Positions 1-64,000 of a stretch of 64,000 nt of DNA are shown piece after piece (position 1 is the first letter of the stretch; each line of letters begins with the position of its first letter). The translations under genes were made by a program, and so were the position numbers. A model generated the notes under the pieces. It was not told the origin of the DNA. It did no database searches and worked only from the letters and a program-made list of their open reading frames with translations. Location: the IMG/VR virus record IMGVR_UViG_3300005683_000050, positions 85,669 to 149,668 of that record, one strand, 5' to 3'. This DNA is from a virus (Duplodnaviria; Heunggongvirae; Uroviricota; Caudoviricetes).

Positions 1-337
1 GTGTGTTTGGTGTGGTTGTCGGAAATGTATATGTATATAACTTTGCAGAACCACCACCGCTAGCACCAGTCTGCACCGCCTTTACGCCAGCCTCCAAAAT
101 ATATGGAAGCTGTTCAAATGTAGCTGGCGTGTCGTCCATAGACAATGCGCCAAGCAACTTTGAAATATATACGCGGTCTCCACCACTGAAAAATCCAGTA
201 TCCTCTTCCACAACGGTCAGTTCGCGTTGGTCTTCGATTGTACCAACCCCACGCCAAATCGTCGTAGCAGTTGTGATTGTCCCAGCGGTAGTTTCGCGCC
301 CCAATTGTAGCTTACGAAACGCTCGAATACCTGCCAT
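1..337 (-). CDS. phage structural protein, N-terminal 112 codons (gene runs off window start); possibly major tail/tube protein
   Basis: ATG at 335-337 with AAGAGGAG SD 7 nt upstream; open to window edge so absent from ORF track; MAGIRAFRKLQLGRETTAGTITTATTIW..., Thr/Gly-rich; lies downstream of head-tail genes. Confidence 0.45.
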   Translation of the reverse strand, partial: MAGIRAFRKLQLGRETTAGTITTATTIWRGVGTIEDQRELTVVEEDTGFFSGGDRVYISKLLGALSMDDTPATFEQLPYILEAGVKAVQTGASGGGSAKLYTYTFPTTTPNT

Positions 338-340
338 AGA

Positions 341-583
341 TTACTCCTCTTTATTCTCGGATAACGGAATTTTCATTTTGTTTCCGATTGGCGGTTTCAC
401 ATATGCCTTTTCGACATGTATATCTGCCTCTTGCGGTTCTTCGTATAGACCGCACAACAAAAGCAATTCCTTCCCGAACATTAAAACTTCTTCATCTGTC
501 AAATCACGCGCTGGAATGTTTGGGATTGACCCTCCAAAACCACCGCCATTATATTTCAACATTTTCCACCTACGAAAATCCAC
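341..583 (-). CDS. hypothetical protein 80 aa (head-tail region)
   Basis: minus ORF, stop abuts next gene start; no motif recognised. Confidence 0.35.
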   Translation of the reverse strand: MDFRRWKMLKYNGGGFGGSIPNIPARDLTDEEVLMFGKELLLLCGLYEEPQEADIHVEKAYVKPPIGNKMKIPLSENKEE

Positions 584-986
584 TTTGCATTTTTACCTTA
601 ATCTCAAACCTGAATCCAATATGCACGTCATTCTGCCCACCCCACGGTAAAAATCCAAACTCGTATGTAATTTGGTCGTAAATCGTATCTACTGTTCCGT
701 TTAATGTCGGATTTCCGAGAAGTGCATTCGGAACAGATTCAGCATATGGCATTGCCATCTCAATTGCTTTGGGTAGGTTCTGCCTTGAAAAATGTATCTC
801 ACAAACAATCGTGTGTAAACCCTTTTTCCAGTCACTCATGCGTTGCCACTCGCCACGATACGCATAGCACAAAGAAAACGGAAACTGATTAATTGATTCT
901 GGCGGATTGTCTGGAGCTCCCTTAATTCCACTCAATGCCCCAACAATGGACTGCACTTCACCAATTGCATCTGAAAGAGCCATCAT
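570..986 (-). CDS. hypothetical structural-module protein 138 aa
   Basis: minus ORF tightly packed with neighbours. Confidence 0.4.
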   Translation of the reverse strand: MMALSDAIGEVQSIVGALSGIKGAPDNPPESINQFPFSLCYAYRGEWQRMSDWKKGLHTIVCEIHFSRQNLPKAIEMAMPYAESVPNALLGNPTLNGTVDTIYDQITYEFGFLPWGGQNDVHIGFRFEIKVKMQSGFS

Positions 987-1732
987 ACCGTAACCTTTTT
1001 ATAGTGCATCAGCATCAATTCTACATCTGGGTCGAGCTGTTTCACATACCTTAATTGACCCATATCGTTTACAGCTCCAGTGTCTTGAAATCCCTGTTGC
1101 CCACGCTTGAACCACCTAGACGCCTGAATAATGCAAGCTTGCTTAATATCATCTGGTACTGCTGCGCTAAATCCAAATTTTCCCACAACCCTAATCCCCT
1201 TCGGAAATGAATACCATAACTTATATGCGCCATACATCATATTTAGGTCAAGGCGCATATATGGAATTCCTTCCGATGGCGCATTGTATGGCCAACAAAA
1301 ATAATCCGCAACAGAGAGTGATGTGTAATTGTTTATGTCTCCCGTCAGTGCCATCGCCACACTTGTTGGGGATGTCGCAATCTCTCCAATCCACAGCTGG
1401 CTACTTGGAGTTCTCAATCCTCCAAGTCTATTGCTATAGTATCCCTCATAACTATTCCCAATTTGGCTAACCTGCTTCATCGGCCCATCAAAATAATACG
1501 TTGAATCGGCGTCTACGTAGTAAGCTCCAGGCTTCCTTCCAGTCCACTTGTCAACAACGCGACTAGCCCGCGATGCTAACAGGGAGAGAATTGAATCATA
1601 CGTAGTTCCCCAGTTGCCATCAGGCATCATTTCTTTAATTTCACTTGCGGTACAATAGTTATTTGGCATAAAAAAACCACACTCACGACTGACGCTCGTG
1701 AGTGTGGCGTTCCACTGAAACATATTATACAA
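983..1732 (-). CDS. hypothetical structural-module protein 249 aa
   Basis: minus ORF; position between glycosylation cassette and head-tail genes. Confidence 0.45.
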   Translation of the reverse strand: MYNMFQWNATLTSVSRECGFFMPNNYCTASEIKEMMPDGNWGTTYDSILSLLASRASRVVDKWTGRKPGAYYVDADSTYYFDGPMKQVSQIGNSYEGYYSNRLGGLRTPSSQLWIGEIATSPTSVAMALTGDINNYTSLSVADYFCWPYNAPSEGIPYMRLDLNMMYGAYKLWYSFPKGIRVVGKFGFSAAVPDDIKQACIIQASRWFKRGQQGFQDTGAVNDMGQLRYVKQLDPDVELMLMHYKKVTV

Positions 1733-1747
1733 CAGTCGGGGGCGATT

Positions 1748-2581
1748 CTAAATGAATTTAGACAATGTGACTGCTACAAAAATCAAACATCCAGCAAAAA
1801 CCCTACTTTCGGCTGCCCTTGCCATTGTCCATCCAGCAACCAATAAGGCAATTGCATACAGTCCATACACCTGAGGGTTAACGATAAAGCAAAAAATTGT
1901 CAGAAATGTAATTATCATTGCCATAACGATTTCAGATAAGAATAAAGGACTATTCTTTAGTGAAACCATTATGTCGTGCCAGTTTACATTCCACATAAAT
2001 CTGGGACAGTACAATTCCCTCTTTCCGACATACATTCTCACACCAAGCATACTAACAGCGCATAAAATAGCTCCAACAATGGATATATATATGTCGCCAG
2101 TAACCGCGAAAAATATAAGCGGTGCAAGTGGTGCTGTCTCCTTTGACAATGCCCACAGTATAGTGCCTGATATAAAGAGATATGGATTGCCACTCATTGC
2201 ACCAACAATCCCAATTGCCTCAAATGCCCAATCCCAATAATCAAAAAAGAACGTAGATGTAATTATGGCAGCAAAGATTAAAGCAGCGACAGTGCCAAAA
2301 AAATAGTTTAGTATTGCCAAAATTGCAAACAAACTAATTAATTTTAGCGGTTCATATACATGTCCAACGGGACGGAATTCTCGAATAATGGGAATCTTGC
2401 GTAATAGGACAAATACCCAGGGGACTAATACTCGGTAAGCCATTGGAGCGGCAGCGTTACGTTCATTGACATCTGTAATTGCGCCATATCCATTGTACTT
2501 TGAACTATACGAATCCTTACCAATTAAAAGCTGCGCTCTGTCCAGAATGACTGCTATTACAAACAAGAAAATGTATATCAT
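1748..2581 (-). CDS. polytopic integral membrane protein (Wzy/O-antigen-ligase-like or GT-C-like)
   Basis: 277 aa with about 9 hydrophobic segments; overlaps GT gene by 4 nt (operon). Confidence 0.5.
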   Translation of the reverse strand: MIYIFLFVIAVILDRAQLLIGKDSYSSKYNGYGAITDVNERNAAAPMAYRVLVPWVFVLLRKIPIIREFRPVGHVYEPLKLISLFAILAILNYFFGTVAALIFAAIITSTFFFDYWDWAFEAIGIVGAMSGNPYLFISGTILWALSKETAPLAPLIFFAVTGDIYISIVGAILCAVSMLGVRMYVGKRELYCPRFMWNVNWHDIMVSLKNSPLFLSEIVMAMIITFLTIFCFIVNPQVYGLYAIALLVAGWTMARAAESRVFAGCLIFVAVTLSKFI

Positions 2582-3312
2582 CCTATGTTAATTCCCATAC
2601 TCGGTATTGCAATACTATTCGACGGTGGATTTGCTTTATCGGATTCAACTGCAACCATTTCTGGGTGTGTATCCACATAGTACCTAAAATCCTTTTCGGT
2701 AATCATTCTATCTGTGATATGGGGACTGGTTGTTGTTGTATCCACCCATATCTTAATGCCCTTTTGTTTGCACTGTAAACTAAAATATATATCCTCAGAC
2801 TGAGACCCTTCTTCGGCATATCCGTAGGCGAAGTATGGTCTTTCTAGTTGGGGGAATACCTCTCTGGATATTAGAACGCATCCAAATCCAACAACGTCTG
2901 CTAAGCCAATTCCATTGTCCCACCGCAATGGAGCTGCAAGTTGTCCGTTTTCCATTTCCATATATACACACGGGTCATACGGGGCTGACCGTCTGAAATT
3001 TATTCCAGACACAATTTTCTTTTCTGGGTCATTGATAACCCATCTTGCCAGACGTTCAACCAGGTCTGGTGGATGAATGTGGTCGCTGTCCATCATTAAG
3101 ACATGTGTGAAGTCTGAATCCATGAAATCCTTTGCAATCTGATTTCTCGCCATATCCGTTCTGCCATAATTACCGCCGATATATCCATATCCCTTTTGCA
3201 AAATTGGAATTATTGACAAAAATGCTATGTCTCGGATATTGCGTTCTAGCGGAATCGCTATAGCAACATTTATCCCATTATTGAGTAGTTGTTCTCGTGT
3301 TGGTATATTCAT
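2578..3312 (-). CDS. GT-A fold glycosyltransferase (family-2-like)
   Basis: DSDH (DxD-type) motif, MMDSDHIHPPDLVERL; paralog of 4110-4793 (shared ...DTTTTSPHI...). Confidence 0.6.
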   Translation of the reverse strand: MNIPTREQLLNNGINVAIAIPLERNIRDIAFLSIIPILQKGYGYIGGNYGRTDMARNQIAKDFMDSDFTHVLMMDSDHIHPPDLVERLARWVINDPEKKIVSGINFRRSAPYDPCVYMEMENGQLAAPLRWDNGIGLADVVGFGCVLISREVFPQLERPYFAYGYAEEGSQSEDIYFSLQCKQKGIKIWVDTTTTSPHITDRMITEKDFRYYVDTHPEMVAVESDKANPPSNSIAIPSMGINIG

Positions 3313-3405
3313 TATTTATTTGTCGAAGAAACAGCTCTTGGCTATTTATATGTGGTATGTTCTGCGACATTCCTTTCTAACTGTATTATACATTATGAAA
3401 ATAAA

Positions 3406-4083
3406 CTATTTTTCAATTATTCCTATTTCTGACGGCATGGACTCCACTGTAATAATAGCGTCTCCTCCATCGGAAAATAGAGACGTAAAGTCTGCAATAG
3501 ACATTTTGAATGTGCCACTCTTTCCCCACGCATCTCCCCAGCTATTTACAAATTCCATCAATCCAGTATACTTGTCAACTCCATTTATCAAATATGCGTG
3601 TCCTCCAACAATCTCTCCCATCGGAAAGACCAGTCCATCTGCATTTGGATGATTCATTGACTCATACCAATTTGTACCAACAGATATTGGGCCAGTTGTC
3701 AAAATCCAGTTAATAATATCGGAAACTTTTTCTGAACCATTAAATAAGGCATAGTGCTTTATTCTGCCGCGCTGTTGTAGTGCCTTAGCTCCGTTACGAA
3801 TCGTAGTCCCTATTTCCTTAGCTTCTGACCCACTAATTTCAACCGCTTCATAATAAATAGAATGACCATCTGCGTCTTCATATAGAGTTTTCATTGGCAA
3901 GCATCTGCAAAAATGAGCCATTGAAAATCCAACACAATGCTGCGTGTCACCCTGATTTAGAATCTTGTCTACGCTCCAATGTCTTGATATGACGCGGGAC
4001 GAAGACAGGATTTTCTCTTTGGTCAAATACAGGGACGCATTATAGTCCCTACTATCTATCTCATTAGGAATTCTTCCAAACAT
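3406..4083 (-). CDS. papain-like cysteine peptidase (C1 family)
   Basis: QGDTQHCVGFS (Gln/Cys), GGHAYLINGV (His), NSWGDAWG (Asn-Ser-Trp) catalytic signature. Confidence 0.65.
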   Translation of the reverse strand: MFGRIPNEIDSRDYNASLYLTKEKILSSSRVISRHWSVDKILNQGDTQHCVGFSMAHFCRCLPMKTLYEDADGHSIYYEAVEISGSEAKEIGTTIRNGAKALQQRGRIKHYALFNGSEKVSDIINWILTTGPISVGTNWYESMNHPNADGLVFPMGEIVGGHAYLINGVDKYTGLMEFVNSWGDAWGKSGTFKMSIADFTSLFSDGGDAIITVESMPSEIGIIEK

Positions 4084-4109
4084 TTGAACCCCCTCCCGTC
4101 ACTAAAATA

Positions 4110-4793
4110 CTATTCGGCATATATCTCTTCTGGGTTTTCAATTGAGTGTTTTTTATAAAAAGACTGGTCAATTAGATTTACCCCAATATGCGGACTTGTT
4201 GTGGTTGTATCACACCAAATATCTATTTTGCGGTCTTCACACAACTTACTGAAAAACATATCCTCTCCAGGAAAGTTGTCTTCCCTGTCGTAAACTGTCT
4301 GAAACCAGGGGTCTGGTATTAGGTCGAATACGCTCCTTGAAAAAGAAACACATCCGAACCCAATCGCATCTACTTTGGCAAGTCCATCTCCCCAGTTCGC
4401 TACAGCATGAAGTAACCCATCACTCATCCTCAAATACGCACACGCATCATATGGATGGGCGCGCTTGAAGTTTAGTCCACCAACAACCAATCTGGACAAA
4501 TCTTCTTCTTGCCATCTTGTCAGACGTTGTACAATATCCACTGGGTGAACGTGGTCTACATCCAACATGACCAGATGGGTATAGTCGGTTTGCATCAGAA
4601 ACCTTGCCAGTCTGTTTCGATTTACATCACACCTGCCATAAGGAAGTGGAATCAAAGGAGCTCCAGAATATACTGCTATCTCCCAGAACCGAATGAACGC
4701 AATGTCTGTTACGGTTCGTTCCATCGGAATACCTATAAGCGGCTTTACTTTCTTACTTTCCATTGTTTTTTCTCGTAAATTTTGAATACACAA
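4110..4793 (-). CDS. GT-A fold glycosyltransferase, paralog
   Basis: DVDHVHPVDIVQRL DxD-type motif; homologous to 2578-3312. Confidence 0.6.
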   Translation of the reverse strand: MCIQNLREKTMESKKVKPLIGIPMERTVTDIAFIRFWEIAVYSGAPLIPLPYGRCDVNRNRLARFLMQTDYTHLVMLDVDHVHPVDIVQRLTRWQEEDLSRLVVGGLNFKRAHPYDACAYLRMSDGLLHAVANWGDGLAKVDAIGFGCVSFSRSVFDLIPDPWFQTVYDREDNFPGEDMFFSKLCEDRKIDIWCDTTTTSPHIGVNLIDQSFYKKHSIENPEEIYAE

Positions 4794-5577
4794 ATCCTAA
4801 TCGAGTCAACTCGCCACTTTCATCGAGTAGCGGCAAGTATCCATTGCTTCCACCATTTCCATCTCTATTGTTTGCCACATAGAAAGCAAAACGAGTAAGG
4901 TTTTCGGATAGGTACTTATTGTTCACCAATCGCCTTAAGTACCTTACACATTTGCCGTAATCTGGATATTCAAAGTATCCCTCGTATCCAAATTCAGACA
5001 TCCACAGTTCTTTGTCGCCAACTCCGTTTTCTGTCATCCATCGTCTTAATTTTCTGACATACTCAACCAGATACTTAACGCTCCACCTAATTTTAGGGTC
5101 ATCACTGCGCCATCTTGGGTACAGGTGACAGTGAAATCCAGTGGTCATATCTTTGTATTCTTGCGGAAAAAATTTCCACAAAGCGTCTATGAAATTATTT
5201 TGACTGTGTGGGTTGTACGGTAACTGTCCCTGCGTAGAACAGGTTACGATGAATTTTGCGTTTGCATCAAATGTCTTAATGTATTTCATTTGGGACATAA
5301 ATATGTTCGCTATTTCTGGGATTGGACGGTAATTGTCCCAGTCGGTGTGAGGCTCGCTTCCGATTAGCCAGTTCCCCTTGTAACTTTCCCATTTCGTGAA
5401 TCTGCTCCACGATTCATTTGGAGAGAATTCAAATGTCAGGGGAACAAATTCGACACCAGTTGGCAGTAAGAGCATTTCGTCAGACATGGCATTCTGAAAT
5501 ACACCATAAGCCCACTTTCCGCCTAATTTTTCGAGACTGTTATTTGCTTGTCCAGCACAGTACCCAGAAATAAACAT
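4753..5577 (-). CDS. glycoside-hydrolase-like TIM-barrel protein (clan GH-A-like)
   Basis: LIGSEPHTDW (acid/base-like xEP) and WMSEFGYEG (nucleophile-like) motifs typical of GH5/26/113-type enzymes. Confidence 0.4.
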   Translation of the reverse strand: MFISGYCAGQANNSLEKLGGKWAYGVFQNAMSDEMLLLPTGVEFVPLTFEFSPNESWSRFTKWESYKGNWLIGSEPHTDWDNYRPIPEIANIFMSQMKYIKTFDANAKFIVTCSTQGQLPYNPHSQNNFIDALWKFFPQEYKDMTTGFHCHLYPRWRSDDPKIRWSVKYLVEYVRKLRRWMTENGVGDKELWMSEFGYEGYFEYPDYGKCVRYLRRLVNNKYLSENLTRFAFYVANNRDGNGGSNGYLPLLDESGELTRLGFVYSKFTRKNNGK

Positions 5578-5638
5578 ACTTATACCTCACAATAAATAAA
5601 GACACCCTTACGAGTGTCTTTATTATATCACAAACTTG

Positions 5639-6019
5639 TTATACCTGTCGTCTTTCGACCAACAGCATAACTCCAACGTCGAAAACTGGGGATGTTCCAG
5701 CGAGTGTCGCAATTGCGCGGACATATCGCTTGTTTGTGCGGAAGTGAATCTCTTCGTTTCCAGTCGTTGTCAGCTGCGTAAATGCCGCACCAGTAATATC
5801 GGTGTACGATGCAGTACTGTCCGCTTCTTGGATTTTAACGTCCATCGTTGGGGATGTGCCGCTTACGCCCGTTGCTGAAATAAAAGCCTTCATCATGCGA
5901 CCACCAGGATTGATGTATCCCTTTAGGTCAACATCACTACCAGTTGCAGAGGCAGACTTGCGAGCTGCAACGAACAGCTCGACAATCTTCATATTGGATT
6001 GTGTAGACATATAATTCAC
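5639..6019 (-). CDS. hypothetical capsid-associated (decoration?) protein 126 aa
   Basis: immediately downstream of MCP and its terminator hairpins; Thr/Ser/Gly-rich. Confidence 0.3.
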   Translation of the reverse strand: MNYMSTQSNMKIVELFVAARKSASATGSDVDLKGYINPGGRMMKAFISATGVSGTSPTMDVKIQEADSTASYTDITGAAFTQLTTTGNEEIHFRTNKRYVRAIATLAGTSPVFDVGVMLLVERRQV

Positions 6020-6068
6020 CTTTTTTCAAGGACTCATCTAGTTTCCTAGCGTCAAGGCCTCAAAAGTT

Positions 6069-6085
6069 ACTGTCTGTATAGACAG
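6069..6085. repeat. CTGTCT-N4-AGACAG palindromic hairpin motif
   Basis: ACTGTCT-gtat-AGACAG between the MCP stop and the next gene, next to a second hairpin. Confidence 0.6.
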
Positions 6086-6092
6086 AAAATGC

Positions 6093-6120
6093 CGTAGAAC
6101 TTTTAGCAGCTCTACGGCAG
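6093..6120 (-). terminator. post-MCP hairpin (partial terminator/attenuator)
   Basis: GCCGTAGA-N11-TCTACGGC followed on the minus strand by ATTTTCT. Confidence 0.4.
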
Positions 6121-6205
6121 TCGTTTTCATCAAGAAACAATTGTCTCTTGTTTTTTTTCATTATGGGGCATGAGATACATGCCCCAATCGTTCATTGCGT
6201 TCAGG

Positions 6206-7225
6206 TTATGTAGAAACCTTCTGTACGCGTGTTCTCCAGCTTTCAACCAACTGACCACCAACGCGCTTGCGGGCGAGCAAGAGGGTCACGTTTGTTTCGG
6301 CATAGATTTCGCTCAGGCGTTGTACGCTCAAGCCTACGCGGTCACAAATCATGTAACCATTCAAGTCACCAAACAACAATGGATAGGCGTTAGCGGCAAT
6401 GTCTGGCGCGAATTCGTCAATCTGGATTGGCTTACCCTTAATGTTGTCAAACTGTGGTGTTGCCAAAGAACCATTGACTAGCGATGAAATAATGTATCGG
6501 TTCTGTGAATCCTTCAGTTTCTCAATTGCCTTTTGGGTAGCACTGTTCATGTACCACTTTGCCTTTGCTCGATACTGCGCTGGCAATCCAAAGTACAAGT
6601 CAAGAATACCGTCTGCGGTCAAAGCTGAACCGCTACCAGACACAATGCTCGCTGGGCCATCGCCATCAACCTGCGACAACAGACCCATTGGGCGAGCTGC
6701 GCCGTTACCGTTCAGGAACGCATCATCTTCGCCAAGCGCAAATGCTTCTGCAATCAAGTCAGACGAAATACCAACAACATCAAATGCAGAATCTTCAATC
6801 AAGTCATTGCTAACTGGCATTGAAGCCATCGCCGTGTGTACTGGAATAACGTACAGACCGAAAACTGGGTCAGTGACGCGGTGTGTGGTTGAAGACGCTG
6901 GTGATTCACCAGTCCATGTCAAGCGCACACCTGAGGTATACTTGTCGTCGGTTGTGTACTTTACGCGTGGCCACTTTGCAACATCACGTGAGGTTTGGAC
7001 AACGCGCGCGTTTGGACGAATCGCGGTCAAACCAGCAACCTTCTTGATTAATTCGACGTGATAATCTTCTGGAACTAAAACTACGCAGTGTTCCAAACTT
7101 TCGTTTGGGTATGGACTATATCTTAACGAGTCTTTAGCGCATTCTGCTGTTTCAACTTTTGCATTACTGCATCTCGTTTTTCGCGTGTAGTCTCTGAAGC
7201 TCCCGTTGCTTGTAATGCCCTGCAT
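6206..7225 (-). CDS. major capsid protein, HK97 fold (true start probably TTG near 7096)
   Basis: C-terminal ...TADGILDLYFGLPAQYRAKAKWYMNSATQ... typical HK97-family MCP; the first 100 nt of the track ORF overlap the upstream endonuclease gene. Confidence 0.75.
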   Translation of the reverse strand: MQGITSNGSFRDYTRKTRCSNAKVETAECAKDSLRYSPYPNESLEHCVVLVPEDYHVELIKKVAGLTAIRPNARVVQTSRDVAKWPRVKYTTDDKYTSGVRLTWTGESPASSTTHRVTDPVFGLYVIPVHTAMASMPVSNDLIEDSAFDVVGISSDLIAEAFALGEDDAFLNGNGAARPMGLLSQVDGDGPASIVSGSGSALTADGILDLYFGLPAQYRAKAKWYMNSATQKAIEKLKDSQNRYIISSLVNGSLATPQFDNIKGKPIQIDEFAPDIAANAYPLLFGDLNGYMICDRVGLSVQRLSEIYAETNVTLLLARKRVGGQLVESWRTRVQKVST

Positions 7226-7719
7226 TGCTCGACTATATCTAACTCCCTTTTAGTGTATGGGTGTATTTTTCTCTGCCCCATCCCACCGTAATTCGGATTT
7301 TCAAGACCTTCGTTTTTCTTTCTGAGGTCTATAAATTCCATCATTAGTCTAGCTCTCTGCTTTTTATTACCAACCAGATACGGTTCTATCTTTGGAAGTA
7401 TCTTTAATAGATTGGTCATATTTTTGGTAGCGCATTCGTGAACTGGTCGGTTGATTCCCTTTTGGAGTCTAGTCCGCATATACGGGTTGATTCCCATTTT
7501 TCTGAATATATCTTCCGATTTGGCGATTATTTCTGGGTCTGTATTCACTATGCGTAGTTCGCATTTTACCTGCGTGCCGTTTGCTCGGCGCGGGTCTGTG
7601 AAAACAGTAAACCCTAACCATCCTTCGCCATCTACAATTCCCGCTACCCATCCAAGCTCATACTCGGTTGCCTGCTGATTGTCCATTTTACTATCCTTTC
7701 GTTTGTTGCCTAGAAGCAC
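7123..7719 (-). CDS. free-standing LAGLIDADG homing endonuclease
   Basis: LGWVAGIVDGEGWLGF motif; inserted between scaffold and MCP genes. Confidence 0.55.
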   Translation of the reverse strand: MLLGNKRKDSKMDNQQATEYELGWVAGIVDGEGWLGFTVFTDPRRANGTQVKCELRIVNTDPEIIAKSEDIFRKMGINPYMRTRLQKGINRPVHECATKNMTNLLKILPKIEPYLVGNKKQRARLMMEFIDLRKKNEGLENPNYGGMGQRKIHPYTKRELDIVEQCRALQATGASETTREKRDAVMQKLKQQNALKTR

Positions 7720-7817
7720 GATTGGCTCTTAGGAGTTTCCAGCATTTAGCGAAATTTAAGGTGAACTTTTGTTCCCTTAGATTATCATATTTAATTTTTA
7801 AGTCTTACTTTACTTAC

Positions 7818-8303
7818 TTATGCCCAACCTGCATATTGGGTTAATCCACCAGCCGTATCAACGCCTTCGCTCAAGGCCTTGCGGTCATTCGGGCCTAGTT
7901 TTTCTTTGCCATTGCGGATGTACGCTTCAAAAGCAACATCGTATCCCTTTTGCTGAACAGCCAGTGGAATGTGATAGCGCAATTCCTTTTCGCCGTTTGC
8001 AGTCATAACCTTCATAGAACGCCATGACTTTGCGTCAATCGGGAAGTTTCCTTCGTCTGCGGCAGACTGTCTCCATGAGACCTGCGAAACCGATGGCTCG
8101 CTAGCTCCCAAGAATTCATCGCCACTTTCGATACGCTGTGCAAGATTTGCCTTAGCAATCAACGTATCGTACTCGCCCAGTAGTCTTTGGACGTTACCTT
8201 CTTGTTCTGCGGTAATGGCATCACCCGCCTCGAACATAATCTTTTTTGCTTCGGCGTGCTTTGACGTAGCTTCCGCCATCAGCTCTCTTCGTGTCTTAGC
8301 CAT
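7818..8303 (-). CDS. putative scaffolding protein (162 aa from ATG 8303)
   Basis: ATG 8301-8303 with AGGAG SD; charged helix-rich N-terminus; the track start at 8417 overlaps the protease gene. Confidence 0.4.
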   Translation of the reverse strand: MAKTRRELMAEATSKHAEAKKIMFEAGDAITAEQEGNVQRLLGEYDTLIAKANLAQRIESGDEFLGASEPSVSQVSWRQSAADEGNFPIDAKSWRSMKVMTANGEKELRYHIPLAVQQKGYDVAFEAYIRNGKEKLGPNDRKALSEGVDTAGGLTQYAGWA

Positions 8304-8313
8304 AAATCTTCTC

Positions 8314-9474
8314 CTAAATATGTAATGCTCGTTCGCGTATTGCGATTTCGAGTGCCAAACGACGAGAAGAAGTGAGTGCGTTTGCGATAGTATCGAGAGA
8401 GTAGGTCTCAACGACATTTTCTGTCATATCATCCTCATCTGGTTCTACCTCTATCTGCGGCTCGGCTTCTAGCAAAACATCTGTAAGCACAGAAATTGCG
8501 TCTTTCAATCTTGCCAAGTTGCGTTCCGACAAAACCCTGCCTACCTTAAATTCTTCAATTGTCAACAGGCTAGTTAGGTTGGCAAACTCAACAACGTGCC
8601 AAGATGGAGACTCTTTACCGAACTGACTGAAATGTTTTGCAAGGTGATTGTATACACCCTGCTTGTCACTATCTGTCAAAGACTTACCAGAGTCCTTCAT
8701 CAATGCGGTCATAGCTGCATTTACTCCGTCCCATATGGCAAGTCCAATGCCAGACTTTGATGGAATGTGGTGTGGGAATTGCAAATCCTCAAACGCGGAC
8801 GGTATCTCTTTTCCAGACCATCCGTAGTGTTCTGAGATTCTAATCTTTTCACCGTCATCTAAGTCTGACCATTCTTTTTCTGTAAAATCGCTCAACACTG
8901 GAGGATTCATTTTTACTGTAGTATCTGGTTCAAATCCAGTGTCTTTGAAATCAATTGCGGCTGACTTTATCAAAACCCTTGCGGCATCGTTCATCCCCCA
9001 GTTCACTGGAGAAATATCCCATAGTCGGCACTCTCTGATATTTCTGATATTAACTGTTTTTCCGTCAATACTATGTGGGGCATAGTCGTATTTGATTGCC
9101 TCAAACCCAATAGAGTTTTCGGTAATTGCGCCTTCTTTGATGCCAGTCAATACTTCATTGCCGCGCGGTGTGTTTATGTACTTTACAACACCGAGTAATC
9201 CACCCATTGCATCTGGGAATTGACCCAGATAACTATCTGGTAGCTGCTCTCTCGATATTTCCCGCAGCTCCACTGGGACTCCAATTGGAGGAGACATGGT
9301 ATCGTGTTGCCACAAAACCTTTACCCTATCCGCGCGTTCCAAAAGCGTCTTAGTAAACGCTCCGAGCAACATACGGTCTAGCGCATTATCAATATGTCCA
9401 GCAACAGAATACAGAGACGTTACTTCTCTATCTTCCGATGCAATGACTTTACTTTGAAAGTTTTTATACTCCAT
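8314..9474 (-). CDS. prohead protease (HK97/S78-like) with long C-terminal extension
   Basis: N-terminal ...RVKVLWQHD... protease-family motif; position between portal region and scaffold/MCP. Confidence 0.55.
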   Translation of the reverse strand: MEYKNFQSKVIASEDREVTSLYSVAGHIDNALDRMLLGAFTKTLLERADRVKVLWQHDTMSPPIGVPVELREISREQLPDSYLGQFPDAMGGLLGVVKYINTPRGNEVLTGIKEGAITENSIGFEAIKYDYAPHSIDGKTVNIRNIRECRLWDISPVNWGMNDAARVLIKSAAIDFKDTGFEPDTTVKMNPPVLSDFTEKEWSDLDDGEKIRISEHYGWSGKEIPSAFEDLQFPHHIPSKSGIGLAIWDGVNAAMTALMKDSGKSLTDSDKQGVYNHLAKHFSQFGKESPSWHVVEFANLTSLLTIEEFKVGRVLSERNLARLKDAISVLTDVLLEAEPQIEVEPDEDDMTENVVETYSLDTIANALTSSRRLALEIAIRERALHI

Positions 9475-9482
9475 TGATTGTC

Positions 9483-9524
9483 CTTATAAAAAAACGCCAA
9501 TGAGTGCTAATGCTCAATGGCGTT
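9483..9524 (-). terminator. long hairpin + T7 (terminator/attenuator upstream of the protease gene)
   Basis: AAACGCCA...TGGCGTTT outer stem with inner TGAG/CTCA pairing, followed on the minus strand by TTTTTTT. Confidence 0.45.
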
Positions 9525-9791
9525 TGTTCCTTTACTCGATATTGCAGGCATCGGTGTTATATACTTTACTATACTGCCACACCGATTACACTTGATTTCG
9601 ATACGTATTATACCAAAAATACTGTTAACATGGAATAATTTTTTATTGCATTCTGGACATCTTACGTCCTTGTCCGATATATATGTCATCGCATCAGTCT
9701 CCTTAGCGCATTTTGATATATATCCAGAACTCCACTGGTTGACTTGCGGAGGACTTGTTGTATCGTATACCACCTTCCGCGATGTATCCAC
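9507..9791 (-). CDS. zinc-ribbon protein 94 aa
   Basis: CPECNKK...CNRCGS paired Cys motifs. Confidence 0.35.
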   Translation of the reverse strand: MDTSRKVVYDTTSPPQVNQWSSGYISKCAKETDAMTYISDKDVRCPECNKKLFHVNSIFGIIRIEIKCNRCGSIVKYITPMPAISSKGTNAIEH

Positions 9792-10093
9792 GTTTGAGGC
9801 CCAAGACCACCGACACGACTATCACTAATAACCCACGGAGCGTATGACGTTGGGTTGCTCAGCGAGACTGCATACCCATTGGAAACTGGAGTCACGCTCC
9901 CCTTAAAGTTTTTCTCTAACTTTTGGGTGCGAACATAGTTTTCTGTTGGTGGAGGCGGCGGCGGAACTTGTGACTTCAGGTAACGCGCCGTGTCCGCGGA
10001 CGCGCCTTTCAATGCTGTTTTAGTTCCGCTAGACATACCGTTCAGGCGATTCATTACGCCCGTTAACCCCTTGACCTGATAACTGATTTGCAC
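9686..10093 (-). CDS. hypothetical protein 135 aa (Pro-rich)
   Basis: minus ORF; overlaps 9507-9791 in another frame, so its extent is uncertain. Confidence 0.3.
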   Translation of the reverse strand: MQISYQVKGLTGVMNRLNGMSSGTKTALKGASADTARYLKSQVPPPPPPTENYVRTQKLEKNFKGSVTPVSNGYAVSLSNPTSYAPWVISDSRVGGLGPQTWIHRGRWYTIQQVLRKSTSGVLDIYQNALRRLMR

Positions 10094-10374
10094 TAACTGG
10101 TCTTCTTCCTCTTAACGCCGACCACGAGTTCTGCGTCTGGGTCTGCTTTCAAAATTGCAATCAGTTGAATTAAAGCCTCTTCGATGTTGTCAAGTCTGAC
10201 CTTAATCTCACTCATCGTTTTTGCTTCGTTTGCACGCTGTAATTTTACTTCATTCAGTCCATTCTCGAAATTCATAAGGATTCTCCATAGTAGGAATGAG
10301 GAAACGACGGTCAGAAAAAATACGCCGACCAGTGAGAAGTACTGCGATGCTTGAATTACTGTGTAATTATTCAC
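10093..10374 (-). CDS. small membrane/coiled-coil protein 93 aa
   Basis: N-terminal TM helix then charged helix. Confidence 0.35.
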   Translation of the reverse strand: MNNYTVIQASQYFSLVGVFFLTVVSSFLLWRILMNFENGLNEVKLQRANEAKTMSEIKVRLDNIEEALIQLIAILKADPDAELVVGVKRKKTS

Positions 10375-10429
10375 GACCTGTCTCCATTGCTTTTATTTTA
10401 ACACAAAAATACAATACTCTATCTATTTA

Positions 10430-12160
10430 TTACACCTTTACTATCTCTATACCGTATTCTACATGTTGCTTCAGTGGCAGTCCTAGACCCCTTACCTCAC
10501 AATCGCCTACTCGAATTGAATACGGCCCAACCTGACCGCGTTGCGGGTCAAAACTCGAATCTCCAGACATGTCGAAATCAACCATTCCGTTCCGAGTGTG
10601 GTGAATTGCCTTGTCGTCAGGCCAAACCTGAGTCACTGGGACTTTCCATAGTAACTTTCCATTTCCATCTGAAACGGAAACCATAATCTTAACTCCGCCC
10701 TGAGACTCTGGATAGTCTACTGGCTTATTATCATAAAAGTGAACAGCCGAGACCTTATACCCACTTCCCTGTGTAACGCTGACCCACGTTAGACGCTTGT
10801 CTACTTCAACCATCCACTCTTCAGACTTAACAGTGACTTGCCCCTTTACAATTTCACCGAAGAAACTTCCGCTATAGTCTCTCAATTGACCTTCAAAACG
10901 ATACACACCGTCTCGGAATGGAGCTGAAATCATTAAATTAAATCGGTATGACTCATTTGGTTTCACTTCCGAGTTGGAAGGGACTGCCTGCCATGATATT
11001 TCATTGTTGGATGTCGGACTTAGAGCGACATTGCCCCATGCAACATTACCAGTATTGGTCATAGATACCATACTAGCAACGGTTTCCCCTGTCCACACAG
11101 TTGACGGTACGCCGTATAACTCTAGCTCTGCATCATACTCAACTCCAGACGGTGGAGGCGGAACGTCGCTGTCTTCCCAACCAAACTGCCTAATATAAGG
11201 CAAGTCCATTTCCATCTTCTGAATAAGGTCTGATTTGAAAACGTTTGGATTTGAATGTTCGTCGGCATGAGCTGGGTCAGAGTGTAAACCATCAACCCAT
11301 GAATCAGAATACCAGTTTCCAGCCCACAAAAGCCACGGACACACAGCAAATAAATAGTCTGGTAATCTCTCTCCATTACTTAATTTGCCGACCCTAAACC
11401 ACTCATACATTTCGTAATGCCAGTCAATCCACTTCTCAATTGATACCTCTGGCATACTGGTATCGTCGTGATTCTTGAATAACCAGCCACCCTCTCCTCC
11501 AATCATGGGCGGAATAATTCCGAGATGCTTTTCGCACCATCCAGCTATGGCTATAAACCTCAAAACAGCTGTGTCGTCTTCATACACATTGCTTGATGGG
11601 TATGGATAAATTGGCGGATGATTTGCCCCGTAGTTGTGCAAAGAGAAGTACATTTTGTTTTTGACTTCTTTAGATACACCACTGACAGACGCCAAAAGCT
11701 CTTCCGACAATACTTGTAGTCCAGGAAATCCACCTCCACGTACAACGGCTTCTGCACGTTGACCCCATAGTGAAGCAAAATGTTCTGGACTATCGAATCC
11801 CTCTCTGCCATCCTCTGGTTCATTGAAGATTTGAATGTATGGCGGCACTCCGTTCTTTACAGATAGCTGCGCGAATTTTTCCCAAAAGTCTGGGGTCTTT
11901 GGTCGTTCTCCACTGGCATACACTCGCATATTAGAGAATATGCCAAAATTGTCTTTAAGATATTTTGCAACCCGTATACATTGTGCCTCATCCCCGCCAT
12001 ATACTGTAGCCCATTTTATTTTCATGCGCTTAAGATACGGTGCATAATGTTCCACAAACGGCTGGCGAGAATCTAGCACGAAATGAATCCCTCGTCCGTT
12101 ATCTCCCTCTGGACGCGGAAAGCTAGCCAAGTGACTATCTAGTGGTGATAATTGTGTCAT
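10430..12160 (-). CDS. GH5-like glycoside hydrolase with C-terminal beta-sandwich/carbohydrate-binding-like region
   Basis: IQIFNEPE (NEP acid/base) and MIGGEGGW (nucleophile-like) motifs in N-terminal ~330 aa; 576 aa. Confidence 0.5.
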   Translation of the reverse strand: MTQLSPLDSHLASFPRPEGDNGRGIHFVLDSRQPFVEHYAPYLKRMKIKWATVYGGDEAQCIRVAKYLKDNFGIFSNMRVYASGERPKTPDFWEKFAQLSVKNGVPPYIQIFNEPEDGREGFDSPEHFASLWGQRAEAVVRGGGFPGLQVLSEELLASVSGVSKEVKNKMYFSLHNYGANHPPIYPYPSSNVYEDDTAVLRFIAIAGWCEKHLGIIPPMIGGEGGWLFKNHDDTSMPEVSIEKWIDWHYEMYEWFRVGKLSNGERLPDYLFAVCPWLLWAGNWYSDSWVDGLHSDPAHADEHSNPNVFKSDLIQKMEMDLPYIRQFGWEDSDVPPPPSGVEYDAELELYGVPSTVWTGETVASMVSMTNTGNVAWGNVALSPTSNNEISWQAVPSNSEVKPNESYRFNLMISAPFRDGVYRFEGQLRDYSGSFFGEIVKGQVTVKSEEWMVEVDKRLTWVSVTQGSGYKVSAVHFYDNKPVDYPESQGGVKIMVSVSDGNGKLLWKVPVTQVWPDDKAIHHTRNGMVDFDMSGDSSFDPQRGQVGPYSIRVGDCEVRGLGLPLKQHVEYGIEIVKV

Positions 12161-13140
12161 ACTTTTAATTCCTTTGTTGTTAGAAACACATTTGCTCCGT
12201 CAGTGTATGCAATTGCGGCAATCTTATCTGAGCTGGCAATACTGGGAGACTGATTATTTAGTGAGTTATTTGAAATCAGTTTGGCGTTACTCCACTTCCC
12301 ATTCTTAAGGGAGATGGTGTATATTTTCCAGTTGTCGGTTGACACAGATTTTGCCTGAAAAGATACTTGTACAGCCCCTTCAAAAAATGCAACTCTAGGC
12401 CACATACTGTAAAGAAATGACGGGATAGTGCTACGCGAATCTGTAAATACCATTGTCTTGAAATCAGAGTATCTAGTCACCGCAAAAAACGGATTTCCAT
12501 ACTCGGTGTGGAATACATCTGGCGTCTGTTCCTTATGCCCGTCAGAAATCACAGACTCAACACCCCAAGTATTATTGACCGTATCGAATCTTATACTAAG
12601 AACTCCATATGGACTATTCTCGCTCCACACTATGTCAAGAAAGTTGTCTCGATATGAGATTCTTGGCATACTCCCGTCTCCAAACTTTACGGGAACATCC
12701 CAAGTTGCCCCGTTGTCTCTACTGGAAACCATATACACACCAGACGCTTGTCCTACTGGTCTAGATTGAAACACAACATATATGTTAGGCCCATCTGAAA
12801 CAATTTGCGGACACTCTGCATATGGCAAGCTGCCAGAAATCTTTTTTAGACTCCTACTTGGGGATAAGTATACAACAACATATCCCAGTGTGTCATGCTT
12901 GGATTCCCATACGATATGACGACTTCCGTTATGTGTTATGTCTGGGTAGTATCCGTGTCCAATAGATTCTCGTGTATTGTTTCCCTTACGGGACTCACAC
13001 TGCATTATATTGTCACCATCGTTCCACACAGAGAAAACCCTTCTGCCCCTTACACAGATAGAGATTTTACTATAGTGTCCTTCCCCAAGACTAACTGGCG
13101 AGTTCCATACCTTAAGCGCGTCAGATATTGCTCTTATCAT
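12157..13140 (-). CDS. BNR/Asp-box repeat beta-propeller protein (sialidase-like)
   Basis: SRDNGATWDV Asp-box (SxDxGxTW) plus repeated beta-strand-rich segments. Confidence 0.45.
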   Translation of the reverse strand: MIRAISDALKVWNSPVSLGEGHYSKISICVRGRRVFSVWNDGDNIMQCESRKGNNTRESIGHGYYPDITHNGSRHIVWESKHDTLGYVVVYLSPSRSLKKISGSLPYAECPQIVSDGPNIYVVFQSRPVGQASGVYMVSSRDNGATWDVPVKFGDGSMPRISYRDNFLDIVWSENSPYGVLSIRFDTVNNTWGVESVISDGHKEQTPDVFHTEYGNPFFAVTRYSDFKTMVFTDSRSTIPSFLYSMWPRVAFFEGAVQVSFQAKSVSTDNWKIYTISLKNGKWSNAKLISNNSLNNQSPSIASSDKIAAIAYTDGANVFLTTKELKV

Positions 13141-14443
13141 TTTGACTCTCCTCTTCCCCGCTTTGAGAATCTGATGAATTAGATTCTGGATTAACCTCTG
13201 GGCGTTGATTATCCATTGATACCTCTATGGTTCTCACGTTTCTAACATATACATCTCCGTCTGGTGTCTTTTCGAGACCCACTTCTTCGGCAAATTGATT
13301 TACTGTAATCGCTCCCTTTTCAAACGCGTTTGAAGCCCGCGCCCATCGCTTATCAATATCGTCCTGAAGTGCTGGAACTTTTGAGAAATCCCATTCCATG
13401 ATAACATTTAAGTCTTCATTCAGGTCGTTATTTATTTTATCAGAGATTCTCTTGTATTGTGGAGATAAGGTGTCCTGCCAAAACGCTTTTCTAGCAGCTT
13501 CATAATTGCTATAGGTTGACGCCTTTAACCCTATGCTTGCTCCGACCAAGATGGGAGGTGTTCTTAAACAGCTGCAAATTCTTGCCTCAGAACGAGCGTC
13601 CAGAAACTCAAATCCCATTTCTTCAAATGTCAAACCGATTTTCTGAAATTGTGCATCCGAGTCCAAAACTACTGGGTCTAGCCAATTTTCAAATCCACCG
13701 TATCGTTCCCTCCATCGAGAACGAATTTCCTCTACCTGAGACTCAATAAGCTTTTGCTTGGTTGTCAACATTCCTGGTGGAGTTCCACCCTTTTCAAAGA
13801 ACAGCTTTACAAAGTCAGTACTGGCATTGTCAACATCTCCCATCCGAGCTGCGACCTGAACGGGAGGAAGTCCATTATACATATTTGATGGGTCGAATAG
13901 CTTAAATTCAAGAATGCTGTCGGTTGGCATAACTATCGCTTGTAATCCAGGTGGGGCATAGCGGTATCCATCAATAAATGTTCCAGACGAACGTATCGGT
14001 GAAACCCAGTCTGGTCTCATAGGCCAAAGTTCTACTACTTTTCCAGACCTGTTTTTTACCTTTTCCCAGTAAGAGACTCCAGCTAAGTCCAAGTACATCA
14101 GTGTGGCACTGAAGAAGTCGAACTCTGTCATATATTTATTTGGTCGTTCTATCAACATACGAGTCGGATGGTTTTCTATAATGGCGCGTGAACGCCTGTC
14201 GCGCGCAACCAAACGTGGAATTGCTGCCGAATCCGCTTTTAAGGAAATACAGGCGAAAATTAGTTCGTTCTTTTTGAACCCATGCTGTACCGCATTCTCA
14301 AAATTCCATTTTTGGTACGATGGGGTCTGATTTGTCCATGAATTCAACATCGTAGATATTGCGTTCTGTTGCGTTGCCGCAGAACGCTTAAACGAAGAAC
14401 TGAATCCGCTTGCGAATCTGTCAAATATACTCATTAAAACCAA
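13121..14443 (-). CDS. portal protein (HK97-family-like)
   Basis: 440 aa, immediately downstream of TerL; acidic C-terminus; Phage_portal-like core. Confidence 0.7.
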   Translation of the reverse strand: MVLMSIFDRFASGFSSSFKRSAATQQNAISTMLNSWTNQTPSYQKWNFENAVQHGFKKNELIFACISLKADSAAIPRLVARDRRSRAIIENHPTRMLIERPNKYMTEFDFFSATLMYLDLAGVSYWEKVKNRSGKVVELWPMRPDWVSPIRSSGTFIDGYRYAPPGLQAIVMPTDSILEFKLFDPSNMYNGLPPVQVAARMGDVDNASTDFVKLFFEKGGTPPGMLTTKQKLIESQVEEIRSRWRERYGGFENWLDPVVLDSDAQFQKIGLTFEEMGFEFLDARSEARICSCLRTPPILVGASIGLKASTYSNYEAARKAFWQDTLSPQYKRISDKINNDLNEDLNVIMEWDFSKVPALQDDIDKRWARASNAFEKGAITVNQFAEEVGLEKTPDGDVYVRNVRTIEVSMDNQRPEVNPESNSSDSQSGEEESQNDKSNI

Positions 14444-16824
14444 ATCCCTCCCAAAGAACTATTTCCAGCAAGCTTCATATAAGCCCCACTACTTGCGTCT
14501 ACCATATCGTCGTGTACCCTCTTGTTTGGAAACAATTCGAGCTCTTGCAAATAATTTCGATTCCATCCAGCTTTAGCCAGATAAACATGTCGAGCCTCGC
14601 ACATCCCGCTAAACGGCTTTGCTCGGTGAACCTTTTGTCCAGTCATGCGAAAACCATCAAATATAAAATCTGGAAGAACATTTCTGCGATAGTGGTCAAT
14701 TACTGTCTTGCCACTTGCGCCAGGTTCTTGCTCGATATATATCTCTGTTTCATATCCATCTGCAACCGCGCATCTTTTAACCAGCTCTTCAACTTGGGAG
14801 GGAGTGCCTCGAAATTGCTGTACGTCCAGAATGTAAAATTCGTTTTGAGAAGATATTCCCATTAGCACTCCAGCTGTATAGTCGGGGTCGTTATTTCCAT
14901 AATCGGCAACTGTAGCAGCCAAGTCCCAATATCGAACTTTTCTAATAAGCGGAGGAAAGTTTTCAATTGGCGCGGTGTTCTGTCCGTCAAACCATTCCCT
15001 CTTAAACATCTCGCCTTGTTCTTCAATATCCCAGTCTCCAAACAAAAGCCTCGCTCTGGTTACTGGGTCTAACTCGGCAAGAAAACCAGCATATTCTTCT
15101 GCATTGATAGCTGGGTTGTCGTTGATAGTCGCTGGTATAAAGATGCGACCATTTGCGCGTCCCTCATCAATAAATCTCTTCTTGACCCAAACGTGACCTG
15201 GGCCACCAGGATTAGTAGCTGCCCGCATACGAAGCGGAACTTCAACGCCCTTAACGCGACGAATACGAGAAAACAGATATAAATACTGACTTTCTGTAAA
15301 CTGAGTCAATTCATCAAATCCGCAAAATTGTATTTCCGCACCCTGATAGCGCAGCTTATCTCTTTCACTCTCTAAGTATCCGAATGTTAGTGTTGCGCCA
15401 GAGGGAAAGGTGAACTGGTGCTTTTCCGAATCCCACCTTGCATCTGTTCCAGAAAGCCATTCAATCGCGCGAGACATAAGTGCTTGTGGCAACGAAAGGT
15501 CTCTGTAGGTTCTACGTAGTAAAAGAGCTGCGTATCCTGGTACGTCAACATATTGCAGGGCAGACATGAGAAGTGCGGAGCTGTTGTGCGTAACGATAAA
15601 GTCGTTTGTAAGATACATTCCGTTCGGATGGGAGACGGTTATACATCTTCCCCGCACAGTTCCGCCCTTTTCCACCCTAACAACCGCGCGGTATAGATTG
15701 TCGTCAACCTTACATCTTTCTGCCTTTCGCTTAATCCTAAACAGGGACGGCTCATTTCTATGTCTTATATATATCGTATAGGATAACCTTCCAAAGACCT
15801 TTTCTCCACTGGCGTCTCTATAGAATGGGTACTTTTCCGAAACAGTCGCAACCCCGCCCAGTGAGCGAACAATAAAACACACATCTTTGCACATTTGTTC
15901 GCTAGTTGTTGTGTAGTACACCTGCCCTCTTGCATCGGCAGTCCCATCAGTGTCTAGCAATCCTTGTAGTACGCTAAGTCTCGTTTTTACGCTTCCCATC
16001 AAAAACTCTCTGGGAACAAATTTTGTGTCCGATTTAGTTCCCATTAGTCCAAGTTTTTCTAGTTGAGACCTAACGGTTGACAAAGACTGTCCTTTGAGAA
16101 AGTACGAAAACTTACCGTCGTAGCGAAAGTCCATTCCCCTCAAAACGTTATCTCGAATGTGTTCGTGGTCATTCCCACTAATACTGACGGATTGACCAGA
16201 AATACATCCATCTCCCAGAATGTACCCCAACAGATACGGGTCTAGGTTGGATGGATTTCTGTTTGTTACGTTAAAAACTTGCTCGTGACACACTGGAATT
16301 AGAGGTCTTCTTGAAGAGCCATCGCGTTCGGAGCGAATCAGACTTTCGTCAGACCATTTCTTTAAGGTGAATGTATCTATTACCTGCGCGCTCTCCTCTC
16401 CAAACACTCTCTTGCCCTTTATCTTTTTCCCCTTACGCGCTCTCCAGCATACCCACAAATGCTCTCCGTTAACCTCTATTGAAGTTCCATCGTGAAAAAG
16501 TACCTTAAACTTTTCAAGTTCAAACACTGGATGGAGCTGTATTATCTTCGCAACCGTACCGTCTGGGTTATTTACAGCATCTCCAACGCGAAGGTCTTTT
16601 ATTTGCTTAAACCCAAACGGTGTCAGAACAAAGTCGTCAAGTTTTTGGCCTTTCCCGCCGCTTGCTGCGCCGCCAAATAGTACTTCCTTGTTTTGGGTCA
16701 ACAGAAACGCGGTTTGTTTGGGACTTGGTTTCTGAATGATGTACTTATTTAGTTTTGGAAAAAATTTGGTTACATCTATTTTGTCCCAATTGTCTCTAAT
16801 CGTTTCTGGGGTTATTATATTCAC
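14434..16824 (-). CDS. terL: terminase large subunit interrupted by an intein
   Basis: N-extein ends in FGGAASGGK (Walker A, completed by SS after the intein); C-terminal nuclease domain; 796 aa, of which about 355 are intein. Confidence 0.8.
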   Translation of the reverse strand: MNIITPETIRDNWDKIDVTKFFPKLNKYIIQKPSPKQTAFLLTQNKEVLFGGAASGGKGQKLDDFVLTPFGFKQIKDLRVGDAVNNPDGTVAKIIQLHPVFELEKFKVLFHDGTSIEVNGEHLWVCWRARKGKKIKGKRVFGEESAQVIDTFTLKKWSDESLIRSERDGSSRRPLIPVCHEQVFNVTNRNPSNLDPYLLGYILGDGCISGQSVSISGNDHEHIRDNVLRGMDFRYDGKFSYFLKGQSLSTVRSQLEKLGLMGTKSDTKFVPREFLMGSVKTRLSVLQGLLDTDGTADARGQVYYTTTSEQMCKDVCFIVRSLGGVATVSEKYPFYRDASGEKVFGRLSYTIYIRHRNEPSLFRIKRKAERCKVDDNLYRAVVRVEKGGTVRGRCITVSHPNGMYLTNDFIVTHNSSALLMSALQYVDVPGYAALLLRRTYRDLSLPQALMSRAIEWLSGTDARWDSEKHQFTFPSGATLTFGYLESERDKLRYQGAEIQFCGFDELTQFTESQYLYLFSRIRRVKGVEVPLRMRAATNPGGPGHVWVKKRFIDEGRANGRIFIPATINDNPAINAEEYAGFLAELDPVTRARLLFGDWDIEEQGEMFKREWFDGQNTAPIENFPPLIRKVRYWDLAATVADYGNNDPDYTAGVLMGISSQNEFYILDVQQFRGTPSQVEELVKRCAVADGYETEIYIEQEPGASGKTVIDHYRRNVLPDFIFDGFRMTGQKVHRAKPFSGMCEARHVYLAKAGWNRNYLQELELFPNKRVHDDMVDASSGAYMKLAGNSSLGGIWF
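15583..16650 (-). mobile_element. intein with LAGLIDADG homing-endonuclease domain inside the terL P-loop
   Basis: Hint block A-like KLDDFVLTPFGFKQIKDLRVGD; LAGLIDADG blocks LLGYILGDGCI and LQGLLDTDGT; C-terminal IVTHN followed by +1 Ser; the exact N-terminal junction is uncertain (no Cys/Ser at residue 1). Confidence 0.6.
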
Positions 16825-17341
16825 TAACCACTCCTGCTTGCACTAAAGTGTTAATTACCTCAGACAGTTCTTCTGGTGTAGGGATTGTTGAGACCACCAC
16901 ATCAACCGCTCCACCGTTCGCCCCAGTAATTTCCTGTTTTACAGAGTCTGTATTTACGCCGCGAGATAGTCTTTCTATTTTCACGGCAGTATCTATCCAT
17001 GCAGATATTTCTCTCGGACTTAATTCCATTGGGTCTAGTTCTTTGAGACGCTGAATGACCTTCTCTTGTAAACGCATTGCAATCTTGGCGTGTCGGTCTG
17101 CCATTTCAGCAACAGATTTGAGGTGAGCATCCCTGCGGATACGGTCTTGCTCCATATCCCACGCGCGACATCTCGCTACCCAGCTGTATTCAGAGCTCCA
17201 TCTGCGAATAAGGGACATGTTCTTTTCGGTTTGTTGAGATACTGCCTCAAGACTGCGCCCACTCCCAGAATCTCTATACAGAACAAACGCGGCAAAAGCT
17301 CGCGCTCCCTCTTCTTCTAATTGCTCATAGATTAACGACAT
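16796..17341 (-). CDS. putative terminase small subunit
   Basis: 181 aa ORF immediately upstream of terL, overlapping its start. Confidence 0.35.
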   Translation of the reverse strand: MSLIYEQLEEEGARAFAAFVLYRDSGSGRSLEAVSQQTEKNMSLIRRWSSEYSWVARCRAWDMEQDRIRRDAHLKSVAEMADRHAKIAMRLQEKVIQRLKELDPMELSPREISAWIDTAVKIERLSRGVNTDSVKQEITGANGGAVDVVVSTIPTPEELSEVINTLVQAGVVSEYNNPRND

Positions 17342-17955
17342 ACATATCCCTCATTACGAAGCTGATTAAGCAAAGATTCTTTTTGCTCGTCAGACTCACA
17401 CTCTACAGTTATTCTGTACACTGGAACGTCTCCATCCGTAGAGTTGTCCTCAGCTACACCCTTGTCTTCCTCAACGGCATTAATTATCCGACTGAGCAAA
17501 TCTACATCCTCCGAATCAGACGAAACTGGAAGGGTGTTATCTTCGTTTAGTGCCGTAAGGATTTCGGTGTAAACATTTTCGTCCCACAACTTTGCCATGT
17601 CGAGAGCAGTGAACTCTGCTCCCATTAATCCAATGTTGTTTGAATCTATTAAATAAGCCATTGCCTCGTTATCATCTCTGAACGAGACTCCGCGATGGAT
17701 TTGAGTTTGCCATCTACCATCTACAACTCTTACGCCATTAGGCACATTAGATGGATTGTGTGCAAACATACTCTGCAAGGTCTGAATCCGATTATGTCCA
17801 GCGACAAGTTTCTGTGTTTTTTCATTCAAGACTGGTTTCTCAACAAGACCATAACGCATAATTGATTCAAACATTGCGCCAACATCATGCTTCTTCGGGT
17901 TAACGTCAGCGAATTGAACTTCGTCAATAAACATCCACTCTAAGTGTTCTTCCAT
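17332..17955 (-). CDS. ParB-like nuclease domain protein
   Basis: KLVAGHNRIQTL resembles the ParB/Srx GxxR box; common partner of terminase genes. Confidence 0.4.
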   Translation of the reverse strand: MEEHLEWMFIDEVQFADVNPKKHDVGAMFESIMRYGLVEKPVLNEKTQKLVAGHNRIQTLQSMFAHNPSNVPNGVRVVDGRWQTQIHRGVSFRDDNEAMAYLIDSNNIGLMGAEFTALDMAKLWDENVYTEILTALNEDNTLPVSSDSEDVDLLSRIINAVEEDKGVAEDNSTDGDVPVYRITVECESDEQKESLLNQLRNEGYVCR

Positions 17956-17965
17956 AAAAAAATAA

Positions 17966-17998
17966 CCCCCATGAATTTATGGGGGTTAGAACCTCTCT
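17966..17998 (-). terminator. rho-independent terminator
   Basis: AACCCCC-N10-GGGGGTT hairpin followed on the minus strand by T7. Confidence 0.6.
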
Positions 17999-18003
17999 GT
18001 GCA

Positions 18004-18450
18004 TTATTTTAACACAAATCGGCGTTTTGTCTTAAGTTTTTGTTTAGACCTTAAAACATTTAGTCTACTTTTGGTTGCTGACTTTTTTCTGGATATAATT
18101 GACTCATACTTTGGGGCAAGGATTTCTTCTTTTCCGAAAGTAAGACCGTGACATTGCGCGCACAATGTTATCCCGTTATCGGTGACAAATCTCAGTTTTG
18201 GATACCTAGCCCACATCCGAATATGATGTGGATGTATTTCAACTCCGCGTTTGCCGCACTGCTGGCACGTATACTTATCCCTAAGAAATACGCGCTTTCT
18301 CCATGCGACAAACTTTGGACTATGGCGAGCTCGCTCATCTGCGTTCTCGAAGATAGGAAATACTTTTGATACCTTAATCCGAATCAAGTTTGCCTTGCGC
18401 CTGCATGACCATTTCCCTGTATTCCCTCGCTGGGACTGGTGATTTGGCAT
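18004..18450 (-). CDS. HNH endonuclease
   Basis: CQQCG...HPHHIRMW...CAQCH HNH/zinc motif. Confidence 0.65.
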   Translation of the reverse strand: MPNHQSQRGNTGKWSCRRKANLIRIKVSKVFPIFENADERARHSPKFVAWRKRVFLRDKYTCQQCGKRGVEIHPHHIRMWARYPKLRFVTDNGITLCAQCHGLTFGKEEILAPKYESIISRKKSATKSRLNVLRSKQKLKTKRRFVLK

Positions 18451-19066
18451 TTTGTCTCATGTTTAGCAAAGGCAGATTTCCCTGCGGAACTCCCGTCTTT
18501 GGTTTTTGTGGAGCCTGGTTGTTGTTGCTACTCTTATTGGCAGTTTGAGAACTTTGGGAAGTATTACCGTGTCTGCCCTGATAGTTTCTAACTGGTCGAA
18601 AGAAAGACTCTAGTAATCCCCCGAAAGAACCGAGCAAACTGCCCATGTGTATCTTTGTAATAAAAAGGCGAAGCAATCGTTCTGGAAGAACAGACAGAAA
18701 AACTCCGAGACCGACTGCAATGAGAAAGACTGGCATAGAACTCAGCACTTGCCCCCAGTTTCCTTGCTGGATATATGTCAACATCGGCATCTTAAATACA
18801 ATGAGCCACCCACCGATATTGCTAATAATGTCATATCCATATGACATAAGCGCAGCTCTAACAATCCACGGGTCTAGACTATTGCCGTCCCGAATGTAAA
18901 TCCACTGCAAAAACGTGATGCTTACAATAATAATATACCCTATCCACTGGTATCCAGTTTCAACAGATAAAAACAAGTTACTGAAAAACCAACTAATTAT
19001 CACCAATGCAACTGCGAATATAATTCCTAGATGGTCTAGGATGTTGTCTAGTGTTTTTTCGCTCAT
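18374..19066 (-). CDS. membrane protein 230 aa
   Basis: multiple TM helices, basic Gln/Asn-rich C-terminus; overlaps the HNH gene by 77 nt, so its start is uncertain. Confidence 0.35.
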   Translation of the reverse strand: MSEKTLDNILDHLGIIFAVALVIISWFFSNLFLSVETGYQWIGYIIIVSITFLQWIYIRDGNSLDPWIVRAALMSYGYDIISNIGGWLIVFKMPMLTYIQQGNWGQVLSSMPVFLIAVGLGVFLSVLPERLLRLFITKIHMGSLLGSFGGLLESFFRPVRNYQGRHGNTSQSSQTANKSSNNNQAPQKPKTGVPQGNLPLLNMRQNAKSPVPAREYREMVMQAQGKLDSD

Positions 19067-19320
19067 AGTTTTCTTCCCACCAATGTTTCAATCATGCAGA
19101 GTACCTCTGCTCCGCACAAATCTAATATAATTTTCCCATCTGAAGTTTCATCAGAAAAGTCTTCTGCTAAACCAGTATTCCAAACCATTGCCAAAAAAGA
19201 TTCGATGTCAAACCCTTCGTCCTCGTCTATATATAACGACAAAGGTTCACCGAAAGAATCCTCGAAGAAAGATGCGTATTTGAGTTGTAAGTTAAAAATG
19301 GAGAGTGTATTCTGGTTCAT
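19063..19320 (-). CDS. hypothetical acidic protein 85 aa
   Basis: minus ORF. Confidence 0.3.
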   Translation of the reverse strand: MNQNTLSIFNLQLKYASFFEDSFGEPLSLYIDEDEGFDIESFLAMVWNTGLAEDFSDETSDGKIILDLCGAEVLCMIETLVGRKL

Positions 19321-19349
19321 TTCTGTATGCTGTGGGGATGTAACGTATA

Positions 19350-19826
19350 TTATACATCTTTATTGTTGTGACATATATATTTATCGTCCAAGATTTCACC
19401 CATTATAGAAACAACGGTTTTCAAGTCCAATCCGCCCATTCCTGCCCCAAACGGCACAACGTGAACATTTCCATCTATATTTTGACAAATTTTTAATAAC
19501 TCAATTGTGGAGTTTTTCACAATCTCGTAGGATGAATTAAATCTCCAGTCGTACTTCGTGACCACAAATAGCATTTTGTATCCATCGTCTCGATAGACCA
19601 ATTTTTGCGGGTCTGATTTAATCCACGCCCCTACCACAGACTCAATCTCTGGAAATCTAATCCTTGCTTGCTTGGCAATTCCAGCTCCCATAACAGCAAA
19701 GCCGTTGCTACGAAGGCAACGGTTTATTGTCACAGTTATATATTCTCCCTCGTTGTGAAACTCCCAGATATTACCGCTTGCGAATTTCATCGTTTTTACT
19801 TGCAGCGAATGAAATGAGCTCAACAT
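19350..19826 (-). CDS. macro domain protein (ADP-ribose binding/processing)
   Basis: FAVMGAGIAKQ and VVPFGAGMGGL glycine-rich macro-domain motifs. Confidence 0.5.
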   Translation of the reverse strand: MLSSFHSLQVKTMKFASGNIWEFHNEGEYITVTINRCLRSNGFAVMGAGIAKQARIRFPEIESVVGAWIKSDPQKLVYRDDGYKMLFVVTKYDWRFNSSYEIVKNSTIELLKICQNIDGNVHVVPFGAGMGGLDLKTVVSIMGEILDDKYICHNNKDV

Positions 19827-20688
19827 TGTTCATTCCAACGTCATCCACATAGAATAGTGAATCTTTGCGTTTTACGTCTATGCCAATTCCTTTTAGAAAG
19901 GAAATAGAACCCTTTGGAGTTCTGGGTAGTTCTGTTCCCCAACATAAGTCCCAAAAACGACAAAATGTACATGGATACTTATCTGGAGATTTCTGCTTAT
20001 TTGGTATTTGCTTATTATTCCAAGCGTACTCCAGGTCATCCATTCTACTCAAGAGCTCGTTCCTGTAATCTTCCAACGACACTGGACTAATTCTAACATT
20101 ACCATCTTTGGCAATATAGAATATAATCCCAAATGGAACTACTGGTATTTTTTCTCCAGAAGGCAAAGCGTATCCACCATTTTTCTGGGATAGATACATA
20201 AACTGACAAATTTGTAGTGCGTGGTGAGGATACTCAGTCCATTTCCCGCCCTTACGTTCTCTGAATTCAACTGCATCCCCAGAGATGCTTTTTATTTCGA
20301 TTGGCATTGCGAATTCAGATGTAACCCACAGACCGTCCGTGTGGGCATAGTGGTAATTGTCCTTTGACTCAGCCTGGGGGTCAATATATCCCATCCCGTT
20401 TTGTGAGACATATTCGCTTACAACGTCCATAAACCAAGATTCAATTTGATGTCCAATATCGAATACTACCATCGTCTCTGCGCTGAAGTGGTTCGTTATC
20501 GGAAACTCACTACGGGACATATAGCTGGCGCGCAAGCATCCACCAACCATACTTGCACCAAATAGGTTTTCAGAGTGGAGGTTTTCCCACTCCTCTTGCC
20601 TAGACTCTCTTGCGCTACCTACTGCCGCATTGAATATATCAATAAACTCACTGACTATCTTTGTGTTGTTCACGCACATCCTCCGCAA
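19771..20688 (-). CDS. Cas4/RecB-like PD-(D/E)xK exonuclease with C-terminal Cys cluster
   Basis: C-terminal YPCTFCRFWDLCWG Fe-S-type cysteine cluster; nuclease-fold core. Confidence 0.5.
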   Translation of the reverse strand: MRRMCVNNTKIVSEFIDIFNAAVGSARESRQEEWENLHSENLFGASMVGGCLRASYMSRSEFPITNHFSAETMVVFDIGHQIESWFMDVVSEYVSQNGMGYIDPQAESKDNYHYAHTDGLWVTSEFAMPIEIKSISGDAVEFRERKGGKWTEYPHHALQICQFMYLSQKNGGYALPSGEKIPVVPFGIIFYIAKDGNVRISPVSLEDYRNELLSRMDDLEYAWNNKQIPNKQKSPDKYPCTFCRFWDLCWGTELPRTPKGSISFLKGIGIDVKRKDSLFYVDDVGMNNVELISFAASKNDEIRKR

Positions 20689-20986
20689 TTTTTATCCAGT
20701 TATCTCTGGATGTCAGACCTAGTTCTTCAGCCATATTTGCACCCCACGTAAATACATCATTTGATAGTTCTTCTCTACTTTCCTTTATCCACTTTTCAAA
20801 CTCTCTTTTTCTGGCAACCGTAGAACGTCGAGTGGGTCGTCCTCGTCTATGACGTAATGGACGACCAGCTCGATTATATCTCATATCCCGTATACGATTG
20901 CTATCTAATTCCCAAACAGCCGCGTAATCAAGAAAAAGACTAAGAAGTATGGCGACAGCTAAATTCTCAATCGGCTCTCGGTTCAT
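20648..20986 (-). CDS. hypothetical protein 112 aa (Arg-rich)
   Basis: minus ORF. Confidence 0.3.
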   Translation of the reverse strand: MNREPIENLAVAILLSLFLDYAAVWELDSNRIRDMRYNRAGRPLRHRRGRPTRRSTVARKREFEKWIKESREELSNDVFTWGANMAEELGLTSRDNWIKIAEDVREQHKDSQ

Positions 20987-22022
20987 TGTCTGTCACGGGA
21001 ACTATCGAACCATCAGAAAAGTTGATTCGACACTTCCATGTTTTTCCAGACGGTAAACGACCACGCTGCTTAGCTATCTTCATAAATATGCAGTCCTCTT
21101 CGACCAGAAATTTGTACCCATTATGCTCTATAACAGAGCCAACGGTATGTGTCCGTTTTGGCATCCACTGCGTCACAATCCTATCGAACCATTGTGCAAT
21201 CGCAGCTGTTTCCATTCCGTCATAATCTCCTGGCAGTAGCATGTTCGGCCCAGGAGCTCCGTCCAGCTTTTGTTTTGCTTGGACTCCTACCACTGAGGGC
21301 GCACGATAGCGTTGAGACCCTCTACGAATCTCTCGAATGTCGGCAGCTACCTGTAACCTACGCAGCTGTTCCTTTGCTACGACCTGTTTTATTTCTGGGT
21401 CATACGGAAATGCTTGCAGGTAGTCCCAGAAAATAGCTCCAACCGTTAGCTCCTTGCCAAGCAAACTATTTTTCGCGCCGTCAACACCAATGAGATAATC
21501 CAAGCATCTCATTACATTTGTCATATATAACTCTGGAAGTGCTTGGGAACTTCTTGCTAAAGACTCACCAACGCGATAAATAGGTACTGTACCGACATAC
21601 GTAGCCGCTTCATTGAGCCTTCCCCAATCAATAACATTTCCACTGGCTATGTCTCCTGAGTCTAGACCAGAGCGCATAGCCATTGCATTAATTACCTGCT
21701 CTTCAATTGTGTCTTCCACCTTCACGACAATTACAACCTCGTCTTGTCTCCCTTCCTCCATCAGTTGTGCCGCAGCCTTTTCAGCCCACCAGTCAATTAG
21801 GCCACTTTTGTTGTGAGACGTTTGCGCGATTATCGCGCAAATCTGACCAGGTAGTAAGTCCCTGAAATACGTATTAATCTTTGGTATCGGAAACCTCAAA
21901 GCGCGATGTCTTTGCTCTTCCAACTGCCTTACTTCTTGCATGGCAAAGGCAGTCGCCTCCGATGGAGTATATACGAATTGACCAACTAAATCCTTGAAAT
22001 TAGAAGAATAATCCATTGCCAT
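20967..22022 (-). CDS. DnaB-family/RecA-fold replication protein, Walker A degenerate
   Basis: GQICAIIAQTSHNKSG in the Walker-A position; 351 aa next to the primase. Confidence 0.4.
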   Translation of the reverse strand: MAMDYSSNFKDLVGQFVYTPSEATAFAMQEVRQLEEQRHRALRFPIPKINTYFRDLLPGQICAIIAQTSHNKSGLIDWWAEKAAAQLMEEGRQDEVVIVVKVEDTIEEQVINAMAMRSGLDSGDIASGNVIDWGRLNEAATYVGTVPIYRVGESLARSSQALPELYMTNVMRCLDYLIGVDGAKNSLLGKELTVGAIFWDYLQAFPYDPEIKQVVAKEQLRRLQVAADIREIRRGSQRYRAPSVVGVQAKQKLDGAPGPNMLLPGDYDGMETAAIAQWFDRIVTQWMPKRTHTVGSVIEHNGYKFLVEEDCIFMKIAKQRGRLPSGKTWKCRINFSDGSIVPVTDNEPRAD

Positions 22023-22653
22023 CTCCGTCAGTCTTAACAGCGACTTCTACCACATCGTTATTAAGTTTTTCAGCATATTGCTGTATGGTGTCTCTAATTG
22101 CAGACTCATTTGGAGGCTGTGGGTTTGCCGACTTCAATACACGCCAGTCTTCTTTCCAGTAAATTCCACCGTCTCCGTAAATTTTCAATATCTGCTCAGA
22201 CGTGTACCCACTACTCAGAAGTTGAGACGCCAATTTCCCAAAACGAGAAGCATTCATCCTAACGTCTCTCTTTGTAACTTTAGCTAATGCACCAACCATG
22301 AGCTGCTGTTCAGTTGGAACTTTTTTAGCAGGCATTTGCTTTATCAGAACTGGCTGTAATGGCTGTTCTGGTTCTTTTTCGCCTTCCAGATTGAGAAAAT
22401 ACTCAAACCCACTACCGACCCTTTCTCGGAGCAATATGCCGCGCTCCATACATTCCAGAACTCCCTGTATCACACCATTAGCACTCAGTCTACACAATTT
22501 AGACAGACTTTCATTGGTGTGCCTAACCTTTCCAACGCCAATAGAGAACGTATCGCGCCAAATAGCAATCGCGACGCGAACGCCAGATTTGTCCATTTCC
22601 ATCAGTGCATCAGACATCTCGTCTGGCATCAATTTGCAATTTGGTCTTTGCAT
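22000..22653 (-). CDS. hypothetical replication-module protein 217 aa (possible winged-helix)
   Basis: minus ORF adjacent to the primase. Confidence 0.3.
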   Translation of the reverse strand: MQRPNCKLMPDEMSDALMEMDKSGVRVAIAIWRDTFSIGVGKVRHTNESLSKLCRLSANGVIQGVLECMERGILLRERVGSGFEYFLNLEGEKEPEQPLQPVLIKQMPAKKVPTEQQLMVGALAKVTKRDVRMNASRFGKLASQLLSSGYTSEQILKIYGDGGIYWKEDWRVLKSANPQPPNESAIRDTIQQYAEKLNNDVVEVAVKTDGDGNGLFF

Positions 22654-22654
22654 C

Positions 22655-23575
22655 TCAGCTCATTTTCCTCGCATTGTCTAACATGAAATTGAATTGCCTT
22701 AGTGAAACTGCCCCGCTAATAATTAAATCGTCTGGCTTTTCAAATAAAGAAACTAAATACAGGTTTTCTAAAAGTGAGGAAAATCTTTTTACTGCCCTGC
22801 CAAATAAATCCCTATCTTTTGATGGAAAGGGGTCTGGTATCAATATGACCTTTTTGAACTTTGACAAGGTGCGAATCACCTCGTCATGTGGAGATATTCC
22901 TGGAATACCGACAACCTGAGTTGTTTTTCCAAGAAACTCGAATACAACAACAGCCTTTTTCCACCCTTCAACTACAACCAATACGTCTCCTTCTGTGGCA
23001 CTAGACATGTAGGCTGGTGCAGCTGGTATATTCGACACCTGTCTGTATTTGCCGACACCAGCAGGCGGGTCAATGAGACGATATTGAATGTTTATGACTT
23101 TGTTTGTTTCGTTTGAAATAATTGGAATTGTATACGACGCGATAGGTTTCTGAATTCCACCAACAAACTTTTGGGTGTATCCGACACAATAAGAATCAAG
23201 CACTGCATCTGGTATCCCAGCGACGTTCCACTCGTCGCGCATCTTTGGGGTTAATTGACTGTGCCATTTTTGAATCTGGCTAAAGTCGAAAGTTGCTTGC
23301 CATTCTTTTAGGGACATTTCTCTCTCTGCCCTAATTTTCCTATCGCGTTCCTCGCGAATTGCGCCGAGCTCTTCTCTTGTAAGACCAATACTTTCATGGC
23401 TAGACAGAAAACCCTTTGAACCACACTTGCGACAATAATAGTTTCCTATATCTTCCCATGCCATAAAGCGGTCTTTCCCGCTTTTGCAGAAAGGGCAAGC
23501 TCCGTGCCACTCTAATCGCCCAGTGCGCTTGAGCGTTATACCGAATTGTTGAAAAGCGAGAGAAGCGACATCCAT
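22655..23575 (-). CDS. DnaG-type DNA primase (zinc finger + Toprim)
   Basis: CPFCKSGKDRF...YYCRKCGSKG zinc ribbon; VLVVVEGWKKAVV and ILIPDPFPSKD Toprim acidic motifs. Confidence 0.65.
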   Translation of the reverse strand: MDVASLAFQQFGITLKRTGRLEWHGACPFCKSGKDRFMAWEDIGNYYCRKCGSKGFLSSHESIGLTREELGAIREERDRKIRAEREMSLKEWQATFDFSQIQKWHSQLTPKMRDEWNVAGIPDAVLDSYCVGYTQKFVGGIQKPIASYTIPIISNETNKVINIQYRLIDPPAGVGKYRQVSNIPAAPAYMSSATEGDVLVVVEGWKKAVVVFEFLGKTTQVVGIPGISPHDEVIRTLSKFKKVILIPDPFPSKDRDLFGRAVKRFSSLLENLYLVSLFEKPDDLIISGAVSLRQFNFMLDNARKMS

Positions 23576-23581
23576 ACATAC

Positions 23582-23610
23582 AGTATATCACGTAAATGTG
23601 TTTTTGTCAA
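23582..23610 (-). promoter_or_regulatory. sigma70-type promoter TTGACA-17-TATACT
   Basis: read on minus strand; directly upstream of the primase. Confidence 0.55.
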
Positions 23611-23621
23611 ACACATTAAAA

Positions 23622-23648
23622 ATAGGGGGTGTGTCCCCCTATTTTTTA
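23622..23648. terminator. bidirectional hairpin terminator
   Basis: AGGGGG-tgtg-TCCCCCT with flanking A/T runs on both sides. Confidence 0.5.
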
Positions 23649-23930
23649 CTCTTCAGACTTTTTTGTTTTATTCAAGATTGCCTGCGCCCCAGTTCGAGTT
23701 TTGGCTAAGACAATCAATATGGTCGGCTCGATGTATTGCATTTTCACGTCTACAACCTCACCGTCCAGACCGTTTAGCCACTCCGCAATTGGAATGTTTA
23801 CAACACCGTAGTCCATAGAGAAATTAAATATCTTTTGATTCCACATTCGATTCGTTCTCCACAACGAAAAAGTAGTGACCAGACGGAACTGTTTTAAGAT
23901 TATAGACAGATATTCCAATATCTTCCACAA
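23646..23930 (-). CDS. hypothetical protein 94 aa
   Basis: minus ORF. Confidence 0.3.
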   Translation of the reverse strand: MWKILEYLSIILKQFRLVTTFSLWRTNRMWNQKIFNFSMDYGVVNIPIAEWLNGLDGEVVDVKMQYIEPTILIVLAKTRTGAQAILNKTKKSEE

Positions 23931-24072
23931 CCGTATTCAACGATACGTGAAGCCCATCTGGTTTATACCCATATTTTTTAACAAAATAATGAAGACCGTC
24001 TTTTGCTATTTCGGCTGGAGGTTTCTTTTTACTATCCATCTCCTGCCACAGCATAGCCCATGCCCAGTTCAT
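23824..24072 (-). CDS. hypothetical protein 82 aa
   Basis: minus ORF. Confidence 0.3.
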   Translation of the reverse strand: MNWAWAMLWQEMDSKKKPPAEIAKDGLHYFVKKYGYKPDGLHVSLNTVVEDIGISVYNLKTVPSGHYFFVVENESNVESKDI

Positions 24073-24083
24073 GTCACCTCCGA

Positions 24084-24494
24084 TTACAACATCTTCATTC
24101 TTTTTTCTGTTTTTTCAAAAATCCTATCGTAATTTTCGTGTTCTATTTCAACTTGACCGTCTGGATTTGTTCTTTTCCACCAAGTCTCACCATTGTTGTC
24201 TGTGTATAATCTTTCCATCACAGTCCCTGATGATTGTTTTGTCATTTTTTCAGATTCGTCGGATAACGGGTTACGTAACCACTCTAGAGGGTTTTGTGGT
24301 TTTGGGGAAGGCTCTCGCCTAACAAAAGCATAAACAGAAACAATGACGAGCAACAGAATAGCTCCGACTAAAACTGCAATGGGATTGGTTTGAATCAAAG
24401 ATTCTACCAAGAAATATATCACCATTGAAAACAAAGATACACAAATCGCAAATAAAATAAACCACTTCATTTCAGACCATGCTCCCCGTTTCAC
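24084..24494 (-). CDS. membrane protein 136 aa
   Basis: two TM helices then acidic tail. Confidence 0.3.
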   Translation of the reverse strand: MKRGAWSEMKWFILFAICVSLFSMVIYFLVESLIQTNPIAVLVGAILLLVIVSVYAFVRREPSPKPQNPLEWLRNPLSDESEKMTKQSSGTVMERLYTDNNGETWWKRTNPDGQVEIEHENYDRIFEKTEKRMKML

Positions 24495-24535
24495 TATTTT
24501 TTGTATGTGAGGTTATTCATCAGATGATTATAACA

Positions 24536-24606
24536 AGCCCAAACTGAGAATCGAACTCAGGTTTTGTCCTTACCAAGAACGCGTCCTGCCACTAAACGAT
24601 TCGGGC
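24536..24606 (-). tRNA. tRNA-Thr(GGT), short D-loop
   Basis: acceptor GCCCGAA/TTTGGGC, T arm CTGAG-TTCGATT-CTCAG, anticodon loop TTGGTAA on a 4-bp stem with a 27-43 mismatch. Confidence 0.5.
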
Positions 24607-24612
24607 ATACAG

Positions 24613-24698
24613 AGGACGGGAAGAGAATCGAACTCTCAGAGCTTTTACACCCGCACGTTTAGCAAACGTGGTAGCACTACCAATATGCCAGCCCGTCC
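24613..24698 (-). tRNA. tRNA-Ser(GCT), type II
   Basis: acceptor GGACGGG/CCCGTCC, anticodon arm CACGT-TTGCTAA-ACGTG, long variable arm. Confidence 0.7.
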
Positions 24699-24854
24699 TT
24701 ATTGTTTACTTGCCTTTTCCAGTACTTGACGCTCAGACGCAGACGCCCTGCGCGTTTCTTCTCCATCCACAATGTACCATTCCTTGCCAATCTTGTACGC
24801 TTCGCCATTCTCAATCATTTCTTCGGCGCGTTTGTTTGATAAAGTCCTAGCCAT
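24699..24854 (-). CDS. small protein 51 aa
   Basis: ATG with GGAAGG SD; below ORF-track cutoff; stop abuts the tRNA-Ser 5' end. Confidence 0.3.
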   Translation of the reverse strand: MARTLSNKRAEEMIENGEAYKIGKEWYIVDGEETRRASASERQVLEKASKQ

Positions 24855-24951
24855 GCTTACCTTCCATAAAACTAGATATAAATTGTGTACTTCCGATAGT
24901 TAGTGCAATTGAATCTTGTCTGAGTTACCGATTTGAATAACGTATGTCATA

Positions 24952-25022
24952 CAGGGACAGAGGGACTTGAACCCCCAACAATTGTTTTGGAGACAAACAT
25001 TTTACCATTAAACTATATCCCT
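24952..25022 (-). tRNA. tRNA-Trp(CCA)
   Basis: anticodon loop CTCCAAA; acceptor AGGGATA/TGTCCCT; T loop TTCAAGT. Confidence 0.65.
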
Positions 25023-25059
25023 ATTTAGAGGCAGTCTTTGCCCTGCCTCACTCAAAGTA

Positions 25060-25088
25060 ATTATACCACACATCCATCCGCTTGTCAA
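25060..25088 (-). promoter_or_regulatory. sigma70-type promoter TTGACA-17-TATAAT
   Basis: upstream of tRNA-Trp; TGTGG precedes the -10. Confidence 0.6.
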
Positions 25089-25090
25089 GA

Positions 25091-25741
25091 TTACAACGGA
25101 TACGGATATTTTGTTTTCTTAATGTTGCGTACATTCAACGGACGCGGCTCGTCATCACCAGAAACAAGTCTCAAATAAATGGTTGTTTCATTTTCTGTGT
25201 CAACCTCAAATCTGGGAACAGAACTGAATACTTGACCGCTTTGACCACTTTGCCCGATTATGCCAGCAGACTTTGCCGTTGAAGACGATTGCGAAGAGGC
25301 ATATGTCGTATTATAAACAAAGTTCCCAGTTGACTGACTACGAAAATTTTCAATTACTGGCAATGGCATCGGATTGTAAACCTCTGGGGTGAATACGGCT
25401 TCAATCAATCCCCAATCTGACTTCGCCATGTATGCTTGCCCAGCGGCATACGCATCCTCAGTATACGATGTGTAGTACGTAAATCTTCCATTGCTATGTG
25501 CTGGACGCTCAATGCGTCCAGTCGTAAGCGCGTTAAGAGAAAACTCTCCAACAAGAAATCCATTCATCTTTAACCGCAAGGACGCTCGTCTGTTGTTTGA
25601 ATTCATTACGGTTACAGAGAATTTCTCGCCGTTTCTCATTACCACATACCCATCAGCATCATGCGTTTTTCCGCTTACGAGTAGCGTGTATCCATTAAGT
25701 TCCATTCTTGTTCCTTTCAACTGTTCTGTGGCAATTCGCAC
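25091..25741 (-). CDS. hypothetical protein 216 aa
   Basis: minus ORF. Confidence 0.35.
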   Translation of the reverse strand: MRIATEQLKGTRMELNGYTLLVSGKTHDADGYVVMRNGEKFSVTVMNSNNRRASLRLKMNGFLVGEFSLNALTTGRIERPAHSNGRFTYYTSYTEDAYAAGQAYMAKSDWGLIEAVFTPEVYNPMPLPVIENFRSQSTGNFVYNTTYASSQSSSTAKSAGIIGQSGQSGQVFSSVPRFEVDTENETTIYLRLVSGDDEPRPLNVRNIKKTKYPYPL

Positions 25742-26027
25742 ACAGAATTATGCACTTCCTTATTTCGTCAAAAATCAACTCTAGAGGCAATCCATTACCA
25801 ACCATCTCGGATACATTGCCTACTTTTTCCGATGGATTAAGGTGGTGAAAATCCAGCGACTCGGCAGCATCCCTAAATCCACAGCGCATACATCCGTACC
25901 TAATCTTGTATGTGTCAACGAATCTTTTTGACTCGATTCGCCTGTGATTTACCTTCGTTCTGATTTGAGACGGAGGGTCTGACAAACGCTCTCCAATCTC
26001 GAATAACTCTAAATCCCATCCATGCAA
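25695..26027 (-). CDS. HNH endonuclease
   Basis: CMRCGF...HHLNP...CANCH motif. Confidence 0.6.
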   Translation of the reverse strand: MHGWDLELFEIGERLSDPPSQIRTKVNHRRIESKRFVDTYKIRYGCMRCGFRDAAESLDFHHLNPSEKVGNVSEMVGNGLPLELIFDEIRKCIILCANCHRTVERNKNGT

Positions 26028-26386
26028 TAGGAAACCGCCTCAAAGACGAGAGACAATTCACCACCTGAATGGCGTCTCGCTGCTAACCCACCAGACGCTA
26101 TACTATCATACCCATTGGTAAATAAGTCTTCAAGCAGCTGTCTGGCAGTCTCTTTAATAGATTCTACCGATGGCGATTCATCTCCTAGCCATGTCCATCC
26201 GAAAGTTCGCATGAAAAAGTATACCTTTTGAAAATCAAAGTGAACCATAATCTCTTCTATGGCTTCTTCTTGTTTTTCAGTTATTTTGCCCATTATGCCC
26301 TCCATTTGGGTACTGCAAAAAGTGCGATGATTTATAACGGTTTGCGTTAGCGACTGGGCGTGACATTCACGCCACACTGCCAGCAA
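26009..26386 (-). CDS. hypothetical protein 125 aa
   Basis: minus ORF. Confidence 0.3.
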   Translation of the reverse strand: MLAVWRECHAQSLTQTVINHRTFCSTQMEGIMGKITEKQEEAIEEIMVHFDFQKVYFFMRTFGWTWLGDESPSVESIKETARQLLEDLFTNGYDSIASGGLAARRHSGGELSLVFEAVSYCMDGI

Positions 26387-26634
26387 TATAACTCGCCCTC
26401 AATTTCTCTTTTTTCGGGGTGCATACAAGCCCCCTGCACGCGTTGTTCGGCGGCAGCAAAGTCTTTCCAACCTACTCGCCAATCAGCGATTGCAAATATA
26501 TTTGTGCAACGGCAATCGGTTATCGGTTTACCTGCGGCTGCCGCTTTTATTCCAGATTTGTACGCTCTGGAAAATGTGTTTGTTGGAAGTTGGCCTAATG
26601 TTTGCATGGTAGCCGCCGAACGGTCATGCTTCAC
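26347..26634 (-). CDS. Cys-rich small protein 95 aa
   Basis: CRC...CMHPE...CWQCG cysteine pairs. Confidence 0.3.
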   Translation of the reverse strand: MKHDRSAATMQTLGQLPTNTFSRAYKSGIKAAAAGKPITDCRCTNIFAIADWRVGWKDFAAAEQRVQGACMHPEKREIEGELYCWQCGVNVTPSR

Positions 26635-26664
26635 TGGCGCGGCGATGCGGGCTCGCGGTTATAT

Positions 26665-26937
26665 TTATTCCGCCTCACGATTTACAAAAGCGCCTGGATG
26701 TGGATTGTCCTTCATCCACTGCTCATTATATTTACGAGCGGCTTCATAGCAATTTGGGCATACGCTTGTGCCAGTATTCCATGATGTCATAATAGAATTG
26801 TTTGACACCCCAGTTCTCCGTTCGTGACCGCCAAACTCTTGCCCGCAAAGTGGACACGAGAGCCAAAAATAGCCAGCGAAGTTTGCCCATAATTTATGTA
26901 ACCATCTTGGAATTTTCATGTTTACCTTTCTCGCCAC
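26665..26937 (-). CDS. zinc-ribbon protein 90 aa
   Basis: CPLCGQ...CPNCY. Confidence 0.3.
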   Translation of the reverse strand: MARKVNMKIPRWLHKLWANFAGYFWLSCPLCGQEFGGHERRTGVSNNSIMTSWNTGTSVCPNCYEAARKYNEQWMKDNPHPGAFVNREAE

Positions 26938-26967
26938 GTTTGCAAGGCGGCGGCATAACGGTTGGAT

Positions 26968-27399
26968 TCACTGGCGCGGCGATGCTGGCACAGTGATTTG
27001 GATAGAATTACCACAATGCGAGCAAGTCGCGCCCGCTGGCTCAGGCGTAGCCGCGTCCATGTGCAAGCGGTGCTGGGCGCGTTCTGCCCACCCTGAAACA
27101 TCATTACCACGCTCACACAAATAAACGGAGTAACTGGGAATTGAGCCATAGGCATATCGCCTTTCAAATTCGCTCACGGAACAAATGCCAACCTTGCCAT
27201 CTTTCGGAACTTCGCAGGGCGGGTTGCACTCCATGAAAGTAACTCGGTTGCCTTCTCGCCCTATGACATAGACATAAAAGGAAAACATTTCCGTAAACCT
27301 ATCGCCTGGCTGCGGGTCGTTCATTGCCTCAGCTGTTTCTGCCTGTGTTTTTTTGGTATCGAACATAAGACCTTTCACGGACGCGGAATAAGCGTCCAA
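26968..27399 (-). CDS. hypothetical Cys-containing protein 143 aa
   Basis: minus ORF; CEVPKDGKVGIC...CSHCGN. Confidence 0.3.
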   Translation of the reverse strand: MDAYSASVKGLMFDTKKTQAETAEAMNDPQPGDRFTEMFSFYVYVIGREGNRVTFMECNPPCEVPKDGKVGICSVSEFERRYAYGSIPSYSVYLCERGNDVSGWAERAQHRLHMDAATPEPAGATCSHCGNSIQITVPASPRQ

Positions 27400-27474
27400 C
27401 TGTCCGTATCAAGTATTTGATTGTCCATTTTAATCTCCCCGATTATGTTTTTATTACCACTCCCTGTAGTAATT

Positions 27475-27708
27475 CTAAATGTGGTCGCCAAGAGCGCCAT
27501 GTGAACTTATAAACACATCGAAGTCTTCAACCACCTCGCGCGTTATAAGGTCAAGAACTCTCACCTGACTCGTATTTAATTTCGAGTAATAAAATTCACG
27601 TACCGAAAAAAGAATCTGAATGTCTTCCTCGCTCATTGCGCGCAAGATTCTGTGAAGTTCCGCGCTTCCGCCGTGAAATATATAATTGTACGGATTGTTT
27701 ACGCTCAT
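27475..27708 (-). CDS. hypothetical protein 77 aa
   Basis: minus ORF. Confidence 0.3.
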   Translation of the reverse strand: MSVNNPYNYIFHGGSAELHRILRAMSEEDIQILFSVREFYYSKLNTSQVRVLDLITREVVEDFDVFISSHGALGDHI

Positions 27709-28698
27709 TTATTCAACCATTGAACGAATTATCTCCGCATGGTCTTCAAAGAAGTGACGCTCTAATCTTTCAACCTGAAATAATGGCATCCAAAAGGCGT
27801 CATCTCCACCGCGAATCTCTGGCAACTCCCGATTGTTTCCCATGTTAATGTAGTAGCACATTGTAAATGTCCTACCGCGCAAGCTCCTATATGGATAGTC
27901 GAACATTCTTTCCGAGCGTATCGAAGAAATCAGGTCTGCTTTTGAAATTCTAATCGCAGTTTCTTCTTTAAGCTCTCTAATTGCGGCGTCTCGCAAAGAC
28001 TCATCCGACTTTACAAATCCACCTGGCAGAGCGTACAGTCCCTTTCCAGGAAACCCTCCACGCTTTGTTATTAGAACGTGATTAGACGCGACTACAACAC
28101 AGTCTACCGTTACAAATGTCGGCGCATATGGAACAGACTTCCACAGCTCAGTGTATTTGTCAGCAAACAATTGTTCTTTGACCAATTCATTGTACTGCGC
28201 TGTTCTACAGAATCTTTCCATGAACATACAAGTCTGCTCTGGGACATAATCAATCCAATCCCTTTTTCCCCTGAAGTAATGTTCCCTAATAGTCGTTGCG
28301 TGTTTGGGAAAAATTTGACTGAAGTTTGGAGAGTCCACTTCCCACTGAGGAAAATAATCAAGGTAAGCAGAAGTTGAGTCAGACCTTGTTCCGACCAAAC
28401 AAACGTCTTCGTCGGAGAACCTGTCGTATACCGACCTAGATACCTCGTTAACCCATTTCGCATCGGAATACCAATAATCTCTCATGGGGAATGTGCGTAT
28501 ATTTGCATTTATAGCATGATTACTCATAATCATGCTCTCGCGAGACGAGAAATCCCAGGGGTTCTTGATGGTGGATGCGACATTGACACTGCCAATGCCA
28601 ATTGCTACTGTGTGGTAGCGGCTGAGGGCGTAATCAACAATTGCTTTGTGAGCAAGATGATACGGCTGAAACCTACCTAAGACTAATCCTATTTTCAT
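27709..28698 (-). CDS. bifunctional NMN adenylyltransferase / Nudix hydrolase (NatV/NadM-Nudix-like)
   Basis: N-terminal GRFQPYHLAHKAIV nucleotidyltransferase (H/T)xGH-type motif; C-terminal GGFVKSDESLRDAAIRELKEETAI Nudix box. Confidence 0.7.
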   Translation of the reverse strand: MKIGLVLGRFQPYHLAHKAIVDYALSRYHTVAIGIGSVNVASTIKNPWDFSSRESMIMSNHAINANIRTFPMRDYWYSDAKWVNEVSRSVYDRFSDEDVCLVGTRSDSTSAYLDYFPQWEVDSPNFSQIFPKHATTIREHYFRGKRDWIDYVPEQTCMFMERFCRTAQYNELVKEQLFADKYTELWKSVPYAPTFVTVDCVVVASNHVLITKRGGFPGKGLYALPGGFVKSDESLRDAAIRELKEETAIRISKADLISSIRSERMFDYPYRSLRGRTFTMCYYINMGNNRELPEIRGGDDAFWMPLFQVERLERHFFEDHAEIIRSMVE

Positions 28699-28728
28699 AT
28701 TTTCTCCCCGAAAATATATTTACAACAA

Positions 28729-28801
28729 TGGGCCCAGCAGGACTTGAACCCGCGACGCGCAGCTTATGAGACTGCCGTTCTAACCACTGAACTATAGGCC
28801 C
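28729..28801 (-). tRNA. tRNA-Met(CAT) (Met, fMet or Ile2)
   Basis: anticodon loop CTCATAA; acceptor GGGCCTA/TGGGCCC; D arm GTTC-AGTGGTTA-GAAC. Confidence 0.7.
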
Positions 28802-28889
28802 GACTTTATATGCCAGACAAAATAAAAATCTTTAACCGCCGAAAAACGAGTGGTGAAAAAGAATCGTCCCAACTGAATCCGTGAAAGCA

Positions 28890-28918
28890 TTATAACATAA
28901 AGTTATCAGTTTGTCAAC
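28890..28918 (-). promoter_or_regulatory. sigma70-type promoter TTGACA-17-TATAAT
   Basis: upstream of tRNA-Met and the NMNAT-Nudix gene. Confidence 0.6.
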
Positions 28919-29259
28919 ATGTTTGATTCTATAACCAATATAATCGCAACACACACATTTTTGTGAATAGCAGATTTTGTAAACATATCCGCTCTCCACA
29001 TACCATCAGTTCTTGGTGTTAGCGAAACACCGAAATACATTGCCAGACGCAAGGCGTCTGATATGGACTGGTCGAATTGAACGGGCATCCATTCTTGGAT
29101 GTCGTCATGCTCGTACAGGTGAGCGACATACCAATTTCCACCTTCTGAAAATATCGGGCTACCACCCATGTACGCAGAAAAGGTTGTAATCCACTCATCG
29201 GGAAACTCTAAAGGCTTAGGTTCTCCCATTATTGCAGCCAGAGAATCATTACTTAACAT
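28906..29259 (-). CDS. hypothetical protein 117 aa
   Basis: minus ORF. Confidence 0.3.
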   Translation of the reverse strand: MLSNDSLAAIMGEPKPLEFPDEWITTFSAYMGGSPIFSEGGNWYVAHLYEHDDIQEWMPVQFDQSISDALRLAMYFGVSLTPRTDGMWRADMFTKSAIHKNVCVAIILVIESNMLTN

Positions 29260-29872
29260 TTGCAGCCCCTATTCCAGCTAGTCTATCGCACTCTTCATTC
29301 ATTGGATTTCCATTATGCCCACGCACCCATACTGGAATGATTGTTTTCCCCCGCATTGCAAAATCCATAGATTGCAACTCTTTGGCGTTCACAATTGGCT
29401 TTCCCTTTTTCGCCCACCTCATACGTTTGTACTCAGACATATTAAGAATTGCCGAGACACAATACATCGAGTCTGTGAATAAGTACGCCTTGCCCCATTC
29501 TGGAACTAGTCCGATTGCGGCAATGCAGGACGCAATTTCCATCTTGTTGTTAGTTGTATCTAAAGCTCCGCCGTTTACAGATATAAATGAATCACCAAAG
29601 ATAGATATAGCGGCGTATCCACCTCGACCGTCCGCATAATTCCCAGACCCGTCCGCGAACAATACCCTCTCCCCGCTATTTACTAAGGATGTATAGTCAA
29701 CATCGCTATCTGAAAGAAATTGTCCCGTATTCATATACGCCATCGCTTCGTCTTTTGAGATAAACGATTTGAACATAGCACTTGGGAATCCGTAAACTTG
29801 GTGCTTGGCTTCTTCCCAACTATCGTAAATGCCTGGAACTTTCCCGTTCTTAACTGCGTATACCTTTCCCAT
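29249..29872 (-). CDS. RNase H (type I) with N-terminal extension
   Basis: FADGSGNYADGRGGYAAI and VWVRGHNGNPMNEECDRLAG catalytic motifs. Confidence 0.7.
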   Translation of the reverse strand: MGKVYAVKNGKVPGIYDSWEEAKHQVYGFPSAMFKSFISKDEAMAYMNTGQFLSDSDVDYTSLVNSGERVLFADGSGNYADGRGGYAAISIFGDSFISVNGGALDTTNNKMEIASCIAAIGLVPEWGKAYLFTDSMYCVSAILNMSEYKRMRWAKKGKPIVNAKELQSMDFAMRGKTIIPVWVRGHNGNPMNEECDRLAGIGAANVK

Positions 29873-30371
29873 CTATCTTCATCCTGTGACGGACATCTCC
29901 TGGCTTAATCATTGTCAGCTTGTCGTCCCGACCATTTCTTGTATACACGTTGTACAATGCATGGTAAGGACTTTTCACATAACTCATTTTATTTTTAATA
30001 GAATTTATGAATCTGATAATCTCAGAGCGTTCGACCACGACGAATTCACCGTCTGCGCTTTCAAATGCGATGAAATCGGCATGTCCACCAAACAACCACC
30101 CACGAGTATTGTTTACTCCACGCAACTCTATCCAAAGATTGTTTGTGTACGCTCCGCCGCGCGCAACCCGCTTGCGAGCCTTGACATCTACGGAAAATGT
30201 TTGTCCATCTTTAGATATAAAACAGTCTATGTGTTTTTTGTAGTCCTCTTCACGTGTGGAGTTACGCACCTCCCACCCACAGACCGACGCCATATTTTTG
30301 AATCTAACAAATGCGTCTTGTCCCATCTTGCTAGAGTTATTAGAATCGTATGGGCTAATGTACCCGTTCAT
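29850..30371 (-). CDS. hypothetical protein 173 aa (possible PD-(D/E)xK fold)
   Basis: IDCFISKDGQTFSVDVKARKR resembles a D...D/ExK core. Confidence 0.3.
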   Translation of the reverse strand: MNGYISPYDSNNSSKMGQDAFVRFKNMASVCGWEVRNSTREEDYKKHIDCFISKDGQTFSVDVKARKRVARGGAYTNNLWIELRGVNNTRGWLFGGHADFIAFESADGEFVVVERSEIIRFINSIKNKMSYVKSPYHALYNVYTRNGRDDKLTMIKPGDVRHRMKIDGKGIRS

Positions 30372-30799
30372 ATTTTTGAGTACTGAGACACTGCGTCTTC
30401 ACAGGCAGTATGAATCGCCATCGGAAGATGTGTGTGTGTGGACGTTACGTTAATTGGAATTTCCTGTGTAATGTCAATCGGGAATGGAGTTCCGTTTGCC
30501 ATAATTGACACCGACCACTGTCCATCATAAAATTCAATCCGAATATCAGAAAATCTTCCGAGAATTCTCATTGTTGAAAGCAAATTTCGGTATGCAGTAG
30601 GCATATCGGAATCACTGTTCATCGGAAACAGGGCAGCTCTCTGATTTCTTATGTCATTACCAACAACATCTCGGAGTGACTGAAATAACCCAGACACGTC
30701 ATCTGGTGTTAATTCATTCCAATTGAGGTGTTCCTGATTTCTCATAACGCCAATTACAGCAGATACAATACTATCAATGTTTATCATAATTATCTCCAT
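30368..30799 (-). CDS. hypothetical protein 143 aa
   Basis: minus ORF. Confidence 0.3.
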   Translation of the reverse strand: MEIIMINIDSIVSAVIGVMRNQEHLNWNELTPDDVSGLFQSLRDVVGNDIRNQRAALFPMNSDSDMPTAYRNLLSTMRILGRFSDIRIEFYDGQWSVSIMANGTPFPIDITQEIPINVTSTHTHLPMAIHTACEDAVSQYSKI

Positions 30800-30986
30800 C
30801 CAGTAGCGATAACCAGCCTTTTGTCGAGTACACGCATCTATCTAATCCCCTACCCGCATCTCGTAACGCATTGCTCACCTGCTGGACGCTGTTTGGGTTT
30901 CACCCTCTGAGGTGCAAACGATTTCATCTCCCCCATTAGAGCAAAGGTGGGCTGAGTTTCCTCCATATAAATATGGCGCGTATATA

Positions 30987-31322
30987 CTACTGGACTAGCC
31001 ATCCAAAGTTATATCCGTATATACTGACCCCACTGATACGACTGAAGTGCATTCGCCTCATAGTGTCTACTCTAAAATCGCAAACAATAATTCTGTCGTT
31101 CAGTTCGACCACAACACCTTCATGCGCCCTATAAGACCCGCGCATCGTTGAGTCAATAATCGGCATTTGTCTCGCAACAACATCTCCGACCACGAGACTT
31201 TCGAGCCATGCGGTTCGAGATAAATCTGTTTTGGCGGGAATTGCTGGATTAGCGATTTCGCATTGTTTCATCTTTGCATTCAGAACAACATTCCTGTCCG
31301 CACAAAACAGGAATGTTGTCAA
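30987..31322 (-). CDS. hypothetical protein 111 aa
   Basis: minus ORF. Confidence 0.3.
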   Translation of the reverse strand: MTTFLFCADRNVVLNAKMKQCEIANPAIPAKTDLSRTAWLESLVVGDVVARQMPIIDSTMRGSYRAHEGVVVELNDRIIVCDFRVDTMRRMHFSRISGVSIYGYNFGWLVQ

Positions 31323-32533
31323 TCCTTGTAAGGGTCGTACTCGTTTCCAGCCATGAGGACAATGCGCGGATAAAGTGTTATTTCATTCTTCACGTACGTT
31401 GAGTGTGAATCCAAAACGTCTTGCAACTTTTGGTACACAAAAGGACTTTCGTCCGTTCCCCCTCCGAGCAGATAAACACCGTATTCGTTTAGCGCATCAT
31501 ACATCATGTTCCTTGAAATCTTTCCGCCAGAACGTTCTCTTGTCTTATAGTTAAGCTTCCCAGCTGCTTCTGTGCGAGACATGACACGCCCAGCACCATG
31601 CATCGCAGAGCGAAATGAATACAAGTAATCTTCCGTACTAACGCCGCGAATTACAGCAGACATGTCAGCCATGCTTCCTCCGACAACAGAACAAGATTCC
31701 GTATCGAGAGGCGTAGCTCCCTTGCGGATAACGATAACGTCATCTCCGAAATGCGATTCGCGCCACGCGAAGTTGTGGTGATTATGTACCGTAAACGTAA
31801 CGTTGCTCCCCAATTCATTTGCAATCGTATCCACTACCCAATTACGTCCAGCGTATGCATATTCGCCAGCTAAACTCATCGCATCCCAATACAGACTACC
31901 TAGTTCTGTGTTCGTTCGGTATGCCACTGGATAAATGCCCTCTTTTTCTCCAGACACTTTGTCGCTGAACCGCTTGCCCTCTCCCAAATTCAGAAATCCA
32001 CTTGCTACCGCATGTCCGAACCCACGCGAACCAAAGTGAGCCATAATCCAAAGGTATCCATCTTCGTCGGATAGAAAATCAACAAAGTGATTACCAGAGC
32101 CTACAGTTCCCAATTGCACCATTGCCTTTTGTTTCAATGGCGCAAAGAACTCATGTTTCCACAGCTCGTTATCGAATAGCGGAGACCACACTTCGGTATT
32201 GTTTTTCCTGCCAATACCGAATGAAACCACATTATCGTAAATATGTGCCGCAAATTTTGCGAGAAATCCATCTGGCAATTTATCTAATTGAACATCTGTG
32301 CGGCTTGCTCGAATACCACAGGCAATATCGTATCCAACCCAAGCGGGAACAACCATGTCTGGCTCTACCACAATAACACTACCGACTGGCGCGCTATATC
32401 CCTTGTGGTTGTCTGCCATCAAAGCAGCTCCGATTACGCCATTAACCTGAACGCAATTCTGAATCTGCTCGAAAGCACCGCTATCAACCCTACCAAACGT
32501 TGTTATCCCGTTAATTATTTTCATTGTTTTCAC
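31319..32533 (-). CDS. rtcB: RtcB RNA 3'-phosphate/2',3'-cyclic-phosphate ligase
   Basis: GSGNHF, HNHHNF and HGAGR metal/GTP-binding signatures; 404 aa. Confidence 0.85.
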   Translation of the reverse strand: MKTMKIINGITTFGRVDSGAFEQIQNCVQVNGVIGAALMADNHKGYSAPVGSVIVVEPDMVVPAWVGYDIACGIRASRTDVQLDKLPDGFLAKFAAHIYDNVVSFGIGRKNNTEVWSPLFDNELWKHEFFAPLKQKAMVQLGTVGSGNHFVDFLSDEDGYLWIMAHFGSRGFGHAVASGFLNLGEGKRFSDKVSGEKEGIYPVAYRTNTELGSLYWDAMSLAGEYAYAGRNWVVDTIANELGSNVTFTVHNHHNFAWRESHFGDDVIVIRKGATPLDTESCSVVGGSMADMSAVIRGVSTEDYLYSFRSAMHGAGRVMSRTEAAGKLNYKTRERSGGKISRNMMYDALNEYGVYLLGGGTDESPFVYQKLQDVLDSHSTYVKNEITLYPRIVLMAGNEYDPYKD

Positions 32534-32542
32534 TTGTTGCGA

Positions 32543-32570
32543 TTATATCATCAAATGGTCTATTTGTCAA
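32543..32570 (-). promoter_or_regulatory. sigma70-type promoter TTGACA-17-TATAAT
   Basis: directly upstream of rtcB. Confidence 0.6.
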
Positions 32571-32772
32571 TACCGCTATTTCGCTTTGGGAGTCTGTCTA
32601 CAATGCCATAATATACCCTAAGCAATGGGTTAGACATAACGACCCCAAATTTTTCAAGTCCATATACCGCGATGTATGTAATTCCTACAAGTAGCAATAA
32701 AACCAACGCTACGACTCCAGCAGCAATAACGACTCCAGCGAGACACTTCAATATAGCTAATAAGAAATACAT
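32560..32772 (-). CDS. small membrane protein 70 aa
   Basis: two TM helices. Confidence 0.3.
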   Translation of the reverse strand: MYFLLAILKCLAGVVIAAGVVALVLLLLVGITYIAVYGLEKFGVVMSNPLLRVYYGIVDRLPKRNSGIDK

Positions 32773-32816
32773 TCTAAAGATACTGAGGGGAGTATTTCAT
32801 CCCCTCAGTCCCCTTT

Positions 32817-33728
32817 CTATTTTTGCACTGGAACAATGCCGTTGTTATTCCCCAAGAACAAATTCAGGAGCTGGTCTGGTTGCAGAAAATACATCGTTGA
32901 CTTGTCTCCGAGAATGCCCTTGAGTAATTCCATCCTACGCAAATCGTATGCCGCCCGATTGGTCTGGTAAACATCGTATTGCGCCGCAATCTTTTTACCC
33001 TCACGGGACGCAATCTCAAGTTCTACGTTTGTTTTGGCTTGTTCGGCAAGCAACTGTTGCTTGGACACCTCTGCCGCTTGTTCTTGCTCAAGCTTCTGAT
33101 TGGAAGCTTGTTGCCGAATCAACGCCTGCCGTTGCAATTCAGCAGACGTTTTAGCTGTGTAGTCTGCTTTGTCTTGAAGAATTTTTAGGTAAGAATCGGA
33201 CGGAGAAACATCATTAACGACCACCGCTACAATATCCACTGGAAACGCTACATTTTCATTAAGCGTCTGCTCGATTGTAGACGCCATCTTGTTGCGGTCA
33301 TTCAGCAACTCTTCCATAGTGAACGTGCGCGCTCCGACTTTAATTCCCTGCGCCGCAACAGCTGATACAACCTTTGACAGCTCTTCGTTATTTGAAGCGA
33401 TAGTAACCCAGCTTGTCAAAAGCTGTTTGACTGAATCTGAATCACATTTTCGTTTGACCTGGATTGTAGCCTTAATGCCAACAACTTGTGTTTCTTTGGT
33501 CGCTACTGAAGGGTCGCTCACATCAACCGTTAATGTGTCACACGAGACCTGACGCAATTCGGCAAACATTCCCCAATCCGATTGAACGCCTGGCCCTACA
33601 ATGTTAGTAATGCGCCCACCGTCCATTTGTGCGGCGACTTCGTTACTTGCCACTGGCTCGTTAATATAACATGCTGTCATACTGAGAGCTGCAATAACTA
33701 CCAAAACAACAGCTAAAAACTTAAACAC
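32817..33728 (-). CDS. lipoprotein with SPFH/band-7-like core and C-terminal coiled coil
   Basis: signal peptide with lipobox ...ALSMTAC; Gln/Ala-rich coiled coil at the C-terminus. Confidence 0.4.
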   Translation of the reverse strand: MFKFLAVVLVVIAALSMTACYINEPVASNEVAAQMDGGRITNIVGPGVQSDWGMFAELRQVSCDTLTVDVSDPSVATKETQVVGIKATIQVKRKCDSDSVKQLLTSWVTIASNNEELSKVVSAVAAQGIKVGARTFTMEELLNDRNKMASTIEQTLNENVAFPVDIVAVVVNDVSPSDSYLKILQDKADYTAKTSAELQRQALIRQQASNQKLEQEQAAEVSKQQLLAEQAKTNVELEIASREGKKIAAQYDVYQTNRAAYDLRRMELLKGILGDKSTMYFLQPDQLLNLFLGNNNGIVPVQK

Positions 33729-33769
33729 TTGTCCCTCCTATGGGAATCATAATTTAATAACAGTATACA

Positions 33770-34537
33770 TCAACCCACTCTGTTTGTCAAGTGGGATACG
33801 CCAATCTTAGTTGAGTAACTATGTGGGGCGTTACATTTAGAGCAGTGGTATCCATTATGCCCCTTTTGACAAGCCCCAGTCCCGCGATAGTTTTTATAAT
33901 CTCCGTTTTGTGGACTTACGCCTACTGGCGCAACCATATTGTAACACTCTGGGCAAATGCACTTTGCCGATACATAGGTCTGTGCCTGCCTAATCTGTTT
34001 GCGAATTCTGGCAGTCCAATTCTTGTCACAAATAATTGAAATGAAAATATAGAATCCACTCGATATGATTTCTAAACTGTTTTGGGAGTAGTGTCTAAGT
34101 ATTTCACCAAATGCAGACAGAACCAATCTCAATGCGTCCTGATTATACGGCAAATTTTTTGTGTTCCACCATGTATCAGATTCTACGTCATATCCAACCG
34201 AGTCAACAATGTCAGTGATAATTTTACAGGCGGACATACATATAGAGCGTTCCCTATCCGACATTTTACTGGGGGGTACAGTCTGCCATATGGTTGCCAG
34301 ACTGTACCACAGAGAACTCTTGGACATCATTATCAGTTCCGCTATTTGATAAGGAGAAATGCCAGAGTAATTCTTTCCACTACTTATCATCATTTCCATG
34401 AACATTGCCTCACTCATCATTATCTGATGGTGGTCAACCCCACTCGGAACGGGTAATCCCTGCGAACGACACGCCAAACGCAATGCAGACAACTGCTGTG
34501 CGCTTGGAGTTTTCCATGTAAAATCTATTTCTTCCAT
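33770..34537 (-). CDS. hypothetical protein 255 aa with C-terminal Cys-rich region
   Basis: CICPECYN...CQKGHNGYHCSKCN. Confidence 0.35.
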   Translation of the reverse strand: MEEIDFTWKTPSAQQLSALRLACRSQGLPVPSGVDHHQIMMSEAMFMEMMISSGKNYSGISPYQIAELIMMSKSSLWYSLATIWQTVPPSKMSDRERSICMSACKIITDIVDSVGYDVESDTWWNTKNLPYNQDALRLVLSAFGEILRHYSQNSLEIISSGFYIFISIICDKNWTARIRKQIRQAQTYVSAKCICPECYNMVAPVGVSPQNGDYKNYRGTGACQKGHNGYHCSKCNAPHSYSTKIGVSHLTNRVG

Positions 34538-35553
34538 ATAAATAATGGCTCTTCCTTGTGACTTATGCTAGACTTATTTCCCCTGCCAAGCATCTTGCTA
34601 AGTCGCATATGATACACAGACGGCTCTCCGAACAATGCAGTGGCAATTTTCTTCGTGTCGTCAATAATCGGATTTCCCACATTAAGGGCGAAAAATCCGC
34701 CTTGCTTTAGGGCGAAATATGATTTTTCAATAAGCGGTCTTAGGAATCCATTCACCCACATCTCGTAGGTTTTGTATCTGACCCACGACTGAGTACTATC
34801 GTCAGCATATTTCTCTATATTGAAATATGGAGGCGATGTAAAAACCAAATCATAGTTGCATCCAACCGAAGAGTCTTCAAACGGAATCGCATCGAGTACT
34901 ACGCCAGTGTTCGCTCCAAGTCTGGTCATATACTCTGCCATCTCGCCATTATTTTCTTGAGTTTTTCTGTTTGCGTCTATGCCGTGATACGTGAGCAACT
35001 TATCGGTAGAAAGAGCTCCAAGCAGTCTTCCCCCGTAACCAGCGCAAGGGTCTAACACATTTCCATTTCTTGGAGCGAATGTGCTATAAACCCATTTCGC
35101 AACTGTTGGCCTAAAGTTTGAAACAGACTGTACCCCAAATGCCTTGAGAGACTTTCGCACGTTGTATGCAACCAACTTTGTGTCAGAGTATTTCACCCTT
35201 TTGCGAAGAGCTGTTCTAAAAAGGTCTCTGTCACTAAAGACCTCGTATGGTGTCTTTGCGTTATTGCAACGCACATGCCACATCTCAGGATGAAAACTGT
35301 TGGCAGTATTTAGCCCCAACATGAATTGTTGTAGAATGTTTCCGCCAATCAAAATCCTACTTGTGTCAAACTTTAGTAAAGACTCGAACTCTCGCTCTGC
35401 CTTTGAGTGGTCATAATAGGGGAATCCGTTTTGGTAGTAATAGTCTATAACTGTATCAATTGCGGAGCGAATAACTTCTTCTGGATATTCCCTTAGCGTT
35501 TTGCATGGGACTTTGATAACATCGTCATAGGAAAAATTATATGGCAAGTGCAT
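34525..35553 (-). CDS. DNA methyltransferase (N6-adenine/N4-cytosine class)
   Basis: DLVFTSPPYFNIEKY motif IV (SPPY). Confidence 0.65.
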   Translation of the reverse strand: MHLPYNFSYDDVIKVPCKTLREYPEEVIRSAIDTVIDYYYQNGFPYYDHSKAEREFESLLKFDTSRILIGGNILQQFMLGLNTANSFHPEMWHVRCNNAKTPYEVFSDRDLFRTALRKRVKYSDTKLVAYNVRKSLKAFGVQSVSNFRPTVAKWVYSTFAPRNGNVLDPCAGYGGRLLGALSTDKLLTYHGIDANRKTQENNGEMAEYMTRLGANTGVVLDAIPFEDSSVGCNYDLVFTSPPYFNIEKYADDSTQSWVRYKTYEMWVNGFLRPLIEKSYFALKQGGFFALNVGNPIIDDTKKIATALFGEPSVYHMRLSKMLGRGNKSSISHKEEPLFIWKK

Positions 35554-35740
35554 TTATGGCAGTCCTTACAGCGTAAATGTGGTACATTCCGCGAGAAAAT
35601 TGGTATCCCTTTGCTCCGTCTCGCGTAAGAATTATTCCACGAGACCTAAAATGCTCTAATAGCAACTCGGTGTCCGTATATACACCCAAAACAACAACCT
35701 TACCGTAATCATCCTCACAGACCACCCAAACGTATTCCAT
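35537..35740 (-). CDS. hypothetical protein 67 aa
   Basis: minus ORF. Confidence 0.25.
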   Translation of the reverse strand: MEYVWVVCEDDYGKVVVLGVYTDTELLLEHFRSRGIILTRDGAKGYQFSRGMYHIYAVRTAINALAI

Positions 35741-36086
35741 GTTTCACCATATCCCTCTTGATTGCGAGAGAGTCCCTGCGGCGACTCTTTGCGTTAAGTC
35801 CAAATCTGTCCCACAGCTCAGTGTATGTTGAAGATTCTCTGGCGTACTTCCGCAAAAGGTATCCGTTATACTTAATGCCATACATATTTTCAGTTCCGAC
35901 AATATGTATATTATCTCTTAGGATAAACAGAGAGTACTCAAGGCATTCGCCGTGCGAAAAATAAAAAGAGTGTTCATTCCTAGCCACGCAGAATATGCGA
36001 GTCCCCATGAACACCCTATGGTCACAACCTACACATCTCATTTTGGTTTTATGGTAATCCCATTCAAACTTAAATACACAGGGCAT
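35715..36086 (-). CDS. hypothetical Cys/His-containing protein 123 aa
   Basis: minus ORF. Confidence 0.3.
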   Translation of the reverse strand: MPCVFKFEWDYHKTKMRCVGCDHRVFMGTRIFCVARNEHSFYFSHGECLEYSLFILRDNIHIVGTENMYGIKYNGYLLRKYARESSTYTELWDRFGLNAKSRRRDSLAIKRDMVKHGIRLGGL

Positions 36087-36238
36087 TTCGCATATTTATC
36101 TAAAATAGAACCATCCGCGTTGTAATACCCCTTGTTGCTACGACTAATTTCGTATGAACCAAGAACTTTAACCCACGAGTGAACGCGATATATGCGTTTA
36201 TTATAGATTGCCAAATACCATTTGTTTGTATGATACAT
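36038..36238 (-). CDS. hypothetical protein 66 aa
   Basis: minus ORF. Confidence 0.25.
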   Translation of the reverse strand: MYHTNKWYLAIYNKRIYRVHSWVKVLGSYEISRSNKGYYNADGSILDKYAKCPVYLSLNGITIKPK

Positions 36239-36250
36239 AGTTTCACCCAG

Positions 36251-36322
36251 TACCGCGCAGGAGAATCGAACTCCCGTATCCAGATTGAAAGTCTAGTATG
36301 CTAACCACTGCATCAGCGCGGC
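36251..36322 (-). tRNA. tRNA-Glu(TTC)
   Basis: anticodon arm CTAGA-CTTTCAA-TCTGG; acceptor GCCGCGC/GCGCGGT. Confidence 0.7.
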
Positions 36323-36528
36323 GTTTCACGCAACCACGTTCACTGTCAATTCGACCCTGACGTACTCATTATTACCTACCATCACAAATCCTATGATGAT
36401 AAAGTAATTTGTCATAAACAACACGGTGGTGTTGTGTATGGTAGCAATGTTGTATATTTTTATTGAGTCGCCATTACTGATTATACCAACTCTTTTATCA
36501 GTGAATAGGTCGTTTACTTTTTTAGAGG

Positions 36529-36601
36529 TGGACACAACGAGACTCGAACTCGTAACTGCTCTGTGCGATAGAGCGATTTTCCCAATTAGAACTATGCGCC
36601 C
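36529..36601 (-). tRNA. tRNA-Ala(CGC)
   Basis: anticodon arm GCTCT-ATCGCAC-AGAGC; G3:U70 pair in acceptor GGGCGCA/TGTGTCC. Confidence 0.55.
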
Positions 36602-36943
36602 GCGCTCATTGTTTCGACAGTCTTATCTGTCATTAACCCAGCGATAAATGCTGCTAACAAAAGAATACCCCACCATCCAGTGTATAGGTATAATATCAAT
36701 AATGACCACTAGAATGTATGGAATCAATTCATTCAGCAGATTTTTTATACGATATTCATAAGGACTCATTGAATATCTCAGTGGAGTGTGCAAGCATTGA
36801 ACTTGTATCTTTGCCGTGCAAGGGCAATGTTCTCCCATTAAACTAACACCCCGATAAATTGCCTTTAATTCAGATTAATCAAATTATGCGTTAAAACAAA
36901 AATTACCATAAGTAGCAGGAACAAAATATAAAAAGCAATGGTG

Positions 36944-36972
36944 GGCATATTATTTTCGGTTTAACCAACCAC
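36944..36972. terminator. hairpin TTTTCGG-N12-CCGAAAA (candidate terminator)
   Basis: 7-bp stem embedded in A/T runs. Confidence 0.3.
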
Positions 36973-37056
36973 CGAAAAGGATTGTATTTCGCAGATTACT
37001 TGTGGGAATCTGACATAACCAACGCCTTTAATTTGAAACGATAGCGTTACGTTTAG

Positions 37057-37134
37057 TGGAGACTACGAGATTTGAACTCGCCTGAACATTCTCATTGCAA
37101 GTGAGACTACCACCCCTAGCAGTACCAGTCCCCA
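37057..37134 (-). tRNA. tRNA-Ala(TGC)
   Basis: anticodon arm TCTCA-CTTGCAA-TGAGA; G3:U70; T loop TTCAAAT. Confidence 0.6.
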
Positions 37135-37270
37135 TTCAATTTTAAGCAGATTTGAAACTGCCCGTTTATTTAGAGACGATTACGGTAACGTCCCGATGTG
37201 TACAGGCTAGGTCAGCTAATAGCGCAATGTATGAGCAGCCTTCGCCTGCCACATTTTAACTTCAAATCAG

Positions 37271-37343
37271 TATCCCCAATCGGACTCGAACCGATATATA
37301 CAACTTAGGAGGTTGTCGCTCTGTCCACTTGAGCTATGAGGAC
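37271..37343 (-). tRNA. tRNA-Arg(CCT)
   Basis: D arm GCTC-AAGTGGACA-GAGC; anticodon arm ACAAC-CTCCTAA-GTTGT. Confidence 0.65.
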
Positions 37344-37348
37344 AAGAT

Positions 37349-37368
37349 GACTGTCTGAATAGACAGTC
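37349..37368. repeat. CTGTCT-N4-AGACAG palindromic hairpin motif
   Basis: GACTGTCT-gaat-AGACAGTC, 5 nt 5' of tRNA-Arg. Confidence 0.6.
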
Positions 37369-37438
37369 GGGGCATGTGTTTGTATCGCGCCATACCCCAA
37401 TATCTGGATTCTGAGACATTGACATTTTGTTCTACTGT

Positions 37439-37467
37439 ATAGTATCACAAATTCAAAACTTTGTCAA
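37439..37467 (-). promoter_or_regulatory. sigma70-type promoter TTGACA-17-TACTAT
   Basis: TTGTGA precedes the -10; upstream of tRNA-Arg/Ala. Confidence 0.55.
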
Positions 37468-37804
37468 GTATAACTATTGACGACCCTCGTTGCGCTTAAA
37501 AACTGCGTAGGCAGACATGAAAACTTTATCTTTGCTTTTTTCTGGGTCTTCGATATTCTTCAAATACCAGTCCCCATTTGGAAACCGAGAGTTATATCTG
37601 TGGTGACTATAGTAAGACGTAAATCCAGCGTCGTGTTCGTAGAATTGAACTCCGCTACTTCGATGTCGCAAGAGCAAACTTCCGTCAGAATCTATCGCGT
37701 AGATTGTAATGTCCCCCTTGAACTCTCCACCGCCATTTTCGTACCAGACATAAATTGTGTTCACGTTTATTCTATCACACTCACATTTATTATTTATCGA
37801 GATA

Positions 37805-37945
37805 AAAAAACAGCTTTCGGTGGGCGAGTAATATCTAAGTATTACTTCTAAGGCAAGGCTGTTATAAGTGGGTTTATTACGTAATCATTTACCACTCCCC
37901 CTACACGCTACGGTGAGACTACTCACACCCCGAAAGCTGTTTTTA
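37805..37945. repeat. long-range inverted repeat (AAAAACAGCTTTCGG-GTG-GCGAGTA ... TACTCAC-ACC-CCGAAAGCTGTTTTT)
   Basis: imperfect 25-nt arms enclosing about 90 nt just 3' of tRNA-Gly. Confidence 0.35.
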
Positions 37946-37946
37946 G

Positions 37947-38019
37947 AGCATCAGACGAGACTTGAACTCGCGTTATTCTACTTGGCAAGCAGACGCTTTT
38001 CCAACTAAGCTACTGACGC
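37947..38019 (-). tRNA. tRNA-Gly(GCC)
   Basis: anticodon arm TCTGC-TTGCCAA-GTAGA; acceptor GCGTCAG/CTGATGC. Confidence 0.65.
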
Positions 38020-38026
38020 GAAATGG

Positions 38027-39037
38027 GTTGCAGACTACACCCAACAGTGTCCCCACAATCACTCAGTCCTGCTCTTCACAGTGTCCGAGTATGTCCACCC
38101 ACGAGTTACCACGTAGGTTTGAAGACTGTCGTCGTATTCCGAAACATACGCTAGTGCTTTGCGTATTGCATCGGTTTGTTTTTAAGGCGCATACCACGCC
38201 TAAACGTGCAGAGTATTTTCCGCATCCGTATTACCGAATATCCTGCGTTAGCTAGACGTAGAATAATCTGCAATCGTGACACGTAACGTCTGTTTGGGCA
38301 GAACGTTTCCCACTTAAGGGTGAGACGACTCTTTCTACTTTACACGCGCTGGGCATTTTCCATTTGCTGTTATAAACTAACATGCTTCATATGCTTGTGT
38401 TTATTTACCCTATCTCGATGTAGCCCAGCTAGTTTGGACACGACTTGTCGCCGCCCCTTAACTACACCGAATTGTTGTTGCTTAGTTCCGCAAAGAACCT
38501 CACAATTACGTAACTGCATCCCATTCTCTTTCGAGCTGCAAGGATTGTTACTTTCAAAACCGCCCGCTCCGCTAAGAGCTGACTTTGTTTCCCGTATGCA
38601 ATTTTATTGTGCTTGCGACACTCAGCATTTCTGCCTACATCACCTGTCGTCTTCAGCGTTGCCCCATACAGACTATTGACATAGAAAGCATACATTTGGA
38701 TAGTTGAACGTTTCCGTCGGACTCTTGGGTATAAGTCCTTTATGTCCCTTTCGGGACTTTATCTTTGTGACTATCGGCTACAATCTCCCCAGCTTTTCCA
38801 CTCGCACTTTCACCTTGCGGATTCAATGCGGTGTCGGTTTGCACTTACCCGAAACTGGCTCGACATTTGGAATGTGCGGAATCGAACCGCTTTACCATTC
38901 ATCCCACATTCATTTTTTAAGGTTGAGCGTAGGTTGTCAACGCCATTACGCATCCTTACGGATAGCTCCACTGCATACCTTTCGGTAGTTTCTTAGAGCC
39001 GTTGTCATCAGCCCCTTTCTCGTCGCTCAGTAAATAC
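38027..39037 (-). ncRNA. uncharacterised ~1 kb non-coding region transcribed from the promoter at 39038-39066
   Basis: no minus-strand ORF of at least 60 aa; plus-strand ORFs are Cys/Leu-rich artefacts; a strong consensus promoter points into it; contains a tRNA-like minihelix. Confidence 0.3.
38868..38912 (-). other. tRNA-like minihelix (acceptor stem + T arm only)
   Basis: GAATGT-GGGATGAATGGTAAA-GCGG-TTCGATT-CCGC-ACATTC-CA; canonical T loop but no D or anticodon arm. Confidence 0.3.
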
Positions 39038-39066
39038 ATTGTATCACAAATTTATTTATTTGTCAA
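39038..39066 (-). promoter_or_regulatory. sigma70-type promoter TTGACA-17-TACAAT
   Basis: TTGTGA extended -10. Confidence 0.6.
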
Positions 39067-39075
39067 TACGGTTTG

Positions 39076-39158
39076 TGCGCTAAGAGGGATTTGAACCCCC
39101 ACGTCCTTACGAACAACTGCTTTTGAGACAATCGCGGCTACCGTTACGCCATTAGCGC
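39076..39158 (-). tRNA. tRNA-Leu(CAA), type II
   Basis: anticodon loop CTCAAAA; long variable arm; acceptor GCGCTAA/TTAGCGC. Confidence 0.7.
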
Positions 39159-39177
39159 GCTTACTATTCCTTTTTTG

Positions 39178-39486
39178 TTAAACGTTATCTTGACAACAAT
39201 CTGGCAACAACGTTTCTGTTTCGTTAGGCGGATTCAAACTATCATGCACAACATAGATAGGGATTTCAGATAAGTATCCAGAACGTTTCATGTCTGAACC
39301 CCAAGAGAATCCAATATACTTATTATTAGTTGCTACTCTCATTCGAGTATCCCATCCGCCTATGTCAGTAACATAGAATGCCTTATCGAACGGAATTGAA
39401 ATTTTCTCTCCGCTACCAGTGCATACAACAACAATACGGCAATCAAAACAAACTTCAACCCACTTTGCATCCGCTGGAACTGACAC
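39178..39486 (-). CDS. hypothetical protein 102 aa
   Basis: minus ORF. Confidence 0.3.
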   Translation of the reverse strand: MSVPADAKWVEVCFDCRIVVVCTGSGEKISIPFDKAFYVTDIGGWDTRMRVATNNKYIGFSWGSDMKRSGYLSEIPIYVVHDSLNPPNETETLLPDCCQDNV

Positions 39487-39651
39487 TTTTCATCCCAAAT
39501 TAGTTGATGCGTTTGCGTTTTTACGCCCAGTGCAATCTTGCCCGAACATCCGCCAGGAATATCTATTTTTACAAGATTACGTATCGGAACGATTCGCATA
39601 CGGGAATTATTGCAGTTTTCATATTACTGCCCTACGCATCAACTTGATGTA

Positions 39652-39680
39652 AGTATACCACCTTACTGTAATTTTGTCAA
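39652..39680 (-). promoter_or_regulatory. sigma70-type promoter TTGACA-17-TATACT
   Basis: upstream of the 39178-39486 gene. Confidence 0.55.
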
Positions 39681-39681
39681 G

Positions 39682-39764
39682 TGCGCTCGGAGGGAGTCGA
39701 ACCCTCAGCGCCATAGGCAATTGATTTTAAGTCAATCGTGTCTACCTGGTTTCACCACAAGCGC
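39682..39764 (-). tRNA. tRNA-Leu(TAA), type II
   Basis: anticodon arm ATTGA-CTTAAAA-TCAAT; long variable arm. Confidence 0.7.
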
Positions 39765-39997
39765 GGTTTTGTAAGTTTCCACACATTATTTTTATCGTCC
39801 CACACTGGTAAGTATCCAGTATGTAAGTGAAATATATTTCGGAGAGATTCCAGACATACTGAGGCGTATGCGTACCTTCTCTCATATTCACCCTCGACAA
39901 AAAATTCACCAGAGTTTCCTTCTTCTGCAACTGACGCCTCAGCATTGGCGTACTCTACAATAGAGTTCCAAAATTTCCTAGCGGTTCTGTAATCCAT
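39752..39997 (-). CDS. hypothetical protein 81 aa
   Basis: minus ORF; 3' end overlaps the tRNA-Leu 5' end by about 12 nt. Confidence 0.3.
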   Translation of the reverse strand: MDYRTARKFWNSIVEYANAEASVAEEGNSGEFFVEGEYERRYAYASVCLESLRNIFHLHTGYLPVWDDKNNVWKLTKPRLW

Positions 39998-40378
39998 TTT
40001 TATTCCCGTAAGTGAGTCCTGCCCTCACTATTCTCTTTTGACAGCAACGCGTTGGACGCTATAGCGACCCAATCCCGATTGTCCAGAGTCCAAGCTGTCT
40101 ACATTCGCTCGGTCACGACAGAGTAATCATGCACCGCTTCGACATCTTGCCAGCCAAGTCATACAACGAAGCGTTGTTTGGTACTTCACAGTTCCTGTGA
40201 AGATTCCTTTAGTGTGTCATATCGCCACACCGTTACGGGAATGAATGGATACATAGAATTACACCATACCGACTCTAGTTCAAGAAACCCATTGTTTTCA
40301 ATCAACCATACACGAAACGTTTTCGGTATCATTTTCCATGTCAACGAGAACTAAATAGTTCATTTTATTAATCCTTTA

Positions 40379-40454
40379 TACCGACTGAGGGAGTCGAACC
40401 CCCATTATTGCTATCGTGTAGGGATAGTGCAATGCCTTTATGCTATAAGTCGGT
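40379..40454 (-). tRNA. tRNA-Val(TAC)
   Basis: anticodon arm CTATC-CCTACAC-GATAG (C at position 33); acceptor ACCGACT/AGTCGGT. Confidence 0.55.
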
Positions 40455-40466
40455 GTTTATTCCTAG

Positions 40467-40541
40467 CGGGCTGTACGGGATTTGAACCCGCGTTCTTTAC
40501 ATTGACAGTGTAATGGGGACTCCAGACTCCCCCAACAGCCC
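40467..40541 (-). tRNA. tRNA-Asp(GTC)
   Basis: anticodon arm TTACA-CTGTCAA-TGTAA. Confidence 0.7.
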
Positions 40542-40547
40542 AAATTT

Positions 40548-40563
40548 CTGTCTACACAGACAG
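40548..40563. repeat. CTGTCT-N4-AGACAG palindromic hairpin motif
   Basis: CTGTCT-acac-AGACAG overlapping the -10 and start of the promoter at 40562-40590, 7 nt 5' of tRNA-Asp. Confidence 0.6.
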
Positions 40564-40590
40564 TCTATCACATCTTTTATTTTTTGTCAA
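40562..40590 (-). promoter_or_regulatory. sigma70-type promoter TTGACA-17-TAGACT
   Basis: upstream of tRNA-Asp/Val. Confidence 0.5.
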
Positions 40591-40611
40591 GTTCGACCAC
40601 GATGTACTCAG

Positions 40612-40684
40612 TGGAGACAATGGGACTCGAACCCACACTCTTTACAATGCCATTGTAACGCGTTCCCAATTACGCTATGTCCCC
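40612..40684 (-). tRNA. tRNA-Ala(GGC)
   Basis: anticodon arm TTACA-ATGGCAT-TGTAA; G3:U70. Confidence 0.65.
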
Positions 40685-40690
40685 TCTTTT

Positions 40691-40963
40691 TCAAAAGATA
40701 CTTCCAAAAGACCCAAGACGCGCTTCGTCCTTCAAATAATCAATCCTATTCTGCATATACATTGATACAATTTCACATGCAGATAGCCCCTTTAGGTTTC
40801 CCAAAAATCTGTTTTTCACAACAGTCGCAGAACCATCGTCGTGAATTACAATAATAAGCTCTGCGACCTGAACCGTATTAACTCCATACGTTCGATACAT
40901 ATATTCTAAATACGATTCATTGTTCAACTTTTTTACAGATTGGTCAAGAATTGCAATTAACAT
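40691..40963 (-). CDS. hypothetical protein 90 aa
   Basis: minus ORF. Confidence 0.3.
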   Translation of the reverse strand: MLIAILDQSVKKLNNESYLEYMYRTYGVNTVQVAELIIVIHDDGSATVVKNRFLGNLKGLSACEIVSMYMQNRIDYLKDEARLGSFGSIF

Positions 40964-40994
40964 CTCACCCTCCAGAATCTGTTTGGATTTTCCA

Positions 40995-41068
40995 GTACTC
41001 CCTACAGGACTCGAACCTGTGGTCTTTTCTGTGTCATAGAAACGATTTAGCCGCTAATCTAAGAGAGC
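40995..41068 (-). tRNA. tRNA-Val(GAC)
   Basis: anticodon arm TTTCT-ATGACAC-AGAAA; D arm GATT/AATC. Confidence 0.65.
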
Positions 41069-41073
41069 GTCAG

Positions 41074-41146
41074 TGCGGGCGACAGGACTCGAACCTGCAC
41101 ATGAAATTTGGAAGACTTCCATGCTAGCCATTAACATCACACCCGC
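41074..41146 (-). tRNA. tRNA-Gly(TCC)
   Basis: anticodon loop CTTCCAA; acceptor GCGGGTG/CGCCCGC. Confidence 0.6.
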
Positions 41147-41153
41147 ATAAAGG

Positions 41154-41225
41154 TCGCGGGAGCGAGACTCGAACTCGCGATAACTCGTATCCGAAACGAG
41201 CATGTTGCCACTACATTACCCCGCG
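41154..41225 (-). tRNA. tRNA-Pro(CGG)
   Basis: C1:G72 acceptor CGCGGGG/TCCCGCG; anticodon arm CTCGT-TTCGGAT-ACGAG. Confidence 0.7.
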
Positions 41226-41710
41226 ATGTGGGGAATTATACGCACTCTCCCCATGAAACGTCAGGACTTTCCCTGCTGCCATACATTTCCTACGGGCAGA
41301 TTTCATCTAGAATTTTTCTGCGTGTCGCCGCATGTAGGACGGATTCGTATTCCCTATGTGCTATTACGCCAAAGGCGAGAGTTAACATTGCAATTACCTC
41401 TCACGCGTGTTGCGCGCTGTCCTTAGTATACGTCTCCTTTACGGATTGTTGCACCCACAATGGAGGTTTCGCATTATTCCGTATCGCTCTTACATCGTAT
41501 ACCATACGCCACTCTTTAGAGGATTGATGCTTTTAATCAAACCTTTAGGGAATAGAATTTGAGATTATCGTATCTCACTGCGGTTTGAGTCAATGCCCCG
41601 TTTCACGGGCGCTCCCGCACGACTATCTGTGTTTCGCCCCACTCGAATGGAGACGTATCTTGTGAGGTTACTCAGAATCGTTCTGTACAATGTCTCCGCC
41701 TTAGTCTCAG
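41226..41710 (-). other. ~480-nt non-coding spacer inside the tRNA array (candidate structured RNA)
   Basis: no ORF above 35 aa on the minus strand; several local hairpins (GGAGAC...GTCTCC, GCCCGTGAAACGGGGC); no tRNA fold found. Confidence 0.25.
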
Positions 41711-41781
41711 TGACCCGCTAGGGACTTGAACCCTATTCTCAAGCTTAAGAGGCTAGTGCATCGCCATCAATGCTTGCAGGT
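41711..41781 (-). tRNA. tRNA-Lys(CTT)
   Basis: anticodon loop CTCTTAA; D arm GCAT/ATGC; one stem mismatch. Confidence 0.55.
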
Positions 41782-41879
41782 CATGTGTCTTCTATCAGAC
41801 TGTCACGGTGTTTTTTGTGTTAACCCGACTCCCGCATTACGGGTGTCTTGCACGAGCCATCACCGTTTGGTTCGGTTAG

Positions 41880-41953
41880 TGCCTTCGGAGGGACTTGAAC
41901 CCACAACTCATCACTTAAAGGGCGAATACGCTACCAAATTGCGTCACGAAGGC
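41880..41953 (-). tRNA. tRNA-Lys(TTT)
   Basis: anticodon loop CCTTTAA; acceptor GCCTTCG/CGAAGGC. Confidence 0.55.
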
Positions 41954-41957
41954 ATAG

Positions 41958-42030
41958 TACCGACGAAGGGTCTCGAACCCCCATAATTCACGTTATGAGC
42001 ATGAAATGTCACCAATTGCATCACGTCGGC
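41958..42030 (-). tRNA. tRNA-Met(CAT) second copy (Met, fMet or Ile2)
   Basis: anticodon arm TCATG-CTCATAA-CGTGA. Confidence 0.65.
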
Positions 42031-42031
42031 A

Positions 42032-42250
42032 TTACAAAATTCTATCTAATGGTTTATGCCATGTCCAAGACAGGGCAGATGGATGCCCGATAAACAGTAT
42101 GACCACAACAAGATTTCCGATATATGATTCTCCACATATCGCCATTGCTCCACATTTGGGGCAGTCAATTGTCGCTCCGACCATTTTTGCAACAAATGGT
42201 AGTTTTGTTTCACAGAAAGCACACTTTATTGTTCTTTTCATTTTCTGCAA
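42032..42250 (-). CDS. zinc-ribbon protein 72 aa
   Basis: CAFCETK...CPKCGAM. Confidence 0.35.
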   Translation of the reverse strand: MQKMKRTIKCAFCETKLPFVAKMVGATIDCPKCGAMAICGESYIGNLVVVILFIGHPSALSWTWHKPLDRIL

Positions 42251-42302
42251 AATGTGGCATAGTCACAATGACGACGATTCAATTTCTGCAATCTACGAAT
42301 AA

Positions 42303-42331
42303 ATCATATCACAGAATCTGATTTTTGTCAA
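42303..42331 (-). promoter_or_regulatory. sigma70-type promoter TTGACA-17-TATGAT
   Basis: TCTGTGA extended -10. Confidence 0.55.
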
Positions 42332-42623
42332 GCAATATACCGCGCGCTACTGCGCGGTCAAACCAGTCGAAACTTTCCTGAACGATGTGGTCTCCAACTA
42401 TTGCCTCTTGACCATCAATCATAAACGAAAAAAAATCTGCCTGCAAGATTCCTTCAGAAATAGATGTAAAAACCATAGATATAAGGTTTGAGCTTGACGT
42501 ATTGTACTGAATGTTTTGAGAGACAGTTATCGCTCCAACAATTTCGTAAAAAATCTTTGTCAACTCAAAGTCCGAGAACGCTTTTCCAGTTCTAGTATAG
42601 TTTATAACAATCATTAATGCCAC
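42309..42623 (-). CDS. hypothetical protein 104 aa
   Basis: minus ORF. Confidence 0.3.
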   Translation of the reverse strand: MALMIVINYTRTGKAFSDFELTKIFYEIVGAITVSQNIQYNTSSSNLISMVFTSISEGILQADFFSFMIDGQEAIVGDHIVQESFDWFDRAVARGILLDKNQIL

Positions 42624-42627
42624 TCCA

Positions 42628-42700
42628 TACTGGGTGTCGGACTCGAACCGACTTCTATCGCGAGCGCGATTATGTTCTCCATACTAGCACCAATCCCAGT
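42628..42700 (-). pseudogene. tRNA-like element without anticodon arm (decayed tRNA or tRNA-mimic)
   Basis: good acceptor ACTGGG/CCCAGT and T arm GTCGG-TTCGAGT-CCGAC; the expected anticodon position holds a 5-bp hairpin with 4-nt loop (ATCGC-GCTC-GCGAT). Confidence 0.3.
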
Positions 42701-42816
42701 CCACTGTGACCCCTACATTCTTTCCTAACAGGGAAAGCGTCGTATCCTCAGTGGTATCGTCTTTCCGATTGTCGCCCCTTACTCTGCACTTTTGCAGGGT
42801 CGTGCAGCTGTTACAT

Positions 42817-42834
42817 ATGTCTGTGCGGAGACAA
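42817..42834. repeat. TGTCT-N6-AGACA hairpin (variant of the CTGTCT/AGACAG motif)
   Basis: ATGTCT-gtgcgg-AGACAA, 18 nt 3' of tRNA-Lys. Confidence 0.4.
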
Positions 42835-42851
42835 CCGCTATGTAACTGTAG

Positions 42852-42926
42852 TGCGCCCAGAGGGATTTGAACCCCCGACCTTATACTTAAAAGGTATCTG
42901 CTCTAACCAGACTGAGCTATGAGCGC
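42852..42926 (-). tRNA. tRNA-Lys(TTT) second copy
   Basis: anticodon loop CTTTTAA; D arm GCTC/GAGC. Confidence 0.55.
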
Positions 42927-42934
42927 GCAAACTA

Positions 42935-43111
42935 TCAAAACATATAGGAGAAAGCCGCCGCTACCGCGATTCCAACAGCCAGAATCATACAAATTGCCAG
43001 CAGTAAAAATGCCACGAACCGTAGCCATCCACGACTGTGCTTGTTAGCATATAATGCTACCGTCGCGTTTGCAATCAATGCAACCTCAAGTAAAAATGTT
43101 TGTGTGTCCAT
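42935..43111 (-). CDS. small membrane protein 58 aa (paralog family)
   Basis: MDTQTFLLEVALIANATVAL...; its own promoter upstream; below ORF-track cutoff. Confidence 0.3.
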   Translation of the reverse strand: MDTQTFLLEVALIANATVALYANKHSRGWLRFVAFLLLAICMILAVGIAVAAAFSYMF

Positions 43112-43117
43112 GACGCT

Positions 43118-43146
43118 ATGATACCACGAATTAAAAGTTTTGTCAA
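43118..43146 (-). promoter_or_regulatory. sigma70-type promoter TTGACA-17-TATCAT
   Basis: TCGTGG before the -10. Confidence 0.55.
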
Positions 43147-43156
43147 TAGCGAGATG

Positions 43157-43390
43157 TCAACGATACGCTAAATATAAATTGTAAAACAGAGCTCCAACAA
43201 AAACAACTGTGGAAGTAGCCGCGAAAAGCAAATACAAAGCCCCTAGCATTTCCAAGAATCTTTCAACGTGTCGCATTTGCTCCGCCTTGACCTTTCGGGT
43301 AAGGCTTGCGACCAATACACACATCATAGAAAGAGCTCCGAACAAAATTACAGTTTGGATTATTGGAAGTAATTCTATCACTGAAACCAC
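43157..43390 (-). CDS. small membrane protein 77 aa
   Basis: two TM helices. Confidence 0.35.
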   Translation of the reverse strand: MVSVIELLPIIQTVILFGALSMMCVLVASLTRKVKAEQMRHVERFLEMLGALYLLFAATSTVVFVGALFYNLYLAYR

Positions 43391-43557
43391 GCAATCATAC
43401 TGGAAACAGCTACAGAGAACGCCATCCCGACAGAAGCTATCATCAGGATAAGAGTGCCAATTTTAATGAACGATACGCTGGTGTGCATGTTCAAATACAT
43501 AGAAAAAGCACCAACAATCATAAATGACGCAAAAAGTATAAATGTATTTATGTCCAT
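43378..43557 (-). CDS. small membrane protein 59 aa (paralog family)
   Basis: MDINTFILFASFMIVGAFSM...; its own promoter upstream. Confidence 0.3.
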   Translation of the reverse strand: MDINTFILFASFMIVGAFSMYLNMHTSVSFIKIGTLILMIASVGMAFSVAVSSMIAWFQ

Positions 43558-43563
43558 GACTAC

Positions 43564-43592
43564 ATCATATCACAAAACGTAAAACTTGTCAA
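43564..43592 (-). promoter_or_regulatory. sigma70-type promoter TTGACA-17-TATGAT
   Basis: TTGTGA extended -10. Confidence 0.55.
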
Positions 43593-43750
43593 GTACCGAA
43601 ATAAAAATGCCTGTGGTCACATCACAGGCAATCACAAGGGAGGCGAATCGGCTGGTTGTGTGACTCAACCCAATCTCCACCTGCAAGAATCGAGCTTGCA
43701 CGTTTATGTTAACAGCATAACATACTACCGTTATATGAAGGTGGAATAAA

Positions 43751-43770
43751 GTGGGGACATGTGTCCCCAC
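43751..43770. terminator. hairpin terminator GTGGGGACA-TG-TGTCCCCAC
   Basis: perfect 9-bp palindrome right after the SSB stop, followed by a T-rich tract on the minus strand. Confidence 0.5.
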
Positions 43771-43784
43771 ACAAAACTACTCAA

Positions 43785-44192
43785 CTAAAAAGGCAATTGT
43801 TGCGGCTCTGAACCCTCTTCCCCCTCAGTATCCTTCTTCGGGTTGGAGAACTGGATACTATCGGCGGTAACTTCAAATGCCGCACCATATGTTCCGTCTT
43901 TGCGCTGAAAAACACGCGGACAGCCAGTTTCAAGGTCAAAGTCTAAACGCGCTGTCACAGCAACTTGCGCCCCTTTGGTGACATATTGGTTTACAATTTC
44001 AGCCCTCTTTCCAAGAACTGTAACGTTCAACCAAAGTGGATAATCCCTGCCACTTTCGTCATTCTTGCCCTTTGCCCACTGGTTAACCGCGACACCAAGC
44101 CTGGTAATCGCAGTTCCTTTTTCAGAATAACGCATCTCTGGGTCACGAGTGACATTGCCAACAAACGTAACGTTCAGAAAACTAAGCCCCAT
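43785..44192 (-). CDS. ssb: single-stranded DNA-binding protein
   Basis: OB-fold-like N-terminus (MGLSFLNVTFVGNVTRDPEMRY...) and acidic C-terminal tail ...EEGSEPQQLPF. Confidence 0.7.
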   Translation of the reverse strand: MGLSFLNVTFVGNVTRDPEMRYSEKGTAITRLGVAVNQWAKGKNDESGRDYPLWLNVTVLGKRAEIVNQYVTKGAQVAVTARLDFDLETGCPRVFQRKDGTYGAAFEVTADSIQFSNPKKDTEGEEGSEPQQLPF

Positions 44193-44301
44193 ATTGTTAA
44201 ATCCTTTTCACGATACGAGAAAATCTTTTTGTTTTTGTTTTTTAATTCGTGTAATCGTATCGTCTTTTTTGATGCGGTCATAATAATAATGACCGACTCA
44301 G

Positions 44302-44382
44302 TGTCCTTAGAGGGACTCGAACCCCCACGCCTATTGGCACGACGTTCTAAGCATCGCATGTCTACCGTTTCACCATAAGGAC
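44302..44382 (-). tRNA. tRNA-Leu(TAG), type II
   Basis: anticodon arm CGATG-CTTAGAA-CGTCG; 13-nt variable arm. Confidence 0.7.
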
Positions 44383-44542
44383 ATTATTTCGCGCTGACTG
44401 GTTTCGATTTGCAAATCTCACAGTCCATTTGTTACGATACGCCAGAGCAGAAGAGTATGTACACTATTCTTTCTATATATGACACTCGCTTCACTCTACA
44501 TACCATACTTGACTCTTGGAAATATCCCCCTACCGCAAAACC

Positions 44543-44571
44543 ATTATATCACAAGTTTATTGCTTTGTCAA
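44543..44571 (-). promoter_or_regulatory. sigma70-type promoter TTGACA-17-TATAAT
   Basis: TTGTGA extended -10; upstream of tRNA-Leu(TAG). Confidence 0.6.
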
Positions 44572-44699
44572 GCTGTTTATACTCCAGCTACGAGTCCAAT
44601 TGGAATGCGTTGTAATGTGATTCTTGCGGACACATCTTCCGTTATCCCTCAGAATGACGGAGAGACGAAAATCATCGCGGGTCAACAAGGTGTCCATAT

Positions 44700-44990
44700 T
44701 TAACACGCCTCAAGTGAAGTAATCAGAAATGCCGCGTCCTCAAGTGTTGCGATATGTATAATGTAAGTGTCCACATGTCCGTATGCGCCAAAAACATCAT
44801 AATTCTTAATAAGGAACGGATAGTCTTTTGGGGGATTATCGCCAGACAATCTATTCTGGTCTATTTCCTGTTCTTTGTAGAACTTATTTAAGTCTTCAAT
44901 AGACGAGATTAAAGTCCATCCGTTATATTCTGTCATTTTATTTATCTCCAGTAAAAATGAAAAGTTAACACAACACTGGGCATGTGTCAA
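44700..44990 (-). CDS. hypothetical protein 96 aa
   Basis: minus ORF. Confidence 0.3.
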   Translation of the reverse strand: MTHAQCCVNFSFLLEINKMTEYNGWTLISSIEDLNKFYKEQEIDQNRLSGDNPPKDYPFLIKNYDVFGAYGHVDTYIIHIATLEDAAFLITSLEAC

Positions 44991-45033
44991 ATCATTCTTT
45001 CTTCAGCGCATTAATCACCATCGGTTAAGATTA

Positions 45034-45116
45034 AGGAGAGGAAGGGATTTGAACCCTCAAGACTTTCGTTCGCTCGCTTTCAAGGCGAGTTCCGTCACCA
45101 ATCGGATTGCCTCTCC
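45034..45116 (-). tRNA. tRNA-Ser(TGA), type II
   Basis: anticodon arm CTCGC-CTTGAAA-GCGAG; acceptor GGAGAGG/CCTCTCC. Confidence 0.7.
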
Positions 45117-45316
45117 GTACCGCTAAAAATTGGGTCTGCAATTATATATCTACACAACACGAGAATGGTTGTTTTCGATACAACAGTTTCAGAGTGACTA
45201 ATTCCAAAACTTTGAGCCCAAACCTTTCGCCATGCCAGTCTAGCATTAGCTGGGTTTGGTTTGTGCTTTCCACTACGGGAAAGGTGTTTGCCAATTTCAT
45301 CACACTCTCGCGTTGC

Positions 45317-45649
45317 TTAAAAATTCTCACCCATCTGCTTAATCATATTACAGTTAGCGCAGAGGGTTTGGTATCCTTCTGGAAGTCCAGACTTAATCAG
45401 GTATTCGTAGAAATTCCATCCAGCGAAATGTTTTCCACCGTTCGCCCGACGCTCAGAACTGCCGTTGTTATGGATATGGTCAATCTGTAGGGCGCGTATA
45501 TCAGAGAATCCGCACCGACAACACACATTGCCATACCTATCCAGAACTATCATCTTTACTCTTCTGCGTCGTTCACGAGAATAACTTCTCGTCTTTTCTG
45601 GATACTTTGCTCGGTATCTTGCATTCGCAGATTTTCTGTCTGATTTCAT
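45317..45649 (-). CDS. HNH endonuclease
   Basis: CCRCGF...IDHIHNNG...CANCN. Confidence 0.6.
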   Translation of the reverse strand: MKSDRKSANARYRAKYPEKTRSYSRERRRRVKMIVLDRYGNVCCRCGFSDIRALQIDHIHNNGSSERRANGGKHFAGWNFYEYLIKSGLPEGYQTLCANCNMIKQMGENF

Positions 45650-45705
45650 TCTACACTAATCTACAAAAACTACATTCAACATCACACAGACAAGAATTTG
45701 TCAAG

Positions 45706-45780
45706 CTGCCCCACAAGGACTTGAACCTTGAGCCTTCATGTTAACAGCATGTTGCTCTGCCAATTGAGCTATAGGGCAAT
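45706..45780 (-). tRNA. tRNA-Asn(GTT)
   Basis: anticodon loop CTGTTAA; D arm GCTC/GAGC. Confidence 0.6.
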
Positions 45781-46161
45781 GATATGAGCATAGTCGGATT
45801 CCCCACCCGACGCCTCTTGCTTTACATCGCAAACGGTACGAAACTCCGTAACATTTTCGATACGTCTGCTCATCTCAGCAAGAATCTTACATTCTCTATC
45901 GGCATCTACCCTCAGACGACATGCGCTTTGTTGTCGCCCTGCGACAGAAATTCTGTGACTTGGTAGTGTTTGACGGATTGCAGTCCGCAAGCCGAACCGC
46001 TCTGGTTACGCAGAGTTATGCTCATACTGATTTAATACGCCAGGTGTCACCCAATATCGGTTGCGACTCTTGCTCCACCTCAATCGCATATTTTTATTTA
46101 TGAAGCTTACGATACTGACGATTTTTGCGGTTTGACTGCCGCATCATAGTCTGACGTATTA

Positions 46162-46233
46162 CAGGGACGCTAGGGATTGAACCTAGAAATTTTGCTTCAA
46201 AGGCAAATGTCTTGCCAATTAAACGACATCCCT
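46162..46233 (-). tRNA. tRNA-Gln(TTG)
   Basis: anticodon arm TTTGC-CTTTGAA-GCAAA; A1:U72 acceptor. Confidence 0.65.
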
Positions 46234-46451
46234 ATCTGGTGGGGATTGAGAGAATCAAACTCACCCTAACGCCGCCGCGCCGTTACTCAATACACTATCT
46301 CCCCATAAGCCGTTCTTTTCACGGCTGTCATTCCGTATCTCTAACAATTCTCACGGAAACGGAGATAAGAGTAGTTTTTACGTCTACCACTCAGACGTAT
46401 CGTTATGTTGGTGATAAGCCATCTGCGCCTTGTACTATAGTTAGCGCATAG

Positions 46452-46532
46452 TGCCGTTGGGCGGATTTGAACCACCACATCCGAAGAGACTCTTTTACAG
46501 AGAGCTGACCTCACCAAATGGACAGCAACGGC
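46452..46532 (-). tRNA. tRNA-Tyr(GTA), type II
   Basis: anticodon arm GCTCT-CTGTAAA-AGAGT; long variable arm. Confidence 0.7.
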
Positions 46533-46574
46533 ATTAACCATAATAGTACTTATCCTCAATGACCTCACACTCTT

Positions 46575-46603
46575 ATACTATCACAAATTGTCAGATTTGT
46601 CAA
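46575..46603 (-). promoter_or_regulatory. sigma70-type promoter TTGACA-17-TAGTAT
   Basis: TTGTGA extended -10; upstream of tRNA-Tyr/Gln/Asn. Confidence 0.55.
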
Positions 46604-46808
46604 GTTTCTTCCTATTGTATATCTTTCGAGTTTTTCTTTTCATGTTGGTGTACATTTTCGCTTCGATATACAGATTTGAACGCTTGTCGTTGAATAACGG
46701 AACACCATGACCGCGTTCAAATTCAATTGTAAGGTGATTCAGTAGACCGACATTGACTTTCGGTTTACCGCCCATGTTCTTTAGTTTAAGAACGCATTTA
46801 TAGCACAT
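46581..46808 (-). CDS. small basic protein 75 aa
   Basis: minus ORF between tRNAs; its 3' end contains a promoter, so it is uncertain. Confidence 0.25.
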   Translation of the reverse strand: MCYKCVLKLKNMGGKPKVNVGLLNHLTIEFERGHGVPLFNDKRSNLYIEAKMYTNMKRKTRKIYNRKKLDKSDNL

Positions 46809-46809
46809 A

Positions 46810-46880
46810 CAGGGACACGTGGACTTGAACCAAGAACTCTTGTGTCAGAAACAAGTGTTTTCCCATTAAACCATATCCCT
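46810..46880 (-). tRNA. tRNA-Gln(CTG)
   Basis: anticodon arm CTTGT-TTCTGAC-ACAAG. Confidence 0.65.
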
Positions 46881-47225
46881 ATCTTCTAATTTTTTCTCTA
46901 ACTCTGCCAACAGCCATAATGCAGCTAAGTATATATTTCCAGCCGCGTTGTTTTCTGGTTTCTTCTCCAACTCAAGCATCTCCAAAGCCGCTAAAGTGCC
47001 TGATACTTGTCCTTGACGGACAAGTTTAACGTGATTTATCACGATTTGCGATATACTCGTACTCATCGTAGAAATTATCTATCCTTAAAGGCAGGAACGG
47101 AAACACAAAGCCAACTTTACTCTCCGTTCTTTTACCTCTATGCCGACAAGCGTAGCACCGAATTTTGCGATAAAATAACTATCCAGTATTGTACGATGTC
47201 TTGCCTGTCAAGAGTTATAGATGCA

Positions 47226-47296
47226 AGCCCCCAATCAGACTTGAACTGATATTAACGCTTTACGAAAGCATCGTTCTGCCATTAAACTATAAGGGC
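47226..47296 (-). tRNA. tRNA-Thr(CGT)
   Basis: anticodon arm ATGCT-TTCGTAA-AGCGT. Confidence 0.65.
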
Positions 47297-47460
47297 GAAA
47301 TATCTCCATTAGATACATACGTAGAATCTTTTGTCGGCACAGCAGCTTTATACCACTCGTTACCATCAAAGTTGTAGTATCCATCACCTTGCAATCGAAT
47401 TGGACTACCCTTAAACTTCATCGCCTTACTTTCTCGAATCACTAAGATTATTTTTACACA

Positions 47461-47531
47461 AGCCCTGTCTGAGAATCGAACTCAGGTCTAATGATTACAA
47501 GTCAATCATAATGCCACTATACGAACAGGGC
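47461..47531 (-). tRNA. tRNA-Thr(TGT), short D-loop
   Basis: anticodon loop CTTGTAA on a 4-bp stem with one mismatch; acceptor GCCCTGT/ACAGGGC. Confidence 0.5.
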
Positions 47532-47815
47532 AGATTCTAATTTTTACCCCTTAACGATTCAATGATTCCTTGAATGCCCCAAGAAATAGCAAAAATCAAC
47601 ACCAGAGCAATAGCCCAGTTTTCAGACAGCCAGTTGAGAATTTCCATTATTGCCTCGCAATCATTATTGCACCGCAAATTAGCGATGCCAATAGAATAAA
47701 AAGCAGCACCGCAAAGGGATGCTTTATCAACAACCACCCGAACCAACCTTGTTGCTTGATTTGATTGAGAGCTTCTTCCCTAGATTCAACATCTGTATTG
47801 CGTTCTATTGACATA

Positions 47816-47887
47816 TTCCGACGACAGGGGTCGAACCTGTATGACATGTTCTTCAGACATGCGTATTACCACATCTACCACATCGGA
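47816..47887 (-). tRNA. tRNA-Phe(GAA)
   Basis: anticodon arm CATGT-CTGAAGA-ACATG. Confidence 0.7.
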
Positions 47888-47953
47888 GTAATGCGACCAT
47901 TTCGTATCTCAGACTACTCTGGTCGCTATAGGCGGTTCTCTGCCGTCAAAAAC

Positions 47954-47982
47954 ATTATACAACAACACTCAGGATTTGTCAA
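47954..47982 (-). promoter_or_regulatory. sigma70-type promoter TTGACA-17-TATAAT
   Basis: upstream of tRNA-Phe. Confidence 0.6.
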
Positions 47983-48367
47983 GTCTATAAATCATCCTGT
48001 CTCCATTGCCCATCGCCACAGGACGAAATCCGTATTTTTCGTATACCTCTATTGCTTTTTTGTTCCCCATACGAACCGTGAGGTAAACAGGATTATCTAC
48101 CTCAGACAAGAACATTCCTAAAAGTTCCGAGCCTCGCCCGATTCTACAGCTTGCCATGTAGTTTATGTAATACGAGCCTTTTGGTATCCTGTATCCATTG
48201 ATAGATACCGAGCGTTTATACACACTAAACAACAATACCGCACCATGATGGAATCTGTATTGATTCGCCGTGATATGCGGTATTATGTGTGAGCGTCTTA
48301 CGTGAGACAGCTCAGACTTAGAGTGGATAATGTAATAAAGATAATCTAATACTCTACTGTCTGACAC
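47969..48367 (-). CDS. GNAT-family N-acetyltransferase
   Basis: RIGRGSELLGMF (acetyl-CoA motif A) and AIEVYEKYGFR. Confidence 0.55.
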   Translation of the reverse strand: MSDSRVLDYLYYIIHSKSELSHVRRSHIIPHITANQYRFHHGAVLLFSVYKRSVSINGYRIPKGSYYINYMASCRIGRGSELLGMFLSEVDNPVYLTVRMGNKKAIEVYEKYGFRPVAMGNGDRMIYRLDKS

Positions 48368-48593
48368 ACGAAATGCTCTCCACTTTCATAAATACCGAGA
48401 CAACGTAACACCTATTGCCATTATCTTCAAACCACGAATATGACTCAGCCCCAATAGGATTTTCAACAACCAGGCGATAGATTCGAGTGGTTGGTATTAG
48501 CTTTGCCTCTGCCTCTTTAAGCGGGTAGACGCTAAAATATATTGTGGCGACAAAGGCGAGCATTACAATAAGTGTGACAATTAATTTTTTCAT
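48354..48593 (-). CDS. secreted/membrane-anchored small protein 79 aa
   Basis: N-terminal signal/TM segment. Confidence 0.3.
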   Translation of the reverse strand: MKKLIVTLIVMLAFVATIYFSVYPLKEAEAKLIPTTRIYRLVVENPIGAESYSWFEDNGNRCYVVSVFMKVESISCVRQ

Positions 48594-48596
48594 AAG

Positions 48597-48668
48597 TGTC
48601 AGTGACGGGAATCGAACCCGCGTTAACAGATTGAGGGTCTGTTGTGCTTTCCGTTACACTACACCGAC
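48597..48668 (-). tRNA. tRNA-Glu(CTC)
   Basis: anticodon arm ACAGA-CCCTCAA-TCTGT. Confidence 0.6.
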
Positions 48669-49156
48669 AATATACCAAGTCCGTATGTTGTGTTAACTAC
48701 ATACATACTTAGGTCTAGCTCTTTTACTGCCTGAGATACTTTTCCGTCGTGCGCGTCATGCAAAACCATCATTCCGCCTTGTTTTAAGTGAGACATTGAA
48801 AACTCTATATCTCTTTTTACGGATGGGGTTCTGTGGTCTCCGTCTATAAAAATAAGGTCGAACTTTACACTCGGAGCAATCAGACCGACATCGGACAGAC
48901 GGATAACTCTTGTTGGCAGATTGATATTTTTGTGAACCCAAATATCTGTGTCAACCGTTGTAATGGACTTTGCTTTCATTTCCATGTACCTTGTGGAAAT
49001 GCCAAGACCAGTTCCTATCTCAAGAACATCTTTATCAATAGCTAGTATCGAAAGAACCTCTCCCTCTCTCGGAGCGATAGAGATTCTAGGCAGTCCAGTT
49101 GAATGTTCTCCGCTATCGCCAGGATGCGTAAACGAACCATTTGGCAAACTAATCAT
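48659..49156 (-). CDS. class I SAM-dependent methyltransferase
   Basis: VLEIGTGLGISTRYM glycine-rich SAM motif I; DLIFIDGDH. Confidence 0.55.
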   Translation of the reverse strand: MISLPNGSFTHPGDSGEHSTGLPRISIAPREGEVLSILAIDKDVLEIGTGLGISTRYMEMKAKSITTVDTDIWVHKNINLPTRVIRLSDVGLIAPSVKFDLIFIDGDHRTPSVKRDIEFSMSHLKQGGMMVLHDAHDGKVSQAVKELDLSMYVVNTTYGLGILSV

Positions 49157-49220
49157 ACAGTAACAAATTCTCGAAACACTATGTTTCCTTAAAAGGAATC
49201 ACGGCGTTTCGATTCGTGAG

Positions 49221-49308
49221 TAGGGTAGGGGAGGCTCGAACTCCCATAAATCCAATTATGCACTAACTGTTTAGAAGACAGTGCCAGTACTACCCCCAGT
49301 ACTACCCC
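49221..49308 (-). pseudogene. aberrant tRNA-like element (Arg-TCT-like hairpin, no D arm, 12-nt tandem duplication)
   Basis: acceptor GGGGTAG/CTACCCT and T arm GGGAG-TTCGAGC-CTCCC; hairpin ACTGT-CTTCTAA-ACAGT, also a degenerate copy of the AGACAGT motif; CAGTACTACCCC is duplicated at the 5' end. Confidence 0.3.
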
Positions 49309-49398
49309 ATAAGGATAAATATGAATAAGTGTAAAAACTGCAACAAAGAAACAAATAGCGCATCTAAAATTCCACCATCGGAGAATAACCTGAAACAG

Positions 49399-49481
49399 TG
49401 CGGACGACAGGATTTGAACCTGCAATGTCTTGTGACACAACACTCTGAATGTTGCGCGTCTGCCAATTTCGCCACGTCCGC
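49399..49481 (-). tRNA. tRNA-Leu(CAG), type II
   Basis: anticodon arm CAACA-TTCAGAG-TGTTG; paralog of 49623-49705. Confidence 0.7.
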
Positions 49482-49602
49482 GTTGTTGCAGGACTGACTG
49501 GATTTTAACCATCAAGGTTATCAACCACGATACTCGTTGCAGAGCCGCTATACCTGATAAGGGAATCGTTGCATCTTCTTTTTCGCCACAGTCCTACAGT
49601 TT

Positions 49603-49620
49603 ACTGTCTATTCAGACAGT
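49603..49620. repeat. CTGTCT-N4-AGACAG palindromic hairpin motif
   Basis: ACTGTCT-attc-AGACAGT, 2 nt 3' of tRNA-Leu(GAG). Confidence 0.6.
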
Positions 49621-49622
49621 AG

Positions 49623-49705
49623 TGCGGACGACAGGATTTGAACCTGCAATGTCTTTCGACACAACGTTCTCACCGTTGCACGTCTACCAATTTCGCCACG
49701 TCCGC
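49623..49705 (-). tRNA. tRNA-Leu(GAG), type II
   Basis: anticodon arm CAACG-GTGAGAA-CGTTG. Confidence 0.7.
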
Positions 49706-49857
49706 GTTTATTTTTAATCTTTGGCTTATGTTTCTTTTTCTTTTTCAACCTTTTATTTTCTGTTGATACGTGTTTATTTTTACCGCCGATAGTGGTATGT
49801 GGATACTCGCTATGGTTTGGTTGCCAATTCCACGGAAACTTAAGTTTTTCCATCATA

Positions 49858-49929
49858 TAGCGGAGAGGGTAATCGAAACCCTGACCTCGACGTTATGAGC
49901 GTCGCGAGCTGCCACTGCTCTACTCCGCA
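49858..49929 (-). tRNA. tRNA-Met(CAT) third copy (1:72 mismatch; initiator- or Ile2-like)
   Basis: anticodon arm CGACG-CTCATAA-CGTCG; D arm GAGC/GCTC; U1-U72 mismatch at the acceptor end. Confidence 0.6.
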
Positions 49930-49930
49930 G

Positions 49931-50004
49931 TACCCCTGAAGAGAATCGAACTCCCACAAACGCAGTTCCGAAGACTGCTGCTCTATCCATTGAGCTACAA
50001 GGGC
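49931..50004 (-). tRNA. tRNA-Arg(TCG)
   Basis: anticodon arm GCAGT-CTTCGGA-ACTGC. Confidence 0.6.
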
Positions 50005-50083
50005 ATACTTACATTACTTGAACAACTTGAATCGCTTAACCCGAAATCCCCAAACTTTCTTGCGACGAATTTTAGGTCTTCGC

Positions 50084-50356
50084 TTACGCAGTGTGACTGC
50101 CATCTTTTTCATCTCCATTCATATACGTTATGACACTACTGGATATATGTATTGCATTGAATACTTGATTACAAAGCAAAGACAATCCAAAACAAGCCAA
50201 AACTGCATATAAATTACTTAGTTCGGGGAACAGACTACCGTACTTGTAAAGAACCGAGAATAGAATAAAAACTGCGGCAATCCCGAACTTTGACTTAAGT
50301 GCGACAAGTACCGATGCCGCAATATAGAAAAACAAAAATCGTAAAACATTTTTCAT
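50084..50356 (-). CDS. membrane protein 90 aa
   Basis: three hydrophobic helices. Confidence 0.3.
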   Translation of the reverse strand: MKNVLRFLFFYIAASVLVALKSKFGIAAVFILFSVLYKYGSLFPELSNLYAVLACFGLSLLCNQVFNAIHISSSVITYMNGDEKDGSHTA

Positions 50357-50373
50357 GTCTTGTTATCCTTGAG

Positions 50374-50447
50374 TGGTCGCCGCAGGAATCGAACCTGCCT
50401 AAAACTGCTTATCAGACAGCCGCCTTCGACCAGACAGCCAGACGACC
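50374..50447 (-). tRNA. tRNA-Ile(GAT)
   Basis: anticodon loop CTGATAA; T arm GCAGG-TTCGATT-CCTGC. Confidence 0.65.
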
Positions 50448-50451
50448 AGAA

Positions 50452-50775
50452 TTACTTCACCAACCTTACTACATCAATCAAAAGGTCAATCACAACAAAA
50501 ACAACAAAAACGGTTCGGTAGATTTCCAAAAAGTCAGAGTTCCACCCCAAAAGCATCTCGAAAGTCCATATAATAAGAGAAACCACTCCGCCGACTATCA
50601 AGACTGAAATAGCAAGCTTAACCAGATACAGGAACACATAAAACAACACAACCAACAAAGAACCAATCAACCTGAAAAGTGCAGAAAACATATCGCCAAT
50701 CAAACCGATTAACGAGTCCGTTGATTCGGACAAAAAACTAATCAGAGAGTCAATTCCAGATTTAATCTGCACCAC
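50452..50775 (-). CDS. membrane protein 107 aa
   Basis: TM-rich. Confidence 0.3.
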   Translation of the reverse strand: MVQIKSGIDSLISFLSESTDSLIGLIGDMFSALFRLIGSLLVVLFYVFLYLVKLAISVLIVGGVVSLIIWTFEMLLGWNSDFLEIYRTVFVVFVVIDLLIDVVRLVK

Positions 50776-50809
50776 AATAATCCCCCGAATGAATGCTCGC
50801 TACGAAATC

Positions 50810-50838
50810 AATATACCACACTTATTTCTTTTTGTCAA
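50810..50838 (-). promoter_or_regulatory. sigma70-type promoter TTGACA-17-TATATT
   Basis: TGTGG before the -10. Confidence 0.5.
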
Positions 50839-51058
50839 GTATTTCCAGATAAGTCCAGAACAGAACTTCCTCTGTTTCATATCCCATATCTGTATACGAA
50901 AACCATACTTCGTCAAATTCCGAATAAAACCCAACGAAATATGAGCTGTCTTTTGTGCAAATCAACAAGGCATTGCTATACTTGTTTCCAGCATTCTCAT
51001 AGCACAACGGCATATCCAATGGTGGATAAAACAATTCAAGCGTTATAGTTTTTTTCAT
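50822..51058 (-). CDS. hypothetical protein 78 aa
   Basis: minus ORF. Confidence 0.3.
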   Translation of the reverse strand: MKKTITLELFYPPLDMPLCYENAGNKYSNALLICTKDSSYFVGFYSEFDEVWFSYTDMGYETEEVLFWTYLEILDKKK

Positions 51059-51061
51059 AAG

Positions 51062-51163
51062 TGGACGCAGTGGGATTCAAACCCACTCACCGTTGCAACG
51101 GTATAATCAAAATTCGCTCGGTTTCAACCGAAACGCCGAGTCAAACGGCACACGTTCGCGCCC
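51062..51163 (-). tRNA. atypical 102-nt tRNA-like gene (unusual TTTGAAT T-loop; body does not fold canonically)
   Basis: acceptor GGGCGCG/TGCGTCC, T arm GTGGG-TTTGAAT-CCCAC, variable-arm-like hairpin ACCGTTG-CAACGGT; no 5-bp/7-nt anticodon arm found. Confidence 0.3.
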
Positions 51164-51168
51164 AAAAG

Positions 51169-51253
51169 AGGGGAGTATGGGATTTGAACCCATGTGCCTT
51201 TTACAGCCACTCGTTTTCGAGACGAAGCCAATTAACCTCTCTGGCAACTCCCC
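51169..51253 (-). tRNA. tRNA-Ser(CGA), type II
   Basis: anticodon loop CTCGAAA; long variable arm; acceptor GGGGAGT/ACTCCCC. Confidence 0.65.
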
Positions 51254-51639
51254 TAATGACCATCCCACGCTTTCAGCGAGTCCGAAACCGACTTTGCGAT
51301 TACGTCTCTCTCCTGAAATAAAATTGCGGAATAACTTCCGATAAAACAAATAGCTACGATTAAAAACGAGTCCTGAAATTCAATTGAACCCAAGATAAAT
51401 GTCGCGGTCATGCAGACAATGACAGACGCCATCATAGTCCCAGCGATGATTGACACACAATCCACAACAAGAATCATCAGAACAGACATCACAAACAGAA
51501 AAACTGCAACAAGTATCTTCATTTTCTTATCCTGTGAGAAAATCTTTCCATTAGTGTCATAACGGCAAATGCCATAACGATACACAGGAATACAACAATC
51601 ATTGCAATAACAAATTGGGTCAATAACCCAGACGCCCAA
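51253..51639 (-). CDS. membrane protein 128 aa
   Basis: TM-rich. Confidence 0.3.
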   Translation of the reverse strand: MGVWVIDPICYCNDCCIPVYRYGICRYDTNGKIFSQDKKMKILVAVFLFVMSVLMILVVDCVSIIAGTMMASVIVCMTATFILGSIEFQDSFLIVAICFIGSYSAILFQERDVIAKSVSDSLKAWDGH

Positions 51640-51944
51640 AACAACGCCCCAACAAGAATACTTTTGCGTTATTCATTTTGTCTAATCCATTTTCGCGACA
51701 GTGCTTATTGGATGAGCAACAAAGATAACATTTCCACCAATAAGGTCTCCGTTAATTCTAACATATCCGCCAGATATGTTTATCCCTGAACCGACTTCCT
51801 CTTTCACATAAAACGGGTTTGTTAGTTCAGTGCCACAACTTACGCAAGTTATGGTTGGATTGTCCTTAGTAAACCCACTAAGAGTAAGAGTTCCAGAGCA
51901 TTGCGTACACCGTAACGCGGTTGGTTTGTTTCATCCATGACTTG

Positions 51945-51973
51945 AGTATACCATAGAACACAATCTTTGTCAA
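51945..51973 (-). promoter_or_regulatory. sigma70-type promoter TTGACA-17-TATACT
   Basis: downstream of the MTase gene, pointing toward a small unannotated Cys-containing ORF and the membrane-protein genes. Confidence 0.5.
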
Positions 51974-51978
51974 GAGAC

Positions 51979-52998
51979 CTATATTTCTATTATTTTGTCC
52001 AAGTCCATACCAATTCTGTCAGCTGCCAAGCAAGCAAATTCTGGGTTAATTTCAAACCCAACATAGTTACGCTTTTTTCTTTTCGCAGAAAGCAAAGTTG
52101 TTCCAGACCCAGCAAACGGGTCTAATACAATGTCGTCCTCGTCAGTCAAAAGTTCGATGAAAAAGTCTGGAATCCCAAGAGGGTAAATGGAGTGATGCGG
52201 TATATTTCTATTATCACCAGTTGCCACAGACAATACGTCTCGCAACATAGTCCCCCCTTTGAATTCAACAATAACAAATCCGTTCTTTTGAATCTCTTTG
52301 ACTCTTCCTCCATCGAACCCCCCAAACGGCAATGTGTGTTCTCCAAGAATCTTCATACGGAAATCTGTTATCTCGCCGCGATGAAGTTTATCCATTACAT
52401 CCTCTAGTGCCTTCAGTGCATTATCCTTTTGGATTAAAGTCAAAGAACTGCGTTCTATGATTTTATAATAACGCAGTCCTTTGCCCTTTCCGAATTTCGG
52501 AGGCTCTTTGCTAGGAGACGTAAAACGCTCATAATGATACTTGTAGTCTTTAGTCAATGCAAAGTGGTAGATAGGCTCAAATGAAGAAACCATCCTACGC
52601 TTATTTGGCTGAGGCGAGTTGTTTTTCTTTGCCCATACCACTTCGTTTACCATCCTAATTCCCAAGTTATCTACGACGCCAATTGCAAACCGATGAGGCA
52701 CAAGCAACATTCCTTCCCTGTGTTTATCCCCAAGATTAACAACAATACTGCCAGTAGGTTTAACTTTAGGAATGACGACCCTCATAAATTCCCACAAGGA
52801 ATTCAGATAAGCGTCCATTTCTTTTATCATCCCAACCCCAATCGTTCCCCTTTTTAGAAAATAGGGAGGGGATGTCATTACAAGGTCAACAGAACTGTCT
52901 GGCACGTTAGACATGCCAGACAGACTATCACCTAAATATATTCTGTTATAAAGGAACTGGGACATATTCAATCTCACAAACACCACTGACGCACGCAA
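51979..52998 (-). CDS. DNA methyltransferase (amino-MTase, N4-C/N6-A)
   Basis: DLVMTSPPYF motif IV and VLDPFAGSGTT motif I. Confidence 0.7.
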   Translation of the reverse strand: MRASVVFVRLNMSQFLYNRIYLGDSLSGMSNVPDSSVDLVMTSPPYFLKRGTIGVGMIKEMDAYLNSLWEFMRVVIPKVKPTGSIVVNLGDKHREGMLLVPHRFAIGVVDNLGIRMVNEVVWAKKNNSPQPNKRRMVSSFEPIYHFALTKDYKYHYERFTSPSKEPPKFGKGKGLRYYKIIERSSLTLIQKDNALKALEDVMDKLHRGEITDFRMKILGEHTLPFGGFDGGRVKEIQKNGFVIVEFKGGTMLRDVLSVATGDNRNIPHHSIYPLGIPDFFIELLTDEDDIVLDPFAGSGTTLLSAKRKKRNYVGFEINPEFACLAADRIGMDLDKIIEI

Positions 52999-54952
52999 CC
53001 TCTTGTGCGGCAGTGGTCAAATCCTCAGACTCGTAATTATATAAAAGACTAAAACTGATTGGCGGAAATAATTCTCTCAGTTCGTAGTATTCTTCTTCTG
53101 ATATTTCTTGATACGGCATTTGCTCATACTTCGCGTCAGAGAACGGCAAGAACGATATTCCGTTGACATACGCTAGGTGTTCCCACACCCATTTCATCAA
53201 GTCAATCACTTCACTATCTCGGTATGAGATAGTTACACTCGGATTATGCTCTGTCCAATTTTGCTTTACGCTCATCCAGTAATCGCATTGCTCAATCGCG
53301 GAAAAGTTTTTTCTCAGAAATGCCCCATCTGGTGACGCGACTGGAAAATGGACAACCCACGTAACTGCATTCTCGACAGTTTGACCATTTTCTGGACTCA
53401 TCGGCACACCACAGTCCCGCAATACCTTAAATATAGAGGAGTGCGCTCCAACCCTTATATTTCTAATGTAATAGCGAGACCATCTTGGGTGAATCCCAGA
53501 AGAACAATTAAGTAATTGCGCCGAGTTTCCAGACGGCTTCACGCAGGTCACAGCAACGGATTGGTTAATACCCAATAGCTCGGCATATTTCTTGTTTGTT
53601 TCCAGGGCAACCTTCTTCAAATACGCCTGAACCTCTGGGTCTCTGGAAACCTCGGAATCCATCTGTCCAGTAATGTCCACTCCCAGTAATCGTTCTTCTA
53701 TTGCATTGTCAACCCACTCTTTACGCAGACCTGGAAAATACGTTGCCATAGATTGAATCGTTCCGATAATAGTCGCTACGCGAACTTTATCTGCAAGCGA
53801 AACAATAGTGTCGTCTGCGCGCGCAACCGCAATAGACAAGTTGCAAAGACCATGTGGGCGAAGGTTTATTTCCCCGCACGGGTTCGTGCCAAAATCAGCG
53901 ACCTTACGTCTCGATGGTTTCATTCTAATAGCGACATCCCGACTAAATATACCTGGTTCTCCGCGTCCAGACCTAACAACATCAGAGAAGAATTCAACAA
54001 ATTCAGTTTGCGAAATGTCTTTTGGTATTACGGCGGAATTGTTCGCGTTCCACCGTTGATTATTTTCTACCTCAAAGTCTCCGCTTTTGCAGTTTCGCAT
54101 CTCTATGTCATTATAGTCAAATAAGGAAATCATTGCAGTTCGACGCGTACCTCCCATAACCGCCGCATTACCGACCATGCACATAATATCGTGTGCGTCA
54201 AGTGGGCGCAGAAATCCACCTTGCCGAGATATGATACGCTTTCTTGCAAATTCCAACATATTCCGCAGTGGTTCTGGGCCTGAAGCTTGACCACCTTTAA
54301 CTCGCAGTGGACTTCCAGCAGGACGAATCATGTCATAGTAGAAAACAACATCGTCTCCATTAAACCAGGCATTTATTCCAAACCGAACCGCATCTGCCCA
54401 TCCCTCTGTGGTGTCCTCTATAACATATGTTGACCATTCCCCAGTACGCAGTTTAACTTTTGGCAAATTAGAGACATACTTGCTCTCTACAGAAAAACCA
54501 ACTCCACATCCAGACATGGAAATAATGAGTGCCTCTGGAAATGCGTCAATCGAATCTATCGGCAAGTAACTACAATTGTACAGCGATAGGTTCTGTCTAC
54601 GCGCCGCGTCGCCCGCCATCGCCAAAAGGCGCATCGAAGGCATAGCCTTCATATTAAGGATATAGTCTCGTATTGTATTGTAATCTGATTCTGGAAGCAA
54701 GTTGTTTGATAATTCTCTTAGAAAAGAAACCGAGCGCTCAACTGTTTCAACCCATGTTTCGCGTCTTCCCAGTTCATAATTGAATCGAGAGTATTTATCG
54801 TAGAACTGAAATTTTTGTATATCTGTCGGAAAGTAGGTGTCCGACATATCGAATGCGTCTGCAACGGACTGTGGGATATTCATATATGCCTCAGATGGAA
54901 AAAAATTTCCCGACAGACAACTTGCGTCTGCCGAGATAAATAGATTATACAC
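52946..54952 (-). CDS. nrdJ: ribonucleotide reductase, class II (adenosylcobalamin-dependent, NrdJ-like)
   Basis: 668 aa with NPCGEI active-site motif; no separate beta-subunit gene nearby. Confidence 0.8.
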   Translation of the reverse strand: MYNLFISADASCLSGNFFPSEAYMNIPQSVADAFDMSDTYFPTDIQKFQFYDKYSRFNYELGRRETWVETVERSVSFLRELSNNLLPESDYNTIRDYILNMKAMPSMRLLAMAGDAARRQNLSLYNCSYLPIDSIDAFPEALIISMSGCGVGFSVESKYVSNLPKVKLRTGEWSTYVIEDTTEGWADAVRFGINAWFNGDDVVFYYDMIRPAGSPLRVKGGQASGPEPLRNMLEFARKRIISRQGGFLRPLDAHDIMCMVGNAAVMGGTRRTAMISLFDYNDIEMRNCKSGDFEVENNQRWNANNSAVIPKDISQTEFVEFFSDVVRSGRGEPGIFSRDVAIRMKPSRRKVADFGTNPCGEINLRPHGLCNLSIAVARADDTIVSLADKVRVATIIGTIQSMATYFPGLRKEWVDNAIEERLLGVDITGQMDSEVSRDPEVQAYLKKVALETNKKYAELLGINQSVAVTCVKPSGNSAQLLNCSSGIHPRWSRYYIRNIRVGAHSSIFKVLRDCGVPMSPENGQTVENAVTWVVHFPVASPDGAFLRKNFSAIEQCDYWMSVKQNWTEHNPSVTISYRDSEVIDLMKWVWEHLAYVNGISFLPFSDAKYEQMPYQEISEEEYYELRELFPPISFSLLYNYESEDLTTAAQEVACVSGVCEIEYVPVPL

Positions 54953-55598
54953 CTGATTTCAATTCTATAAATCTATTCAATCCCCATCCCTCTAATGCCG
55001 CATTGAATACGTTCGTATCCTTTACCTGATGCAACATGTCCAAGCACAATTCCCTGACCTCTAGTTGGGCGTGTTCATCAGCTCGTAAATTCGCAAAGTG
55101 AGCAAATGAGTGGAAATTCATAGACACTTCGTAATGTATCATTGTGGAATACGGCAAGAAGTATCGCGCTGTTTCTTTTGCTCTCTTTCTAGGCATTCCC
55201 TTTGCTGTCAGAGTAGAAATCATATTGTGATACATATTGAAACACAACGTCTGAAAATCCAAAAGTTTCGCAATAGATTCATCGTCCCAATCTGAAGGCG
55301 TGTATCCGTATACATCCTGCTCTTTCCATCGAAATGACTGACTGCTCACACTAACACCTATCCTGTGTTTTAGAAAATGAATGTGTGTGGCAATATCTGT
55401 GTGCAGCATAAAGCGCAGATATGTATGTTCAAATGGAACAGTATGCTTTTCTTTTGCCAAAGAAACTACAAAGGAATGGACGCGAGCCTCTCGCTCTGGA
55501 GTCATTTCTGACACAGTAGATGTCCACGCAGCAAGCGCAATATCTCTATCACTACCAAAGTGCGACACAAGTTTGACTGTATTTATCATATCAAACAA
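54945..55598 (-). CDS. thyX: flavin-dependent thymidylate synthase ThyX
   Basis: HFLKHRIGVSVSSQSFRW matches the ThyX RHRx7SxR motif. Confidence 0.65.
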   Translation of the reverse strand: MFDMINTVKLVSHFGSDRDIALAAWTSTVSEMTPEREARVHSFVVSLAKEKHTVPFEHTYLRFMLHTDIATHIHFLKHRIGVSVSSQSFRWKEQDVYGYTPSDWDDESIAKLLDFQTLCFNMYHNMISTLTAKGMPRKRAKETARYFLPYSTMIHYEVSMNFHSFAHFANLRADEHAQLEVRELCLDMLHQVKDTNVFNAALEGWGLNRFIELKSGV

Positions 55599-55974
55599 TC
55601 TTCCCGTGTTTATATGGACGAGTCTTGTTATATCTGGCTTTTTCTACAATAGCATTCGCTACGCCGATTTTCATTTCATAATCCAAGTCCATGATACGAA
55701 TAACCGTATCTGCCAATTCTACCGCCAACGAAGGCAATCCAATCTTTTCATCCATAGGATTACCAGAGCGAAACGCCTGTACTGCCTCTGCGGTCTCCAC
55801 TGCAATTAGTCCAAGTTTTGAGACCATGTGGAACGGATAATTTGGGTCTCCCTCTGGAACATCCGTATCGTGCCAACCCTTTTCTACGGCGGTTTCATAA
55901 ACACCCGACGCGAATCTGTTCCACGCCAAATAGAATCCTTTCGACTCTGTTTGGTCTTTCAATCCCATATCCAT
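55591..55974 (-). CDS. MazG-like nucleoside triphosphate pyrophosphohydrolase
   Basis: AVETAEAVQAF ... LAVELADTVIRIMDL (paired ExxE/ExxD metal-binding helices). Confidence 0.55.
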   Translation of the reverse strand: MDMGLKDQTESKGFYLAWNRFASGVYETAVEKGWHDTDVPEGDPNYPFHMVSKLGLIAVETAEAVQAFRSGNPMDEKIGLPSLAVELADTVIRIMDLDYEMKIGVANAIVEKARYNKTRPYKHGKIV

Positions 55975-56432
55975 AAATCCTCCATAAACATTGCTACCTC
56001 AGATTCTCTGAGCGCGCGACTTCCAGCTACATTGACCACTCTAGGTCTTTCCAACTTATGCAAAAAAGAAACAATCTCAAACAATGCCCATTCATCATTC
56101 ATCGGACAAACACAGAATGTTTTACCGAAACGCAAGCAGTCGTTCATTGTCGCAATTGAGCCTCTTGTATCAAGAACAATCTTATCTGAAACAATAAGCG
56201 TCAGGTCGGAATTAATAACATTCCACATTCTACGCTCCACCAATCCTGCAACACCAGACCTTTCCGTAACAACATTGACTTTTACTTTGTCGAACGTAGC
56301 ACTCTTAAAAATTGGACTAAAATCACGACACGTATTTATAGCTGTCGAAATTCCCATATTGAGAGCAAATAGGTTTCCACCTAAATCTGCCCCCGACTGC
56401 CCTCCACTAATAACCAAAATGTCACTGTTCAC
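55959..56432 (-). CDS. Rossmann-fold nucleotide-binding protein of the LOG/DprA/MoCo-carrier (SLOG) superfamily
   Basis: N-terminal VISGGQSGADLGG glycine-rich motif. Confidence 0.35.
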   Translation of the reverse strand: MNSDILVISGGQSGADLGGNLFALNMGISTAINTCRDFSPIFKSATFDKVKVNVVTERSGVAGLVERRMWNVINSDLTLIVSDKIVLDTRGSIATMNDCLRFGKTFCVCPMNDEWALFEIVSFLHKLERPRVVNVAGSRALRESEVAMFMEDLWIWD

Positions 56433-56790
56433 TGAATAACTCCATGATTCTAACCAACTCTAATGGACGGTAATCGGTTTGCTCAACACCCTTTGTCGTA
56501 TTGCATTTCTGGCACAACGGCTGAATGTTGCATGGCGAGTCATCGCCGCCGCGTGTCGTTGCAATAATGTGGTCTGGGGTAATTCCGTTATCCTTGCTCA
56601 GGCAACGGCAACACGCTCCGTCCATATACGAAATCATCACCTTCCACCATAGTTGTTTTTTGATTCGTCGGTTTCGACCAATTATCTTATTTTGACACGA
56701 CTTGCATTTTCCAGTCGGCTTACCGCGCCATTTGTTAAATTTTTCGCGCGGCTTTTCCTGCTTACACTCCTGGCAACGTTTCAACCCCAT
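56422..56790 (-). CDS. HNH endonuclease
   Basis: CRCLSKDNG...DHIIATTRGGDDSPCNIQPLCQKCN. Confidence 0.6.
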   Translation of the reverse strand: MGLKRCQECKQEKPREKFNKWRGKPTGKCKSCQNKIIGRNRRIKKQLWWKVMISYMDGACCRCLSKDNGITPDHIIATTRGGDDSPCNIQPLCQKCNTTKGVEQTDYRPLELVRIMELFSEQ

Positions 56791-57223
56791 CCTGATTCAC
56801 ATCCTCTGGATTGACATACCAACGACCCACTACGTAGTCTGCATAGTCAACCGTCCGCAACTGATAATATATCTTCGACTGCGGATAACCGCGCGCACAC
56901 ATCCAGCGATACTTCATATTTGGTCTAAGGTCGCGCGCGAACTTTGGAAAAAGCGAGTCCTCTATCACCGAGCAAAGCTCAAGATATGCTCCATAGTCAC
57001 CAACGACTACGCGACTGCCTATTTCCGCTATCTTTGTTTTTCCTATATAAAATGGGGATTGTAAATCGAGTTTTGGAACGTGGTCTGCGTAGTATCTCCT
57101 TATGACCCAGCTCTCATGGGGAGGTAACGGCTTGTAGAAAAACTTATTGCCCTTTAATGTCCTGTCTCGAATTTTTGACAATAAATACTCGACATCTGGG
57201 TTAAAAAGAGAAGATTGGGACAT
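56762..57223 (-). CDS. hypothetical protein (ATG start at 57223; the track's upstream GTG lies inside a terminator)
   Basis: minus ORF. Confidence 0.3.
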   Translation of the reverse strand: MSQSSLFNPDVEYLLSKIRDRTLKGNKFFYKPLPPHESWVIRRYYADHVPKLDLQSPFYIGKTKIAEIGSRVVVGDYGAYLELCSVIEDSLFPKFARDLRPNMKYRWMCARGYPQSKIYYQLRTVDYADYVVGRWYVNPEDVNQDGVETLPGV

Positions 57224-57249
57224 AAAAAATCTCGCCACTAAAGGCGAGA
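57223..57249 (-). terminator. rho-independent terminator
   Basis: ATCTCGCC-actaa-GGCGAGAT followed by T6 on the minus strand, 5 nt after the tRNA-His 3' end. Confidence 0.6.
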
Positions 57250-57254
57250 TAAGG

Positions 57255-57327
57255 GGTGAAAGACGGGTATCGAACCCGCTATCTCATAGTTCACAGCTAT
57301 GCGGCTCGCCTTCTGCCTCCTATCACC
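57255..57327 (-). tRNA. tRNA-His(GTG) with genome-encoded G-1
   Basis: 5' GGTGATAG (G-1 opposite discriminator C73); anticodon arm CATAG-CTGTGAA-CTATG. Confidence 0.75.
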
Positions 57328-57461
57328 ATGTTGAATTATCATGCTCGCTCGGTATTTTATGTCTGTAAGGGTACGTATCATCGCCCAAAGATACTGCTTG
57401 TCAGAGATACGCATTCTGGAACGAGCTGCGGCTGTAATAGTATTCACCATGATAATTCAGT

Positions 57462-57534
57462 CGGGATGGAAGGATTTGAACCTTCAACTTCTTGTATCCA
57501 AAACAAGTACTCTGCCGAATTGAGTCACACCCCG
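57462..57534 (-). tRNA. tRNA-Pro(TGG)
   Basis: C1:G72; anticodon arm CTTGT-TTTGGAT-ACAAG. Confidence 0.7.
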
Positions 57535-57544
57535 ATTACAAAAA

Positions 57545-57573
57545 CATTATACCACAAAACTATTCCCTTGTCA
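57545..57573 (-). promoter_or_regulatory. sigma70-type promoter TTGACA-17-TATAAT
   Basis: TTGTGG before the -10; upstream of tRNA-Pro/His. Confidence 0.6.
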
Positions 57574-57852
57574 AGGTATACGAGATAGAGATTTCAGTGC
57601 CAGAATTCTAACCTGCAAATCTTCTTTTTCTGCTTTAGACGCTGTTTTTATTTGTTCACACAACTCTGCCAGCCTATCCACAAACATCTCTTTTGACTTT
57701 TTTCGAGCTACCCTATTCCCCTGCTCAAGATTTTCTTCTTGCCACATCCTGAAAGCTGTGTTAACCGACTCGTCACTTTCTGTATCTATACGAATCTTTA
57801 TCGTCTTTCCCCACGGAAAAACAAGACCATCCTTCTGCATGTCCCTATCCAT
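57571..57852 (-). CDS. hypothetical protein 93 aa
   Basis: minus ORF. Confidence 0.3.
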   Translation of the reverse strand: MDRDMQKDGLVFPWGKTIKIRIDTESDESVNTAFRMWQEENLEQGNRVARKKSKEMFVDRLAELCEQIKTASKAEKEDLQVRILALKSLSRIP

Positions 57853-58198
57853 CAGTCCAAGTTTTTTGTCTTTGTGACCACTGCCACATCAACATCAACA
57901 ATGTCTTTTTTAATCCTTGCCAAATAACACCTTCAGTAATAATGGAATTCCGTGCCATATCAGAGCAGATGCAATTGCAAATAAAATTACCGCGAAAAAA
58001 CCAGCGAAAAATCCCCAAAAGAACTTTTCGCTAACAAAGTACATCGCCAGCGGCACTACAGTTACAATCAATAACAGAGAAGCTGCGTATACCTTTTCGT
58101 TAAACACTAACCGCCTTGCATTCAAAATCACCGACTTAATATACATTGAATCTCCAAGATTCATAATATGTACTTTATATACAGTATGCCACAAATAG

Positions 58199-58272
58199 TC
58201 AGGGCGACTGGATTTGAACCAGCGACCTCTTGTATCCCGAACAAGCACGCTACCGAACTGCGCCACGCCCTG
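58199..58272 (-). tRNA. tRNA-Pro(GGG)
   Basis: C1:G72 acceptor CAGGGCG/CGCCCTG; anticodon loop TCGGGAT. Confidence 0.65.
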
Positions 58273-58361
58273 TCACATTAACCGCAATGAAAGATATGCG
58301 GAAATAAGAATCAATGCCGTTGCGGTTAATGATTCCAATAAAAAAAGAATGTTTTTTAGCA

Positions 58362-58568
58362 TTACTTTTTATACAAGTCGCCAAGCGGCATTACTGTTTC
58401 AGACCTGCTAATGCAGTATTCTTTTCCGTCAAGTCCAACTTTCCACAATGAATACCCAAGTTCCTTACAGGTAGACTCGACAGCAAACATTCTGACGACA
58501 AAAACAATCAAAAAGAGCGACAGTATAACTGCCAGTGTCCATAGCACATATATTTTTGTTTTATACAT
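58362..58568 (-). CDS. small membrane protein 68 aa
   Basis: N-terminal TM helix. Confidence 0.25.
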   Translation of the reverse strand: MYKTKIYVLWTLAVILSLFLIVFVVRMFAVESTCKELGYSLWKVGLDGKEYCISRSETVMPLGDLYKK

Positions 58569-58569
58569 A

Positions 58570-58643
58570 CGTCCCAGAGCGGACTTGAACCGCTAACCTT
58601 TTCCTCCGCAGGGAAAAACTCTATCCAATTGAGCTACTAGGAC
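58570..58643 (-). tRNA. tRNA-Arg(GCG)
   Basis: anticodon arm TTTCC-CTGCGGA-GGAAA; D arm GCTC/GAGT. Confidence 0.6.
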
Positions 58644-58787
58644 AAAATGCCTCGCAATTTTAGCCGCATGAGGCGATGGCGTACCACGTCCTACGACTTA
58701 GTACCTCGTTACATAGACGAGACTTTCGCTCTGGTCTTTCACTGGACGTAGATTAATTACTTGACCAAGTATGTACTCAACGTCATC

Positions 58788-58816
58788 ATTGTATCACAAA
58801 ATCATGGATTTGTCAA
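58788..58816 (-). promoter_or_regulatory. sigma70-type promoter TTGACA-17-TACAAT
   Basis: TTGTGA extended -10; about 145-nt leader to tRNA-Arg(GCG). Confidence 0.6.
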
Positions 58817-59301
58817 CCAGACAACATCTCTTGAATCTCAAGCAATGCGGCGGTGTTTCCACCAGCGCGACTTAGTAGGTTCACAATGTCCAGCAGCTCT
58901 TTCTCGGACGTGCGTTGTTCTTCTAAGTACGGCTTCATAAAGTTGAATGCGTCAATGTCGCCAACGTCCCAACACAGCTTTGTCAAAGACACTATACGTT
59001 GTGTGTTTGCTTTTTCTAGATTGAGAGCGTTTTGAAATGCAGCCAACGGTTCTTTTACGATGTATCCGACAGCCGTATCCAGAGCATTCAATTCTGGAAT
59101 CTGATTTCTAGCAATCAAAAAGTTAGCAAACCCACATGCGTGTTCAGTTTCTTCTTCGGAAGATTTTTTCAGAAACTTGGCAAACCCGTCCCACGGAGCC
59201 ATCTCCATCGCATACGACATTTGAAGATAAGCTCTTGAATTTGCGTGTTCCGCGCAGAATTGTTCTACAAAAGCTTGGCGCAGTAATTCGTCTAATAGCA
59301 T
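58813..59301 (-). CDS. ferritin-like diiron protein
   Basis: paired ExxH motifs (CAEHANS..., EEETEHACGF) in a four-helix-bundle-like sequence. Confidence 0.45.
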   Translation of the reverse strand: MLLDELLRQAFVEQFCAEHANSRAYLQMSYAMEMAPWDGFAKFLKKSSEEETEHACGFANFLIARNQIPELNALDTAVGYIVKEPLAAFQNALNLEKANTQRIVSLTKLCWDVGDIDAFNFMKPYLEEQRTSEKELLDIVNLLSRAGGNTAALLEIQEMLSG

Positions 59302-59355
59302 AATTTACCACCTTTCGGTAAAAATTATACCACAAACGAATTACTGCGCCGACAG

Positions 59356-60354
59356 TTATTCGTCCTCGTTCTCGTCAACCGTCTTGTCTTTCAGTAGGTA
59401 CGAGTCTGAAATGTACTTTAGAATTACCCTACCAATCTTTGGGTCTCTACGCTCTTGAACGGGTCGGATAACAACACCCTCTCGGATATTGTCTCCTATT
59501 GTGCTTTTTCCATTTGCCAGACTCTTGACCTCTTCAATGGAAAACGGCATTACTCGCAAAACTGGAACAAGCTGAGCGTCATGTCTGTGCGCCAGAACAA
59601 TCATCTCCGTAAAATCAAGGTAATTCCCATCAACCATAATGTCGAATATCCTGAATCCGACACCATCTCTAACGTCGTAGGAAAATCCCTTTTGTACCTT
59701 CGCGCCGTAAATCTCTCCAAACAAAATAACGTGTTTGTGGGATTCCGAGAGAGAACCCAAAAGACTCTGTACCCAGTCTAGTTCAAATGGCATCCAGTAG
59801 ACATTGTTGCCTTCTTTGCGTCTGAGATTGTGGCTGCCAGCCATCCTCTCGCCGTCTATGTATGCCACGCGAGCATTTGTTCCGTGAATTTTCTCGGTAA
59901 CACAAACGCTCTCGCCCTCTGAAATAACTTGCGGGAAATTTCTTAGATTCTCAATGTCAGTGTATTTCAGGAATCGCGCGTCGTCAGTTTCGGTATCCCC
60001 ACCACTTAGGCGTAACGGAGATATATACTTGGTGCATCCGTAAAGGTCTGCCAGATTGTCTCCAACCTGAGAACCTGAAGGAGCAATTTGTACAAATCCA
60101 AACGAAGGCTCTCCGCGCAATGCTACAGCACGGACGCGTTGTTTGCTCAGGTATGGCGTAACTCCCATCTCATCAGAAACGCTTTGCGGCAAAACCGTAT
60201 CTGGCGGAAAATACACAACCTTATCTCCGACATTCAAAGTTCCCTTTTTGACAACAACCTGCCATCCAAGAATGTTTATAATTTCCAATCTGTCCGCGCT
60301 GGGATGAACCATTATTTCCGAGACTTCGACAACTGGAACTATTAGTGTTGACAT
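59356..60354 (-). CDS. ATP-dependent RNA ligase (Rnl family)
   Basis: nucleotidyltransferase motif I VTEKIHGTNARV (KxHGxN, typical of RNA rather than DNA ligases); 332 aa. Confidence 0.65.
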   Translation of the reverse strand: MSTLIVPVVEVSEIMVHPSADRLEIINILGWQVVVKKGTLNVGDKVVYFPPDTVLPQSVSDEMGVTPYLSKQRVRAVALRGEPSFGFVQIAPSGSQVGDNLADLYGCTKYISPLRLSGGDTETDDARFLKYTDIENLRNFPQVISEGESVCVTEKIHGTNARVAYIDGERMAGSHNLRRKEGNNVYWMPFELDWVQSLLGSLSESHKHVILFGEIYGAKVQKGFSYDVRDGVGFRIFDIMVDGNYLDFTEMIVLAHRHDAQLVPVLRVMPFSIEEVKSLANGKSTIGDNIREGVVIRPVQERRDPKIGRVILKYISDSYLLKDKTVDENEDE

Positions 60355-60785
60355 TATAATGACAATGGCGTTTGCACAACAACGTTAGTCTCTCCGAACG
60401 ATTCCCAATTCGTCCTCGGTGATACCGTCGTTACAATCGCCCCTTTCTCTACGCTACTTGTCGGAATACCCTTGATTGCATCCTTTGGTTTCCCTCTATT
60501 GAAAACCTCTGTGCGGTAGTAGTAACCAATGAATTCAATTCCAGATTCTAATCGGTCATAAACGACCAAATAATCTGCCTCTGAATACGCAGAAATATCC
60601 ATCAATGGGATTTTAACAGAACCCTCAAAGAACGAAAACCTTGCTTCCCCAGAAACAAATGGGATAATCCGAGATTCAGAGATTTTTCCAATACGCCTCG
60701 CGGTTCTCCATAAACATTTCTGAAAAATAACAGCCACAAGATTCGTGGCTGTGTCGGACTCAACTTTTGTTACGTTCCCGAACAT
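60354..60785 (-). CDS. hypothetical protein 143 aa
   Basis: minus ORF. Confidence 0.3.
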   Translation of the reverse strand: MFGNVTKVESDTATNLVAVIFQKCLWRTARRIGKISESRIIPFVSGEARFSFFEGSVKIPLMDISAYSEADYLVVYDRLESGIEFIGYYYRTEVFNRGKPKDAIKGIPTSSVEKGAIVTTVSPRTNWESFGETNVVVQTPLSL

Positions 60786-60928
60786 GGAGAGCTCCCTTGA
60801 TATTTACAACATTGAATCCAGCTTGCGCCAGCTCTTTATGTAGGGCTTTAATGTCTGTGTCGGCATCGCCACGCACAACCAAATACCCACCAGATATCTC
60901 AAGCGCGTCCACAATTTTTTGCGCGTCA

Positions 60929-61291
60929 CTACTCAATGATAATTCGTTCGCCATTTTGTTTATTCACAACCTGAATGAGTTTTTTCGTAACCCGAATATC
61001 CATACATTCCGCCAAGTGAACACCACTTTCTGCAAAGTGTTTTCTAAGACGACCAATCGCATGGTTCTCTATTTGGTCACATCGCTGACGAGAAAGACCA
61101 GTAGCCACGCTTACCTGAGACAACGACATCGGACGAGACCCAATGTCAAGTCCTACACGATAACCAAAAACCCTGAAATCATTGTCGGAAAGAGACTCGA
61201 TTGCTCGGATAATGTCTGATTTATCAGTTGTATCTGGAGTCCCAATCACCGCATTAAATAAATTAAAAGTTGTATTGTTCATTATCTCCAT
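60929..61291 (-). CDS. small sigma-70 region-4 (HTH) protein; transcription regulator or minimal sigma-like factor
   Basis: MSLSQVSVATGLSRQRCDQIENHAIGRLRKH matches the sigma70 region 4.2 HTH pattern; only 120 aa. Confidence 0.45.
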   Translation of the reverse strand: MEIMNNTTFNLFNAVIGTPDTTDKSDIIRAIESLSDNDFRVFGYRVGLDIGSRPMSLSQVSVATGLSRQRCDQIENHAIGRLRKHFAESGVHLAECMDIRVTKKLIQVVNKQNGERIIIE

Positions 61292-61299
61292 CCCTTGTT

Positions 61300-61328
61300 A
61301 TTTTACCATAAAAGACAACTATTGTCAA
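61300..61328 (-). promoter_or_regulatory. sigma70-type promoter TTGACA-17-TAAAAT
   Basis: drives the sigma-r4 gene; embedded in the palindrome TGTCAAGTTGACA. Confidence 0.5.
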
Positions 61329-61344
61329 GTTGACAAAATACGAT

Positions 61345-61560
61345 TCACAATAGATTCTCAAAATCATTTATGATGGAAGCTAGTTGCTCTGGCGGAAGAC
61401 CGACCATCTCGGAAATTTTCTGCATGGTTTGGATGTCTGGTTTCTCCACATACCTGAGAACGCCATATATTCCGAAAAGAATCATGGTTGCCTCTGGATG
61501 TTTTACATGTTCTATTTTTTCTAATAACTCAAATAAATTTTCCATATTTTTTACCTCCAC
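61345..61560 (-). CDS. hypothetical protein 71 aa
   Basis: minus ORF. Confidence 0.25.
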   Translation of the reverse strand: MEVKNMENLFELLEKIEHVKHPEATMILFGIYGVLRYVEKPDIQTMQKISEMVGLPPEQLASIINDFENLL

Positions 61561-61666
61561 TGGGAACGGGGTACTCGAAACCCAAGCAGATTATCAATCC
61601 GCTCCAACCGATTTCCAGTCGGTGACTGCTCGCCTGTCAGTTTCATTCCCAAAGAATTTACTGCCA

Positions 61667-61936
61667 TCAAATAAACGGATGGTAGTAAATTAATGCGGCA
61701 ACTAGCATAATGACAACAGATAAAATACCCATCCGTTTCATCATCTTCACAACGCGCTTCGCAAATGAATTGTCTAGTGACTTATGTCCCTTTGTGGACA
61801 CATAAACGCCCCCCTTAGCATTTGACACAGTGAAGCTTTCTGCGTCGTGCTGTACAAAACTCGCAATCCCATTACTTTCTGCTTGTTCCGCTATTTCTCT
61901 TAATTCTTTGAACGTCTTTGGGTTTTGCTTTGGCAT
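61667..61936 (-). CDS. small protein with C-terminal TM helix 89 aa
   Basis: minus ORF. Confidence 0.3.
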   Translation of the reverse strand: MPKQNPKTFKELREIAEQAESNGIASFVQHDAESFTVSNAKGGVYVSTKGHKSLDNSFAKRVVKMMKRMGILSVVIMLVAALIYYHPFI

Positions 61937-62090
61937 TCTTTTTTACCTCTTGGGTATCTTCTGTCCAACTTGCATCCGTAACTGTCGAATTTCCACCCTC
62001 TTCAATCAAGACAATAATCTGTAACATCAATCGAGACATAGCCTCTTCGTCCATATTGCTTTTTACGTGAAAATCAAACACTGCGTTCAT
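61872..62090 (-). CDS. hypothetical protein 72 aa
   Basis: minus ORF overlapping its neighbour. Confidence 0.25.
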   Translation of the reverse strand: MNAVFDFHVKSNMDEEAMSRLMLQIIVLIEEGGNSTVTDASWTEDTQEVKKNAKAKPKDVQRIKRNSGTSRK

Positions 62091-62818
62091 TCAATCTCTC
62101 CGAGAGATAGTCTGTCGGAATAGAGAGCCTTTTGACATTGCACATAAGACCGTCTCACAACTATTCCGCCATCGCTACCAGATATTTCTCTTGTAACTGG
62201 CTTAAAGTAAATTCCGCGCTTAGAATGCGCTGAACATTCGTCCCAATGTATGCCCCTTTCCAAAAGCGCATCAACTACTGCGCTCGAACATTTCCCTTGC
62301 ATTTCTCTTTGGGTAAACACAGACCTTCCGAGCATTGAAACAGAATTGCGTATTGCGTCCAATTCTCGCCACACCATATAATTACGCACTTCGTTCTCGT
62401 TTGGCAGAGAGAATATCCTACCATCAAAACATGGATATTGGTTTTTTGGAACTTTGTTTTCCAAAATCTTTTTTTCATCTCGGCTAAATATAGCTGTAGC
62501 CAGAGATGCCAATGAGGTAATAATCTTTGACGCCCTACCCCCAAAGTACTGTACTGTTGAATCCGAGAACCACGCAAGAGAAATCTCATCACTCTGAGTA
62601 TATGCAATGTCAGCTCTCGATTCTACACATAAAGCGAGAGTAATATCCAGCATCATGGACTGCATTCTTTTGTCAAATGGCTTGTCCATATTTCTCGTGA
62701 ATCTGCTGAAATTCCTACCATCCAAACGAACAACAGTTGCAGTATACGGAGAAGCGGAGTATCCAATTCCTTCGTATATGCTCATTCGTTCAGGCAGGGA
62801 AACATTCATTTTTTGCAT
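62087..62818 (-). CDS. Thg1-like protein (tRNA-His guanylyltransferase / 3'-5' RNA polymerase family)
   Basis: VVRLDGRNFSRF, AYTQSDEISLAWF and CFDGRIFSLP match the Thg1 catalytic motifs (RxDGxxF, SDEIS, FDGR). Confidence 0.8.
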   Translation of the reverse strand: MQKMNVSLPERMSIYEGIGYSASPYTATVVRLDGRNFSRFTRNMDKPFDKRMQSMMLDITLALCVESRADIAYTQSDEISLAWFSDSTVQYFGGRASKIITSLASLATAIFSRDEKKILENKVPKNQYPCFDGRIFSLPNENEVRNYMVWRELDAIRNSVSMLGRSVFTQREMQGKCSSAVVDALLERGIHWDECSAHSKRGIYFKPVTREISGSDGGIVVRRSYVQCQKALYSDRLSLGEIE

Positions 62819-63054
62819 TCTTCTCCGTATAGAAATCCAGAATAAAAAACAATTTCGCCCTCTGATGGTCTAACCAGGTCAACCGCAAATTGACCTAAAG
62901 ACAACCTGACAAGGTTTCCAGATTTATACAACTTAAACGTAGACATAACCGTTTTCATTGTACTGTCGCTATAAGTATGAAATTCAAAGTCCGTACTTCC
63001 CTTTCCGAGAGCGATTCTTAGAGAAGCCATGAGCGATTTAGGCAGATAAATCAT
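62806..63054 (-). CDS. hypothetical protein 82 aa
   Basis: minus ORF. Confidence 0.25.
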   Translation of the reverse strand: MIYLPKSLMASLRIALGKGSTDFEFHTYSDSTMKTVMSTFKLYKSGNLVRLSLGQFAVDLVRPSEGEIVFYSGFLYGEECKK

Positions 63055-63274
63055 AGCGCAGCTTTGTTGGCTCAGTCGTGTTTCTGTTTAAGTACCCATC
63101 TGCCGAAACAATCCCATCTGATACTTGGATATTAGTGAATATATTTACGTATCCATCTATTACTAGGTCTTGCAGACTCCAAATAATAAATGCTTTCTGC
63201 TCGATACTCATATCTGCCCAAGTAATCACCCTTTGGGTCTTGCGTGGTCTGCCACGCTTTCTTTTTTGAATCAT
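63038..63274 (-). CDS. small DNA-binding protein with AT-hook-like N-terminus
   Basis: MIQKRKRGRPRKTQ. Confidence 0.3.
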   Translation of the reverse strand: MIQKRKRGRPRKTQRVITWADMSIEQKAFIIWSLQDLVIDGYVNIFTNIQVSDGIVSADGYLNRNTTEPTKLRYDLSA

Positions 63275-63277
63275 AAT

Positions 63278-63577
63278 CTAAGTCCCTATAAATTTTTCTA
63301 TCCAAGCAGCCAGCTCTTCTGGACTTTGGAACGTTCCAATAAAAACACAATTCCCGTTTTTTACCCTAACAACGCTAAATGATTTGCCATCAGACACAAT
63401 CCCGAATAAAGAGTCACCATTATGCTCTGCGTATTCAGAGCGGTTTGAAACAGTAGCCATCTCAGAGACGATGGGCGCACTTGTAAAAACCCTGACATAT
63501 TCTTCTCTGGCAACTTCCTCTCTTGAAATATCTATACCAAGACTACTCATCTTCTTTTTATATTTAGATTGAACCAT
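63278..63577 (-). CDS. hypothetical protein 99 aa
   Basis: minus ORF. Confidence 0.3.
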   Translation of the reverse strand: MVQSKYKKKMSSLGIDISREEVAREEYVRVFTSAPIVSEMATVSNRSEYAEHNGDSLFGIVSDGKSFSVVRVKNGNCVFIGTFQSPEELAAWIEKFIGT

Positions 63578-63872
63578 ACAACTCCTCGATAATACGAATA
63601 GGATTGTCGCAAGATATTTTCGTCCCTCTTTGAGTTTTACTTACAAATGAACCGCCGAGCAATTGAATTTGGCGCATTTTGGACTGTGGATTATGTTGGA
63701 AAAATACTATATAATCTTCTCCAGTTTCTGCAATATCAACATACTCGTCGTCTGGATATAGAAAAGACTCACCGTACATTTTATTCGCCCATTTTACAAG
63801 GTATTTTCCTAAATACGTTTCCGAAATAATCCCTACCTCTTTTGGGTGACGCCGCAACTGAATCACTCTCAT
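63564..63872 (-). CDS. hypothetical protein 102 aa
   Basis: minus ORF with a promoter directly upstream. Confidence 0.3.
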   Translation of the reverse strand: MRVIQLRRHPKEVGIISETYLGKYLVKWANKMYGESFLYPDDEYVDIAETGEDYIVFFQHNPQSKMRQIQLLGGSFVSKTQRGTKISCDNPIRIIEELYGSI

Positions 63873-63878
63873 GCTCTA

Positions 63879-63908
63879 AATATATCACAAAAAAGATAAT
63901 TTGTCAAG
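63879..63908 (-). promoter_or_regulatory. sigma70-type promoter TTGACA-18-TATATT
   Basis: TTGTGA before the -10. Confidence 0.5.
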
Positions 63909-63913
63909 TCTTT

Positions 63914-63929
63914 ACTGTCTATATAGACA
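63914..63929. repeat. CTGTCT-N4-AGACA hairpin motif copy
   Basis: ACTGTCT-atat-AGACA, 5 nt upstream of the -35 of the 63879-63908 promoter. Confidence 0.5.
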
Positions 63930-63934
63930 ATAAT

Positions 63935-64000
63935 TCATTTGTACGAATAAACCAATAACGCGAAGTTCGCGTTAACGCGATTAACGCGTTAACGCGAACT
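63935..64000. repeat. cluster of TTAACGCG / CGCGTTAA palindromic repeats
   Basis: cgcgaagttcgcg ... gttaacgcg-a-ttaacgcg-ttaacgcg; at least four copies in alternating orientation at the window edge. Confidence 0.45.

What the first reader, a model, noticed from the sequence alone, without database searches (positions are those of the whole stretch)
14434..16824. Intein with LAGLIDADG endonuclease in the terminase ATPase P-loop, plus a free-standing LAGLIDADG endonuclease overlapping the capsid gene start
The TerL Walker A is split (GGAASGGK | intein | SSALL), and the intein carries two LAGLIDADG blocks and a C-terminal HN. The N-terminal splice residue is not Cys/Ser, which may indicate a non-canonical (class 3-like) or inactive splice junction. 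A second LAGLIDADG gene (7123-7719) sits between scaffold and MCP, and its 3' end overlaps the annotated MCP start by 100 nt. The MCP therefore probably initiates at TTG 7096. With four HNH genes, the window is heavily colonised by homing endonucleases.
Basis: partly seen in the sequence, partly recalled or inferred. Interest (0 to 1): 0.55.

Follow-up and report, generated by a model that had tools for sequence, protein, structure and literature searches.

The report
Terminase intein plus capsid-gene intron
This phage's DNA-packaging enzyme carries a self-excising protein insert (a class 3 intein) and its capsid gene is split by a self-splicing group I intron, both well-known kinds of selfish element, so the second endonuclease is not a free-standing gene.

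Summary
The intein half of the finding is confirmed and sharpened. TerL (14434-16824, minus strand) carries a 356-aa insert (15583-16650) exactly between the Walker A Lys and Ser. The closest homologue is 440 aa, equal to the predicted spliced length. The insert has every sequence hallmark of a class 3 intein: Gly1, His64/Trp66, Cys336, Thr354-His355-Asn356 and Ser+1. It also has two LAGLIDADG motifs, and a confident model matches PI-SceI and the class 3 DnaB intein. Relatives sit at the same site in five deposited phages, including TaPaz, where it is published.

The capsid half is misread. The "scaffold" ORF and the "MCP" ORF are exon 1 and exon 2 of one HK97-type capsid gene. A 763-nt group I intron (7843-7081) splits Phe154, and the LAGLIDADG ORF lies inside it. 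Uninterrupted homologues (444 aa, 89% identical) match the spliced product end to end. The ribozyme core covaries across nine related introns. TTG 7096 lies in the intron's P9 hairpin and is not a start codon.

Both elements are new members of known kinds. Mycobacteriophage LittleE has the same pairing, with its capsid intron at the same motif. No splicing was tested experimentally. Interest is modest.

The parts
14434..16824 (-). TerL precursor ORF, 796 aa (N-extein + intein + C-extein)
   Evidence: Pfam Terminase_6N matches only from aa 437 onward. Terminase_6C matches aa 632-784.
16651..16824 (-). TerL N-extein, aa 1-58, ending in the Walker A motif GGAASGGK
   Evidence: G51, G52, A53, A54, G56, G57 and K58 are invariant in the alignment with 7 intein-less homologues.
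15583..16650 (-). Class 3 intein, 356 aa (TerL aa 59-414), with an embedded two-motif LAGLIDADG homing endonuclease
16453..16461 (-). Block B His64-Leu65-Trp66 (His B10, Trp B12 of the WCT triplet)
   Evidence: His64 is invariant and Trp66 nearly invariant in 48 relatives. Trp is present in 116 of 121 aligned sequences.
16207..16233 (-). LAGLIDADG motif 1 (LLGYILGDG, intein residues 140-148)
   Evidence: G146-D147-G148 is nearly invariant.
15943..15969 (-). LAGLIDADG motif 2 (LQGLLDTDG, intein residues 228-236)
   Evidence: Pfam LAGLIDADG_3 scores 38.5 bits against a cutoff of 22.5. D235 and G236 are invariant.
15643..15645 (-). Block F Cys336, the predicted class 3 nucleophile (F4)
   Evidence: It is invariant in 48 relatives and present in 120 of 121 aligned sequences.
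15583..15591 (-). Block G Thr354-His355-Asn356 (Thr G5, penultimate His, terminal Asn)
14434..15582 (-). TerL C-extein (starts with Ser+1, SSALL...; includes the stop codon)
   Evidence: S415 is invariant. The rest of the ATPase domain and the nuclease domain align without gaps at the junction.
7844..8303 (-). MCP exon 1 (ATG 8303; aa 1-153 plus the first base of codon Phe154).
   Evidence: it aligns to aa 1-153 of the uninterrupted protein P0121; a Shine-Dalgarno AGGAG lies 7 nt upstream of the ATG.
7081..7843 (-). Group I intron, 763 nt, from the base after U7844 to omega-G 7081
7760..7770 (-). Internal guide sequence AAAA-GUUCACC. AAAA pairs with the 3' exon UUUU (P10). GUUCACC pairs with the 5' exon GGUGGAU (P1), with U.G at the splice site.
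   Evidence: it is the only 11/11 site in the intron. L118 has a guide in the same position that covaries with its exon.
7739..7754 (-). P3 5' strand UUUCGC (7754-7749), J3/4 UAAA, and P4 5' strand UGCUGG (7744-7739)
7123..7686 (-). Intron-encoded single-motif LAGLIDADG endonuclease, 187 aa from ATG 7686. The listed ORF begins at GTG 7719.
   Evidence: The best PDB match is I-MsoI, E=1e-5. The start MDNQQAT is conserved in 30 loci.
7673..7678 (-). P4 3' strand UCAGCA, inside codons 3-5 of the intron ORF
7113..7193 (-). 3' catalytic core, in order: J6/7; P7 5' strand (GACUA); P3 3' strand (GCGAAA, 7184-7179); P8 (AACGAG...CUCGUU, 7178-7125); J8/7 (AAGAUA); P7 3' strand (UAGUC)
   Evidence: (RF00028 half-hit, 23.5 bits).
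7093..7108 (-). P9 hairpin CCAAAC-GAAA-GUUUGG.
6206..7080 (-). MCP exon 2 (last two bases of codon Phe154, then aa 155-444 and the stop)
   Evidence: it aligns to aa 155-444 of P0121. Pfam Phage_capsid E=2.8e-52.

Best explanation
Two independent self-splicing mobile elements interrupt two essential late genes. (1) TerL is made as a 796-aa precursor. A 356-aa class 3 intein sits between the Walker A Lys58 and Ser415. It cannot start splicing with residue 1, which is Gly. Instead the block F Cys336 is predicted to attack the Lys58-Gly59 peptide bond and form a thioester branch. The N-extein then moves to Ser+1, Asn356 cyclises to release the intein, and an O-to-N shift restores GGAASGGK-SSALL. 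The result is an active 440-aa terminase. The LAGLIDADG domain inside the intein would cut intein-less TerL alleles and so spread the element. (2) The capsid gene is transcribed as exon 1, a 763-nt group I intron, and exon 2. The guide sequence pairs with both exon ends. Guanosine-initiated splicing joins ...GGA U to UU UUA..., which restores codon Phe154 and gives a 444-aa HK97-type capsid protein. The intron's own I-CreI/I-MsoI-like LAGLIDADG enzyme would cut intron-less capsid alleles. What is shown: the insertions, their exact boundaries, the conserved catalytic residues, the fold, and covariation of the ribozyme helices. What is inferred: that both elements actually splice, the class 3 chemistry, and endonuclease activity.
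For: Intein. Of the candidates scored, 7733 TerL homologues pass E<=1e-10; the 120 best listed are 395-579 aa and none approaches 796 aa. The closest, P0001, is 82% identical and exactly 440 aa. The alignment places the gap precisely between the invariant K58 and S415. Gly1, His64/Trp66, Cys336, Thr354-His355-Asn356 and Ser+1 match the class 3 definition (PMC2807308). Five deposited phages have 355-407 aa inteins at the same site, with residue 1 = A, A, A, L or V and invariant HLW, xCI and VTHN. Among 120 relatives, W is present in 116, C in 120, THN in 120, and +1 is T in 100 and S in 20. Residue 1 varies across these relatives (A in 73, S in 21, with G, C, Q, D, V, I, F and L in the rest; G, I, V, Q, A and S among those in TerL). 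The AF2 model has pLDDT 95.2. It matches PI-SceI at E=2e-18 and the class 3 DnaB intein 6BS8 at rmsd 1.0 A over 67 columns. Intron. The exon 1 ORF aligns to aa 1-153 of P0121 and the exon 2 ORF to aa 155-444. The spliced CDS gives 444 aa, 89.2% identical to P0121 without a gap. A syntenic relative, L103, has the empty site. Two RF00028 half-hits flank the ORF. ORF-less introns that share the core score 95-105 bits. In nine distinct relatives, 95.7% of cells pair against 27-43% in slid controls, 11 of 23 pairs have compensatory changes, and 0 of 500 shuffles reach the score. L118 is a second HK97-type MCP split at the same codon and phase, and its guide covaries with its exon.
Against: No splicing product was observed for either element. 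The window's intron does not reach the Rfam gathering score: 25 and 23.5 bits against 50. MFE folding of the 5' region pairs the guide with an internal AAGGGAAC (-9.0 kcal/mol) and not with the exon (-8.7 kcal/mol). The 73-nt P1 loop is unusual compared with most relatives. An 11/11 guide site arises in about 3% of shuffles. Pfam finds no Hint or intein-splicing domain in TerL, only the endonuclease domains. Gly at position 1 is rare in the clade: 3 of 108 relatives where residue 1 could be mapped.
Confidence: 0.87

Rival explanations
1. One reading: the LAGLIDADG gene is a free-standing homing endonuclease lying between a scaffold gene and a separate MCP gene, and the MCP initiates at TTG 7096 (or at ATG 7225).
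For: Three separate ORFs exist. Many phages do encode separate scaffold and capsid proteins (general knowledge). TTG 7096 is in frame with exon 2.
Against: The closest homologues are single 444-445 aa proteins that cover both ORFs. The junction restores a split Phe codon in the consensus GGFLVPE. TTG 7096 lies in the P9 stem with no Shine-Dalgarno. The flanking RNA is a covarying group I core.
Confidence: 0.04
2. The intein is degenerate and inactive, so this TerL allele is dead, or the insert persists as an unspliced domain.
For: There is no N-terminal nucleophile. Gly1 is uncommon in the clade. Pfam detects no Hint domain.
Against: Every residue needed for class 3 splicing is present and conserved. 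An unspliced insert would sit inside the Walker A loop of an essential ATPase. [quoted passage not shown] The ORF is intact with no frameshifts. The model is a well-formed HINT plus LAGLIDADG fold.
Confidence: 0.05
3. The intein splices by a non-class-3 route, for example direct attack of Ser+1 on the N-terminal junction (class 2, KlbA-like), and Cys336 plays only a structural role.
For: Sequence alone cannot show which nucleophile acts. Class 2 inteins also lack an N-terminal nucleophile (PMC2807308).
Against: Tori et al. describe the KlbA inteins as Ala1 inteins that lie outside the WCT group, and Mja KlbA has Cys+1. This intein has the full WCT triplet and Ser+1, the combination that requires the block F Cys in MP-Be DnaB. 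Its closest solved splicing domain is a class 3 intein.
Confidence: 0.05
4. The intron is present but splices poorly or conditionally, because the internal pseudo-P1 hairpin sequesters the guide sequence. Capsid output would then be throttled or regulated.
For:: the competing hairpin is as stable as P1. L118 carries a similar GGGAAC element.
Against: [quoted passage not shown] The energy difference is only 0.3 kcal/mol, and tertiary contacts are not modelled.
Confidence: 0.08

Closest known systems
Class 3 inteins: mycobacteriophage Bethlehem DnaB intein (the prototype, PMC2807308) and the M. smegmatis DnaB1 intein (PDB 6BS8)
   Same: Non-nucleophilic residue 1, Trp at B12, Cys at F4, Thr at G5, terminal His-Asn and Ser/Thr at +1. 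The splicing domain superposes on 6BS8 (rmsd 1.0 A over 67 columns, 31% identity).
   Different: The host protein is TerL, not DnaB. Residue 1 is Gly (Pro in MP-Be). 6BS8 is a 139-residue chain with no endonuclease match, whereas this intein carries a full two-motif LAGLIDADG domain. Sequence identity is low outside the splicing blocks.
Large-terminase intein of Acinetobacter phage TaPaz gp49 (residues 35-388; PMC8228797), with relatives in Aphanizomenon phage CL131, Parabacteroides phage PF672P1, Thiohalocapsa phage MD04 and Pseudoalteromonas phage HM1
   Same: Same insertion point (GGK | intein | S/T), similar size, same HLW / xCI / VTHN signature, and the same LAGLIDADG motifs.
   Different: Only about 30% identical over TerL as a whole. 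Residue 1 differs. The TaPaz paper assigns no class, and in four of the records the gene is not annotated as containing an intein.
Mycobacteriophage TerL inteins (Kelley et al. 2016, PMC5050341)
   Same: TerL is the most common intein host in mycobacteriophages. Site TerL1-a lies between the P-loop Lys and the Thr nucleophile, the 'classic' P-loop site. Class 3 inteins occur in TerL (sites c, d, e). These inteins splice, and some have active endonucleases.
   Different: Those P-loop inteins are in Terminase_1-type TerL. In that survey the Terminase_6-like TerL had only site f, in the C-motif. The present TerL is Terminase_6-type with a class 3 intein at the P-loop.
PI-SceI (VMA1 intein) and the TliVMA intein
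   Same: Bipartite HINT plus LAGLIDADG architecture. These are the best fold matches (E=2e-18, TM 0.6-0.69).
   Different: These were crystallised as C1A variants (7qss, 7qsu), so they start with Cys, unlike Gly1 here; I take them to be class 1 (my own knowledge). Identity is only 16-18%.
Mycobacteriophage LittleE capsid intron (Pope et al. 2013, PMC3706429). Tuc2009, cited there, also has a capsid intron.
   Same: An intron of about 0.8 kb in an HK97-type capsid gene, carrying an I-CreI-like LAGLIDADG ORF. U precedes the 5' splice site and G ends the intron. The splice falls in the same conserved motif (GTGGY|AVP there, TAGGF|LVP here). Cluster J terminases, LittleE's included, also carry likely inteins.
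   Different: In LittleE the ORF is drawn as transcribed leftwards. [quoted passage not shown] The host phages are unrelated. I did not test whether the two introns are homologous.
I-MsoI / I-CreI homodimeric LAGLIDADG endonucleases
   Same: A single LAGLIDADG motif (LGWVAGIVDGEG), about 170-190 aa. I-MsoI is the best PDB sequence match, E=1e-5. That these enzymes are intron-encoded is my own knowledge.
   Different: The match is weak (Pfam LAGLIDADG_1 scores 17.8 bits against a cutoff of 23.1). This protein's first 7 codons and its SETTRE segment are also ribozyme core sequence.

Membership tests
Intein (HINT self-splicing domain) | An in-frame insertion that is absent from orthologues, at a conserved site of the host protein | tested here: met
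   a 356-aa gap in 7 aligned homologues, between the invariant K58 and S415. P0001 is exactly 440 aa.
Intein (HINT self-splicing domain) | HINT fold of the N- and C-terminal splicing regions | tested here: met
   AF2 pLDDT 95.2. Foldseek finds PI-SceI, TliVMA, PI-PfuI, DnaB, gp41-1 and Prp8 inteins and hedgehog Hint. Pfam itself gave no Hint hit.
Intein (HINT self-splicing domain) | Block B His; C-terminal His-Asn; Ser, Thr or Cys at +1 | tested here: met
   His64, His355-Asn356 and Ser+1. These are invariant in relatives.
Intein (HINT self-splicing domain) | Protein splicing demonstrated (ligated exteins plus free intein) | not testable with these tools
   This needs expression followed by western blot or mass spectrometry.
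Class 3 intein (Tori et al. 2010) | [quoted passage not shown] | tested here: met
   Gly1. The junction is fixed by the invariant GGK and S[SDE]ALL motifs.
Class 3 intein (Tori et al. 2010) | WCT triplet: Trp at block B position 12, Cys at block F position 4, Thr at block G position 5 | tested here: met
   Trp66 (His64 + 2), Cys336 in RCI, and Thr354 (Asn356 - 2). Conservation is W 116, C 120 and T 120 of 121.
Class 3 intein (Tori et al. 2010) | [quoted passage not shown] | tested here: met
   Ser415. Relatives have T in 100 and S in 20.
Class 3 intein (Tori et al. 2010) | Obligate block F Cys nucleophile (thioester branched intermediate) | not testable with these tools
   This needs a C336A mutant and trapping of the intermediate.
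Class 1 (standard) intein | Cys, Ser or Thr at intein position 1 | tested here: not met
   Position 1 is Gly.
Class 2 (KlbA-type) intein | Ala1 and no WCT triplet; Cys+1 in the studied example (Mja KlbA), which attacks the N-terminal junction directly | tested here: not met
   This intein has Gly1, Ser+1 and the full WCT triplet.
Two-motif LAGLIDADG homing endonuclease (intein-borne) | Two LAGLIDADG motifs, each with a conserved acidic residue, and the corresponding fold | tested here: met
   Pfam LAGLIDADG_3 scores 38.5 bits against a cutoff of 22.5. D147 and D235 are conserved. The fold matches the endonuclease domains of PI-SceI and I-DmoI.
Two-motif LAGLIDADG homing endonuclease (intein-borne) | Site-specific cleavage of the intein-less allele | not testable with these tools
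   The candidate target is the empty site in L106.
Group I intron (Rfam RF00028) | Reaches the Rfam gathering score (50 bits) | tested here: not met
   Two half-hits of 25.0 and 23.5 bits lie on either side of the ORF that fills the P6 loop; about 470 nt separate P6 5' from P6 3'. ORF-less introns with the same core score 95-105 bits.
Group I intron (Rfam RF00028) | U at the end of the 5' exon paired with G of an internal guide (P1); the guide also pairs with the 3' exon (P10); G is the last intron base | tested here: met
   U7844.G7766, GGUGGAU/GUUCACC, UUUU/AAAA and G7081. L118 covaries: A.U becomes G.C at position -2. Caveat: a hairpin competes for the guide.
Group I intron (Rfam RF00028) | Conserved core: P3, P4, P6, P7, P8, P9, the J8/7 consensus, and the P3/P7 pseudoknot | tested here: met
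   P3 pairs in 96% of cells (5 of 6 pairs compensatory), P7 in 100%, P8 in 87% (5 of 6 compensatory). P4 never varies, so it is uninformative. J8/7 is AAGAUA. P9 has a GAAA loop.
Group I intron (Rfam RF00028) | Removal restores the host reading frame exactly | tested here: met
   the spliced product is 444 aa and 89.2% identical to P0121 without a gap.
Group I intron (Rfam RF00028) | Guanosine-dependent self-splicing | not testable with these tools
   This needs an in vitro transcript incubated with GTP, or RT-PCR.
Single-motif LAGLIDADG endonuclease (I-CreI / I-MsoI type) | One LAGLIDADG motif in a protein of about 160-190 aa, with recognisable homology to the family | tested here: inconclusive
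   The motif LGWVAGIVDGEG is present in a 187-aa protein. I-MsoI matches at E=1e-5. Pfam LAGLIDADG_1 scores 17.8 bits, below its cutoff of 23.1.
Free-standing homing endonuclease gene | Lies between genes and not inside an intron or intein | tested here: not met
   ORF 7686-7123 lies entirely within the intron 7843-7081.

The most novel reading that the evidence does not exclude
The capsid intron belongs to a previously undescribed modular family of phage group I introns, with about 30 loci sharing AUGGACAAUCAGCAGGCAAC. Members sit at capsid-like gene sites of at least two unrelated families. In this family the endonuclease ORF and the ribozyme are physically interleaved. The ORF's Shine-Dalgarno is the P5 3' strand. 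Codons 1-7 are P5'/P4'/P6. The peptide SETTR(E) is J6/7-P7-P3'. In the HK97-capsid members an internal pseudo-P1 hairpin competes with the distant exon for the guide sequence. Together these features would make ribozyme folding and endonuclease translation mutually exclusive, and would provide a switch that times capsid production against intron homing. In parallel, the intein's redox-sensitive Cys336 could gate terminase activation.
Probability: 0.15. Interest if true: 0.55.

Novelty: new member of a known kind. Interest (0 to 1): 0.3.

Why it matters
The main value is correct annotation. The case also adds a Terminase_6-type, class 3, P-loop example to the catalogue of terminase inteins. It shows that the GG[FY]xVP motif of HK97-type capsid genes is a recurrent intron target (this window, L118 and LittleE). 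And it gives a compact set of nine covarying introns and about 120 WCT inteins that could seed better detection models. It does not reveal a new mechanism.

Tried and rejected
- Megablast of 6000-17500 against deposited phages found no match, so no close cultured relative exists.
- Rfam at gathering threshold over the whole window found only 39 tRNAs and no intron. The intron showed up only at relaxed E-value, as two half-hits.
- Rfam at E<=0.01 on L004-L006 found nothing, although these carry the same intron family.
- tblastn of the spliced MCP against deposited phages gave only distant hits (below 60% identity), each in one unsplit piece.
- DNA patterns for the same intron at the same capsid site found nothing in metagenome or viral contigs. 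The window's own contig is evidently not in those collections.
- The look-up of encoding contigs for P0124 returned 'not on record', so the source sample stays unknown.
- Tori & Perler 2011 (PMC3133030) is not held.
- The ungapped TerL nucleotide identity (0.44) is out of register because of small codon indels, and I disregard it.
- MFE folding of the intron's 5' region did not reproduce P1. I kept P1 because of the L118 covariation and the family-wide position of the guide, and I report the conflict.
- phmmer with two HNH ORFs as queries found no further paralogues, so I did not locate the third and fourth Pfam HNH hits.
- I considered an intein in the capsid gene and rejected it, because the three ORFs are in different frames with stop codons between them.

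Full report
OBSERVATION. Pfam sees Terminase_6N only from TerL residue 437, Terminase_6C at residues 632-784, and LAGLIDADG_3 at residues 283-336. The window has no close DNA relative among deposited phages. It carries 39 tRNA genes.

THE TERMINASE INSERT IS AN INTEIN. I searched with the hypothetical spliced sequence (N-extein 1-58 plus C-extein 415-796). Of the candidates scored, 7733 pass E<=1e-10. The 120 best listed are 395-579 aa, and none approaches 796 aa. The best, P0001, is 82% identical and exactly 440 aa, which is the predicted spliced length. In an alignment with seven homologues the window has one 356-residue insertion, bracketed by the invariant G51-G52-A53-A54-x-G56-G57-K58 and S415-x-A417-L418-L419. 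No other register keeps both the Walker A Lys and the following Ser, so the junctions are unambiguous: the intein is TerL 59-414, window 15583-16650(-). A syntenic relative (L106: 181-aa ORF, TerL 440 aa, portal) shows the empty site, with 41 of 60 nt identical around it.

IT IS A CLASS 3 INTEIN. Tori et al. define class 3 by five features (PMC2807308):
- a non-nucleophilic residue 1
- Trp at block B position 12, two residues after the block B His
- Cys at block F position 4
- Thr at block G position 5, two residues before the terminal Asn
- Thr or Ser at +1

The intein has Gly1, His64-Leu65-Trp66, Cys336 (in RCI, as in KCI of the prototype), Thr354-His355-Asn356 and Ser+1. Sequence search of the PDB aligns the splicing blocks with the M. 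smegmatis DnaB1 intein 6BS8 and with gp41-1 entry 6RIZ. Entry 6RIZ turns out to be a C1A/F65W/D107C variant, meaning it carries the class 3 Trp and Cys.

Five deposited phages carry 355-407 aa inteins at the identical site: TaPaz, CL131, PF672P1, Thiohalocapsa MD04 and Pseudoalteromonas HM1. Their residue 1 is A, A, A, L or V, and HLW, xCI and VTHN|S/T are invariant. The TaPaz intein is published as residues 35-388 of gp49, without a class (PMC8228797).

Among the 120 best relatives of the intein alone, Trp is present in 116, Cys in 120, Thr-His-Asn in 120, and +1 is Thr in 100 and Ser in 20. Residue 1 is mostly Ala (73) but also S, G, C, Q, D, V, I, F and L. Among the TerL-resident relatives it is G, I, V, Q, A or S. 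A position that variable is unlikely to supply the nucleophile in most members, which is what class 3 predicts.

An AlphaFold2 model built on 48 relatives is confident (pLDDT 95.2, pTM 0.93). It matches PI-SceI (E=2e-18, TM about 0.67), the TliVMA intein, PI-PfuI and I-DmoI. Its splicing domain matches 'the class 3 DnaB intein from M. smegmatis' at rmsd 1.0 A over 67 columns. Both LAGLIDADG motifs (residues 140-148 and 228-236) keep their acidic residues, and G146-D147-G148, D235-G236 and K210 are conserved across relatives. The endonuclease is therefore probably active, but that is an inference.

The ORF is intact and all catalytic residues are conserved. [quoted passage not shown]

THE CAPSID REGION IS ONE GENE SPLIT BY A GROUP I INTRON. 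The 'scaffold' ORF ends ...KALSEGVDTAGG-LTQYAGWA*, and Pfam Phage_capsid begins only at residue 49 of the 'MCP' ORF (VLVPEDYH). A search with the hypothetical fusion found uninterrupted proteins: P0121 (444 aa, 89%), P0122 (444 aa, 83%) and P0123 (445 aa, 82%), each covering 100% of the query. It also found a 296-aa fragment that is 100% identical, on a 149,668-bp JGI contig. That fragment appears to be this genome's own truncated gene call.

The exon 1 ORF aligns to P0121 residues 1-153 and the exon 2 ORF to residues 155-444. The missing residue 154 is Phe in all homologues (…TAGGFLVPE…). Joining 8303-7844 to 7080-6206 gives 1335 nt and 444 aa, 89.2% identical to P0121 without a gap. A Shine-Dalgarno AGGAG lies 7 nt upstream of ATG 8303. 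The junction is GGA U|…G|UU UUA, so U precedes the 5' splice site and G ends the intron. L103 is a syntenic relative (329-aa, 575-aa, 96-aa and 135-aa ORFs, protease, then MCP of 444 aa). It shows the empty site, with 50 of 60 nt identical.

THE RIBOZYME. Rfam at relaxed threshold gives two RF00028 half-hits, 7483-7802 (25 bits) and 7092-7344 (23.5 bits), on either side of the ORF. The gathering score is not met, and I record that as a failed formal test. The cause is probably the ORF that fills the P6 loop, with about 470 nt between P6 5' and P6 3'. Read directly from the sequence, the elements are:
- guide AAAA-GUUCACC (7770-7760)
- P3 UUUCGC/GCGAAA
- P4 UGCUGG/UCAGCA
- P7 GACUA/UAGUC
- P8 AACGAG/CUCGUU
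- J8/7 AAGAUA
- P9 CCAAAC-GAAA-GUUUGG
- omega-G at 7081

The core motif GAGACUACA…AAGAUAUAGUCC occurs in 86 viral contigs, and ORF-less examples score 95-105 bits against RF00028. The ORF start AUGGACAAUCAGCAGGCAAC is shared by 8 viral and 22 metagenomic loci.

I took helix strands at fixed offsets from invariant anchors in nine distinct members. In those, 95.7% of cells pair, against 27-43% when partners are slid by 1-3 columns. Eleven of 23 pairs show changes on both sides (5 of 6 in P3, 5 of 6 in P8, 1 in P7). The covariation score is 0.548 against 0.163 in shuffles, and 0 of 500 shuffles reach it. P4 never varies, so it says nothing either way.

P1 AND ITS CAVEAT. The guide is the only 11/11 site in the intron, but about 3% of shuffles of the first 100 nt produce one. 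MFE folding pairs the guide with an internal AAGGGAAC (-9.0 kcal/mol), not with the exon end 73 nt upstream (-8.7 kcal/mol). In relatives L095, L053 and L093, a short hairpin with a U.G pair sits directly before P3.

The decisive support for P1 is L118. It is a second, distantly related HK97-type capsid gene (…ESQDVFGG|F|LVPEDFRDMV…). Its only in-frame U|…G| junction that yields the consensus GGFLVPE splits the same codon in the same phase. Its guide GCCCACC also lies 5 nt before P3 and covaries with its exon GGUGGGU: A.U becomes G.C at position -2. It also has a long P1 loop of about 100 nt, with a GGGAAC before the guide. I therefore accept P1 and leave the competing hairpin unexplained.

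THE INTRON ORF. From ATG 7686 the ORF encodes 187 aa with one LAGLIDADG motif (LGWVAGIVDGEG). Its best PDB match is I-MsoI (E=1e-5). Pfam LAGLIDADG_1 is below its cutoff. The ORF is interleaved with the ribozyme:
- Its Shine-Dalgarno AAGGAU is the P5 3' strand.
- Codons 1-7 (MDNQQAT) are P5'/P4'/P6.
- The peptide SETTRE translates UCA GAG ACU ACA CGC GAA, which is J6/7-P7-P3'.
- The stop codon lies in J8/7.

COMPARISON WITH WHAT IS KNOWN.
- TerL is the commonest intein host in mycobacteriophages. The Lys|Thr P-loop position is called the classic insertion site. Class 3 inteins occur in TerL, and TerL inteins splice in reporters (PMC5050341; bioRxiv 10.1101/2025.01.02.630785).
- In the 2016 survey, Terminase_6-like TerL had only a C-motif site. 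A Terminase_6-type P-loop class 3 intein therefore extends the catalogue, but TaPaz and the other four deposited phages already carry it.
- Capsid-gene introns are known in Tuc2009 and LittleE. The LittleE intron (819 bp, I-CreI-like ORF) splices within GTGGY|AVP, the same motif as here. Cluster J terminases, LittleE's included, also carry likely inteins (PMC3706429).
- By analogy with Omega and LittleE, exon 1 here probably encodes mostly the delta (scaffolding) domain.

VERDICT. The intein is confirmed and assigned to class 3 by sequence, fold and family conservation. The 'free-standing' endonuclease is reinterpreted as intron-encoded inside a split capsid gene. Both are new members of known kinds. 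No splicing was tested experimentally. Interest is 0.3.

Noticed in passing
window 7686-7123 and 7700-7113 (- strand): The intron ORF and the ribozyme share sequence. The Shine-Dalgarno AAGGAU is the P5 3' strand. Codons 1-7 (MDNQQAT) are P5'/P4'/P6. The peptide SETTRE is J6/7-P7-P3'. The stop codon is in J8/7. The same MDNQQAT start is conserved in 30 loci, and the SETTR peptide recurs in L053 and L096.
   Followed up: partly
window 7779-7760 (- strand): An internal hairpin, AAGGGAAC-AAAA-GUUC(A)CCUU, sequesters the guide sequence. It is as stable as the real P1 (-9.0 against -8.7 kcal/mol). It sits where relatives have their short P1. L118 has a similar GGGAAC element.
   Followed up: partly
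L118 (Ga0129336_10190882), whole locus: A second, distantly related HK97-type capsid gene is split at the same Phe codon and phase by an 823-nt intron of the same family. Together with LittleE, this suggests that GG[FY]xVP is a recurrent intron target.
   Followed up: partly
L095/L098/L004/L006 and L097/L005: The same intron family interrupts a capsid-like gene of a different family (…NNIIEVKNDLEKQKG | DTITVGLTAKLS…). L093 carries a 309-aa ORF in place of the single-motif one; by eye it has two LAGLIDADG-like motifs.
   Followed up: partly
P0248-P0360 (relatives of the intein): The WCT intein clade occupies two different extein contexts. One is after the Walker A G-K in many ATPase families (TerL, PhoH, RecA, DnaB, AAA_24, helicases). 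The other is after a PhoH 'MRGR' motif followed by Thr. This is consistent with extein switching between nucleotide-binding sites.
   Followed up: partly
window 7231-7241 and 7504-7514 (- strand): Two extra near-copies of the J8/7-P7 motif AAGATATAGTC lie inside the LAGLIDADG ORF. The window has 5 matches against 1.17 expected. Only the copy at 7114-7124 has matching P7, P3', P8 and P9.
   Followed up: no
window 24536-58643 (- strand): There are 39 tRNA genes. The window also has ORFs matching RtcB, Thg1, RNA ligase and a cytidylyltransferase-like domain, which together look like a tRNA supply and repair module. It also has ThyX, a class II ribonucleotide reductase with weak E-values, RNase H, ferritin-like, NUDIX and two DNA methylases.
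   Followed up: no
window 10430-12160 and 12157-13140 (- strand): Two large ORFs with no Pfam match lie between the portal and prohead protease genes. They are conserved in the same position in relatives L103 and L106. The 327-aa ORF contains an Asp-box-like SRDNGATW (seen by eye only).
   Followed up: no
window 18004-18450 and 25695-26027 (- strand): Two ORFs carry an HNH motif; Pfam HNH was confirmed for 18004-18450 (E=7.2e-07), the other was found by motif only. Pfam counts 3 HNH and 1 HNH_5 among the 66 ORFs scanned. I did not locate the others.
   Followed up: partly
P0124 (JGI contig of 149,668 bp): A 296-aa capsid fragment in the public collection is 100% identical to exon 2 (from LEHCVVLVPE…). 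It is apparently this genome's own gene call, so the capsid gene would be mis-annotated there because of the intron.
   Followed up: partly
L012, L039, L044, L051, L063: The group I core pattern occurs twice, about 230-380 nt apart, in each of these viral contigs. This suggests two introns close together in one gene.
   Followed up: no
L057 1605-1660 (- strand): A Glutamine-II riboswitch (60 bits) lies about 500 nt from a compact group I intron in an unrelated viral contig.
   Followed up: no

Follow-up and report, generated by a model that had tools for sequence, protein, structure and literature searches.

Introduction

The described system closest to the locus reported here is NARP2 of Vibrio phage KVP40, which comprises NadV (Nampt) and NatV (NMNAT-Nudix). 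The two enzymes are functionally linked, Nmnat occurring in 94% of Nampt phages, and the pair overcomes Thoeris, DSR and SIR2-HerA (preprint 10.1101/2024.02.11.579819). A published generalisation holds that each NadM phage also has NadV. Bacterial NadM-Nudix enzymes include Synechocystis slr0787 (2QJO) and Francisella tularensis NadM (2QJT). AdfM (PhiKZ gp104), a stand-alone phage macrodomain of about 150 aa, has been seen in experiments to clear DNA of the ADP-ribose added by DarT2 (PMC13309987).

We analysed a 64,000-nt stretch (the window) of a contig from a novel, tRNA-rich tailed phage of ~150 kb. A first-pass annotation had placed a NatV-like NMNAT/Nudix gene, a macro domain gene and a MazG gene here and joined them in one counter-defence toolkit. 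We observed all three ORFs, each on the minus strand (Table 1). Their families are known and their arrangement is unusual. The NadM-Nudix protein is of the same type as the second NARP2 enzyme, with NMN + ATP -> NAD+ the expected reaction, but Nampt, the defining first enzyme of NARP2, is missing from the contig. Our preferred reading, to which we assign a probability of roughly 0.55, is that the three accessory enzymes are independent and not one coordinated system: a half-NARP2 NadM-Nudix, a macrodomain countering DarT, and a MazG-like enzyme serving ThyX or the dNTP pool.

Table 1. Features of the window discussed in the text
Feature	Coordinates	Strand	Basis and position
DarG/TARG1/AdfM-type macrodomain	19350..19826	-	158 aa (possibly 146 aa); family profile vs PDB, hhalign
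Cas4/PD-(D/E)XK-type exonuclease	19771..20688	-	PHROG_1706 1.2e-14, PHROG_1990 7.7e-10; just upstream of macrodomain, overlapping
Helicase-like replication protein (weak call)	20967..22022	-	PHROG_239 primase/helicase 2.1e-5
DNA primase (zinc ribbon + primase core)	22655..23575	-	Pfam Zn_Ribbon_Prim and Zn_ribbon_DnaG weak, PHROG_47 DNA primase 8e-12; first gene of block ending with macrodomain
Promoter-like site (11/12, extended -10)	23582..23610	-	Consensus scan; ahead of primase-to-macro block
Terminator-like hairpin (12-bp stem)	23618-23646		Just upstream of primase-block promoter-like site
NadM-Nudix (NatV-type) bifunctional NMN adenylyltransferase/ADP-ribose pyrophosphatase	27709..28698	-	329 aa; Pfam, PDB, NCBIfam, motifs
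tRNA-Met (CAT)	28729..28801	-	ARAGORN; between promoter-like site and NadM-Nudix
Sigma-70-type promoter-like site (TTGACA, 17 nt, TG-TATAAT; 12/12)	28889..28917	-	Consensus scan; upstream of tRNA-Met and NadM-Nudix
Class II-like ribonucleotide reductase (RNR)	52946..54952	-	Pfam RNR_Alpha, Ribonuc_red_lgC, RNR-II_ins_dom, all weak; next in MazG-ThyX block
ThyX flavin-dependent thymidylate synthase	54945..55598	-	Pfam Thy1 8e-32; directly downstream of MazG-like
MazG-like all-alpha NTP pyrophosphatase	55591..55974	-	127 aa; PHROG, profile vs PDB, motif
cpYpsA (SLOG superfamily) protein	55959..56432	-	Pfam cpYpsA 3.1e-13; directly upstream of MazG-like

Results

The NadM-Nudix gene

The NadM-Nudix protein matched Pfam NUDIX (1.6e-19, residues 196-324) and CTP_transf_like (1.3e-4, residues 6-59), PHROG_395 over its full length (3.9e-60), and the NCBIfam 'bifunctional NMN adenylyltransferase/Nudix' models at up to 9.3e-92, under their equivalog cut-offs. 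It aligned colinearly and over its full length with 2QJO (7.4e-71; 40.6% identity over 323 positions) and 2QJT (5.4e-59), sharing with both the nucleotidyltransferase motifs and the Nudix box. We observed GRFQPYHLAH (HIGH-type), ATTIRE and a Nudix box of the form G-x5-E-x7-REL-K-EE-T-A-I; judged from these residues, both catalytic motifs are intact, in agreement with the NatV-like call of the first-pass annotation. Unlike slr0787 and F. tularensis NadM, the gene is phage-borne, and its product has H-L-A-H for H-x-G-H and Ala for the last Nudix-box Gly. Among GenBank phage records, 481 contain homologues; identity to phage homologues is at most about 41%.

A Shine-Dalgarno sequence (GGGGAG) lies 5 nt upstream of the NadM-Nudix ATG. 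The tRNA-Met and NadM-Nudix genes are probably co-transcribed from the promoter-like site ahead of them, which, like the site at the primase-to-macro block, was called by consensus match only.

The missing NAD-salvage partner

In the window, tblastn with phage Nampt gave a best E of 0.12, upholding the earlier statement that Nampt is absent there. The MD18 Nampt searched by tblastn against the assembled contig (99.3% read) gave a best E of 0.28, and neither Nampt nor Namat was found on it. Because the same query matched 1,938 GenBank phage records at E<=1e-20, it was sensitive enough. Prs/Adps-, PnuC- and NadR-type families were absent from the precomputed Pfam lists of the contig's called genes, in which NUDIX was the sole NAD-salvage family. 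The flanking genome (148,756 of 149,834 bp, with the precomputed Pfam lists) thus held no Nampt, Namat or Adps partner, which largely contradicts the counter-defence role first proposed for the gene.

We found Nampt directly downstream of NadM-Nudix in six of seven related phage loci (MD18, two IMG/VR contigs, BUCT-ZZ01, Cp1R7A-A1 and RSP15) and, among the 18 nearest bacterial loci, in 16; here, in contrast, that slot holds unrelated small ORFs. NadM-Nudix had no neighbouring Nampt in 31 of 50 bacterial loci, and for this reason the enzyme can use other NMN sources. These data suggest that the phage carries out only the last NAD+ step and that the host must give NMN. The earlier proposal of NAD+ rebuilding therefore does not hold in its NARP2 form, which the phage could not perform alone, and is possible only with host-supplied NMN. 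NadM working alone would be an exception to the NadM-with-NadV rule, and this counts against our preferred reading.

The macrodomain and the replication block

The macrodomain sequence itself had no Pfam match. It matched PHROG_335 (1.6e-25) and NCBIfam antitoxin_DarG (6e-8; macro part only, under cut-off). A 61-sequence family profile matched Mycobacterium tuberculosis DarG (1.1e-24), Thermus aquaticus DarG (8.9e-22) and TARG1 (6e-15) in the PDB, and 28 of the 61 members matched Pfam Macro. Comparison with AdfM by hhalign gave a probability of 99.7% (E 7.5e-26). The macro domain identity assigned at first pass was thus borne out, as DarG/TARG1/AdfM-type. Since homologues align from residue 13 on, translation may in fact begin at the ATG at 19790.

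Like AdfM, the protein is stand-alone and phage-borne. The residues that it shares with AdfM, DarG (PDB 5M3I, 5M31) and TARG1 are an Asn (N35, opposite N23 of AdfM) and, within T-K-x-x-W, the catalytic Lys and the Trp. Across the family K91 is invariant and W94 nearly so; T90-K91 and W94 correspond to T79-K80-x-x-W83 of the T. aquaticus DarG. Because W94 is the Trp proposed in DarG to stack on thymine, its retention points to DNA-thymidine substrates. The protein differs from AdfM in its sequence (24% identity only) and in a 6-residue insertion ahead of the VMGAG loop, and from DarG in having no C-terminal DarT-binding domain. In contrast to AdfM, it does not come from a chimallivirus, so no phage nucleus is expected. 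The first-pass proposal that this macrodomain might undo DarT-type ADP-ribosylation agrees, by analogy, with the nearest relatives that have been characterised, DarG and the phage protein AdfM.

The gene order of the replication block is primase, helicase-like, exonuclease and then macrodomain. A macrodomain homologue in Listeria phage LIS04 directly follows DNA polymerase A.

The MazG-like protein and the dNTP block

The MazG-like protein had no Pfam match, MazG included, even at E=10. It matched PHROG 'pyrophosphatase' families (3e-21 and 4e-20), and a 5-sequence profile gave weak matches in the PDB to phage MazZ (7ODY; 1.2e-3) and DCTPP1 (0.085). Like MazZ and DCTPP1/RS21-C6, it is short and all-alpha with E-x2-E ... 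E-x2-D metal-binding motifs (VETAEAV ... VELADTV), and its gene adjoins one for a dNMP-using enzyme, here ThyX. It differs from them in having no Pfam MazG match and no PurZ in its genome; without PurZ it would lie outside any Z-base pathway. Homologues occur in 361 GenBank phage records, the annotated ones mostly labelled pyrophosphatase. The original MazG call is thus valid at the superfamily level, as judged from sequence, and not as a Pfam MazG protein.

The cpYpsA-MazG-ThyX-RNR block is tightly packed, and no dUTPase family appeared in the contig's precomputed Pfam lists. The cpYpsA gene beside MazG-like had gone unmentioned at first pass; viral YpsA-like SLOG domains have been assigned to the NAD+/ADPr network (PMC9503650).

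The source contig

The contig is 149,834 bp long and was assembled with 0 conflicts; 148,756 bp (99.3%) were read, and the remaining 1,078 N are its first 1,078 bp. The phage invests heavily in RNA repair, encoding RtcB, two RNA ligases, a CCA-adding enzyme and Thg1, together with 45 tRNAs. Family membership, motif conservation, gene order and the absence of Nampt and Namat from the contig were established directly. Two AlphaFold models (pLDDT 38 and 47) were too low in confidence for use, and consequently the identities are sequence-based.

Discussion

Distances of 8 kb and 27 kb separate the three genes. Each belongs to a different module, and two of the three modules, the NadM-Nudix one and the primase-to-macro block, have a consensus promoter-like site of their own. 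This layout does not support the joint toolkit of the first-pass annotation. In an extended form of that reading, NadM-Nudix with a presumed host Nampt would rebuild NAD+ after NADase effectors, the macrodomain would erase DarT marks and MazG would remove alarmone or signalling nucleotides. The KVP40 precedent, the DarG/AdfM-like macrodomain, the bacterial loci without adjacent Nampt and the cpYpsA SLOG protein, whose class is predicted to target cADPR-type signals, are all consistent with such counter-defence against nucleotide-targeting immunity. We nevertheless consider it unlikely: Nampt and Namat are absent from the contig as read, a host Nampt is hypothetical, and the MazG-like gene sits inside the ThyX/RNR block with no visible NAD link and dNTP pyrophosphatases as its nearest solved relatives. 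A different connection is suggested by a PARP-like ADP-ribosyltransferase gene outside the window (Pfam PARP 1.4e-20, weak WGR match, intact H-Y-E triad), which begins 13 nt past the stop codon of a T4 Rnl1-like RNA ligase gene. Because the genome encodes this NAD+ consumer, its NAD-related genes may be functionally linked despite their distance. The phage could run its own ADP-ribosylation cycle, with the WGR-ART modifying nucleic-acid ends or proteins in RNA/DNA repair, the macrodomain erasing the marks, the Nudix half clearing ADP-ribose and the NMNAT half keeping NAD+ up. The RNA-repair gene set fits this, and 17 of 80 IMG/VR PARP loci have a same-strand Rnl1-like gene within 1-8 kb upstream, a count made without a background control on partly redundant loci. 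PARP is preceded at ~90 nt by a DarG/AdfM-type macro gene in three of the 80, and at ~5 kb by a macro-like gene in Klebsiella phage 05F01. The PARP gene is, however, roughly 50-60 kb from the macrodomain and NadM-Nudix genes, in a different module from either; W94 favours DNA-thymidine substrates, and the lack of Nampt would still leave PARP-released nicotinamide unrecycled. We therefore regard such a cycle as improbable.

An ordinary NARP2 with its NadV gene in a portion of the genome missing from the assembly would remove the conflict with the published rule. No DNA polymerase was recognised in the sequence read or in the precomputed Pfam lists, so part of the genome could be missing, and 1,078 bp went unread. 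That stretch is, however, too short for a 1.4-kb Nampt gene, and the usual Nampt slot is occupied. Two independent assemblies agree (149,834 bp and 149,668 bp), and both contig ends carry small genes on one strand, alike in style, as expected where a closed map has been cut at an arbitrary point. We infer that the ~150-kb contig is a complete genome, and an assembly gap seems very unlikely.

On the preferred reading of three independent enzymes, the co-transcription, substrates and biological roles are inferred as follows. The MazG-like enzyme would most likely convert (d)NTP to (d)NMP for the neighbouring ThyX, or sanitise the dNTP pool, with no NAD role. The macrodomain, resembling an orphan antitoxin, would most likely counter DarT-type toxins by stripping ADP-ribose off the thymidines of phage DNA. 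NadM-Nudix, probably expressed from its own strong promoter in common with tRNA-Met, would make NAD+ from NMN and ATP in its N-terminal domain and cleave free ADP-ribose to AMP and ribose-5-phosphate in its C-terminal Nudix domain. Its NMN could come from a host Nampt, from release by the NAD-dependent DNA ligase of the host, or from imported NR or NMN. Such a 'half NARP2' would not rebuild NAD+ from nicotinamide unaided; it would give the phage faster NAD+ re-synthesis together with ADP-ribose clearance.

A NadM-Nudix gene with no Nampt partner found in the contig

The NadM-Nudix, macrodomain and MazG-like genes were all present exactly as the first-pass annotation had described them, coordinates included. 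NadM-Nudix is a member of the bifunctional NMNAT/ADP-ribose pyrophosphatase family, and both activities are predicted from its sequence. Pfam detected a NUDIX domain (E = 1.6e-19) and, more weakly, an N-terminal CTP_transf_like domain (E = 1.3e-4). NCBIfam bifunctional NMNAT/Nudix models matched at up to 9.3e-92, yet under their equivalog cut-offs. Residues 3-328 aligned with residues 9-338 of the solved Synechocystis structure 2QJO (E = 7.4e-71, 40.6% identity), and Francisella 2QJT (residues 9-345) gave a full-length colinear match (E = 5.4e-59). The HIGH-type motif (GxFxPxHxxH) is kept as G8-R-F-Q-P-Y-H-L-A-H17 and the SxTxxR-type second motif as A-T-T-I-R, and the C-terminal Nudix box (GFVKSDESLRDAAIRELKEETAI; RELKEET) has its catalytic RE-x2-EE intact; each aligned with its 2QJO counterpart. 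The gene is preceded by the ribosome-binding site GGGGAG. Its nearest bacterial homologues were scattered (Anaerolineales, 47%; Moraxella, 44%; Psychrobacter, 41-42%) and gave no host.

In other phages, Nampt lay directly downstream of NadM-Nudix at six of the seven loci inspected (MD18, two IMG/VR contigs, Synechococcus BUCT-ZZ01, Mesorhizobium Cp1R7A-A1 and Ralstonia RSP15); the exception was the T4-like Cronobacter phage S13. Among 50 bacterial loci, 19 had Nampt directly downstream, as did 16 of the 18 closest. The remaining 31 of 50, often the more distant ones, had no adjacent Nampt, and a stand-alone role for NadM-Nudix is therefore biologically possible.

The first-pass annotation had reported no Nampt gene in the window, and tblastn with the Nampt of Phaeobacter phage MD18 bore this out (best E = 0.12). 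We assembled the contig sequence over record positions 1,079-149,834 with zero conflicts, and the same query found no Nampt in the 148,756 of 149,834 bp covered (best E = 0.28). The unread 1,078 bp are too short for a 1.4-kb Nampt gene. At E ≤ 1e-20 this query retrieved 1,938 GenBank phage records, with both NARP2 Nampt and NARP1 Namat among them, so the negative result for Nampt and Namat is meaningful. Precomputed Pfam matches for all called genes of the contig included no NAPRTase family, Prs-like family (Pribosyl_synth, Pribosyltran), PnuC, NadR, Sir2 or KptA. A possible Nampt remnant at 26307-26357, where tblastn aligned 17 residues (E = 0.12-0.28), was rejected as chance. The gene order in MD18 is NadM-Nudix, a small ORF, then Nampt; the 77-aa ORF downstream of NadM-Nudix in our phage had no similarity to that small ORF.

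We compared these results with the two-gene definitions of the phage NAD+ pathways NARP1, NARP2 and NARP3 (PMC13464706). The Nmnat gene of NARP2 was found here, whereas a same-genome Nampt (NadV) was not. For NARP1 (Adps and Namat), Namat was not found by the Nampt query and the Prs-like Adps Pfam families were not found. Neither gene of NARP3 (PnuC and NadR) was found, a weaker test that used precomputed Pfam matches alone. The phage therefore lacks a defining feature of NARP2, and likewise of NARP1 and NARP3. Among Nampt-bearing phages, 94% also carry Nmnat (10.1101/2024.02.11.579819). The published generalisation in the other direction is that phage NadM is always accompanied by NadV, and a NadM-Nudix without any NadV contradicts it, provided that the contig is the whole genome. 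This is a variant arrangement and no new kind of system. By itself, NadM-Nudix would make NAD+ only from NMN supplied by another source, and it would hydrolyse free ADP-ribose.

Features of the window and of the source contig. Coordinates with the prefix L refer to source-contig DNA outside the window; genes that share a row are given in the same order as their coordinates.
Feature	Coordinates	Strand	Description
NadM-Nudix	27709-28698	minus	329 aa, bifunctional NMNAT/ADP-ribose pyrophosphatase family
Macrodomain	19350-19826	minus	PHROG_335, 1.6e-25
MazG-like	55591-55974	minus	PHROG pyrophosphatase families, 3e-21
cpYpsA	55959-56432		Circularly permuted YpsA, SLOG superfamily; overlaps MazG-like start
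PARP-like ADP-ribosyltransferase	L008:4593-5747 (record 33927-35081)		384 aa; ~13.6 kb beyond window position 64000
HD_4 protein	L013:7385-7834		149 aa
Large terminase	14434-16824		LAGLIDADG at residues 283-336
tRNA genes	24536-61651	minus	45 genes
Promoter-like site	32542-32570	coding	Before RtcB
Promoter-like site	28889-28917	coding	Before tRNA-Met and NadM-Nudix
Promoter-like site	25060-25088	coding	Before tRNA cluster
Promoter-like site	23582-23610	coding	Before primase
Terminator-like hairpin	23618-23646		Strong, 12-bp stem; precedes primase promoter-like site
DNA methyltransferases	34525-35553, 51979-52998; L008:8105-9979; L011:10911-12107; L014:5496-6077		L008 gene 624 aa
RtcB, PHA02142-OB RNA ligase, Thg1-like 3'-5' polymerase, RNase H1	31319-32533, 59356-60354, 62087-62818, 29249-29872		RNA repair/processing, window
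CCA-adding enzyme and Rnl1-like ligase; cREC-family protein	L008:2002-4580; L013:8662-8961		RNA repair/processing, outside window
Ferritin-like, SPFH/Band 7, papain-family peptidase-like	58813-59301, 32817-33728, 3406-4083		Unusual phage accessory genes

The source phage and completeness of its contig

Every long ORF of the window is encoded on the minus strand; the GC content is ~43-44%. The window holds structural genes (HK97-type capsid, prohead protease, portal and large terminase, the last split by a LAGLIDADG domain), genes for replication, nucleotide and RNA functions (primase, helicase-like, RNase H1, RtcB, RNA ligase, Thg1-like, class II-like RNR and ThyX) and 45 tRNA genes, and by this gene content its source is a large tailed phage. 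The tRNA genes represent nearly every amino acid, an unusually big set for a ~150-kb genome. Megablast with 10 kb against GenBank phages gave zero matches and the best hit of the portal protein was 29% identical, so no close genome could serve for a comparison of synteny. Single-protein scans of metagenomic and genomic contig collections did not find relatives.

The window is part of a 149,834-bp metagenomic contig (ENA ERZ761584 NODE_4). An independent JGI assembly contains a 149,668-bp contig with a variant of its tail protein that is at least 90% identical. Because the two assemblies are similar in length and same-strand small-gene blocks occur at both ends, we infer that the ~150-kb contig is a complete genome. 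Over record positions 1079-149834 we recognised no DNA polymerase, though the phage has primase, helicase-like, exonuclease and RNase H genes, and no unassigned ORF of at least 400 aa outside the structural region.

The LAGLIDADG domain of the terminase suggests an intein or homing-endonuclease insertion. A faint LAGLIDADG match was also observed between the two methylase halves of the 624-aa DNA methyltransferase. The genome carries at least five DNA methyltransferases (four N6_N4_Mtase and one MT-A70), as well as accessory genes that are unusual for a phage (see table).

A DarG-type macrodomain in the replication module

Direct Pfam search of the macrodomain sequence gave no match, and a word-indexed homologue search gave one distant match only. 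The macro part of the NCBIfam model antitoxin_DarG matched at 6e-8. Exhaustive HMMER searching retrieved 1,963 macrodomain representatives, mainly stand-alone proteins of ~145-155 aa. Against the PDB, a 61-sequence profile, 28 members of which are matched by Pfam Macro, was closest to M. tuberculosis DarG (1.1e-24), T. aquaticus DarG (TaqDarG; 8.9e-22) and TARG1 (6e-15); macro clades beyond DarG/TARG1 were not among the matches listed. The family also aligned with AdfM, the PhiKZ gp104 macrodomain (hhalign probability 99.7%, E = 7.5e-26). An AlphaFold model built on a two-sequence alignment had a mean pLDDT of 37.7.

The ADP-ribose-binding Asn, N22 in TaqDarG and N23 in AdfM, is N35 here, and hhalign paired N35 with AdfM N23. 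The motif T90-K91-Y-D-W94 corresponds to T79-K80-x-x-W83 of TaqDarG. Across the 61 sequences K91 is invariant, and N35 and W94 are at least 90% conserved. K80 of TaqDarG is the lysine essential for catalysis, and stacking on the modified thymine has been proposed for W83, which is replaced by Ala in TARG1 (PMC5179494). AdfM is a phage DarG2-like macrodomain that removes DarT2 ADP-ribose from DNA and rescues DarT2 toxicity, and its N23A variant has reduced activity (PMC13309987). Earlier studies describe orphan antitoxin mimics that act against DarTG (PMC11825919, PMC11481870).

Ahead of the macrodomain gene lie, in order, primase, a 217-aa ORF, a helicase-like gene, a 112-aa ORF and a Cas4-like exonuclease gene, and in Listeria phage LIS04 a macrodomain homologue directly follows DNA polymerase A. 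The replication-module position and the LIS04 neighbour fit a DNA substrate. The macrodomain and exonuclease genes overlap. Because homologues align from residue 13 (MKFASGNIW...), the real start may be the ATG at 19790 rather than 19826; this would cut the overlap from 56 nt to 20 nt.

The macrodomain is most likely an orphan-antitoxin-like DNA ADP-ribosylglycohydrolase. Reversal of DarT marks, one of two roles suggested for it earlier, is thus supported by its likeness to DarG and AdfM and by the replication context. As a candidate anti-DarT factor of the AdfM type, the protein comes from a lineage that is unrelated to the nucleus-forming jumbo phages. We rejected an Appr-1''-p phosphatase role in a Tpt1/KptA RNA-splicing pathway, which the PHROG label "phosphatase" would suit: the contig has neither a KptA nor a 2H family on record, and DarG/TARG1 are the nearest matches of the profile.

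A MazG-like gene in a thymidylate synthesis block

Pfam gave no match to the MazG-like protein. Homologues occur in 361 phage records, and the annotated ones are mainly called pyrophosphatase. The metal-binding motifs E-x2-E ... E-x2-D (VETAEAV and VELADTV) are kept across five phage homologues. A small profile gave weak PDB matches to phage MazZ (1.2e-3) and DCTPP1 (0.085), and AlphaFold with the single sequence gave low-confidence helical secondary structure (pLDDT 47.3). By these comparisons the label "MazG" is valid at the superfamily level only. Its nearest characterised relatives, MazZ and DCTPP1, are pyrophosphatases acting on dNTPs, and they give dNMP to a downstream enzyme. The gene is tightly packed in the order cpYpsA, MazG-like, ThyX, then RNR and a DNA methyltransferase. 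A dUTPase family is not on record for the contig.

Because of the dNTP-pyrophosphatase relatives, the ThyX/RNR block and the absence of a dUTPase on record, the best-supported prediction is a dUTP/dCTP-type pyrophosphatase, which would feed thymidylate synthesis or clean the dNTP pool. A Z-base pathway, suggested by MazZ as top PDB match, was rejected, as the contig has no PurZ-like gene (adenylosuccinate-synthetase family) on record. An alarmone role for this gene found no support here. The HD_4 protein outside the window, which weakly matches this RelA/SpoT-type HD family, would be the likelier alarmone hydrolase of the two.

The neighbouring cpYpsA gene was missed by the first-pass annotation. 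SLOG domains of the cpYpsA type have been placed in the NAD+/ADPr network, and cADPR-type signals are the proposed targets of viral YpsA-like SLOG domains (Iyer et al., PMC9503650). A nucleotide-signalling link through cpYpsA is possible.

Independent accessory enzymes or an ADP-ribosylation circuit

A 14-kb stretch of the coding strand carries four near-perfect sigma-70 consensus sites with an extended -10 (11-12/12, three of them 12/12). The NadM-Nudix, macrodomain and MazG-like genes lie in three different modules, spaced 8 kb and 27 kb apart, which argues against the single coordinated toolkit that the first-pass annotation had proposed. Each of the three proteins is a new and divergent member of a known family. 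Our preferred explanation, to which we give a probability of about 55%, is that they are three independent accessory enzymes, with NadM-Nudix supplying the last step only, rather than parts of one coordinated system. As a counter-defence interpretation, the proposal held for the macrodomain and DarT; its MazG link is unsupported, and rebuilding of NAD+ by the phage is weakened, as the partner search that the first-pass annotation had itself named found no Nampt or Namat in the contig.

A PARP-like gene outside the window raises the alternative that the phage has its own ADP-ribosylation circuit of writer, eraser and NAD supply, tied to nucleic-acid repair. The protein has a PARP catalytic domain (1.4e-20) with an intact H-Y-E triad and a weak WGR match, and its top PDB matches are PARP4 and PARP1. 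The gene follows a CCA-adding enzyme gene and a T4 Rnl1-like RNA ligase gene, beginning 13 nt past the stop codon of the latter. The phage carries a dense set of RNA-repair and RNA-processing genes, within and outside the window. PARP homologues are present in 8 of 50,697 GenBank phage records, and the neighbourhoods in four GenBank phages had no shared context except for a macro-like gene in 05F01. Of the 80 loci that a PARP profile retrieved from IMG/VR, 17 had an Rnl1-like gene upstream on the same strand, and three had a DarG/AdfM-type macro gene ~90 nt upstream of PARP (raw counts, with some redundant contigs). A PARP-like gene beside RNA-repair genes in this genome, and its recurrence in such company in uncultivated viral contigs, points to a little-studied link in phages between ADP-ribosylation and the repair of nucleic acids. 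We consider such a circuit unlikely, because the PARP, macrodomain and NadM-Nudix genes are far apart in the genome and the macrodomain looks specific for DNA thymidine.

In its strongest form, which we regard as more doubtful still, the orphan NadM-Nudix would serve this circuit instead of nicotinamide salvage and so break the NadM-with-NadV rule. The WGR-ART PARP-like enzyme would add ADP-ribose to nucleic-acid ends in tRNA or DNA repair, and the DarG-type macrodomain would remove it. The Nudix half would then clear the freed ADP-ribose, while the NMNAT half would keep NAD+ up from ligase-derived NMN. A circuit of this kind would, if real, be the phage equivalent of the PARP/TARG1/NMNAT axis of eukaryotes.

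Implications for phage NAD+ metabolism

Rebuilding of NAD+ is a recently recognised phage escape from NAD-depleting immunity. To our knowledge, all described NARP versions (NARP1, NARP2 and NARP3) are two-gene pathways. The value of three independent enzymes with a last-step-only NadM-Nudix lies in this arrangement and in the experiments that it makes possible. Such a phage offers a direct test of what NadM-Nudix is worth by itself. Its stand-alone value may lie in recycling of DNA-ligase NMN, in ADP-ribose clearance or in use of the host Nampt; alternatively, counter-defence may require both genes.
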